Of a stretch of 40,442 nt of DNA, positions 1-40,442 are shown one piece after another. The stretch covers positions 1 to 40,442 of the forward strand of contig NIVC01000523.1 in assembly GCA_002269645.1 (NCBI GenBank). Direction: 5' to 3'. Below the pieces are notes generated by a model. That model had not been told where the DNA came from. It made no database searches and was given only the letters and a program-made list of their open reading frames with translations. The DNA comes from Macrostomum lignano. Lineage: Eukaryota. Every line of letters starts with the position of its first letter. Positions within the stretch are counted from its first letter, which is position 1. The position numbers were made by a program, and so were the translations under genes.

Positions 1-29
1 TGCAAAAGGAATAGCTAAGATGTTAAGGC

Positions 30-2417
30 TCACAAGGATTGCTAAGGTTATTGCAAAAGAGAAGCTGTAGTTTAAACAGGTAGTATAAAATTGCGTCTTC
101 AAGGGTTTCTCTTTGTGGAACAGCAATTCTTCTGCTGCTCCAGTCCGTTGAGTCAAAAACGATTTTTTCCAACGTAGTAGCTTTCCTTGTTCATCGCGAA
201 CTTTATAAGAATGGTCATTCACTCTCATGTGCACTTCTGCTGGCTGCCATCGTCGTGTTGATTCTTGCATCCAAACCTTTTCTCCACAACCAAATTTCTC
301 CTCTCCTTAGATCCACGGTTGTAATATTCTTCGGCCTTGTTCTGCTGGTCCTTTAGCTTCTGCAGTACTTTCCTGGACATGACCTGTCTAGGAATTAGAT
401 CTGCTTTTTGGGATCGGCAAATCATAGCGCGCAGTTTGTGTCCAAAGACTAGCTCAGCGCGGTGATGGCATTCCATGCTCGATAGGAGTGTTCTTGTAAT
501 GCAGCAGTGCACATGTGCTTGCCTTCATTGCTCTTCAGAACTGCCTTTAAAATATTCTTGATCGTCTGAACGCCTCTTCCGCTAATCCGTTGGACTGGCT
601 GTACTTCGGCGATGATGTAGCATGCTTGAAGCCGTACTCTTTCGCGAAACAACCAAATTCTCTTCCCGAGAATGGAGGTCCATTGTCAGATCTTAAAATC
701 TTGCAAACTCCATAGGTCTGGAAATACTTCTTTAGTTGCGGGAATCACGGAGGCAGCTGAAGTATTGTTGATCCTAGTGTATTCGATCATCCGACTGTAT
801 TTATCAACATATATCAGGAAATTCTTCCCGTCAATATGGAAAATATCTATGCCACATTCCTGAAATGGGTAGTCCGGTAGGCACTGAGCCACCATCGGTT
901 CCTTCTGTGGCTTTCTTTGGCTTTCCTGGCAGGCAATGCACACGCTGAAGTCATTTCTTGAATATCACATCTAATTCCAGGCCAGTAGACGCTCTCTGAC
1001 GCCTTTAAGCTTGCCTTCACAATTCCAGGGTGTCCAGTATGCAGCTTCTGTAGCACTTCCATTCTCATTGAGTTTGGAACGACTATTCGGTTCTTCATCC
1101 AGATCAGATTGCCATGCGCAGTCAGATCATGTCTGACGTTCCAGAAGCAACGAAGCTCAGTCACAAGCTGGCTTCTGTGGTGAGGCCAACCAACACCGAT
1201 GATCTCAGCGAGTTGTTGCAGTGTTGAGTCCTTTGCCGTTTCATTTTCCAGTTTCTGCATCAGTTCTGGGAATCCAACCGACATTCTAACACCGAGCACA
1301 TGACCTTCAATGTCATCTTCGAGTTGTTTAGAGGCATGTACGTTCTTTAAGAAAGCGCGGCTTAGAGTGTCTGGAATGTGCAAGTCCTTACCGGGAACAT
1401 ATATAATGTGCAGGTTGTACTTCTGAACTAGTAGCATCAGTCTCTGCAATCTTGCTGTAAGAGTTGAAATTGGCTTCCGGAAGATGTTCTCTAGTGGCTT
1501 GTGGTCGCTCTCGACCGTTACCTTGTGTCCCCAGACGTACTGGTGGAATCGCTTGCAGCCAAACACAATAGCCAAAAGTTCCTTTTCGATCTGAGCATAC
1601 TTCCGTTGGATGGCGTCAGTGATGACAAAGCGTATTCCAGCGGGTGTCCATCTTGCAGGATAGTTGCTCCGAGACTGTGTTGACTAGCATCGACTGACAG
1701 AGTAAGTGGTGCATTCGGGTTATAGCGAGCTAAGACTGGTGCGTCGCAAAGACTCTGCAAAATTGATTCGTACGCTTTTTTGTGTTCATTTGTCCAGTTC
1801 CACTGAGCATTCTTCGTCAGCAATGTGCATAGCGGTGCTGCCTTAGATGACAGATCCAAAATGAATTTGGACAAAAAATTTGCACATCCTAGAAATCGCA
1901 TAAGTTGCTGCTTTCTCAAATTGCCGGATAGAGTATCTGGTCGGGGCATATCGCGCATTGCTTTTACTTTGTCTGGGTCGACTTTAATTCCAGTGTGCGA
2001 AAGTATGTTGCCGAGGAATTTCAACTCCTTCAATCCGACTTTCCGATTTTTATAATTCAGGCGCAAATTCTTTGCATGGCACATTTCCATAAGCTGCCTC
2101 ACAGCTTCATTGTGTTCTTCAACAGTCTTGCCCCAAACAATGAAGTCGTCAATAAAATTGTTGCAGTTTCTGATCTTGTCTGAGATCTCCTCCCGAACTC
2201 GCTTCTGGTAGACTTCCGATGCGGAACAAATTCCATAGAGCATTCTCAGCCAACGATATCGTCCAAAAGGTGTGTGAAAGCACGTCATCAACAAACTTTC
2301 ATAATCCAATGCAATCTGGTGAAAACTCGCAGTCGCATCAAAAGTTGAGAACAGAGCAGCGTTTCCAATTTCTGCAATAATTTCGTCATAAGACGGTATC
2401 TGATACTGCTCTCTCAT
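30..2417 (-). pseudogene. pol region (RT, RNase H, integrase) broken by several frameshifts
   Basis: RT 2417-1600 (FDATASFHQI, FHTPFGRYRWLRMLYGI, NFIDD, LKFLG); RNase H ~1700-1350; integrase HHCC ~1040-930 and DDE core ~880-560. Frame changes near 1600, 945, 715, 575, 500 and 260. Confidence 0.9.
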
Positions 2418-3982
2418 TATGTTGGCATTCAGATGCTGAGAGTCTAGGCAAAGACGTATAGTCTTGTCTGCTTTCTAGACGACGACCACATTTGAAACAT
2501 ACTTCGTGGGCTCATCACACTTGGTGATGAGTCCATCCGAAACCAGGTGATCTAATTCAGCCTTCAAAGGTTGCATTGCTGCAAACGGGATTCTTCGAGG
2601 GCGATCCATCCAAGATTCTTTGTCATCGCGCAGGCTGATGTGATAACTCCCAGGTAAGCAACCTGTTCCTTCAAAGACATCGGGATACTCTCGAAGAAAT
2701 CTTTCATCTGTCCACGTGGACTTAAACCCTTTAGGTTGAACAGAAACTCCGAAGTTGAATTTCACCAGGCCTATCTCTTCTGCAGTTTTCCATCCGATGA
2801 GTGGAATGAGCCTCTCTTTAATCACAATAAATTCATTTTCATGCTTGACTCCTTCATATTCCAGTTTCAATTGTACCTTCCCTGCGACTGTTCGGCGCGA
2901 CCTTTTATAGCAAAAGAGTCTGCAAGACGTTGCTTGTATCGACGTGTTTGGTGCAATCCGCCTAAGCAGATGTTCAGGGAGTACATTTGCGTCCGCTCCT
3001 GTGTCGCATTTGCAATTCACCAGCTGACCTTCGATTTTGATACCAACAGTTGTTCTACTGTCTCTGTCGTTGCCACCCGGTCGCAGAGATGCTGACATGA
3101 CCCACGAATCTTGACGATCAGATTCTGAGCTTTCATTTGTATTTCGATCCAAGGCTCTTACGGTCTTATTCCGACAAACGTTGCTGAAGTGGTTTTGCTT
3201 TCCGCAAGATTTGCACGTCTTGCCATATGCAGGGCATGAACCTTTCTTGTGTTTCTTACCACAGAATGAGCAACCCTCCGACTTTCCTACCATCGGCTTT
3301 CCATTGGACCCAAACCTTTTGTTCGGTCGTCTCTCCTTGTACTTGAGATCTGGTCTGCCTGTTGAGCGAGGCTTCACAACAGAATTGACTTCTTTCTGGA
3401 TGTATTTCGAAATCTCTCCGGAGGTGTTTCCCGTCATGATCCGCACTTGGGTCTTTGATGATTCACTTGCACGGCAGATAGATATAGCCTTATCTAGCAT
3501 CAACTCCTGCTCACGTAGAAGCCGTTCTCGCAACTCTGTGTCTCTGATTCCGAGGACAATCTGATCTCTGATTATTGATTCGTTCACCGTCAATTCGTAG
3601 GCTGGCTTCTCGAATGAGCATGTCTTGATAAGTTGTTTCAGGCCGCTGACGAATGAGTCAATGCTCTCATGCTCATTCTGCCTGCGTTGCCAAAATTTGT
3701 AGCGCTCGAAAGTTTCGTTCGCACTCGGCTTGCAATATTCTTCGAACAGTTTTGTCACTTTCGACAGCTCTTCGTCTCCTTCCGATTTCTTGAAAGTTGA
3801 ATAAATCTCACGACCTTCTTCTCCGATGGCTGTTAGCAGTGTCGCTATTTGTACTTTAGCCGGTGATTCGTCACGCTTGGTTGCAGTCATATAGAGCTCA
3901 ACGCAGAAATCCATTTACTCCAGTTTTCCGCCTTGTGCTCATCAAAGCAGAATGGCTTTGGGGGTTTGAGCCCGCCATCCAT
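2418..3982 (-). pseudogene. gag-protease region of the Gypsy element
   Basis: ATG at 3982 gives MDGGLKPPKPFCFD...NWSKW, then a frameshift near 3915 into ORF 3914-2475 (QIATLLTAIG, FERYKFWQRRQ, zinc knuckles, CKCDTGADAN). An in-frame TAG at 2477-2475 interrupts VVV*KADKTIRLCLD. Confidence 0.85.
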
Positions 3983-4049
3983 TTGAATCCAGATCCAGTT
4001 GAGCACAGTACTGCATTTGACAATTCAAATCCAGAGCTCTTCACAAGTG

Positions 4050-4063
4050 CACCTCTGACACCA
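4050..4063 (-). promoter_or_regulatory. Primer-binding site, tRNA-Leu-like
   Basis: Minus strand reads TGGTGTCAGAGGTG immediately after the LTR end. TGGTGTCAGA is complementary to the 3' end (...UCUGACACCA) of tRNA-Leu. Confidence 0.7.
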
Positions 4064-4224
4064 TGTTGTGTTGCGACACAGAAGTCTTATGTTTCTAGAT
4101 GCTTGTATGGATATAGAGCAGCTGTGTAGTTATAAGTGCTCTTTAACACTCGTTTATTAGTTGTGTCCATAGACATAAATCAAACACACAGAGAATGAGT
4201 CTATGAGTCTATCATAACATAACA
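4064..4224 (-). repeat. 5' LTR (161 bp) of the Gypsy element
   Basis: Starts TGTTGTGTT at 4064 and ends AACATAACA at 4224 (8/9 inverted match, TG...CA). AATAAA on the minus strand. Directly abuts the PBS. Confidence 0.8.
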
Positions 4225-4280
4225 TTCTGTATCCATATCTATAGCCATATCTTAAAAAATTCTTATAGTAAGTCTATCTA

Positions 4281-4870
4281 TGAGGGCTGTCCCTAAAGTC
4301 AGTGCACTTTCTTCACTACAGCCTTTTCTCACCAATCAGAAATATTAAGTCTGTTGCAGTTGAAAAAAGAATTATCTACCCATTAAAATGACTTTCTGTT
4401 TATTTCTGTATCTGCTGGCATTCTTGAGATATGAGCACTTTTCTGCCCCACCCCTTGTGCTACTTTTACAAATTTCCATAGACTAAAGCTTTCCTGATGC
4501 ACAAAACAAAACATTCAACAAATCAATAAAACATGCGCAACATAAAAGCTGAGGAAAGAACAGTTAAAAGTTAATCAACATTGTCCTAAGGCTTCTCCAC
4601 ATAGTCACCACTAGGTGTGCTGCACACTTCTGTCATCGGCTGTGCATGTCAACAATGCACCTCCCACATGACCAAGAAAACAGAGGAGACAATCGAGCAG
4701 GCAAATTTTGTGCTGCTCTCACTGCCACCCTATTCTCTAGATTTGTCAACAGCTGACTTTGCCTTCTTTCCAAAGAGAAAGAAGCTGCTGCATGGACAAA
4801 TCTTTGCTTGTCGTGGGAGCCTAGAAGCATTGACTTGCCAAGTTCTCCTTCATGAGATGCTGCGCTCAGA
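4281..4870 (+). mobile_element. Mariner-type DNA transposon fossil (internally deleted)
   Basis: TA followed by TGAGGGCTGTCCCTAAAGT at 4279-4299 resembles a mariner terminus. At 4645-4800, translation gives HVNNAPP (cf. HDNAPxH) and, in the next frame, LPPYSLDLSTADFAFFPKRKKLLHG (cf. mariner PPYSPDLAPSDFxLFxxLKxxLxG). Confidence 0.7.
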
Positions 4871-5289
4871 TTTTGCTGATTGACGACATTGACGACATGC
4901 TTTCTCTTTTTTCATTCCCTTTTTCCCTTTCTCACTACTTTCTCTTTCTCTCCTGTTTCCCTTCTCTCCTTTCTATCTCTTTTTATATTGTTTAAGTAAC
5001 TAAAGTAAAAAAAGTAGCCAATTCTTGCCAAGATTTTTTTGCAACAGAGATGGCCTACTTATTGGTTGGTTTCCAAGAAGCCTCTTGCAATCTAGCCTTA
5101 TTTGATAGTAGCAGATGCTAGGCAGCTTCCCTATTGGCTTAATTCATCTTAACTTAAGCCCCTACTATTCTAACTACAATGTGTATATAGTGTCAAAAAT
5201 GTTTTTGATTCCCTGAGCTTTAACCTCCCCTCCCCCTATTTTAACCTCAATATACTTGTAATATCGAAAAAATTTTGTCTTTGTTGCCT

Positions 5290-5790
5290 GAGTCCCCAAT
5301 TCTAAAGACTTAAAAGCTCCTCTCACATTGAAAGTGAAAACATTTATCTTAAATTTAGCCCCCAATATCCTAACCCCATCTGTCCTTGGCCCTAGGGACT
5401 TAAGAGCTTCCCTTGAAAGTGACATCATTTATCTTAATTTGAGTCCCACCACCCAACCCAAACATGCACATGGTAGCAAAACTCTGTGATTTAAGTGCCC
5501 AACCCTAGTAACTTAAAAGCTCTTTTTACATTGAAAGTAAAGACATTCATCTTAACATTAGTCCCATACCACCCAACCAGAGCATGCATATGGCATTGAA
5601 CCTATTGCTAAGTCCCTAAATCCATGCAAGGGCTTTAGAGCCCCCCTTGGAAAATGAAAACATTCATCTTAACTTTAGCCTCTGCCACCTAACCACAATG
5701 TGGACATGGCATTGACAATCTATTTTGATGCTTAAGTCCTAAATTCCAGGGACTTATAAGTTCTTCTCACTTTGAAACTGGCAACATTCT
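5290..5790. repeat. Old, diverged tandem repeat, ~87-123 bp spacing, about 5 units
   Basis: Motif (A/C)C(A/T)TTG(G)AAA(G/A)TGAAAACATT(T/C)ATCTTAA recurs at ~5325, 5411, 5528, 5645 and 5769. Confidence 0.65.
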
Positions 5791-6483
5791 TTTTTACTAC
5801 CCTGATCCTATCAAATCAATAGCTTCGATATGCTAATATGCTTTGCCAAAGAACCTCGATATCTGTAACATCCTATAGCTGTATCCATAGCTACAATAGA
5901 ACTCTAGTACCTATGGTTTATGGACATGATATAAAACAAAAAATTCTTGACTAATAGCTATGTTTGTTGAAAATCTAGAACTATCATATCAAAATAATTT
6001 TAGTGTAAGTAGAATATTTCATTCTAGATTTAAATAACCTTGAAAGTTTCATATCTCAAGTCTTAGCCTTAGGGGAGAGGGGCAACTAACCTTCTTTTCT
6101 TCCTTTGGTTAGTCCACTGGGAAGAATCTATTCAAATTCCTCCAGTAGACTTTGCATTACCCTAGAGTTAATATAATCTAGAAAGTTAGAATGGCAATAA
6201 TATTTTTTCTTAGAAACAAAAACAAGCATAGACAATGTAATTGATGCCTTCATTTTAGCTCATAAAATAGTATCTACAAAGTCACACAGTGGTAGAGTAC
6301 TGTTTGCTGTGGCCTATTTTGCATTGATAAAGACCAATATATAATGCAATATCATGTAAAACTTAGCTATCTTCTAAATTTGATGTTTACACTGTAAATA
6401 ACAAACTTTTGCTGTTGATTCTTAGCTTATTATAAGCATAGAAATTGTGGTTTGTTAAAAAGACAGGATAAACTAATACTGAA

Positions 6484-6739
6484 ATGCAAGGCGGTGGTGT
6501 GATAAGCATCACGGTTAAGTGCGACTTGGCCTACAGTCAAGCTGCTGGTCGGGTGCACCTGCGTCTGGGCGTTGATCGAACTCTCGACTCTCTTCTTGAC
6601 GAATTCTGCTCTCATATGAGAATTCGAAGATTGCCAACATTGTCACTGCGCAATGATTTGCATAGCGAACTGGCATTGGACTTGACATTGGCCGCTGCTG
6701 GCCTGTCTGATGGCGACGTTATCTATGCCTTCGACTCTG
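6484..6739 (+). CDS. Exon encoding a ubiquitin/SUMO-like (beta-grasp) domain
   Basis: MQGGGVISITVKCD...VHLRLGVDRTLDSLLDEFCSHMRI...LDLTLAAAGLSDGDVIYAFDS. The pattern (strand, strand, T-L-x-x-L helix, terminal TLxxxGLxDGDxI) is typical of Ubl folds. Strong donor G|GTGAG at 6739/6740 (phase 1). Confidence 0.6.
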
Positions 6740-7377
6740 GTGAGGGTTCAGTTAGTTTGCAGGCAGCTTCGAGCACTTTTGCTTTAGTTAGAGGCCCATT
6801 ATTACTGCCCATTCCGCCGACTCCCCTGAGCATGCACACTAGTGTGCGCGGATACGTACGCAGCCATACGCACTTGGGGGTTGGCCCTCACGGTCGTTAA
6901 TTTTCAGCCCCGCTGGGACAAAATTGCAGCGACGGCACTGTGACTACAAGCGACGACAGGCTAGAGATGACAGCCTTGTCGATCTACTATCGATTTACTA
7001 AAATTAGTATTTGTTCAAGTCAGTAGTATCGTGCAAATGCTCGCTTCCAGATCCGCTTCACTATCGGCCTCTGATTGGTCGACTTGCCATGGCGACGACA
7101 GGGTGGCTTGTCGTCAACTTGTCGTCATCAGCCTGTCCTCGCTGAAATTTTTTTCCAGCGGGCAAGCAGAGTTAAGCCGAGATTCCAATTAAGCCTCAAA
7201 TTAATGTACAAAATCGTACCTCCGTACCATGGCGTGGAAGTCCATAACAGAACATTTGGAGCCGAGTTATCACTAGCCAGTGGATTTAGTCTTGAAGTCT
7301 TGATTAGCGCCTGAATATCTAAATATCTCTCATACGAGATGCATCTTTGTTTATCTCGTCTCATTGCTAAACTGCAG

Positions 7378-10300
7378 ATCCGCCGCCTCCGCCCCCCGAA
7401 CCGGTGCTGGCCAGGGACTCGGCTTCTAATTGGTGGATCTTAGCTGCGGCCGCACTGGCTATTGGCCTGTTCGGTGCTGCCGCCATCATTACAATGTTTA
7501 TCATTGGCAATCAGCCTATTGATGCGGTGAGATTGAGAACCAGGGCCACTGGTCCCCTGTTTAGGTTTGGGATGTCACTGATTCCAGCTGCTTTTTGTTT
7601 GGGATGTCACTGATTCCAGCTGTTTCGGTTTGGGATGTCACTGATTCCAGCTGTTTCGGTTTGGGATGTCACTGATTCCAGCTGTTTCGGTTTGGGATGT
7701 CACTGATTCCAGATGTTTCGGTTTGGGATGTCACTGATTCCAGATGACTCGGTTTGGGATGTCACTGATTCCAGCTGTTTCGGTTTGGGATGTCACTGAT
7801 TCCAGCTGTTTCGGTTTGGGATGTCACTGATTCCAGCTGTTTCGGTTTGGGATGTCACTGATTCCAGATGACTCGGTTTGGGATGTCACTGATTCCAGCT
7901 GTTTCGGTTTGGGATGTCACTGATTCCAGATGACTCGGTTTGGGATGTCACTGGTTCCAGCTGTTTCAGTTTGGAATGTCGCTGATCTCAGATACTTTAG
8001 TTTGGAATGTCACCGATTCCAGATATTTGTGTTTAGAATGTCACTGATTCCACATTTTTGTGTGTTTAGAATGTCACTGATTTCAGATCTTTGTGTGTTT
8101 AGAATGTCACTGATTCCAGATCTTTGTGTGTTTAGAATGTCACTGATTCCAGATCTTTGTGTGTTTAGAATGTCACTGATTCCAGATCTCTGTGTAGAAT
8201 GTCACTGATTCCAGATCTTCGTGTGTTTAGAATGTCACTGATTCCAGATCTCTGTGTGTTTAGAATGTCACTGAGTACAGATCTCTGTGTGTTTAGAATG
8301 TCACTGAGTACAGATCTCTGTGTGTTTAGAATGTCACTGAGTACAGATCTCTGTGTGTTTAGAATGTCACTGATACTGTAATCATAAACTTGTTACTGGA
8401 TAATTATCTCGTCACCGCTCGCACCCACAGTACGGAGTCATTATCGACGCCGGGTCCAGCTCATCCAAAGTGTACATCTACACCTGGCCAGCGTCCAAGA
8501 CAAATGGAAATGGCGTAGTGTCTCAACGCGCAGTAGCCAATAATTCTTGTACGTGTTTTGCTTATAAAATATTTATAAACTGGAAACCAGTTAAAATTAG
8601 ACACTAAAATTGTCGAATTAATTTTTGCAGCTGCTCCAATAGAAAGCTCTCAAGGCATTAACCAGATTGAATGGTCGCTAAGATCGTTGGATTCCGTGGT
8701 GCCAGAGGATCGGAAAGCCAAAACTGAACTGTTCCTTGGCGCCACTGCCGGCATGCGAATGTACAGGTGAATGGCATTGTCCGCTGCCAACTGCCGTCAT
8801 GGGTTCGAGCCCTAGATACTTGATATCTATGGCCAGCCTTGTAGAATTTAGACATGTGTTCTGTCAGTGTCCCATATCTTCAGTTGCTGGGCCAGCCTCC
8901 CAGATCCCCAGTTGTTAAGCCAGCCTCTCAGACCCTCAATTTCTGGGCCAGTCTTTAAGATCCTCAGTTGCTGGGCCAGCCTCCCAGAGTGTCAGTTGCT
9001 GGGCCAGCCTCCCATAATGCTCGGTTGCTGGACCAACCTCCCAGATCCCCAGTTGTTAAGCCAGCCTCTCAGTGCTTTAGTTTCTGGGCCAGCCTCCAAG
9101 ATCCTTAGTTGCTGGGCCAGCCCCCCCTCCCCAGATCCTCAATTGCTGGGTCAGCCTATCAGATCCTCAGCCACTGGGCCAGCCTCCTAGATCCTCAGTT
9201 ACTAGGCCAGCCTCCCAGATCCTCAGTTATTGGGCCAGCCTCCCAGATCCTCAGTTACTGGGCCAGCCTCTCAGATCCCCAGTTGTTAAGCCAGCCTCCC
9301 AGTGTCAGTTTCTGGGCCAGCCTTCCAGAGTGTCAGTTGCTGGGCCAGCCTCCCAGTGTCAGTTGCTGGGCCAGCCTCCCAGACCCTCGGTTGCTGGGCC
9401 AGCCTCCATCCCAGATCCTCGGTTGTTGGGCCAGCCTCCCAGATCCTCGGTTGCTGGGCCAGCCTCCCAGATTTCCAGTTGCAGGGCCAGCCTCCCAGAT
9501 TCCCAGTTGCTGGGCCAGCCTCCATCCCAGATCCTCGGTTGCTGGGCTAGCCTCCCAGACCCTCGGTTGCTGGGCCAGCCTCCCAGATTCCCAGTTGCTG
9601 GGCCAGCCTCCATCCCAGATCCTCGGTTGCTGGGCCAGCCTCCATCCCAGATCCTCGGTTGCTGGGCCAGCCTCCCAGATCCTCGGTTGTTGGGCCAGCC
9701 TCCCAGACCCTCGGTTGCTGGGCCAGCCTCCCAGATTCCCAGTTGCTGGGCCAGCCTCCCAGATTCCCAGTTGCTGGGCCAGCCTCCATCCCAGATCCTC
9801 GGTTGCTGGGCCAGCCTCCATCCCAGATCCTCGGTTGCTGGGCCAGCCTCCCAGATCCTCAGTTCCTGGGCCAGCCTCAATACCAGATCCTCAGTTGCTG
9901 CGCATGGCGCCATCATTCTAAGAATTCCACTTGACACACAAAAAACCCGCAGCGCCGTCAACAGCACAGCAGCAGAGTTAGTATTGAACGGAGCTCGGCA
10001 GGTACTAACCAGCAAGTTCGCTTACAAAGTATCCAACGCTACAGGACAAATTCGTATAATCACCGGAGCAGAAGAAGCAGTTGGCGCCTGGATTAGCGTT
10101 TATTATCTCAAGGTATTCAATATCGCTATTCATTGCCGATATGTATCGAAAAATCACTTTTCTACTGACTCAATTGTAGAACAGTTTCGGAGATTTTGCC
10201 TCTTCCTCGCTGACCTCGCGAGTGGCCAGATCCGTTGGCTACCGTCAGCTAGCTAACGATTTTGACACCTTTGGCAGCTTGGACCTCGGCGGCGCCAGCA

Positions 10301-12655
10301 CTCAGATTGCATTCGTTCCGGCTGGCAATTTCACTCCAGCTGATTCGGTATCATCAAAGACTCACATTGTACCGTTGAGTTTGTACGGCAAAGTGTACAA
10401 TGTGTACGCTTACAGCTTCCTGTGCTACGGTAAAGCTGAAGCTGAAAACAGGATGCTGGCTAGCGTTATTGCTAATGCTGGCTATAATAGTTCGGCTGTC
10501 ATAAATACGCCTTGTTGGCAGGTAAGCATTTTTATGGGTCTGCTTCTAAAGCATTGGATGCTTTATAGCCCTGAAGTATCGGATGTTTTATAGCCCTGAA
10601 GTATCAGATGCTTTATAGCCCTGAAGTATCGGATGTTTCATAGCCCTGAAGTATCAGATGTTTTATAGCCCTGAAGTATCGGATGTTTTTAGCCCTGGAG
10701 TATCGGGGGGTTTTGTAGCCCTGGAGTATCGGATGTTTTTTAGCCCTGGAGTATCGGGGGGTTTTGTAGCCCTGAAGTATCGGAGGTTTCAGTAGCCTGA
10801 AGTATCGGCGGTTTCAGTAGCCTGAAGTATTGGAAGTTTCAGTAGCCTGAAGTATCGGAGGTTTCAGTAGCCTGAAGTGTCGTATCGGCGGTTTCAGTAG
10901 CCTGAAGTATCGGCGGTTTCAGTAGCCTGAAGTATCGGAGGTTTCAGTAGCCTGAAGTATCGGAGGTTTCAGTAGCCAGAAGTATCGGAGGTTTCAGTAG
11001 CCTGAAGTATCTCAGGTTCAGTAGCCTGAAGTATCGGCGGTTTCAGTAGCCTGAAGTATCGCAGGTTTCAGTAGCCTGAAGTATTGGAAGTTTCAGTAGC
11101 CTGAAGTATCGGAGGTTTCAGTAGCCTAAAGTATTGGAAGTTTCAGAACCCAGAAGTGTTTTATAGAAGTTTTTATAGCCCTTAATTATAGATGGTTTCA
11201 GCGCTCTGAAGTATCAGATCAGAGTGATGATCGTGCACCACTCCCCCATACCACGCAGGCTGACTACACAGCAACTGTCCGAGCAACTGACGTATTTCAA
11301 CGTCCCTGCTCTGATCGATGGCAGCTGCAGCCTCCGCCGCCTCCGCCATCAGTTCTTGCTAGACTCAATTTCACAATTCGGGGCACTGGCAGCTATGAGA
11401 ACTGCTCAAAATTAGTTGGTAAATTTTTCAACGCCACCTGCGATCAGAGCACATGCTCGTTTAATGACGTTTTCCAACCGGCGCCCGCTGGCAAGTTTGT
11501 GGCATTCTCCGGCTTCTACTATGTGGCGTCATTTTTCAACGCTAGTAATATTGGATCCGACCGAATGCAGTTTGTTAATGCTGTGAGAGCCTTCTGCCAG
11601 AAGAGATATGTGGCATCCATTGGCTATAGCGATAGCTTCCTGAGATGGTACTGCTTTGATGGAGTGTACGTTCTGTCGTTATTGAATGCCTATGGATTCA
11701 ATGAGACTAACTGGGGTCTGCTTGAGTTTGAGGACTCGGTATGTTTGGGGGGGTTTTATACATATTTTTTTCTGGGATAATGGGATTTTAATAATAGGGT
11801 TACCTTGAGTCGAATAGGAGAATTTATGAGGATTTTAATAATGAGCCCACCTTGGGTCTAATGGGAATTTGAGGATTTAAATTATGAGTCCACCTTGAGT
11901 CGAATGGGGGAATGGGGAATTTAATAGTGAGTCCACCTTGAGTCGATTGGGAGAATTTATGAGGATTTTAATAATGAGTCCACCTTGAGTCGATTGGGAG
12001 AATGAGGATTTTAATAATGAGTCCACCTTAAGTCGATTGGGAGAATGAGGATTTTAGTAATGAGTCCACCTTAAGTCGATTGGTAGAATAAGGATTTTAA
12101 TAATGAGTCCACCTTGAGTCAATTGGGAGAACGGGTAATTTAATAATGAGTCCACCTTGAGTCAATTGGGAGAACGGGTAACTTAATAATGAGTCCACCT
12201 TAAGCTTCTGTAGTTGAGGTACCAGCACTTAAAATAACTATTCTAGCTAACTTTTTTACACAAAAATTTAATGCATGCTGCTATTTGTAATAATTAATTT
12301 TAGATTACTGTCAATCATTCTACAAGTGCAGGCGAACAGGTAAGGCTGGCACAAAAATTATAATTTGTGGACTTTATTGTTTCTTTATAATGTTTAATTT
12401 TAACAAAATTAATTTGGTGTTTAAAATTTCTCAAATCTTTTGTCAGGCCACGTCAGCTAACAAAGTGGGCTGGTCGCTTGGCTACACGATACTTCAGTCC
12501 GGTCTGATACCCGCCGAATCGCCTCTGATGTCGCTCTCGCTCCCATGTTTATCATTCTGTTGATAATGTTCGCCGCATTCTTGGGATTTGCCGTGCTGTT
12601 CGGTTGTTTGGGTAGGCGAGTTAAACAGCGAGCTCAAGGCTATGTGACTATCTGA
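7378..12655 (+). CDS. GDA1/CD39-family ectonucleoside triphosphate diphosphohydrolase (NTPDase/apyrase), 7 exons; 5' exon unresolved
   Basis: Exons 7378-7526 (TM1), 8431-8548 (ACR1 YGVIIDAGSSSSKVY), 8631-8766 (ACR2 GATAGMR), 9953-10112 (ACR3 ITGAEEAVGAW), 10249-10521 (ACR4 DLGGASTQ; YSFLCYG), 11259-11738 (FVAFSGFYY, YCFDGVYV) and 12447-12655 (ACR5 VGWSLG, TM2). All junctions are GT-AG and phase-compatible. One missing base near 12543 shifts the TM2 frame. Confidence 0.92.
7555..8380. repeat. Minisatellite in NTPDase intron, 31-bp units grading into 33-bp units
   Basis: GTTTCGGTTTGGGATGTCACTGATTCCAGCT (31 bp) to ~7990, then GTGTGTTTAGAATGTCACTGATTCCAGATCTCT (33 bp). Confidence 0.95.
8850..9900. 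repeat. Minisatellite in NTPDase intron, 28/32-bp units
   Basis: GTTGCTGGGCCAGCCTCC(ATCC)CAGATCCTCG repeated. Confidence 0.95.
10555..11220. repeat. Minisatellite in NTPDase intron, ~25-bp units
   Basis: TAGCCCTGAAGTATCGGATGTTTTA grading to TAGCCTGAAGTATCGGAGGTTTCAG. Confidence 0.95.
11780..12205. repeat. Minisatellite in NTPDase intron, ~43-47-bp units
   Basis: AATGAGGATTTTAATAATGAGTCCACCTT(A/G)AGTCGATTGGGAG repeated; period 43 at 12001/12044. Confidence 0.9.
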
Positions 12656-12726
12656 TCGTTGACTATTTTTGAGTCAGAAAAGTGATTATTTCGTTTTTAT
12701 GCATGGCTTGATCACGATAGGCACTT

Positions 12727-13640
12727 AACCTGAATAGCCCTGAAATATCCCACCTGAATAGCCCTGAAATATCCCACCTGAATAGCCCTGAAATATCCAA
12801 TCTGAATAGCCCTGAAGTATCCCATCTGAATAGCCCTGAAGTATCCCACCTAAATAGCCCTGAAGTATCCCATCTGAATAGCCCTGAAGTATCCCACCTG
12901 AATAGCCCTGACTTATCCCACCTGAATAGCCCTGACTTATCCCACCTGAATAGCCCTGACTTATCCCACCTGAATAGCCTGAAGTATCCCATCTGAATAG
13001 CCCTGAAGTATCCCATCTGAATAGCCCTAAAGTATCCCATCTGCATAGCCCTGAAGTATCCCACCTGAATAGCCCTGACTTATCCCACCTAAATAGCCCT
13101 GAAGTATCCCATCTGAATAGCCCTGAAGTATCCCACCTGAATAGCCCTGACTTATCCCACCTGAATAGCCCTGAAGTATCCCATCTGAATAGCCCTGACT
13201 TATCCCACCTGAATAGCCCTGACTTATCCCACCTGAATAGCCCTGACTTATCCCACCTGAATAGCCCCGACTTATCCCACCTGAATAGCCCTGACTTATC
13301 CCACCTGAATAGCCCTGACTTATCCCACCTGAATAGCCCTGAAATATCCCTAGCCCTGAAGTATCCCATCTGAATAGCCCTGAAATATCCCTAGCCCTGA
13401 AGTATCCCACCTGAATAGCCCTGAAATATCCCTAGCCCTGAAGTATCCCACCTGAATAGCCCTGAAGTATCCCATCTGAATAGCCCTGACTTATCCCACC
13501 TGAATAGCCCTGACTTATCCCACCTGAATAGCCCTGAAATATCCCTAGCCCTGAAGTATCCCATCTGAATAGCCCTGAATTATCCTATCTGAATTGCCCT
13601 GAAGTGTCCCACCAAAATAGCCCTGAAGTATCCCACCTGT
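12727..13640. repeat. Minisatellite, 24-bp units, downstream of the NTPDase stop
   Basis: CCTGAATAGCCCTGA(AG/AA/CT)TATCCCA repeated. Confidence 0.95.
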
Positions 13641-13894
13641 ATTAAGTTTTTATAATCACTTTGCTTTGCGGTATTTAATTTTTTTGTAATTTAGTTTCAT
13701 ACTTGAATTTGTTCTTTTTCAAAATAAGTATACTGCGCTGGTTACACTAATTGCATGCGATACCAACCAAACTTTCAGATTATGAGTTCCGCAATTAAGA
13801 ATATTATATTGGCGCCAAACTTTTTAACGGTAACCACTTCTTTTCTTCAATAATCTGTAGGATTTAAACCATCAACATCCAATAATGTCTAAAA

Positions 13895-14140
13895 TTGCCC
13901 TACAATCATGTCTTGAACCGCCATACAATCATGTCTTGAATCACCCTACAATCATGTCTGGAATCGCCCTACAATCATGTCTGGAATCGCCCTACAATCA
14001 TGTCTGGAATCGCCCTACAATCATGTCTGGAATCGCCCTACAATCATGTCTGGAATCGCCCTACAATCATGTCTGGAATCGCCCTACAATCATGTCTGGA
14101 ATCGCCCTACAATCATGTCTTGAATCGCCCTGTAATTCTG
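13895..14140. repeat. Minisatellite, 23-bp units
   Basis: TCATGTCTGGAATCGCCCTACAA repeated about 10 times. Confidence 0.95.
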
Positions 14141-14699
14141 CCTAGAGTTGCCTTTCTACAAAAGCTCGGAAAAAGCATCGATTCGATTTGCGACTCTTCA
14201 AAGCTTAGTTCATAATTTTTTCATGCTCATTCTTTACATTCCCTCAACTTGTAAAATACTTAATTGATAATTGGCACAGTTGTCATTTTCAATATCCCAT
14301 GCGCGGTCCGTTGATGATTTATTATTTAGCACACTCCTAATTTTTCATGAGTGATATTCTTTTAAGTTTTTTATTGTTATGCCATTTGCGAGTCTCATCC
14401 TTTTGTTTTTTTGCTTGTGAACCGTTTCTATTTTTCATTGATCAATCCATATACTAAAAATGGTCTGTCTGTGTCTATGTGATTGATTCGAAGAAAAAAT
14501 TGGTAGGGCATCATCACTAATATAAATATACAGAATGTACCTAAAATAATCGTATTGCTGAATCATTTGATTTTCCTAGTAAGTTATTTGATGATTTTAT
14601 TTAAAAGTTAACTTAAAAAATTGGCCCCTAAAATTTATTTACCAAAAATTTTGAATCATACCAAAATTGTCCATTTATACTGTGCACTTTAGAATTAGT

Positions 14700-15505
14700 C
14701 TTCAAGCCCGTTTCTATTAAAAACCGGCCTTCAAATCCGTAGCCAATGAAAATCGGCCTTCATATCAAGACCCCCTTAAAATTCAGTCTTCCAATCGAGA
14801 CCCCTTGAGAATCGGCCTTCAAATCCAGGCACCCTAAGAATCGGCCTTCAAATCCAGACCCCCTCAAAAATCGGCCGTCAAATCCAGCCCCCCCCCCTAA
14901 GAATCGGCCTTCAAATCCAGCCCCGCTAAGAATCGGCCTTCAAATCCAGACCCCTCAAAAATCGGCCTTCAAATCCAGCCCCTCCCCTAAGAATCGGCCT
15001 TCAAATCCAGACCCCCAAGAATCGGCCTTCAAATCCACCCCCCCCCCTAAGAATCGGCCTTCAAACCCAGCCCCCTAACAATCGGCCTTCAAATCCAGAC
15101 CATTAAGAATCGGCCTTCAAATCCAGACCATTAAGAATCGGCCTTCAAATCCAGCCCCCCCTAACAATCGGCCTTCAAATCCAGACCCCCTAAGAATCGG
15201 CCTTCAAATCCACCCCCCCTTAAGAATCGGCCTTCAAATCCAGACCCCCTCAAAAATCGGCCTTCAAATCCACCCCCCCCTAAGAATCGGCCTTCAAATC
15301 CAGACCCCCCCCAAGAATCGGCTTTCAAATCCAGACCCCCCCCCCAAGAATCGGCCTTCAAATCCAGCCCCCCTAACAATCGGCCTTCAAATCCAGCCCC
15401 CCTAACAATCGGCCTTCAAATCCAGACCCCCGTAAGAATCGGCCTTCAAATCCACCCCCCTTAAGAATCGGTATTCAAATCCAGACCCCTCGAAAATCGG
15501 CCTAC
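14700..15505. repeat. Minisatellite, ~28-32-bp units with variable C-run
   Basis: TAAGAATCGGCCTTCAAATCCAG(A)C(n) repeated; the C-run length varies between units. Confidence 0.95.
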
Positions 15506-15580
15506 AAAAGCAGATCTATTATAAAGACAAAGCGATTTTTTTAAATAAAAAAAACTGTAACCAACTTTTAACACTTTCAG

Positions 15581-18500
15581 GAAACGAAATCAAAGCATCA
15601 TCAGCATTATCGCGACAGAGATCGCGTGGACAGAGACAGAGACAGGGATAAAACTAGAGACAGAGATCGTGACAGTCAAAGTGGCAGGCGTCGCGAAGAT
15701 CGAAAGCATCATCGCCATGGCGATGAGGTAGAGAAGCACAGAAAATCGAGACACAGACGGAAGTCCTCCAGCAGCAGCAGCAGCAGTTCGTCCTCGTCAG
15801 ATGATTCTCCAGCCAGACAGAAATCTGAAAAGCAGTCCAGCGGCGCCTCTATTGAAGAGCGTCGTCGGGTGAAAGCGCTGCTCAAAGCTGCCGAGACGCC
15901 CGAGCAGAAGCGGGCCCGTCGGTTAGCTAAGAAGGCGGCTAAGTCGGAACGATGGCGTCGGGAACTGGGCTGGGAGGGCGACTACACGGATATAGATAAT
16001 CCGTTTGGCGACGAGAAGCTCACGCAGACTTTCGTTTGGCATAAGAAACTGCAACGCGAGGGCGGCACTATGGCCGACGTGGAGAGAAAAGCGGCTGAGA
16101 ATCGGGCTGAGCTCGAAAAGGTTTTGTTTTGGGTTCATTGTTTAAGTCATTGTTTGGTTATCTGAGTCATAATTCTACTTCAAAATTCTAGTCATTGACG
16201 TCATAGATCAGTGATTGAAGTCATTGATCAGTCATTGAAGTCATTGATCAGTCCTTGAAGTCATAGATCAGTCATTGATCAGTCCTTGAAGTCATAGATC
16301 AGTCATTGATCAGTCCTTGAAGTCATAGATCGGTCATTGATCAGTCATTGAAGTCATAGATCGGTCATTGATCAGTCATTGAAGTCATAGATCGGTCATT
16401 GATCAGTCCTTTAAGTCATAGATCGGTCATTGATCAGTCATTGAAGTCATAGATCGGTCATTGATCAGTCATTGAAGTCATAGATCGGTCATTGATCAGT
16501 CATTGAAGTCATAGATCGGTCATTGATCAGTCCTTTAAGTCATAGATCGGTCATTGATCAGTCATTGAAGTCATAGATCGGTCATTGATCAGTCATTGAA
16601 GTCATAGATCGGTCATTGATCAGTCCTTTAAGTCATAGATCGGTCATTGATCAGTCATTGAAGTCATAGATCGGTCATTGATCAGTCATTGAAGTCATAG
16701 ATCGGTCATTGATCAGTCCTTTAAGTCATAGATCGGTCATTGATCAGTCATTGAAGTCATAGATCGGTCATTGATCAGTCATTGAAGTCATAGATCGGTC
16801 ATTGATCAGTCCTTTAAGTCATAGATCGGTCATTGATCAGTCATTGAAGTCATAGATCGGTCATTGATCAGTCATTGAAGTCATAGATCGGTCATTGATC
16901 AGTCATTGAAGTCATAGATCAGTCATTGATCAGTCATTGATCAGTCATTGAAGTCATAGATCGGTCATTGATCAGTCATTGAAGTCATAGATCGGTCATT
17001 GATCAGTCATTGAAGTCATAGATCGGTCATTGATCAGTCATTGAAGTCATAGATCAGTCATTGATCAGTCATTGATCAGTCATTGAAGTCATAGATCGGT
17101 CATTGATCAGTCATTGAAGTCATAGATCGGTCATTGATCAGTCATTGAAGTCATAGATCGGTCATTGATCAGTCATTGAAGTCATAGATCAGTCATAGAT
17201 CAGTCATTGAAGTCATAGATCGGTCACTGGTGTGTCATCACATGCTCATTAGGATCATTGCTATAGCTTTATCCTATTCCCCAAACAAACCGCAGGTCCG
17301 CGAGCGTTGCCGTCAGAACGAGCTGGAACGCGAGGCCCGGCTGAAGGAGCAGGAGCAGGAGCAGCGCGATCGCGAGTCTGAGAACTTTCGCCAGTGGTGG
17401 CAGCAGGAGGACGCGTTCCACTTGAAGCAGGCGCGGGCCAGATCGGCCATCCGCATAGCCGAAGGCCGCGCCAAGCCCATCGACCTGCTGGGCAGGTATG
17501 CCGAGGCTTTGCAAAGAATCTCTGGTATTAAAATTAAACGCGATGACGGGGCGGACGACAATGATGACGAATTTGATGAAGACGAGAGTCTGGCTTTCTT
17601 AGACGCCCATTCGCCGGACGCCCTGCTCACCGGCTTGAGCGTTGACGATCTCGAGGATTTAAAAGTCGATATCGGCGTCTATCAGAAATTGGAACGGCAG
17701 AGCGGCTTAACCGAAGGCGCCTGTCGGGACAGCGAGACTTTCTGGAGCTGCGTAGCTCTGCTAGTTCAGCACGCTCTGGATAGCAAGAGTGCACCGGCCG
17801 CCAGCTCCGCCACGGCTGCCGTTGCTGACAGAATCGACGCCGTCATCAGGGGCAAGTCGGCCAGCCAGTTGGCCGCTCTGGAAGACTCGGTGTCCGCCAG
17901 AATCTGCGCGGCCGGACCGGGCACCGATCTGGCCTACTGGGAGGAGATGGTGGACAAAGTTAAAGTGGCCAAGGCGAAGGCTACGCTGCAGGAGTTGCAT
18001 AAAGTGCTGCTGCGTAGGCGAATGCAGAGACTGCAGGTTAGTAGGTTTGATAGAATCTTCATCTTCATTTAATACCTTAACTAGCGCTAATCCCCAATCG
18101 GAACTACCCCGCTAATCCATACCCGGAAACCCGATGAAAACTCTAGCGCTCCAACGATTCTAGCGCTTATTTTTATGGTAGATCGTTTTCAACTGGAAAT
18201 ACCCCCTGATCCTCATCAGGAAATACCCCACTGATCCTCATCTGGAAATACCCCACTGATCCTCATCTGGAAATACCCCACTGATCCTCATCAGGAAATA
18301 CCCCGCTGATCCTCATCAGGAAATACTCCACTGATCCCTGTCCGGAAATACCCCCCTGATCCTCATCAGGAAATACCCCACTGATCCTCATCAGGAAATA
18401 CCCCGCTGATCCTCATCAGGAAATACTCCACTGATCCCTGTCCGGAAATACCCCCCTGATCCTCATCAGGAAATACCCCACTGATCCTCATCAGGAAATA

Positions 18501-21500
18501 CCCGCTGATCCCCATCAGGAAATACCCCACTGATCCTCATCAGGAAATACCCCGCTGTTCCCTGTCCGGAAATACCCCGCTGATCCTCATCAGGAAATAC
18601 CCCACTGATCCTCATCTGGAAATACCCCACTGATCCTCATCAGGAAATACCCCGCTGATCCTCATCAGGAAATACTCCACTGATCCCTCTCCGGAAATAC
18701 CCCCCTGATCCTCATCAGGAAATACCCCACTGATCCTCATCAGGAAATACCCCACTGATCCTCATCAGGAAATACCCCACTGATCCTCATCAGGAAATAC
18801 CCCCCTGATCCTCATCAGGAAATACCCCACTGATCCTCATCAGGAAATACCCCACTGATCCTCATCAGGAAATACCCCGCTGATCCTCATCAGGAAATAC
18901 CCCGCTGATCCTCATCAGGAAATACCCCACTGATCCTCATCAGGAAACACCCCACTGATCCTCATCAGGAAATACCCCGCTGTTCCCTGTCCGGAAATAC
19001 CCCGCTAATCCTCATCAGGAAATACCCCACTGATCCTCATCAGGAAATACCCCGCTGATCCTCATCAGGAAATACCCCACTGATCCTCATCAGGAAATAC
19101 CCCACTGATCCTCATCAGGAAATACCCCGCTGATCCTCATCAGGAAATACCCCGCTGATCCTCATCAGGAAATACCCCGCTGATCCTCATCAGGAAATAC
19201 CCCGCTGTTCCCTGTCCGGAAATACCCCGCTGATCCTCATCAGGAAATACCCCACTGATCCTCATCAGGAAATACCCCACTGATCCCTGTCCGGAAATAC
19301 CCCGCTGATCCTCATCAGGAAATACCCCGCTGATCCTCATCAGTAAATACCCACTGATCCTCATCAGGAAATACCCCGCTGTTCCCTGTCCGGAAATACC
19401 CCGCTGATCCTCATCAGGAAATACTCCGCTGATCCTCATCAGGAAATACCCCACTGATCCTCATCAGGAAATACCCCGCTGTTCCCTGTCCGGAAATACC
19501 CCGCTAATCCTCATCAGGAAATACCCCACTGATCCTCATCAGGAAATACCCCACTGATCCCTGTCCGGAAATACCCCGCTGATCCTCATCAGGAAATACC
19601 CCGCTGATCCTCATCAGTAAATACCCACTGATCCTCATCAGGAAATACCCCGCTGTTCCCTGTCCGGAAATACCCCGCTGATCCTCATCAGGAAATACTC
19701 CGCTGATCCTCATCAGGAAATACCCCACTGATCCTCATCAGGAAATACCCCACTGATCCTCATCAGGAAATACCCCGCTGATCCTCATCAGGAAATACCC
19801 AGATAATCCCATCCAAAAATTCCCCCCTAATGTCCAACCGGAAATGCCCCGCTAATCCCTATCTAAAATACCCCTCACTTTGATTATAAAATCTAAAAAT
19901 ACCCCTAACCCCAGTCCAGGAGCACCCCTCTATACCAATTCCCGCCGTCAAAACACTCTAGGAGCGTCAGTCGGCCGACCAGGGAGCGGAAGTCGACGAC
20001 CCGGAAGTGGCAGCGGCGTCGGCCACGGCAGCGACGGCAACCAGCAGCGCCGCCTCCGAAGAAGGCGGCGGCGACACCGCCGAGTCAGCCGATGACGACG
20101 AGGCCGAGCAGCAGAGGCAGCAACAGCAAAAGCAGCAGCAGCAGCAGCAGCAGGCTCTTGATGCGTACGATTCTGGTCGATATTCGCCGGCAAAACTCGA
20201 TCCGGACACGGTCGCCGGTCAGATAGTGATCAACTGGAGCGAAGAGTCGGTCAGGCTGGAGCATCTCCGGCGTCAGGCTGGCGACGCGGCAGCGCCCGAG
20301 CCGGAAGAGAAAACCGAAGAGATTGCGGTGAAAACTCCCGGCCTGGCGGCCTGGTCAGACCGGCTGAAGCCAAAGAAGCCGCGGTATTTTAATCGGGTTA
20401 ATACCGGCTACAACTGGGGCGCTTATAATCGGACGCATTTCGATTCGGACAATCCGCCGCCGAAGATTGTGCAGGTGAGAGCGGAAACTAATGTAAATTT
20501 TTGTTTATTTTCGTTTTGATTAAAATCTACTGGTTGGCAAATTTACCTCAAGGAGAATCCAGCTCAGAATCCAGAGTCCAGCTCAGAATGCAGAGTCCAG
20601 CTCAGAATGCAGAATCCAGCTCAGAATGGGAAATCCAGCTCAGAATGCAGAATCCAGCTCAGAATGTGAAATCCAGCTCAGAATGCAGAATCCAGCTCAG
20701 AATCCAGCTCATAATGCAGAATCCAGCTCAGAATGCAGAATCCAGCTCAGAATGCAGAATCCAGCTCAGAATCCAGAATCCAGCTCAGAATGCAGAATCC
20801 AGCTCAGAATGCAGAATCCAGCTCAGAATGCAGATCCAGAATCCAGCTCAGAATCCAGAATCCAGCTCAGAATCCAGAATCCAGCTCAGAATGCAGATGC
20901 AGAATCCAGCTCAGAATCCAGAGTCCAGCTCAGAATCCAGAATCCAGCTCAGAATGCAGATCCAGAATCCAGCTCAGAATCCAGAGTCCAGCTCAGAATG
21001 CAGAGTCCAGCTCAGAATGCAGAATCCAGCTCAGAATGCAGAATCCAGCTCAGAATCCAGAATCCAGCTCAGAATGCAGAATTCAGCTCAGAATGCAGAG
21101 TCCAGCTCAGAATGCAGAATCCAGCTCAGAATCCAGAATCCAGCTCAGAATGCAGAATCCAGCTCAGAATCCAGAATCCAGCTCAGAATGCAGAATCCAG
21201 CTCAGAATGCAGAATCCAGCTCAGAATGCAGAGTCCAGCTCAGAATGCAGAATTCAGCTCAGAATGCAGAGTCCAGCTCAGAATGCAGAGTCCAGCTCAG
21301 AATCCAGCTCAGAATGCAGATGCAGAATCCAGCTCAGAATGCAGATGCAGAATCCAGCTCAGAATGCAGAATCCAGCTCAGAATCCAGAATCCAGCTCAG
21401 AATGCAGAATCCAGCTCAGAATGCAGAATCCAGTTCAGAATGCAGAATCCAGCTCAGAATGCAGAATTCAGCTCAGAATGCAGAATCCAGCTCAGAATGC

Positions 21501-22534
21501 AGAATCCAGCTCAGAATGCAGAATCCAGCTCAGAATGCAGAATCCAGCTCAGAATGCAGAATCCAGCTCAGAATGCAGAGTCCAGCTCAGAATGCAGAAT
21601 CCAGCTCAGAATGCAGAGTCCATCTCAGAATGCAGAATCCAGCTCAGAATGCAGAATCCAGCTCAGAATGCAGAGTCCAGCTCAGAATGCAGAATCCAGC
21701 TCAGAATGCAGAATCCAGCTCAGAATGCAGAATCCAGCTCAGAATGCAGAATCCAGGAAAGGAAAGGGAATAGAAGAGATAAGAAACAAGACAGGGTGAA
21801 AAGGGGGGAGACGATCTCAGAGAGAGGGGAGAGAGGGGAGTGGGGATAGGAGAAAGAGAAGAGACCAAAGCCTTGAGCGGGCTTTTGTAAAGTTTCAATG
21901 GACCCGAAGGCCGGATAGAGGCCTCTGCATTGCTTCAGTTCACCCAGCTGTAAAATGGGTGCCAGCACTAGCTGGGGTTATTGAGGGTGTGCGTGGCGAC
22001 CCCCCAGTCCTTGGACTGAACAGCCGTACGCAGCCTTCAGATGCGCCGCGCAATAGCTGCGGCTGAGCTGTCGGTTGCACATCTGGCCCAATTGGGGCAG
22101 GTGTAATCAAATGTTAATATTGTTATTATTTATACAGGTAGATAGTTATATTAAGCACAGGGTAGACAGACTGCTGGTGGACAGGTTAGTGAGATATTTT
22201 AGGACAGCTAGAGGGGCTGATAATGGACAGGTACCTAGACTCGAGTTCATAAGCCAAACCTCGCCTGTTAATCGCTCAGGGCTACAAGTTCAACATATTC
22301 TACCCGGATCTGCTGGACAAATCGAAGGCGCCCAGCTACAGCACCGAGCCATGCAAAGACGATCCGCAATTTGCCATCCTGCGCTTCACTGCTGGGCCGC
22401 CTTATGAAGACGTGGCTTTCAAAATTGTACGCAACGAATGGGACACATCGTTTAGGCACGGGTTCCGCTGCCAGTTTGTTAATAACACGTTCCAGTTGCA
22501 CTTTCATTTTCGTAGGAATCGCTACAGAAAGTAG
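15581..22534 (+). CDS. CACTIN: Splicing factor Cactin, 4 coding exons (~682 aa plus initiator Met)
   Basis: Exons 15581-16120 (RD/RS-rich, DNPFGDEKLTQTFVWHKK), 17296-18036 (Cactin_mid: EDAFHLKQARARSAIRIAEGRAKPIDLL), 19962-20474 (KPRYFNRVNTGYNW...HFDSDNPPPKIVQ) and 22280-22534 (CactinC: GYKFNIFYPDLLDK...AGPPYEDVAFKIV...FRCQF...HFRRNRYRK*). All three introns are GT-AG, phase 0. Confidence 0.96.
16190..17225. repeat. Minisatellite in Cactin intron 1, 31-bp units
   Basis: Unit = GTCATTGATCA + GTCATTGAA + GTCATAGATCG (11+9+11 bp sub-repeats). Confidence 0.95.
18195..19800. repeat. Minisatellite in Cactin intron 2, 25-bp units
   Basis: GGAAATACCCC(A/G)CTGATCCTCATCA with a recurring variant ...GTTCCCTGTCC. 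Confidence 0.95.
20555..21755. repeat. Minisatellite in Cactin intron 3, 19-bp units with +/-6 bp variants
   Basis: CAGAATCCAGCTCAGAATG repeated; built from CAGAAT/CCAGCT hexamers. Confidence 0.95.
21900..22030 (+). mobile_element. SINE-like fragment in Cactin intron 3
   Basis: TTCAGTTCACCCAGCTGTAAAATGGGTGCC (21934-21963) resembles the conserved central domain of CORE-type metazoan SINEs (CTCAGTxxxCCxxCTGTAAAATGGG). No clear tRNA head or TSD seen. Confidence 0.45.
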
Positions 22535-22699
22535 AACTGTTGCTTATCTCCGCGCTATTTGCATTGACGTTTGCGTTTATTATCTGATTCTACTACTGTT
22601 GTATCCGCGAATTTTAGTAGCAGGTAGCGAGTGTAAAATAATTTGCTGGGACATTTTTTTGCGATTGAGGACATTCTAGGGTTATAGATGATGTAAGCT

Positions 22700-23060
22700 T
22701 GATCCTACATCTCCGCTCACTCAGAATCCTTGATCCTACATCTCCGCTCACTCAGAATCCTTGATCCTGTATCTCCGCTCACTCAGAATCCTTGATCCTG
22801 TATCTCCGCTCACTCAGAATCCTTGATTCTGCATCTCCGCTCCCTCAGCTTTCTTAATCCTGCATCGCCGCTCCCTCAGAATCTTTGATCCTGCATCTCC
22901 GCTCCCTCAGCTTCCTTGATCCTGCATTGCCGCTCCCTCAGAATCTTTGATCCTGCATCTCCGCTCCCTCAGCTTCCTTGATCCTGCATTGCCGCTCCCT
23001 CAGCTTCCTTGATCCTGCATTGCCGCTCCCTCAGAATCCTTGAATCTGCATCTCCGCTCC
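22700..23060. repeat. Minisatellite, 31-bp units, in the probable Cactin 3' UTR
   Basis: CTTGATCCTGCATCTCCGCTC(A/C)CTCAGAATC repeated. Confidence 0.92.
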
Positions 23061-23065
23061 CTTTG

Positions 23066-23077
23066 AATAAAAAATAA
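23066..23077 (+). terminator. Candidate polyadenylation signal(s) for Cactin
   Basis: Tandem AATAAA hexamers (AATAAAAAATAAAAA) immediately after the 3' minisatellite. Confidence 0.4.
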
Positions 23078-23574
23078 AAATTTTCGTACCCTTTGCCTAT
23101 ATCGAAATGAAAGAGTGAATATGGAACAGGCTTTGATTTTTTGTCAGTGCAGCGCTTGAAAAATTGGTTGGGTTGATTTAAAGCGCACAATAACCTTGAC
23201 TACTTTGTACTTTAGCTGTCATTGTTCTATTGTATGCACTTTTAAATGTGTGAGCTCAAAACCCTGCCCATAATTCTTGTTTATCTGTTATTTTAATTAC
23301 TGAGTATATGCCGCTTGTATGATTATAATTTGTGCGTTTTATATATATATATACATATGTGCTACCGTTTCTACGTGTTAGGCGTGTATATCTATTCCGC
23401 TGGGAGTACTGCAACACACGGTAAACTGTGAAATGTATATTGATATTGGGTTCATTGATTTCATCGATTTAAATCTGATATAAATATTATGCGAGTACTC
23501 GTATATTACAATTTGCATATTAATCTGGATTGCAGACCAAAAACTCTGCTTTGTGGGCTTAGCCTCAGTACCCC

Positions 23575-24500
23575 TTCTGAAAATCGCCCTCTGATCCCCA
23601 TTGAGAATCGCCCTCTGATCCCCATTGAGAATCGCCCTCTGATCTCCATTGAGAATCGCCCTCTGATCTCCATTGAGAATCGCCCTCTGATCTCCATTGA
23701 GAATCGCCCTCTGATCTCCATTGAGAATCGCCCTCTGATCCCCATTGAGAATCGCCCTCTGATCTCCATTGAGAATCGCCCTCTGATCTCCATTGAGAAT
23801 CGCCCTCTGATCTCCACTGAGAATCGCCCTCTGATCCCCATTGAGAACCGCCCTCTGATCTCCATTGAGAATCGCCCTCTGATCTCCATTGAGAATCGCC
23901 CTCTGATCTCCACTGAGAATCGCCCTCTGATCCCCATTGAGAACCGCCCTCTGATCTCCATTGAGAATCGCCCTCTGATCTCCATTGAGAATCGCCCTCT
24001 GATCTCCATTGAGAATCGCCCTCTGATCTCCATTGAGAATCGCCCTCTGATCTCCATTGAGAATCGCCCTCTGATCTCCATTGAGAATCGCCCTCTTATC
24101 CCCATTGAGAACCGCCCTCTGATCTCCATTGAGAATCGCCCTCTGATCTCCATTGAGAATCGCCCTCTTATCCCCATTGAGAATCGCCCTCTGATCTCCA
24201 TTGAGAATCGCCCTCTGATCTCCATTGAGAATCGCCCTCTGATCTCCATTGAGAATCGCCCTCTGATCTCCATTGAGAATCGCCCTCTGATCTCCACTGA
24301 GAATCGCCCTCTGATCCCCATTGAGAACCGCCCTCTGATCTCCATTGAGAATCGCCCTCTGATCTCCATTGAGAATCGCCCTCTGATCTCCATTGAGAAT
24401 CGCCCTCTGATCTCCATTGAGAATCGCCCTCTGATCTCCATTGAGAATCGCCCTCTGATCTCCATTGAGAATCGCCCTCTTATCCCCATTGAGAACCGCC
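23575..24500. repeat. Minisatellite, 24-bp units, highly homogeneous
   Basis: GAGAATCGCCCTCTGATCTCCATT repeated about 38 times. Confidence 0.97.
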
Positions 24501-24689
24501 CTATATTCCAGATTTCAATCATCTGCGCTTTGACAAGCGGCATTGCACGGTAGATTAGTATCATGGATGCGGCAGTCGGTTCCCATATGAAAGGCAAAAA
24601 ATAGATAAAATATCTAAATCATTATCATAGCATTTCATTCCTTTTTTAAGCTAAACAAACTGGTGTTATCTGAGACTCTTATTTAGGCA

Positions 24690-24935
24690 GAAAGTGAAAG
24701 TGACACTTTATCAAAGTAAAAGTGGCACTCTGTCAGATCAAAAGTGGCACCTTATCTAAGTGAAAGTGGCACTTTATCAAAGTGAAAGTGGCACTTTATC
24801 GAAGTAGAAGTGGCACTTTATCAAAGTAAAAGTGGTGCTTTGTCAAAGTAAAAGTGGCACTTTATAAAAGTAAAAGTAGCGCTTTATCAAAGTAAAAGTG
24901 GCGCTTTATCAAAGTAAAAGTGGCACTTTATCAGA
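24690..24935. repeat. Degenerate minisatellite, ~22-bp units
   Basis: AAAGTAAAAGTGGCACTTTATC repeated. Confidence 0.85.
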
Positions 24936-25404
24936 TAAAAAATGGGACTCACGAGCGTAATAAAAGTAAATTTATGTTGTTGCAACCTAAAGTGTCAAGT
25001 TATTTAATCTTAGAGCGAGTCTCATGTGGCCCTTGCCAACCTATGCATGCATTCACAACATTTTGATATCTTATAGTTTCGTTTCTAACTATTTTGGCGA
25101 ATTTCTACGACCAAGTACGAGTAAAAATGATTGCAAAATCGAATCAAAGGACATTCGGTGGTAAATTATTTAACGATTCGACTGTCCCTGGTAACGGCGG
25201 TGGCTGTAGCTTCATCTCAGTCGTCGCTAATGCGTTCCGCCTTTAGCTCTGATAGGATGCATGAGAGCATGCTAAATCACATTTCTGTGCCGGGCAACAG
25301 ACTGAAAATACTCCTACCTAGAATTAGTACAGCTAATGCGATTGGGTTCGGGCTTGTACTTTTCCACTTTTAACACTAGAGTATGTGTTAGACTGACGGT
25401 GTAT

Positions 25405-25570
25405 CACATGTAGGATTGAGTAGGGCACCTGTTAGTGTCACCTGTAGGATTGAGTAGGGTACCAGCTGTTAGTGCCACCTGTAGGATTGAGTAGGGTACC
25501 AGCTGTTAGTGTCACCTGTAGGATTGAGTAGGATACCTGTTAGTGTCACCTGTGGGATTGAGTAGGTTCC
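25405..25570. repeat. Short minisatellite, 33-37-bp units
   Basis: GTAGGATTGAGTAGGGTACC(AGC)TGTTAGTGTCACCT repeated 4-5 times. Confidence 0.85.
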
Positions 25571-25584
25571 TTTCTAAGGTTCTG

Positions 25585-25820
25585 ATTCCTTTCTAAGATC
25601 CCCGATGATTCCTGTTAAGATTCCCGATGATTCCTGTTAAGATTCCCGATGATTCCTGTTAAGATTCCCGATGATTCCTTTCTAAGATCCCCGATGATTC
25701 CTGTTAAGATTCCCGATGATTCCTGTTAAGATTCCCGATGATTCCTGTTAAGATTCCCGATGATTCCTTTCTAAGATTCCCGATGATTCCTGTTAAGATT
25801 CCCGATGATTCCTGTTGAGA
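25585..25820. repeat. Minisatellite, 22-bp units
   Basis: GATTCCCGATGATTCCTGTTAA repeated. Confidence 0.92.
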
Positions 25821-26374
25821 TTATCGATGATGAAAAATAAGTTTACTACATAATTGACATTCACTGCACTGCGCTTGAAATGGGTAAACATTGCATTTAT
25901 TACCGTACGAGTTGCAACGAACAATTCACCGTTAAAATTTCGCTCATCTGTAAGAAAAAAAATAGTTGAATGCATATGACATGCTTCATCGGACAGAAAA
26001 AGGAGCTGGAAAAAACGAATACAGAAATACAGCAAAGATAAAACAATAAGCTTCTATAGAGCAACTCTGAAAAAATATATCTATTTTTCTAGAGAAACGG
26101 GCGGAGAAACAATCTACTTTGTCGTGATCGTATGCTTGATTGGCTCGCGATATTTGTTTAAATCAGTTGTTGAAATTTCGTTTTTTTTAGATTTTTCCTA
26201 GTACAATACTCAAAATTAGTCACTGCAGCTCGACGTTCGAACGGTTCCTTTGGAGCCGGCTTTTGCTTATTAGAGTACGCGCGTTGAGGATATAACAGAC
26301 AGTAGATTTGATATAATCACAGCTAAATGTGCTTTCAAATTGTGAGATGACTTGGCTCAAGAGAGAAAGCAATT

Positions 26375-27352
26375 TCTGAGATGTCCAGGCTCATGGGAAA
26401 TTGCTGGGATGTCAAGGCTCATGGGGAATTGCTGGGATGTCAAGGCTCATGGGGAATTGCTGGGATGTCAAGGCTCATGGGGAATTGCTGGGATGTCAAG
26501 ACTCATTGGGGAATTGCTGAGGTGCCGAGGCTCATGGGGGAATTGCTGAGGTGCCGAGGCTCATGGGGGAATTGCTGAGGTGCCGAGGCTCATGGGGGAA
26601 TTGCTGAGGTGCCGAGGCTCATGGGGGAATTGCTGAGGTGCCGAGGCTCATGGGGGAATTGCTGAGGTGCCGAGGCTCATGGGGGAATTGCTGGGATGTT
26701 AAGGCTCAGGAAGGAATTGCTGGGATGTCAAGGCTCAGGGGGGGGGAATTGCTGAGGTACCAAGGCTCATGGGGGAATTGCTGGGATGTCGAGGCTCATG
26801 GGGGAATTGCTGAGGTGCCGAGGCTCATGGGGGAATTGCTGAGGTGCCGAGGCTCATGGGGGAATTGCTTGGATGTCAAGGCTCAGGGGGGAATTGCTGG
26901 GATGTCAAGGCTCAGGGGGGAATTGCTGGGATGTCAGGGCTCATGGGGGAATTGCTGAAGTGCTGAGGCTCACGGGGGAATTGCTGGGATGTCGAGGCTC
27001 ATGGGGGAATTGCTGGGATGTCCAGGCTCATGGGGAATTGCTGGGATGTCAAGACTCATGGGGAATTGCTGGGATGTCAAGACTCATTGGGGAATTGCTG
27101 AGGTGCCGAGGCTCATGGGGGAATTGCTGAGGTGCCGAGGCTCATGGGGGAATTGCTGAGGTGCCGAGGCTCATGGGGGAATTGCTGAGGTGCCGAGGCT
27201 CATGGGGGAATTGCTGGGATGTCAAGGCTCAGGGGGGAATTGCTGGGATGTCGAGGCTCATGGGGGAATTGCTGAGGTGCCGAGGCTCATGGGGGAATTG
27301 CTGAGGTGCCGAGGCTCATGGGGGAATTGCTAAGGTGCCGAGGCTCATGGGG
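26375..27352. repeat. Minisatellite, 28/29-bp units
   Basis: GGCTCATGGGGGAATTGCTG(AGGTGCCGA/GGATGTCAA) with two alternating tail variants. Confidence 0.95.
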
Positions 27353-28220
27353 TAGCTGTTTTTGCTGCATCCTTAATTACCTCCCAACGCGGCTAGAATT
27401 GCCAGCTCTCTCTAAAGCTTACTTGACAGACTCTCGAATCAAGCCTCAACCTATGGGATGAGCAGAAACGTAAAAAAGTGAATCAAGGCTTGTGTTAACC
27501 AGTAAAGTAGCAAAAATCAAACAGAATGCAATGTACCGGTAAAAATTTGAAATTCAGCTAATAACTAAAATATTATCTGTTCCAATTAGCTGAACGAGAC
27601 ATCTAAGAGATGCTATATACCTTGAGACGAAAGGTCAATCGAATGTTAACTATCATCGGCAACTCCTATTACCGCTGCGATATTTGAGATAAAAACTGCG
27701 TATTAAATACTGGACTAAACCGGATTCCGGGCACGAAAACGTTCTTCGTGACGTGACGTTCGCTCGTGCCTCGTATTTCACTTTTTAAAATTCGTGATCT
27801 AAGTCGTAGCTCGTGTTTCTTTTGTTGAAAAATGACTTCATAACTGATTGAATTGAAAATTTCTTGATTTGCTCTAAAAATGTTGAGGACACTGGAGCCA
27901 AAGGGAGCTTTTGGGGCTTAAAATTGTCTTGTGGGTTGTACCGTGCGATTCGCACCCAGGAGAACCAACCCACAAAACACAGAGAATGTACATGCCAGAC
28001 GATTAGAAAGTCAGGCCCGCTGTGCACCCTGAGTGAGCGCGTGTTTGAGTGCCGTGCCTGAGCTTGCATGTGCTCAGCAGTCAGAGGAAATGGGCAGAAT
28101 TTCCTCAGACGTCGCGAGGCTTGGACGCTAAGCTGCTCTGTTCATATTTGCTTTATGGCTTTAAAAGCCCGGGAAATTGATTTTTAACAAATGTCTTTTT
28201 CATCAATCATCGACTGTCCC

Positions 28221-29875
28221 TCACACGGAGGTCTCGTACACCAGGCAGACAGCCTCGACCAGCATGGGAGTCGGGCTAGGGCTGGGACTGGCACTGCGGG
28301 TCCCCTGAAGGCAGCCACGGCCTCCTGGTGGCAGCAGGCGCACATGCTGCTGCTGATTGCCGTCTCTGCTGAAAACCGGTATAAGACCAGCCGACTTCTT
28401 GTCTCTCCGCGGCTGCTCCTCGCAGTCCTGACTGAGCGGCTCGCTGAACCGGACCAGCCGAGGCCGCTGACGCCATTGGCGACGCCGATGCCAGCAGCAG
28501 AAGTTGGCCAGGCCTTCGCGGCAACGACAGACCAGCCGGCGACCGAAATCCGTGGTGCAGGCCAGCAGTAGGAAGTTGAACAGCGAGTCCAACTCAACCA
28601 GTGTGTTCACTACCAGTTCCGTGAGCGGCGCTTTGTCCTCAACAAAGCCGCAGAGATCGGTGGGACTCTCCAGGATTAAACAGCTGACTGACAGGGCCAC
28701 GATAATGCGAATCGCTTGCCGTTCTCGCCGGCTCTGTCGGCGGCAGTGCCGCATGTCGGCGGGTGGCCGGGTTCGCCTGGCCGGAGCCAAGCGGCTTCGA
28801 GCCGCGGAGGCCTGGCGCAGCACCCGCACCGTGATGCAGGTGGCCACGAATATTGACACGATCGGGAGCAGGCCCTGCAGCACCGGTTGGGTGGGTGATA
28901 AGGTTTAGTATATTAGACTAGCGGTTTTCGGCCCCCCTCTGGGGGTATAATTGATCTCAGCAGATATTGTTGATCCTGCTTTCCCATACTATGCATCCCA
29001 TCCTATTACTATGGATCATATAACATACTATAGATCCCATCTTGTACTTTGGATCCTATAACATACTATATGGATCCCATCCCATCCTATTACTATGGAT
29101 CCCATAGTAGGGTTAAAAGGTTAAAAGGTTAGAAGGGGATGACAGATGGCTGCAGTTTACATCAGCGTGTGTCTCAGCATTAGCACTATAATTTCGAGCT
29201 AAACCCTTCCCCTAAAAATGCGCATTAGGCATCACCTGACCTCACCTGGAAAGCGTAGAATGCAAATTCGATCGCCCGTGCCTGACTCAAACTTAAATAC
29301 TGACTTTTCAGCTGCCCATCCTGCGCCATCACCATGGCAACGCTAAGCGTCATAGCTACACAGCCGATACCGGTTTCCATGACAACCAGGTAAGCCAGAC
29401 GAAACGCTGTGCCTCGCTGCGACGTCAACGGACGAAAGACCGCTTCTACGCGCGACCAGGACACGAGGCACATCGTCCAATTGCGCATGCACAGTGCGGC
29501 GCGAAGCGCGCACAGCAGCACCAAAATTGGCGCCGAAGTCTCCGCAGATTGGTCAGCCGAGGCGGGCAACATGGCGGCAGGCAGGTAGGAGGCGATCACG
29601 CAGCTGTGAAACAGCAGCTCGAACAGGGACATGGCGACCAACAGGCGGCGCAGCACTGGGTGCACGCTGCGACCTCGGCGCAGAAAATGGGCAAACGCCA
29701 GTACAGACAGGCAGCAATTCACGCTGGACAATGGCAGGTAGAAGTACGGCTCCAGTGGGTGAGCGAACCGTTTCACTGGGCTGCTGATATTGCTGAAGTT
29801 GCTGACGCCGCCGCCGATTCTGTTGTAGTTTGACGTCAAAGCAGCTGCAAGCTCGTCGTAAGTTGCCAAGTCCAT
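28221..29875 (-). CDS. Divergent rhodopsin-class (class A) GPCR, two coding exons
   Basis: Exon 1 29875 (or 29974) to 29246, donor CAG|GTGAG; exon 2 28874 to 28221 (TGA), acceptor CTGCAG|GGC; phase 0, joining FAFYAFQ|GLLPIVSIF. Seven hydrophobic segments, N-terminal NFS/NIS sequons, TM3 end SWSRVEAVFRPL (cf. SxDRYxAVxxPL), TM6 ILESP, TM7 LDSLFNFLLL. About 427 aa from Met 29875. Confidence 0.85.
28985..29108. repeat. Short degenerate repeat in the GPCR intron
   Basis: ACTATGGATCCCAT-like motifs recur about 5 times. Confidence 0.6.
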
Positions 29876-30464
29876 ATTGTGCTCTAGGCCAGCTAAAAGA
29901 TTTCGTGCAAGTAAAGACTTCTTCTGTTTTGTGCCTACATAGGTAAATATATAGAGAGAGCTACCGTTCTTCATCCGTGCATGCGTATGTGCTGAAGCGG
30001 CTTAAAACCCAGGGAGCGAGAGCAGCCAATCCGGTTGCAAAATTGGATTCGGAGAAGGCGGTTGCTGAGGCTGAATCGCGGAGGATGAGGTGGAGAGGCT
30101 GGGTAGGGGGATGAGCTACTCTCCGGAGAGGCTAAGAGGATATTTCAAAGGGGATTATTGAGTGACTTAGGAGCAGCTAAGTTCTACTGAATCCCCATGC
30201 GTCTGCAGCATAAATGAGTTTTTGTTAATCCACCTGTAAGAGAAAACAAATTAAATTTTTATTTGTTTCTTTGTTTGTTCAGTGATTAATTTTGCATTCT
30301 GTTTTGTTGCTGGTGATTTTAATGAAGAATTGAAAGAAAGAAAAAATTTTAACCAAAATCAGTGATTACAAACCACTTTTACAAATGGAGATGATAATAA
30401 ATAATGCCGTTTTAAAATATTCATTTGTGTTCATGCCTTTTATCATACAGGAGCTGTCTTTGTG

Positions 30465-31170
30465 AGTAGGTTATCCTACAAGTGCTGTCATTTGTGAGTA
30501 GGTTAACCTACAATTGCAGTAATTTGTGAGTAGGTCATCCTACAAGTGCAGTCATTTGTGAGTAGGTCATCCTACAAGTGCAGTCATTTGTGAGTAGGTC
30601 ATCCTACAAGTGCTGTCATTTGTGAGTAGGTTAACCTACAAGTGCAGTCATTTGTGAGTAGGTCATCCTACAAGTGATGTCATTTGTGAGTAGGTTAACC
30701 TACAAGTGCAGTCATTTGTGAGTAGGTCATCCTACAAGTGATGTCATTTGTGAGTAGGTCATCCTACAAGTGATGTCATTTGTGAGTAGGTCATTTTACA
30801 AGTGATGTCATTTGTGAGTAGGTTATCCTACAAGTGATGTCATTTGTGAGTAGGTCATCCTACAAGTGATGTCATTTGTGAGTAGGTCATTTTACAAGTG
30901 TTGTCATTTGTGAGTAGGTTATCCTACAAGTGATGTCATTTGTGAGTAGGTTATCCTACAATTGTGCTGTCATTTGTGAGTAGGTTATCCTACATGTTTT
31001 GTCATTTGTGAGTAGGTCATCCTACAAGTGCTGTTATTTGTGAGTAGGTTATCCACCAAGTGCTGTCATTTGTGAGTAGGTCATCCTACAAGTGCTGTTA
31101 TTTGTGAGTAGGTTATCCACCAAGTGCTGTCATTTGTGAGTAGGTTATCCTACAAGTGCTGTCATTTTGT
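30465..31170. repeat. Minisatellite, 32-bp units with an internal hairpin
   Basis: GTCATTTGTGAGTAGGT(C/T)ATCCTACAAGTG(CA/AT/CT); GTAGG-N4-CCTAC palindrome in each unit. Confidence 0.95.
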
Positions 31171-31486
31171 GAGTAGATCAAGCCAACATCTTGCATCCTT
31201 GTAAAGTTGTTCACTGAAGCGTTTACTGTCGGGGAGGCACAGCTTCAAACGGAATTATGTTCGCGTTTTAAGAGCAACTCAACATCGACTCAAAATAAAT
31301 CGAAGGCTTTATAAAATTACTTCGGTAGAAGCTTCAGCTTCCTTAGTCATTTTCCTGCAATTAAGAAAATTTCTACAACTAATGCCAGAAGAAAATCTGG
31401 GCTAAAAGATGCATTTGTAAATAAGAGGTTATTAGGCTTAAAAAAACCTTTGATGCACCTTTCAGAATTTTCGCTAAGTTTTTTGC

Positions 31487-31940
31487 GCCCCAGTCTTGCA
31501 GCTCTGATGCCCCAGTCTTGCAGCTCTGACGCCCCAGTCTTGCAGCTCTGACGCCCCAGTCTTGCAGCTCTGATGCCCCAGTCTTGCAGCTCGGACGCCC
31601 CAGTCTTGCAGCTCGGACGCCCCAGTCTTGCAGCTCTGACGCCCCAGTCTTGCAGCTCTGACGCCCCAGTCTTGCAGCTCTGATGCCCCAGTCTTGCAGC
31701 TCGGACGCCCCAGTCTTGCAGCTCGGACGCCCCAGTCTTGCAGCTCTGATGCCCCAGTCTTGCAGCTCTGACGCCCCAGTCTTGCAGCTCTTGCGCCCCA
31801 GTCTTGCAGCTCTGGCGCCCCAGTCTTGCAGCTCTGACGCCCCAGTCTTGCAGCTCTGATGCCCCAGTCTTGCAGCTCTGGCGCCCCAGGCTTGCAGCTC
31901 TGACGCCCCAGTCTTGCAGCTCTGATGCCCCAGGCTTGCA
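31487..31940. repeat. Minisatellite, 22-bp units
   Basis: GCCCCAGTCTTGCAGCTCTGA(C/T) repeated about 20 times. Confidence 0.95.
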
Positions 31941-32394
31941 GGTAGTCACGCTACACTTTCACCACAGCAATCATCCCAGCAACAAGGAATCCTTAGTTTC
32001 GCATGGCTGATTGCGGAACAAGAGCCATTCGCAAAGAGCAGATATCGGATTGCTCTTTGAGATAAAATCAAAGTCACGTGATGTTGACGGCTTCAAATGA
32101 CGTCTAACAAAACGACGTCTGCCTTTTTGTTAAGATCAGGCGAAGCAGCCAGCTGGGACTCCCTGCAGAGAGCGGGGTGCCAAGAGGCTGAGTTTATCAT
32201 GCCTGCGATGCAAGGCAGTTCTTTCAAAATCCTATTCAGTGATTGTGAAAGGCGAATTCGGGAATAATTTGTTTCAGAAATTATATCAATAGTTTTGTGA
32301 GACCGCCAAACAGATTGTAAATTACGTTGTTGGAGCATATCTATCGATTTTTGCATGCTCTCGTCTCCGACTCCCTATCGTCTTCTCTGAAACC

Positions 32395-33090
32395 CCGCTG
32401 TCGCGTCTGACACCCTGCCGTCTCATCTGACACCCTGATGTCTCATCTGACACTCCGCTGTCTCATCTGACACCCTGCTGTTTCATCTGACACCCTGCTG
32501 TCTCATCTGACACTCCGCTGTCTCATCTGACACCCTGCTGTTTCATCTGACACCCTGCTGTCTCATCTGACACCCTGCTGTCTCTTCCGACACTTCGCTG
32601 TCTCATCTGACACTTCGCTGTCTCATCTGACACCCTGCGGTTTCATCTGACACCCTGTGGTCTCATCTGACACCCTGATGTCTCATATGACACCCTGCTG
32701 TCTCATCTGACACCCTGTGGTCTCATCTGACACCCTGATGTCTCATCTGACACCCTGTGGTCTCATTTGACACCCTGTGGTCTCATCTGACACCCTGTGG
32801 TCTCATCTGACGCCCTGCTGTCTCATCTGACACCCTGTGGTCTCATCTGACACCCTGCTGTCTCATCTGACACCCTGCTGTCTCTTCCGACACTTCGCTG
32901 TCTCATCTGACACTTCGCTGTCTCATCTGACACCCTGCGGTCTCATCTGACACCCTGTGGTCTCATCTGACACCCTGATGTCTCATATGACACCCTGCTG
33001 TCTCATCTGACACCCTGCTGTCTCATCTGACACTCCGCTGTCTCATCTGACACTCCGCTGTCTCATCTGACACCCTGCTGGCTCATCTGA
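32395..33090. repeat. Minisatellite, 20-bp units with a 300-bp higher-order repeat
   Basis: CATCTGACACCCTGCTGTCT repeated. 32581-32700 and 32881-33000 carry the same ordered variant units (1 difference seen). Confidence 0.95.
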
Positions 33091-34699
33091 TATTCTTTAT
33101 TTAATATATTTAAGACAAATTTACAATTTTCTCCGACAAAACCTGGATTCTGCTGTCTCCCTGTGAACCGCTAGATGGTTTTGATCCTACAAAAACTACA
33201 AAGTCAAAGTCTAACATATCATTGCCATAAGCATTTTGTAATATGGAACTATAATTGAATTAACAACCTGAGCATCAGCGACGTACTGCAGTTCAGCCGC
33301 ATTAAATGAGGGGCTAGTTTGTGTGAGATCACGAACTGGACTTTAAAGTCGAATTTATCGATACTCATCAAATAATCCTTGATAAAGAGGTACGATTAAT
33401 TAGAGGGTCTAAAATCACCGCCTGCTCAATGAGGGCGCTTTCGAAGTTCTCCGTAATGAATTCTTTCTTGTAAGTCGATAAGCGCTGCAGATTAATGCAA
33501 ATCCGATATCCTAGCTGCAACCTACTAGCTGTGTCAGAAATTCAGTCACGAGGAGAAAAAAATTGTTTTTAAAACGGATCAAGGGTCGAGTCGCCCTCGA
33601 GTGGAAATTATTTTTTCAGCACAGCTGTTATAGCCAGCTGAGGGCTGCTCAGCTAAAGATTTGTTTACCACAGATTCAACAGCTTCACAAGAAATGATTT
33701 CCGGAGTAGGGCTTCTGCTGAGACTGGAACTATTAAAGATTGTAGGGGTGTAATTGTTGCACCTGGCGTAACCCCAACTGTGCAGGAAATGGCCGATTAA
33801 AGGCCTCTCTATGCGAGCCATACAAGCACAGTCCAGTCAGTGCAGGTGAGCGATTTAGACTATAATTCCTCTAAGCCCCAGGATTCCAAGGGTGGATAAT
33901 AGATAACGCCATTTTAGTCTCTCCTGGTAGATGGATTCGATGCGGCAGGGGATTGGGATGTGCAGGTGGACTTAAACTGTATTTAGAGGTATTGTTACTG
34001 CTATGATTATTTTATTGAATTCAGTTCATACTCGGTTACCTTCCACTCTGATCCCCAGCTTCTATTCCATGCCCTGCGACAGGCGCACTCACATATACTC
34101 ACACTTCATGGAAAATAAATAAACAGATATGGAAGCAACAAAGAGTGGAATAGCTATGCCCTGAATTGCTGCCTCTAAACTTGGCCCTAACAGTTGGGTT
34201 AATTTTTAAAACGGAATAGGTTAAGGTTGAAATATTAGGAAATGGGGGAGCAATGGGGGAGACCGCAACAAAGGAAAAATATCTTAACAGACGCGGCCGA
34301 CGGGCGGGGCTGTTTGGCGCGATGGACGTCGGATGGTCACGGCAGTCACGGACGATCCGGAAGTCTTGGATTGGGGTGGGTGTTAGGGAATTAAAGTCTC
34401 AAATTATGGGGAAGGAAAGGACAGTTAGCGTGGGTTCTTCTGAGGATCCTGAGGATCTAGGAGGTACGTGTACAGTTGGGTCCGCGGAAAGGCTCCAAAT
34501 TCCTCTTTGACATGCTACTTTTTCCTTAGTAGCACACTATGAACGAAATTTAAAGCCATACTTGCTAGTTATCATATAGCCTTAAGTGCTTGATTAATTT
34601 TTGACTAATTTTTAATGTCAGGCCATCAAGTCACCAAAAATCAAGACGGTAGAGAAGAGGCGGTAGAGAAGAAGAGGAAACAGAGAGAATGAGAGAGAA

Positions 34700-36095
34700 G
34701 GAGAGATGCGGCAGAGAGAAGGAAAAGAAGTAGAGAGAAGGGTAGAGAAGGAGAGAGGAGAGAGAAGGAGAGAGGAGAGAGAAGGAGAGAGGAGAGAGAA
34801 GGAGAGAGGAGAGAGAAGGAGAGGAGAGAGATGGAGAGAGGAGAGAGAAGGAGAGAGGAGAGAGAAGGAGAGAGGAGAGAGAAGGAGAGAGAAGGAGAGA
34901 GGAGAGAGAAGGAGAGAGGAGAGAGAAAGAGAGAGGAGAGAGAAAGAGAGAGGAGAGAGAAGGAGAAAGGAGAGAGAAGGAGAGAGGAGAGAGAAGGAGA
35001 GAGGAGAGAGAAGGAGAGAGGAGAGAGAAGGAGAGAGGAGAGAGAAGGAGAGAGGAGAGAGAAGGAGAGAGGAGAGAGAAGGAGAGAGGAGAGAGAAGGA
35101 GAGAGGAGAGAGAAGGAGAGAGGAGAGAGAAGGAGAGAGGAGAGAGAAGGAGAGAGGAGAGAGGAGAGAGGAGAGAGAAGGAGAGAGAGAAGGAGAGAAG
35201 GAGAGAGGAGAGAGAAGGAGAGAGGAGAGAGAAGGAGAGAGGAGAGAGAAGGAGAGAGGAGAGAGAAGGAGAGAGGAGAGAGAAGGAGAGAGGAGAGAGA
35301 AGGAGAGAGGAGAGAGAAGGAGAGAGGAGAGAGAAGGAGAGAGGAGAGAGAAGGAGAGAGGAGAGAGAAGGAGAGAGGAGAGAGAAGGAGAGAGGAGAGA
35401 GAAGGAGAGAGGAGAGAGAAGGAGAGAGGAGAGAGAAGGAGAGAGGAGAGAGAAGGAGAGAGGAGAGAGAAGGAGAGAGGAGAGAGAAGGAGAGAGGAGA
35501 GAGAAGGAGAGAGGAGAGAGAAGGAGAGAGGAGAGAGAAGGAGAGAGGAGAGAGAAGGAGAGAGGAGAGAGAAGGAGAGAGGAGAGAGGAGAGAGGAGAG
35601 AGAAGGAGAGAGAGAAGGAGAGAAGGAGAGAGGAGAGAGAAGGAGAGAGGAGAGAGAAGGAGAGAGGAGAGAGAAGGAGAGAGAGAAGGAGAGAAGGAGA
35701 GAGGAGAGAGAAGGAGAGAGGAGAGAGAAGGAGAGAGGAGAGAGAAGGAGAGAGGAGAGAGAAGGAGAGAGGAGAGAGAAGGAGAGAGGAGAGAGAAGGA
35801 GAGAGGAGAGAGAAGGAGAGAGGAGAGAGAAGGAGAGAGGAGAGAGAAGGAGAGAGGAGAGAGAAGGAGAGAGGAGAGAGAAGGAGAGAGGAGAGAGAAG
35901 GAGAGAGGAGAGAGAAGGAGAGAGGAGAGAGAAGGAGAGAGGAGAGAGAAGGAGAGAGGAGAGAGAAGGAGAGAGAGAAGGAGAGAAGGAGAGAGGAGAG
36001 AGGAGAGAGAGAAGGAGAGAAGAGAGAAAAGAGGAGAGAGAAGGAGAGAGGAGAGAGAAGGAGAGAGGGAGAGAGAGATGTGGCAGAGAGAGGAG
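34700..36095. repeat. Pure-purine GA minisatellite, 17-bp units, inside the left arm
   Basis: GAGAGAGAAGGAGAGAG repeated about 80 times; the equivalent CT-rich tract in the right arm (37530-37640) is only ~110 bp. Confidence 0.97.
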
Positions 36096-36714
36096 AGAGG
36101 CTGTTTGGTGAGTCCGTTGCCCTTTTGCAATTATAAAACGCATACAAAGTGATCTTTTTTCAAAGGTTTCGAACTACAAGTGTTGAGTATCTCTTCCCGC
36201 CTTCTGAAGCTGCCATCAGCAGGAATGAGATCATACTATGATCACGCAAGTTCGGTGCGATAAAAATTCAAGTCATTTATCAACGTATCCTGACAGGGGG
36301 TTGTATCGCTTATAAAAATTATTAGGGCATCATCGAATTATTTGCTGGCCTCCTTCGCGCTCACGGAATTTCTATAGTTGGTGAGGCGACCCTCTTTGCA
36401 TGTACATCAGGAATGAAAACTATTTTATGTGCATGGAACAGGGCAAGAAGAACTAAAAATCCCTTCCAAATAATGGCGAACAATAGAAAGCAGAGAGGAG
36501 AACTCGAATGGGGGTATAGTTGGCAGGGCCTCACTACATGACTAAACAACGAGATAAAAAGGCTGGGAAGAGAAGAGGCCGTCTTTCAGTCACCCTCCGA
36601 CCACCTCACACAGATCGATCGATATTCGAGATGGGGTGAGGGGCACGGGGAGTTACTCTGCGAATTTCCTTTTCCCTTGGTTCCCTGCTTTTGCCCGTGA
36701 CAGCGAACTCGAGC

Positions 36715-37031
36715 TTCATAAACCTCGTAGAACACACAGGCGATATAGAAGTCTCACATCACACGTCTCACACTCCCAAAATGGGACAGATTTGACCAAC
36801 TCAGACGGATTCGTTCTAAAGACAGCTGAGTAAAAAACACGAAAATCTAAGTGTAATTTACCGTCATCTTACCGCGCTCACAACTGTATATTCGATTTTT
36901 CTCGAATTGCTCGTATCTCTAGATTTATAAGATAAATTTTGCTGATCAAATATTCCATGACTCACATTTAGTTCTCCATAGACTCCCAGAAAAGAATTCG
37001 CAATCGGTGACAACAATGTCTCAGTAAATGA
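36715..37031 (-). other. Three spliceable exons of an unidentified gene inside the foldback element
   Basis: Long pyrimidine tract + CAG, exon 37031-36966 (SFTETLLSPIANSFLGVYGELN), GTGAGT; 47-nt intron; exon 36918-36873 (RYEQFEKNRIYSCER), GTAAGA; 47-nt intron; exon from 36825 (AVFRTNPSELVKSVPFWECETCDV...). The frame stays open across both junctions. Confidence 0.6.
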
Positions 37032-37771
37032 CTGGCAGAGAGAAGCCAAAAGAAAAGAAAGGTTTGCGGGCCTATATAATTGCGTCATCCCGTGGGCGGT
37101 CGGTTTGGGACCCCAAGAGTATTTGGATTTGGGATTGAAACCTTTCGTGTTAATGCTTGTTAATGCTTTGCATCCATACCTTTGCTCAGTTAAACAAAAC
37201 AGACTACGGGACTCAATTGTCCCCTGGATATGCTATGTGCATGTGGAATCATTTTTATACATTGTGCACGGATAAAACCTTGGAGGAAACCATTTCTCAC
37301 TGGTGTTCCGTGCCTCCCTACCTCCCAATAGGGTGAATCCCTTCCCAGAGTTTCAAGAATACCCCTCTCCCTCTCTCTCACTCTTTCTCTCTTTCTCTCC
37401 CTTCTTCTCATTATTGCTTAGCGGCGGCTTCAAAAAGAGATACTCAAAACTTTTAGTTTGAAACCTTTGCAAAAATATCACTCACTTTGTATGCATTTTA
37501 TAATTGCGGGAGGGCAACGGACCCCAAACAGCCTCTCTCCTCTTTCATTCTCACTTCTCCCTGCCGCCTCTCTTCTTCTCTCTGTCTCCTCTCTCCTTTT
37601 CTATGCCGCCCCTTCTCCTTCCATCTCTATGTTTCTCTCCTTGTTTTTAATAAAAAAGCGCTTCAATATTTCAGCATTTGATTTTCGGTGACGTAATGGC
37701 CTGACTTAAAAAATTTAGTCAAAGATTATTCAAGCACTTAAGGCTATATGATAACTAGCAAGTATGGCTTT

Positions 37772-38720
37772 TGTAGTGATCCGCTAGTTTAGTGTTAGGC
37801 GTCGCACTTTGTCAGCAGTTGCCCTTGCCCTCGCCCTCGCCCTGGGTTGCTGTCTGCCGCTGGTCAGCTTCCCGCCTCCCTCCTTTTGGCTGTCTGTTGC
37901 TCCTCCCTTCCCTACCTCTGCCCGTTTGCCCTTCGTTTCTCACCGCTCAGCTTCTCTGCTGTGGGCTGTCTTTGTTTCGTCAGTCTCTGTTTCTCCTGTC
38001 ATGTGAGCCAGTCACATGACATGATGACAGGCCTCTCGTTCTTGGAGTCCTAAAGTGCAGTAAACAAGTTATTGCACTCGCTGGTCCTGTTTACTGGGAG
38101 AGTCACGTGCTTAAGGCCCCTCCCTTCTCTAAGGAGAGGAGTGATTCATGTTGCTAAAAATAGCTACTGAATCACAGCCGCGTGTACTCTGCCCGAAGAC
38201 CCCAAGTGACGTCAGTTCTAAAAATAGAACGAGTCACGAGATCTTGTGCAATATTGGGCCAGAGGTGAATCCCGCGCTATAAATAGGACCCCTCTCCCCC
38301 TTGTTCCGTCAAGGAGTTCCTAGTTTTCAGCGTTTCTGAGTGTCTGTGCTGAGCGACCGTTCTCTAAGTGTTTGCGTATATTGAGCTCTCTCTCCTATTG
38401 GTCTGACTGCGACCCTACTAAAGCCAACCCTAGCCTAAGAGAGACTAACACAGCCCTCCCTGTACCAACCAAGCCCGGCAGGTACTGCTGACGAGACGCC
38501 TGAGCTGCAAATCTGCACGTCGTGCTGAGTTCGTTGACTTGTTTATTTCGTTCCGACAGGAAGCTCACCTCATCGAAGGCCGAGACCTGAAGGAACTGGT
38601 GGCAGCACTACCTACATGTACGCTACGAAGAGCTACGAAGACTTCCCACGGAAGAAGAGGCCCGAGACTTAAGGTAAACTTAAGGGCGTTAAAGCGGGAA
38701 GCATAGAGCATTCTACTTCA
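37772..38720 (+). mobile_element. Solo LTR (949 bp) nested in the right arm
   Basis: Starts TGTAGT and ends ACTTCA; flanked by a 4-bp target duplication CTTT (37768-37771 and 38721-38724). The uninterrupted site TATGGCTTTAAA is present in the left arm. TATAAATA at 38278-38285. No coding sequence. Confidence 0.85.
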
Positions 38721-40442
38721 CTTTAAATCTCGTTCATAATGTGCTACTAAGGAAAAAGTAGCATGTCAAGGAGGAATTTGGTCCATCCAATCCCCATCGG
38801 CCCAGCCATGCAATAGGAGCGCATTTCACACTGCAGTTTTCCACGGAATTCCGCGGCCGTTTCGCGGGAATTTGGACCCTTTCCGCGGACCCAACTGTAT
38901 AGCTATAATTAGAGTATATATTTATGGGAGATTGACTTGGTCCTACTAGGGGGAGATCGCGCGGCGATCCCGTGAGAAAACAAAACGATGCAAGGGGAAG
39001 AAAACCAGTAAATTATAATTAAGACACCAAGCAGCATACGATGCCACTCAGGGCTCAAAACGGGCTCCTATTTATAGCCTTGGCATGACATTGAATGCCA
39101 TAATTGACGTCCTGTATGTCCTTGACATCCGTTAACCAAAGCAACCCTGATGATCTGACGTAACCCGCCAGCCGCGCGCGCTGTGATTTGACAAGAAATT
39201 TGGATCGGGTGCAGCAGAGAAAATGAATGATGATGGGGGATTACCTAACACAGGCGGCGAAAAGCTTCGGAAGATAGATCGTCATGCGCGCGTCAAGCAC
39301 TGCAGACCACCACAGATACTCCAAATGACATTTGGAGGGATCGTAAAAGCAGCAGGGTATCTCACAAGCGGGTCAAATTTCAGACTTACATGTACTGGTA
39401 CTATAATCACAAATGACAATATCATTCTAACGCATTCTCAAAACGTTTAAAGATGCAGGGTTCCGGTTGTTGGTGGTTCAATATAGCTTCGCCATTACCT
39501 TTACACATGTGTACATGTAAATCCAACAGATTGATTCCTTTAATTGCATGTAGCGGACAATGTTAAATACCTATACAGTGGACGACGTCCATATAATATA
39601 ACACGGCGCCATGCAATACATGTACACACTACTAAAGGGGCGGGGGCGCCATACTGATCGAGCGAATTGAGGGCGGTACGTGTGTGAGGACGTTTTAAAG
39701 CAAAAGGAAACAGGGCGCCATCATCGCCAGCCTCAAGAAAAGGGGCGGCCCCCGCCAACCCCCCCCCCTATATTCACCTCTGCCTGCAAGGTATGCCTGC
39801 TGCAGCTCAATCTACTCAAGCTACTCGATCGTAACATTATTGTTACTCTCCTCCTTCCTAGAGGGGTTATCGCAAAGAGGGGTATGCAGTCACTACTCCT
39901 TCCTAGTCTCATACCTTCCTTGCTATTATGATACCTTCTTTGTTACTCTTGTACCTTTCCCCTTTTTTCATAGCCTCCTCATCTCGACTGGTATCAGAAC
40001 GCGACATATTTAAACTAGAAACTTAATTTCTCATAGACTCAAAACGAAAATTTTAACACGTTTAAAATAATTTATAAAATTTTTTTCTAGAAATTTTTTT
40101 TGCATTTAGGATCTACAAATTGTGTAAAAAGGTATTGGAAGAAATTGTTTTAATATTTTATTTAAATAATTGTTTTCTAATAAATTTTTCAAATTTAAAA
40201 CTTAGTTAGATAATTAAAAGATTTTTATATATACAATGACCGGTTTTTTAGTTCCAGTTCCCGTTCCCGATAAGAAAAAAATACCAAAAAGATCGATTTA
40301 GCAAAAACAATTAAATGTAGAACGATTTTTGAAATCGTTCTAAAGTCTGTATATATATAAAAAATCAGCTTCACAGACCTTACTGTTGCTTCAGTGCACG
40401 TCTGAGGTCTCCAATATTGCATAGCGACTAGCGTGATGTTGA

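What the first reader, a model, noticed from the sequence alone, without database searches (positions are those of the whole stretch)
6484..7526. Possible ubiquitin-like domain fused to the N-terminus of an NTPDase
The first NTPDase exon (7378) starts in phase 1 (xAT-PPPPPPEPV...), has an in-frame TAA just upstream (7368-7370) and no ATG before its TM helix, so an upstream phase-1 exon is required. The Ubl exon ends in phase 1 at a strong G|GTGAG donor (6739). An optional phase-1/phase-1 exon 6908-7018 (A|GTCAGT) also fits. This would put a cytosolic Ubl domain on a GDA1/CD39 enzyme, an architecture I do not recognise from known NTPDases. Rival model: short first exon ATG 7229-7265 (MAWKSITEHLEP) with a weak donor, leaving the Ubl as a separate ~125-aa gene ending at TAG 7026.
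Basis: inference. Interest (0 to 1): 0.7.

Follow-up and report, generated by a model that had tools for sequence, protein, structure and literature searches.

The report
Ubiquitin-like domain fused to flatworm NTPDase
The flatworm Macrostomum lignano makes a cell-surface ATP-degrading enzyme (a CD39-type NTPDase) whose cytosolic N-terminus carries a ubiquitin-like domain; the fusion is real, is shared by NTPDases of many invertebrate phyla, and I found no paper that describes it.

Summary
The window is a whole 40,442-bp Macrostomum lignano scaffold.

- **Gene model:** A nine-exon model with canonical splice sites joins exon 6484-6739 directly to 7378-7526. It reproduces the deposited protein PAA81568.1 (597 aa) exactly. 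That annotation comes from an RNA-seq-guided assembly.
- **Fold:** The first exon encodes a beta-grasp domain. The AlphaFold2 model has pLDDT 87, and Foldseek matches SUMO, ubiquitin and Rad60 SLD2 (target-normalised TM up to 0.89).
- **Conservation:** A profile of this domain built only from other species hits one of 1257 six-frame segments of the window (E = 3e-14). The same layout (Ubl, TM1, GDA1/CD39) occurs in molluscs, a brachiopod, an annelid, myriapods, a sea spider, a shrimp, a damselfly, a hemichordate and a starfish. Lingula has both flanking introns at the same position and phase.
- **Rejected models:** A second, intact M. lignano copy lacks 6971-7282. That removes the optional exon's donor and the whole rival exon, so both are rejected.
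- **Absent from:** the vertebrate ENTPD1/3, Schistosoma and crinoid homologues among the 120 best NTPDase hits.
- **Novelty:** The fusion sits in databases, but I found no paper on it. Its function is inferred only: a non-cleavable cytosolic interaction module, most likely for trafficking or turnover.

The parts
6484..6739 (+). Coding exon 1: the complete ubiquitin-like (beta-grasp) domain, residues 1-85 plus the first base of codon 86; the donor is CTG|GTGAGG, phase 1
   Evidence: exon and phase. (fold). (profile without M. lignano, E = 3e-14). (4 of 4 differences from the second copy are third-position and synonymous).
6740..7377 (+). Intron 1 (638 nt). It contains a 312-bp segment (6971-7282) that is absent from the second genomic copy.
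6908..7018 (+). Rejected: its 3' part and donor lie in the segment missing from the second copy, and it is absent from every protein model and homologue.
7229..7265 (+). Rejected: it lies entirely inside the segment missing from the intact second copy.
7378..7526 (+). Coding exon 2: proline linker (D-PPPPPP-EPVLARDSASNWW) plus transmembrane helix 1; enters in phase 1 and ends in phase 0 just before ACR1
   Evidence: The Lingula exon is homologous, with the same boundaries.
8431..8548 (+). Coding exon 3: ACR1 (YGVIIDAGSSSSKVYIY)
8631..8766 (+). Coding exon 4: ACR2 (LGATAGMRMY)
9953..10112 (+). Coding exon 5: ACR3 (ITGAEEAVGAW)
10180..10521 (+). Coding exon 6: ACR4 (DLGGASTQ)
11259..11738 (+). 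Coding exon 7: cysteine-rich membrane-distal lobe of the ectodomain
12304..12339 (+). Coding exon 8 (12 codons; skipped in one database model of another copy, P0124)
12447..12563 (+). Coding exon 9 as it reads in this copy: ACR5 (GWSLGY), then a premature TGA
12541..12655 (+). C-run CCC (12541-12543; CCCC in the second copy), followed by the out-of-frame coding sequence for transmembrane helix 2 and the C-terminal tail (PMFIILLIMFAAFLGFAVLFGCLGRRVKQRAQGYVTI*)

Best explanation
Positions 6484-12655 (+) are a Macrostomum lignano gene for a cell-surface-type (CD39/NTPDase1-2-3-8-like) nucleoside triphosphate diphosphohydrolase.

What is shown:
- Its first coding exon encodes a complete ubiquitin-like beta-grasp domain.
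- That exon is cis-spliced, across a conserved phase-1 intron, to the exon for a proline-rich linker and transmembrane helix 1.
- The layout is an old bilaterian one, present in both protostomes and ambulacrarian deuterostomes. It is not a local accident or a mis-joined pair of genes.

What is inferred:
- The domain sits in the cytosol, because the glycosylated, disulphide-rich catalytic domain lies on the other side of TM1.
- It has no C-terminal Gly-Gly, so it is a built-in (type-2) Ubl. It is not a cleavable or conjugatable modifier.
- Its most likely role is as a docking surface for cytosolic ubiquitin/Ubl-binding proteins that set the enzyme's trafficking or turnover: surface residence, endocytosis or multivesicular-body sorting, or ER quality control. 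That would tune how fast extracellular ATP and ADP are removed.

The confidence of 0.9 applies to identity and architecture. I put about 0.3 on the trafficking/turnover mechanism.
For: Architecture:
- The nine-exon model with canonical AG/GT sites translates exactly to deposited PAA81568.1.
- That annotation derives from STAR/StringTie RNA-seq assembly, cut at trans-splice and poly(A) sites (PMC5730564).
- A second intact genomic copy (P0121, 628 aa) and a 50%-identical paralogue (P0142) have the same N-terminus.
- The 4 nucleotide differences between the copies inside the Ubl exon are all synonymous third positions.

Fold:
- AF2 gives pLDDT 87 with strand-strand-helix-strand-strand...strand order.
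- Foldseek matches SUMO1/2, ubiquitin and Rad60 SLD2: query-normalised TM 0.69-0.80, target-normalised up to 0.89, probability 1.0.
- The family profile hits ubiquitin, Dsk2 UBL, Rad60 SLD and talin F0/F1 in the PDB.
- It also hits proteins carrying 9-13 PF00240 stretches in the 1.8-billion-protein library.
- Pfam YukD and Rad60-SLD each match 23 of 32 members and ubiquitin matches 16 of 32, all sub-threshold.

Conservation:
- About 21 proteins of 441-1697 aa (17 of them 590-640 aa) have the domain at the N-terminus and ACR1 at about residue 125-140 (175 in one merged Strigamia model).
- Named examples come from Crassostrea, Mercenaria, Patella, Plakobranchus, Lingula, Owenia, Strigamia, Chamberlinius, Nymphon, Penaeus, Ischnura, Saccoglossus and Asterias.
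- Logan contigs of about 2 kb carry uninterrupted 613-aa ORFs.
- Lingula has identical intron positions and phases on both sides of exon 2.
- The profile built without M. lignano hits only this exon in the window.

No Gly-Gly: alignment A3.
Against: - I did not see M. lignano reads or junction counts directly. Transcript support is second-hand, through the deposited model.
- An intron-retaining or separately polyadenylated short Ubl transcript (ORF 6484-6900) cannot be excluded as a minor product.
- This particular copy has a 1-nt deletion that removes TM2. It may be a decaying duplicate or carry an assembly error.
- Nothing here tests the function. The most conserved positions are mostly core residues, so no binding surface is identified.
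- The single M. lignano sequence is below Pfam gathering thresholds (YukD 18-20 bits against 27).
Confidence: 0.9

Rival explanations
1. Two separate genes. A small standalone Ubl protein (ORF 6484-6900, or 6484-6739 + 6908-7026) is made, and the NTPDase starts from the short exon 7229-7265 (MAWKSITEHLEP).
For: The 7229 exon has the right phase (37 nt) and an ATG. The ORF from 6484 stays open to 6900.
Against: - The intact second copy lacks 6971-7282 altogether yet encodes the full fusion.
- The donor CGA|GTTATC is weak.
- Every deposited M. lignano model and all orthologues in other phyla start with the Ubl.
- The profile-matching region ends at the 6739 donor, and the intron position is conserved in Lingula.
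Confidence: 0.04
2. The NTPDase mRNA starts by spliced-leader trans-splicing at the 7378 acceptor, using the AUG at the 3' end of the M. lignano spliced leader. The Ubl exon would then belong to an upstream cistron of a polycistronic precursor.
For: About 30% of M. lignano genes are trans-spliced, and the 35-nt leader ends in ATG (PMC8629364; PMC5730564).
Against: - Joining the leader to 7378 puts its ATG out of frame: MIRRLRPPNRCWPGTRLLIGGS*. The NTPDase frame then contains no ATG before the membrane helix.
- The annotation pipeline cuts transcripts at trans-splice peaks, yet it kept both parts in one gene.
Confidence: 0.02
3. The fusion is real, but the Ubl acts as a Ras/Rap-type GTPase-binding or scaffold beta-grasp (RA/RBD/talin-F0-like), or as a regulator of TM-helix packing and oligomerisation that controls catalytic rate. 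It would not be a ubiquitin-mimicking trafficking signal.
For: - The profile hits talin F0/F1 at E ~2e-4.
- Pfam RA_2 matches 2 of 32 members.
- From established knowledge of CD39, not tested here: the cytosolic N-terminus and the TM helices modulate activity, palmitoylation and partner binding.
Against: - The top structural and sequence matches are SUMO, ubiquitin, Rad60 and Dsk2 rather than RA/RBD domains.
- No test made here discriminates between the alternatives.
Confidence: 0.3
4. The Ubl is a cleavable N-terminal ubiquitin-like precursor, as in the ubiquitin-ribosomal protein fusions or FUBI-eS30. It would be removed by a protease to release the mature NTPDase.
For: Natural N-terminal ubiquitin and Ubl fusions that are processed do exist (established knowledge).
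Against: There is no Gly-Gly or any other conserved cleavage motif at the end of the domain in any of 32 family members. The residue at the exon junction varies (D, A, E...), and the following linker is not conserved.
Confidence: 0.03

Closest known systems
Vertebrate cell-surface NTPDases (ENTPD1/CD39, ENTPD2, ENTPD3, ENTPD8) and Schistosoma ATPDase1
   Same: - GDA1/CD39 catalytic domain with ACR1-5; 31-37% identity to homologues in other phyla.
- Two-TM topology, seen in the intact copy P0121.
- A short juxtamembrane segment before TM1.
   Different: - The vertebrate ENTPD1/3 and Schistosoma proteins among the top 120 hits have only a short N-terminal tail and give no match to the Ubl profile, even at E <= 10.
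- The gene here has an 85-residue folded Ubl plus a proline linker in front of TM1.
- In this family the juxtamembrane Cys (C-x-N-x-W-W) is present in 3 of the 4 aligned proteins, and M. lignano has SASNWW instead. From memory, it sits where CD39 has its palmitoylated Cys.
Ubl-NTPDase proteins predicted in other invertebrates (e.g. Crassostrea gigas NTPDase8 isoform X4 XP_011441002, Lingula anatina NTPDase8, Owenia fusiformis, Saccoglossus kowalevskii XP_006815561, Asterias rubens XP_033632927, Ischnura elegans XP_046386805)
   Same: - The same order: Ubl, short linker, TM1, ACR1 at about residue 125-140.
- In Lingula, the same phase-1 intron after the Ubl and the same phase-0 intron before ACR1.
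   Different: - Only 20-29% identity in the Ubl.
- The M. lignano linker is a PPPPPP run and lacks the juxtamembrane Cys.
- None of these proteins has the N-terminal domain annotated by Pfam (only PF01150 is listed).
Integral (type-2) Ubl domains on membrane proteins: HERPUD1/Herp, TMUB1/TMUB2; also lipid-anchored UBL3/MUB (recalled from memory, not tested here)
   Same: A non-conjugatable ubiquitin-fold domain held at the cytosolic face of a membrane. In those proteins it recruits ERAD, proteasome or sorting machinery.
   Different: Those proteins have no enzymatic ectodomain and showed no detectable specific sequence relationship here. The resemblance is in architecture only and is the basis of the functional inference, not a membership claim.
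SUMO1/2, ubiquitin, Rad60 SLD2, Dsk2 UBL (fold relatives)
   Same: Beta-grasp fold: query-normalised TM 0.69-0.80, target-normalised up to 0.89, rmsd 1.5-2.9 A. Profile-level sequence similarity.
   Different: - 10-20% identity.
- No C-terminal Gly-Gly.
- Followed directly by a membrane anchor.
- A family-specific motif T-V-x-x-L-I-x-x-F-C-x-x-K-G-I in helix 1.

Membership tests
GDA1/CD39 nucleoside phosphatase family (PF01150) | Match to the family profile above the curated threshold | tested here: met
   Exon 6 alone scores 69.7 bits against a cut-off of 24.9. The whole deposited protein carries PF01150.
GDA1/CD39 nucleoside phosphatase family (PF01150) | Five apyrase conserved regions (ACR1-5) in order | tested here: met
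   DAGSSSSK, GATAGMR, GAEEAVGAW, DLGGASTQ and GWSLGY are read in exons 3, 4, 5, 6 and 9.
Cell-surface NTPDase subgroup (NTPDase1/2/3/8-like) | Two transmembrane helices, one at each end | tested here: inconclusive
   TM1 is present. TM2 is encoded but out of frame in this copy because of a 1-nt deletion at 12541-12543. It is in frame in the second copy, P0121.
Cell-surface NTPDase subgroup (NTPDase1/2/3/8-like) | Closest relatives are ENTPD1/3/8 rather than the Golgi/ER forms ENTPD4-7 | tested here: met
   The best named hits are ENTPD1, ENTPD3, ENTPD8 and Schistosoma ATPDase1, at 30-36% identity over 86-100% of the query.
GDA1/CD39 nucleoside phosphatase family (PF01150) | Divalent-cation-dependent hydrolysis of NTP/NDP | not testable with these tools
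   Needs an enzyme assay.
Ubiquitin-like beta-grasp superfamily (Pfam clan Ubiquitin) | Beta-grasp fold: a mixed sheet of strands 1, 2, 3/4 and 5 wrapped around one helix | tested here: met
   AF2 pLDDT 87, pTM 0.71, elements E6-14, E21-29, H34-45, E53-56, E78-84. Foldseek gives 445 PDB matches at E <= 1e-3, led by SUMO, ubiquitin and Rad60 SLD2.
Ubiquitin-like beta-grasp superfamily (Pfam clan Ubiquitin) | Significant sequence-profile similarity to ubiquitin-family members | tested here: met
   - The family profile against the PDB: ubiquitin monomer 3e-4, Dsk2 9e-5, Rad60 6e-5.
- It retrieves proteins with 9-13 PF00240 stretches from 1.8 billion proteins.
- The single M. lignano sequence alone is below Pfam gathering scores.
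Conjugatable ubiquitin-like modifiers (type-1 Ubl: ubiquitin, SUMO, NEDD8...) | C-terminal Gly-Gly (or Gly) exposed by processing | tested here: not met
   No Gly-Gly at the domain end in any of 32 members. The domain continues into the linker and TM1. It is therefore filed as an integral Ubl domain, not a modifier.
Conserved Ubl-NTPDase orthogroup of invertebrates | N-terminal domain recognised by a profile built from other species' NTPDase N-termini | tested here: met
   E = 3e-14, and it is the only hit among 1257 six-frame segments.
Conserved Ubl-NTPDase orthogroup of invertebrates | Phase-1 intron directly after the Ubl and phase-0 intron directly before ACR1 | tested here: met
   - Window: CTG|GTGAGG ... 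CAG|AT, and GCG|GTGAGA ... CAG|TAC.
- Lingula: TCAG|GTAAGT ... CCAG|CA, and ...ITE|GTAATT ... TATAG|YAVVLDAGS.
- Many 80-150-aa database fragments stop shortly after reading G-K/G-E from GGTAAG or GGTGAG at this point.

The most novel reading that the evidence does not exclude
The ancestral bilaterian cell-surface NTPDase carried a built-in cytosolic ubiquitin-like tag. The tag couples removal of extracellular ATP/ADP to the cell's ubiquitin-receptor machinery, giving constitutive or regulated endocytosis, multivesicular-body or vesicle sorting, or proteasome-linked quality control. Vertebrates and parasitic flatworms later lost this exon and replaced it with short alternative first exons and lipid or ubiquitin modification of the tail. 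It would be an unstudied regulatory layer of purinergic signalling in most invertebrate phyla.
Probability: 0.25. Interest if true: 0.65.

Novelty: new variant of a known kind. Interest (0 to 1): 0.5.

Why it matters
NTPDases of the CD39 type end purinergic signals. Their short cytosolic tails are known to influence activity, membrane microdomain targeting and partner binding (established knowledge, not tested here).

A folded ubiquitin-like domain on that tail, conserved from flatworms and molluscs to starfish and hemichordates, has three implications:
- It points to a cytosolic control input to ecto-nucleotidase abundance or location that has not been studied.
- It gives a clear gain/loss story, since the domain is absent from the vertebrate and schistosome enzymes examined.
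- It defines a Ubl family that Pfam does not yet annotate on these proteins.

It is directly testable in M. lignano, which has transgenesis.

Tried and rejected
1. A word-indexed homologue search with the 138-aa ORF alone found nothing. A later word-indexed search with the 32-sequence profile returned only 8 unnamed short fragments. The exhaustive representative search was needed.
2. My first hand-made exon model used the wrong acceptors for exons 5 and 7: 9922 instead of 9953, and about 11327 instead of 11259. It was corrected against the deposited protein and the homologues.
3. The first MAFFT alignment of window 6700-7400 against the second copy mis-placed the indel. BLAST gave the true breakpoints, 6970/7283.
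4. The optional exon 6908-7018 and the rival exon 7229-7265 were rejected on the second-copy comparison.
5. Spliced-leader AUG initiation at 7378 was rejected because it is out of frame.
6. A cleavable-precursor reading was rejected because there is no Gly-Gly.
7. Four literature searches for NTPDase/ENTPD with ubiquitin-like or UBL domain terms returned nothing relevant. One search failed on syntax.
8. The 312-bp window-specific intron segment has no other copy in the window or in the second locus. Its origin, insertion or deletion, is unresolved.
Full report
**Where the window comes from.** A search with my hand-assembled NTPDase exons returned, as best hit, 'hypothetical protein BOX15_Mlig026231g1 [Macrostomum lignano]'. 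This is P0001 = PAA81568.1, 597 aa, and its only contig is 40,442 bases long, the length of the window. The window is therefore a whole scaffold of the M. lignano Mlig_3_7 assembly.

**Checking the observation.**
- The ATG at 6484 opens a frame that runs to 6900.
- At 6739/6740 the sequence is CTG|GTGAGG. The exon is 256 nt long and so ends in phase 1.
- The exon at 7378 follows CTGCAG|. It gives (D)PPPPPPEPVLARDSASNWW plus a hydrophobic helix only if entered in phase 1.
- TAA 7368-7370 is in that frame, and no in-frame ATG precedes the helix.
- Downstream exons encode ACR1-ACR5 of a GDA1/CD39 enzyme.

**The gene model.** Nine exons, all with AG|...|GT boundaries, translate exactly to P0001:
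- 6484-6739
- 7378-7526
- 8431-8548
- 8631-8766
- 9953-10112
- 10180-10521
- 11259-11738
- 12304-12339
- 12447-12563

The paper describing that annotation says it was produced by mapping RNA-seq with STAR and assembling with StringTie/TACO. Transcripts were then cut at experimentally mapped trans-splice and poly(A) sites before ORF calling (PMC5730564). This is indirect transcript support. I did not see reads myself.

**Second copy and the rival models.** M. lignano carries many duplicated regions.
- A second locus (L002, NIVC01004043.1) encodes P0121, a 628-aa version with the same N-terminus.
- The window and L002 align at 99.4% over window 1-6873. They align again from 7283 onwards.
- Window 6971-7282 (312 bp) has no counterpart in L002.
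- That segment contains the donor and 3' part of the 'optional exon' 6908-7018 and the whole rival first exon 7229-7265. A copy lacking both still encodes the complete fusion, so neither is a required part of the gene. I reject both.
- Inside the Ubl exon the two copies differ at four positions (6639, 6654, 6669, 6693). All four are third codon positions and silent. This indicates that the frame is under purifying selection.

It fails. Joined to 7378, that AUG reads MIRRLRPPNRCWPGTRLLIGGS*, and the NTPDase frame has no AUG.

**Is the first exon a ubiquitin-like domain?**
- On its own the sequence gives only weak Pfam hits: YukD E = 0.005 and Rad60-SLD E = 0.13.
- Three NTPDase homologues from other animals had N-terminal extensions that align with it over its whole length: an unnamed Logan protein whose relatives cluster with oyster NTPDase8, Lingula, and Owenia.
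- A profile of these four, searched exhaustively against 1.84 billion representatives, found 103 proteins at E <= 1e-3.
- About 21 of them are NTPDases of 441-1697 aa (17 of them 590-640 aa). They have the domain at the N-terminus and ACR1 at residue ~125-140 (175 in one merged Strigamia model).
- Many others are 80-150-aa fragments that read on from the domain into GGTAAG or GGTGAG. These are first exons read into the intron.
- The remainder are proteins with 9-13 bona fide PF00240 ubiquitin stretches.
- Of 32 aligned family members, 23 hit YukD, 23 hit Rad60-SLD and 16 hit ubiquitin in Pfam. All are below the gathering thresholds, with a best E of about 2e-6.
- The family profile hits ubiquitin monomers (3e-4), Dsk2 UBL (9e-5), Rad60 SLD (6e-5) and talin F0/F1 among PDB sequences.
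- AlphaFold2 with this alignment gives mean pLDDT 87, pTM 0.71 and the order E6-14, E21-29, H34-45, E53-56, E78-84.
- Foldseek against the PDB returns SUMO1/2, ubiquitin and Rad60 SLD2. Query-normalised TM is 0.69-0.80, target-normalised TM reaches 0.89, and probability is 1.0.

The beta-grasp fold is established as far as prediction can establish it. There is no Gly-Gly at the end of the domain in any member. It is therefore an integral Ubl domain, not a cleavable or conjugatable modifier.

**Independence test.** A profile built from the family with both M. lignano sequences removed was run against all 1257 six-frame segments (>= 20 aa) of the window. It hit one: + strand 6472-6897, residues 11-85, E = 3e-14.

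**Distribution.** Names attached to the full-length hits are:

| Group | Taxa |
|---|---|
| Molluscs | Crassostrea gigas NTPDase8 isoforms, Mercenaria, Argopecten, Patella, Plakobranchus |
| Brachiopod | Lingula |
| Annelid | Owenia |
| Myriapods | Strigamia, Chamberlinius |
| Sea spider | Nymphon |
| Shrimp | Penaeus |
| Damselfly | Ischnura |
| Hemichordate | Saccoglossus |
| Starfish | Asterias |
| Flatworm | Further M. lignano paralogues, two of which UniProt already calls 'Ubiquitin-like domain-containing protein' |

- Logan contigs of 2.0-2.5 kb carry uninterrupted 613-aa ORFs of the cluster that includes oyster NTPDase8. The same cluster also has exon-1-only fragments, so these contigs look like spliced mRNAs.
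- In Lingula the Ubl exon ends ...LTS G|GTAAGT in phase 1. The next exon ends in phase 0 right before YAVVLDAGS. These are the same two intron positions as in the window.
- None of the vertebrate ENTPD1/3, Schistosoma or crinoid proteins among the 120 best NTPDase hits matches the Ubl profile, even at E <= 10.
- The fusion therefore looks ancestral to at least protostomes plus ambulacrarians, with later losses. Missed first exons in some gene predictions cannot be excluded.
- Between the M. lignano paralogues the Ubl is 50% identical against 42% for the ectodomain. Across phyla the figures are 20-29% against 31-37%. The Ubl is thus constrained to about the same degree as the enzyme.

**How it probably works (inference).** The catalytic domain, with its N-glycosylation sequons and conserved cysteines, must face outward or into the lumen. 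The domain before TM1 is therefore cytosolic. A non-removable ubiquitin fold at the cytosolic face of a membrane enzyme is most simply a docking module.

By analogy with Herp and TMUB1/2, and with the known ability of in-frame ubiquitin to act as an internalisation and MVB-sorting signal, I favour control of trafficking or turnover (about 0.3). That analogy rests on established knowledge and was not tested here. Alternatives are GTPase or scaffold binding, and modulation of TM-helix packing and activity.

The conserved positions (V-T-V, G, T-V-x-x-L-I-x-x-F-C-x-x-K-G-I, Y-V-L, T-L, I-x-x-G-D, L-x-L) look mostly like core positions. They do not point to a particular binding surface.

**Novelty.** The sequence and the fused gene model are public. 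Automatic annotation has recognised a ubiquitin-like domain in two paralogues, but not in this protein, which UniProt lists as 'Uncharacterized protein'. Pfam lists only PF01150 for these proteins. Four full-text searches found no paper that mentions a ubiquitin-like domain on an NTPDase. The library lacks most subscription journals, so this is absence of evidence only. I rate it a new, undescribed variant of a known enzyme family. It is interesting to purinergic-signalling and Ubl specialists but not revolutionary: interest 0.5.

Noticed in passing
window 12541-12655: This copy has CCC where the second copy has CCCC. The frame shifts, the deposited protein ends ...SLSLPCLSFC*, and it loses transmembrane helix 2, which is still readable in the next frame. 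This is either a homopolymer assembly error or a truncated duplicate.
   Followed up: partly
window 6971-7282 (and L002 10391-10440): A 312-bp segment of intron 1 is present only in the window copy, with 2-bp microhomology at the junction. About 50 bp is present only in the other copy, after window 6873. There is no second copy of the 312 bp in either locus, so insertion versus deletion is unresolved.
   Followed up: partly
window 7558-8374, 8870-9900, 10570-11157, 11773-12201, 12728-13639, 13880-14131, 14725-15508: Introns 2, 4, 6 and 7 of the NTPDase gene (and not introns 1, 3, 5 or 8), together with the downstream spacer, are filled with long tandem arrays. Periods are 31, 28, 25, 43, 24/48/72, 23 and 29/59 nt, with 10-36 copies. 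These arrays create long spurious ORFs on both strands.
   Followed up: partly
window 7380-7415 and about 11331-11366: The same short peptide motif occurs twice in the protein: PPPPPP-EP-VLAR at the start of exon 2 and PPPPPP-S-VLAR inside exon 7, each directly after a CTGCAG. The paralogue P0142 has the proline run only in the linker. It may be coincidence or a small internal duplication.
   Followed up: no
window 7420-7440 (residues SASNWW) compared with homologues: Three of the four aligned Ubl-NTPDases have a Cys just before TM1 (C-x-N-x-W-W). From memory, this is where CD39 has its palmitoylated Cys. M. lignano has Ser/Ala there.
   Followed up: no
window 847-3914, minus strand: A remnant of an LTR-type retrotransposon. 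Three adjacent ORFs carry a gag-like zinc knuckle, reverse transcriptase, RNase H and the integrase zinc-binding domain (Pfam RVT_1, RT_RNaseH, RT_RNaseH_2, Integrase_H2C2). They are split by frame breaks.
   Followed up: partly
window 15626-20519, plus strand: The next gene downstream is a cactin homologue: an RS/RD-rich N-terminus, Cactin_mid (E = 3e-44) and the start of CactinC_cactus (E = 7e-16), in separate exons.
   Followed up: partly
window about 34600-36150: About 1.5 kb in which the plus strand is essentially all purine (GC skew and AT skew both 1.0 for 35001-36000). It reads as (GAGAGG...)-type repeats that give long ERREKERGE/LSPSLS pseudo-ORFs.
   Followed up: no
P0150 (Strigamia maritima T1IIW9, 1697 aa): This database protein contains three GDA1/CD39 stretches after one Ubl. 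It is probably three tandem NTPDase genes merged by gene prediction, which hints at tandem duplication of the family in the centipede.
   Followed up: no

Follow-up and report, generated by a model that had tools for sequence, protein, structure and literature searches.

The segment at positions 34473-38897 of Macrostomum lignano contig NIVC01000523.1 raises the question of whether it is a transposon that has picked up a piece of a host gene or a mobile element of a more ordinary kind. The original prediction saw in it a Tc1/mariner-type foldback element carrying an intron-containing gene fragment, that is, a Pack-type element. We analyzed this locus within the 40,442-nucleotide stretch of DNA that contains it (hereafter, the window), in which a TA-flanked element with inverted arms spans 34473-38897 and has a present-day length of 4,425 bp. 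On balance, we favor, with somewhat more confidence than doubt, its interpretation as one copy of a non-autonomous, cut-and-paste transposon of the Tc1/mariner-superfamily type, with a long-TIR, foldback build that was secondarily altered. As an element type, this is an ordinary one, and no sign of captured gene cargo was found.

The ends of the element comprise the following features:

34471-34472, strandless: left TA, putative target-site duplication (read directly, GTGTA/CAGTTGGG)
34473-34503, plus strand: left terminal inverted repeat, sharing its first 20 nt exactly with the right end (two exact matches, 0 expected; 33-nt arm including TA, 97%)
38867-38897, minus strand: right terminal inverted repeat (terminal 20-mer search and inverted-homology alignment)
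38898-38899, strandless: right TA (read directly, CCCAACTG/TATAGC)

The near-perfect, TA-flanked inverted termini described originally are present: the 20-mer CAGTTGGGTCCGCGGAAAGG occurs exactly at 34473-34492 on the plus strand and at 38878-38897 on the minus strand, the window contains no further match with up to 3 mismatches (two matches observed, 0 expected from 100 shuffles), and 32 of the 33 terminal bases (97%), flanking TA included, match between the two ends. The same search detected no inner termini in the window, in agreement with the first reading, and no clear repeat of the terminal binding motif was detected farther inside the element. Each terminus abuts a TA, which is the sole candidate duplication in the flanks, no flanking duplication of 3-9 bp appearing under any alternative phasing of the element ends. 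Consisting of 2 bp and seen in one copy, the TA flank is weak evidence for Tc1/mariner membership. A CAGT 5' end is typical of Tc1- and pogo-like elements, and the termini of this element, CAGT, are closest in style to Tc1/pogo ends. By terminus search and self-similarity, the 40-kb window contains a single copy of the element; the terminus and an arm 25-mer had no match in metagenome and viral sequence collections.

Between these ends, the two arms are built from the following segments:

34495-34650, plus strand: left outer arm, unique sequence with a single CCAAATTCC at 34495 (95% and 91% identity to 38781-38721 and 37771-37678)
34691-36100, plus strand: minisatellite, 83 copies of the unit GAGAGAGAAGGAGAGAG, pure purine on the plus strand (repeat score 2365, 92% matches)
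36101-36229, plus strand: left inner arm (36090-36195 aligned with 37542-37435 at 87%; weaker to about 36229 by direct reading)
37404-37545, minus strand: right inner arm (inverted homology with the left inner arm)
37546-37677, minus strand: short degenerate CT tract plus about 52 bp without a left counterpart (37549-37621, 21-bp unit repeated 3.4 times; arm alignment)
37678-37771, minus strand: right middle arm, ending in CTTT (37768-37771), one copy of the insert-flanking duplication (arm alignment)
38721-38781, minus strand: right outer arm, starting with the second CTTT (38721-38724; 95% identity to 34495-34555)
38782-38866, minus strand: 85 bp found in the right arm only, bounded by GGAATTTGG at 38773 and 38867 (9-mer positions, direct reading)

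The inverted homology, described originally as long and accompanied by a GA/CT tract, indeed continues inward, but the arms are not collinear and the tract is strongly asymmetric. From the tips inward, the identity of the arms declines from 97% through 95% (34495-34555 with 38781-38721) and 91% (34552-34644 with 37771-37678) to 83-87% (36037-36195 with 37602-37435, 83% overall and 87% in the subsegment listed above), and weak homology can be followed by eye to about 36229/37404. Such a gradient is in keeping with a single element whose ends are under selection. Two segments, of 949 bp (37772-38720) and 94 bp (38782-38875), are present on the right and absent on the left. The 94 bp consist of the 85 bp listed above, which hold a second CCGCGGAA motif (read directly), and one copy of a 9-mer that is single in the left arm and occurs twice, 94 bp apart, in the right arm. 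This difference is bounded by a 9-bp direct repeat and probably represents original sequence that was deleted from the left arm. The GA tract forms a 17-bp minisatellite of 1,410 bp in the left arm only, with GC skew and AT skew of 1.0 across 35001-36000, and its counterpart on the right spans only some 130 bp of degenerate CT. The window as a whole contains more than 20 minisatellite arrays.

After removal of the secondary events, each arm would measure about 0.5-0.6 kb, compared to 1.17 kb for the core that they enclose, and the element without secondary additions would be about 2.3-2.4 kb in size. Much of the element thus consists of long inverted arms that have no inner termini and contain tandem sub-repeats (the 83-copy array on the left, degenerate CT on the right), which is the foldback type of architecture. 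The arms could, alternatively, stem from independent insertions of two members of one family, oppositely oriented, truncated at their inner ends and separated by ordinary host DNA. The TA flanks are uninformative on whether the two arms moved jointly because every Tc1/mariner end adjoins TA, and the several large indels between the arms and a core without any TE hallmark are compatible with two insertions. Nevertheless, we consider this scenario unlikely, given that inner termini are missing at up to 3 mismatches, that the two arms reach equally far into the sequence they share, with the homology fading (36196-36229 and 37404-37434) rather than stopping at two different truncation points, and that the large indels can be explained one by one, through a flanking duplication, a 9-bp repeat and minisatellite expansion.

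The largest interruption of the right arm is a distinct block:

37772-38720, plus strand: nested 949-bp block, candidate solo LTR, TGTAG...CTTCA, flanked by CTTT on both sides (arm alignment, motifs, GC content)

Without this block and one CTTT, the two arms align gaplessly across the junction; in the left arm, which is uninterrupted here, AAAG/CTTT occurs only once. The block has TG...CA ends (TGTAGT...ACTTCA), with 5 of the first 6 bases inverted-complementary, and its GC content is 52% compared to 33-36% in the adjoining arm. It contains an E-box (38104), a CRE (38207) and three CTA(W4)TAG motifs (38154, 38218 and 38277), all upstream of TATAAA at 38278; AATAAA and ATTAAA are absent from the block. 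An LTR-retrotransposon pol fragment, the only one in the window, lies elsewhere, and the block has no similarity to it. Judging from its ends, flanks and composition, the block is a probable nested solo LTR.

The CTTT flanks could also have resulted from a microhomology-mediated deletion on the left, in which case the block would be original arm sequence lost there between CTTT microhomologies, and the arms would once have been about 1.5 kb long and contained a promoter-like module. The junction produced by a deletion between 4-bp repeats cannot be told apart from that of an insertion with a 4-bp duplication, the neighboring 94-bp difference is best read as precisely such a left-arm deletion, and the canonical poly(A) signal is missing from the block. 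Conversely, TG...CA falls exactly at the junction, with an estimated chance probability of about 2% when 5 possible junction placements are allowed, the GC content rises sharply at the block, and LTR retroelements are very abundant in the M. lignano genome. We therefore regard an original-arm block as a real possibility, although a doubtful one. LTR retrotransposons account for about 21% and tandem repeats for about 15% of this genome (PMC5730564), and the LTR families known from it number at least 137, most of them Ty3/Mdg4 (PMC12801592), so that both LTR insertion and minisatellite growth are commonplace in it.

The center of the element is formed by one segment:

36230-37403, strandless: unique core of about 1.17 kb without detectable coding or RNA-family content (protein, Pfam, Rfam, ORF and splice-motif screens)

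The core has no similarity elsewhere in the window and is unrelated to the arms, as would be the case for a captured, unspliced fragment of a host gene. However, neither the stop-to-stop ORFs of useful length (at least 25 aa; arms, core and insert) nor the complete six-frame translation of the core had any match among 5.8 billion proteins, a set that includes M. lignano, as indicated by the host cactin exon at 17230-18072, which matches only M. lignano UniRef proteins, at 91-98% identity. Translations of the element gave nothing in Pfam at E ≤ 10, and no Rfam family was found in the element or its core. The longest ORFs are of chance length (P = 0.14 for the core and P = 0.74 for the insert). 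A 122-aa ORF weakly matched bacterial DUF285/LRR repeats; a single stretch of 15 aa aligned with every repeat unit, and we rejected this as a repeat-inflated chance match. Homology of the interior to a host gene, on which a Pack-type assignment depends, was thus absent at the protein and Pfam level, at which the comparison was made.

The exons with strong splice sites that had been proposed for the core do not hold up: under a strict motif screen, 36230-37403 contains no donor-like and one acceptor-like site, which is not above the window background. The signals noticed originally are probably those of the nested block, where splice-like sites are found at 38481/38482 (donor), 38559/38560 (acceptor) and 38673/38674 (donor AAG/GTAAAC). 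Together with the TATA-containing, promoter-like cluster, these sites could be taken to mark the block, rather than the core, as the captured fragment; they lie, however, within a unit that has TG...CA ends of its own and is flanked by a 4-bp duplication. With the protein, Pfam and ORF evidence pointing away from gene capture in either location, and the splice-motif screen doing so for the core, we consider a Pack-type element very improbable.

The absence of a recognizable transposase, noted at the outset, extends to domain and protein searches: the six-frame translation of 36150-37480 has no Pfam match to transposase HTH or DDE domains at E ≤ 10, and the protein search yielded no transposase either. 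The core could still be the eroded transposase gene of a once autonomous, Tc3-like long-TIR transposon. At a total of about 2.3-2.4 kb, of which each arm takes up about 0.5-0.6 kb and the core about 1.1 kb, the restored element has the layout of long-TIR elements of the Tc1 family, such as Tc3. Since neither an HTH nor a DDE domain, nor any protein match whatever, was detected, such decay appears distinctly unlikely. The Tc1/mariner part of the original assignment is thus borne out by the TA flanks, the CAGT termini and the long inverted arms without inner termini or transposase, and the intron-containing gene fragment is not.

We propose that the element originally consisted of two arms of about 0.5-0.6 kb, each comprising the terminus, unique sequence, a short GA/CT tract and further unique sequence, which would have enclosed the non-coding core of about 1.17 kb. 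Encoding nothing, it could move only by means of a related transposase supplied in trans, which would bind its outermost 20-30 bp, cleave at both ends and reinsert it at a TA. Perhaps in this order, the GA tract of the left arm would have grown into the 83-copy, 1.4-kb minisatellite, the putative solo LTR would have entered the right arm, duplicating CTTT, and a deletion between two 9-bp direct repeats would have removed 94 bp from the left arm; some of these events possibly occurred already in a progenitor copy. Together, these three secondary events would explain both the present length of 4,425 bp and the asymmetry between the arms. Deletions at 6-8-bp microhomologies and long, hairpin-like TIRs produced by template switching are documented in Tc1/mariner derivatives (PMC3814204). 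In a more adventurous reading, the element, with its promoter-like block and its expandable polypurine minisatellite, would represent a Macrostomum-specific foldback family not described before and would seed some of the tandem arrays in the genome, and the 949-bp block, instead of being an LTR, would be a host promoter/5'-exon module that was captured and is shuttled in Pack-like fashion; we consider this quite improbable.

More than half of the M. lignano genome is repetitive, and we know of no detailed catalogue of its DNA transposons. Should the family turn out to be multi-copy and its ends intact, a flatworm model genome would gain a curated DNA-transposon family, which is of modest significance. 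An endogenous TA-inserting element with exact ends could also be of practical interest in M. lignano transgenesis, and the locus offers a clean local example of how a short GA tract in a transposon arm can give rise to a 1.4-kb minisatellite. There is no bearing on long-standing open questions, and gene capture, the more exciting reading, is unsupported.

Among known systems, Drosophila Foldback (FB) and Galileo belong to superfamilies other than Tc1/mariner and generate 9-bp and 7-bp duplications, respectively. They resemble the Macrostomum element in having long inverted arms with tandem sub-repeats, the number of which varies between arms or copies, and a variable or non-coding middle. Given its TA and CAGT ends, this resemblance is architectural and does not imply membership; assignment to the FB family proper was rejected because the flanks share only TA instead of a 9-bp target-site duplication. 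Pack-MULE and Pack-TIR elements likewise have TIRs around an interior unrelated to transposase, but their defining feature is an interior homologous to host genes, and protein searches found none in the Macrostomum element.

Closer parallels exist within Tc1/mariner. Tc3 has TIRs of 462 bp, and long-TIR elements of this kind share with the Macrostomum element (restored size, about 2.3 kb) long terminal and sub-terminal inverted repeats and the TA duplication, but they encode a DD(E/D) transposase, which is not detectable here. Sub-terminal inverted repeats and TIRs of up to about 1.9 kb have been reported in Tc1/mariner elements (PMC10379824). The DD37E/Mosquito element of M. lignano has 24-bp TIRs starting with CTGGG (PMC10379824) and was rejected as the family of the present element on these grounds. 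The Goblin, Gnome and Elf MITEs derive from the Tc1/mariner element Ozma of Aedes aegypti, as described in a study that also cites Tc7 (PMC3814204). These are non-autonomous derivatives with deletions at 6-8-bp microhomologies and TIRs lengthened by template switching during gap repair; by analogy, similar processes are a plausible origin of both the arms and the 94-bp deletion between 9-bp repeats in the Macrostomum element, although the MITEs are shorter than 1 kb and have an identified parent, whereas the Macrostomum element, at 2.3-4.4 kb, has no known one.

Tc7 and Tc6 of Caenorhabditis elegans are non-autonomous, palindrome-like elements with Tc1-type ends that lack a transposase; their mobilization in trans by a Tc1-family transposase, which requires only the outer few tens of bp, is presumed or shown. 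The Macrostomum element is unrelated to them in sequence, is larger, carries a GA/CT tract in its arms and a nested insertion, and has a partner transposase that is putative. It nevertheless resembles them in its TA target, its CAGT-type termini and its long inverted arms around a short, unrelated center without transposase.

The terminal 20-mer of the element (34473-38897, 4,425 bp), CAGTTGGGTCCGCGGAAAGG, occurs exactly twice in a scan of the window, at 34473-34492 on the plus strand and at 38878-38897 on the minus strand; with up to 3 mismatches allowed, there were no further copies in the window and none in 100 shuffles. Including the adjoining TA, the two ends are identical in inverted orientation at 32 of 33 bases, which agrees with the near-perfect, TA-flanked inverted termini of the original prediction, and the restriction of the 20-mer to the two outer ends of the element likewise bears out its claim that inner termini are lacking. 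A 12-mer search for an IR/DR layout, in which the terminal motif would recur further inside, yielded nothing convincing or beyond chance. Because TA, and nothing longer, is the duplication common to both flanks, superfamilies with longer target duplications were rejected; that the element transposed as a unit does not follow from TA flanks alone.

A self-comparison of the region by minus-strand BLASTN confirmed the inverted arms and resolved them into four collinear blocks.

Inverted blocks of the element (minus-strand self-BLASTN)
34471-34503 = 38899-38867, inverted, 97% identity
34495-34555 = 38781-38721, inverted, 95% identity
34552-34644 = 37771-37678, inverted, 91% identity
36037-36195 = 37602-37435, inverted, 83% identity (87% over 36090-36195)

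By eye, weak homology continues for another ~30 bp, to roughly 36229/37404, and the remaining 34 kb of the window contain no other large inverted repeats. Given the exact termini and the four collinear blocks, the inverted-repeat observation is real at its core and far beyond chance. Arm identity declines from the tips inward (97 > 95 > 91 > 83-87%), as expected where functional constraint acts on the ends alone. This gradient is a poor fit with two independently truncated insertions in place of a single element; both insertions would have had to end at one and the same position of their shared sequence. Most likely, the element is a single non-autonomous member of the Tc1/mariner superfamily with a long-TIR, or foldback, build, as suggested by the exact CAGT-type termini, the TA flanks, the long arms without inner ends, and the absence of an ORF.

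The arms had been described as 300-400 bp of inverted homology plus a GA/CT tract; the homology stands, but the arms are not so simple, differing by a tandem array, a 949-bp block and an 85-bp segment.

Array of the left arm
34691-36100, GA tract, 1,410 bp, 83 copies of a 17-mer, plus strand entirely purine

The CT tract of the right arm is degenerate and only ~130 bp long. The tract at 34691-36100 is a perfect polypurine/polypyrimidine run of 1.4 kb (GC skew = AT skew = 1.0 over 35001-36000) and a strong candidate to form a triplex (H-DNA) and to slip during replication. The open frames of ~426-509 aa that it produces on both strands are certainly not genes. The 85-bp segment (38782-38866) is confined to the right arm and bounded by the 9-mer GGAATTTGG at 38773 and 38867, which occurs only once in the left arm, at 34495. 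This pattern is the signature of a left-arm deletion between direct repeats, and such deletions are documented in Tc1/mariner derivatives (PMC3814204). The sub-terminal part of the left end is short by 94 bp, a loss that took with it the second copies of the motifs CCGCGGAA and GG(T/A)CCAAATTCC. Without the array expansion, the 949-bp block and the 94-bp loss, the element would measure ~2.3-2.4 kb, with arms of ~0.5-0.6 kb and a core of ~1.17 kb.

The 949-bp block (37772-38720) has no counterpart in the left arm, and when it is removed from the right arm together with one CTTT, the two arms align without gaps over the junction. It starts with TGTAG and finishes with CTTCA, is bordered on both sides by CTTT (37768-37771 and 38721-38724), and has a GC content of 52%, compared with 33-36% in the adjacent arm segments. 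A TATAAA at 38278 is preceded, within 175 bp upstream, by an E-box, a CRE and two more CTA(W4)TAG motifs; the latter resemble MEF2 sites.

Promoter-like cluster of the nested block
38104-38285: CACGTG at 38104; CTAAAAATAG at 38154 and 38218; TGACGTCA at 38207; CTATAAATAG at 38277

The TG...CA ends, the CTTT repeats and the TATA cluster are typical of a solo LTR flanked by a 4-bp target duplication. As a caveat, the block contains neither AATAAA nor ATTAAA. It also has no heat-shock elements of the type reported in some M. lignano LTRs and no nucleotide similarity to the LTR-retrotransposon fragment at 225-3914 in the window. Given the terminal dinucleotides, the flanking 4-bp repeats and the break in GC content, we consider a solo LTR the probable identity of the block; that it is original arm sequence, deleted from the left arm, appears less likely.

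The Pack-type reading, in which the element carries an intron-containing gene fragment, fared differently. There are no ORFs with a start codon longer than 74 aa in the element region, and the longest stop-to-stop frames, 122 aa in the core (36230-37403; P=0.14) and 85 aa in the insert (P=0.74), do not exceed the lengths obtained by Markov simulation. Pfam searches gave no match for the ORFs (E<=1) or for all six frames of 36150-37480 (E<=10), in accord with the predicted lack of a recognisable transposase; the latter result also argues against a recognisable eroded one. Rfam was equally empty, both at gathering thresholds and at E<=1. Neither a chimeric 1,797-aa query, assembled from the substantial ORFs of the arms, core and insert, nor the six-frame translation of the whole core matched any of 5.8 billion proteins, a database that yields M. 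lignano UniRef proteins for a host gene query. In a full HMMER scan against 1.84 billion representatives, the 122-aa frame gave 8 weak matches, all produced by one 15-residue stretch, YGCKALTSINTKGFN, aligned with every unit of bacterial DUF285/BspA-type leucine-rich repeats; a relationship to this family was therefore rejected, the scores being repeat-inflated chance.

The strong splice sites attributed to exons of the core were not recovered there: a strict splice-motif screen found no donor-like and one acceptor-like site, not above the window background. All the persuasive splice-like sites lie within the nested block.

Splice-like sites in the nested block
38481/82, CAG/GTACTG
38559/60, TTCCGACAG/G
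38673/74, AAG/GTAAAC

The 38-aa “exon” delimited by these sites has no homologue among the 5.8 billion proteins. Given these null results, gene capture is unsupported at the level of proteins, domains, ORF length and splice motifs. By eye only, a TATA-like motif, CCTATATAATTGCGTCATCC, lies beside a TGCGTCA half-site at 37060-37095 in the core.

A transposase of the family, supplied in trans, would bind the terminal 20-30 bp, excise the element and reinsert it at a TA. Template switching in gap repair, which has been proposed for hairpin-like Tc1/mariner MITEs (PMC3814204), may be the origin of the arms. Long arms combined with a polypurine array would make this copy prone to replication slippage and secondary structure, consistent with the large asymmetry of the arms. 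As both 20-nt tips are intact, the copy may in principle still be mobilisable; more speculatively, the 94-bp loss might matter if the missing motifs are inner transposase-binding sites.

The window is of eukaryotic origin.

Other features of the window
15626-22679 and 10222-11780, plus strand, host genes: cactin exons and a GDA1/CD39 nucleoside phosphatase exon (Pfam)
225-3914, minus strand, LTR-retrotransposon fragment: reverse transcriptase, RNase H and integrase zinc-binding domain (Pfam)
7558-8374, 8870-9900, 12728-13639, 16190-17226, 18195-19800, 20554-21756, 23578-24502, 26371-27352, 30440-31176 and 32386-33090, example minisatellite arrays

One cactin exon, the ORF at 17230-18072, has database relatives only among M. 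lignano proteins (91-98% identity, to cactin paralogues), and CactinC_cactus maps to 20007-20519 (Pfam). The top cactin match has only 91% identity, so relative to the UniProt reference the window may represent a homeologue or derive from another line or a sister species. The retrotransposon fragment begins with a gag-like 479-aa ORF, has overlapping or frameshifted ORFs, and is cut off by the window edge. More than 20 unrelated minisatellite arrays (units of 17-62 bp, 10-65 copies each) crowd 4918-33090 of the 40 kb at an extraordinary density and produce long spurious ORFs in several frames; several lie between cactin exons and so are presumably intronic. Their abundance fits what has been published on the M. 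lignano genome: over half of it is repetitive, LTR retrotransposons contributing ~21% and simple and tandem repeats ~15% (PMC5730564). The LTR families known in this species number at least 137 and are mostly Ty3/Mdg4 (PMC12801592). Two long, hydrophobic minus-strand ORFs at 28221-29974, of 220 aa and 249 aa, resemble multi-pass membrane proteins and have no Pfam match; lying ~4.5 kb away from the element, they may belong as exons to a lineage-specific membrane protein.

The 20-nt terminus had no exact match in metagenome and viral contigs, nor did a conserved 25-nt arm segment in metagenome contigs. Encoding contigs were looked up for an M. lignano UniRef protein and for an ORF of the window, and neither had an entry. 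As a text string, the terminus appears in no paper, and its 10-mer version retrieved unrelated primers only. Overall, the element is a real transposon relic with clear limits. Its architecture is of a familiar kind, and it probably represents a family not yet described from this under-annotated genome. The sole M. lignano Tc1/mariner family that we found described, DD37E/Mosquito, differs in having 24-bp TIRs that start with CTGGG. The nearest analogues include the Tc7/Tc6-like hitch-hikers and long-TIR elements of the Tc1 family, and the tandem repeats within the arms are like those of FB or Galileo.
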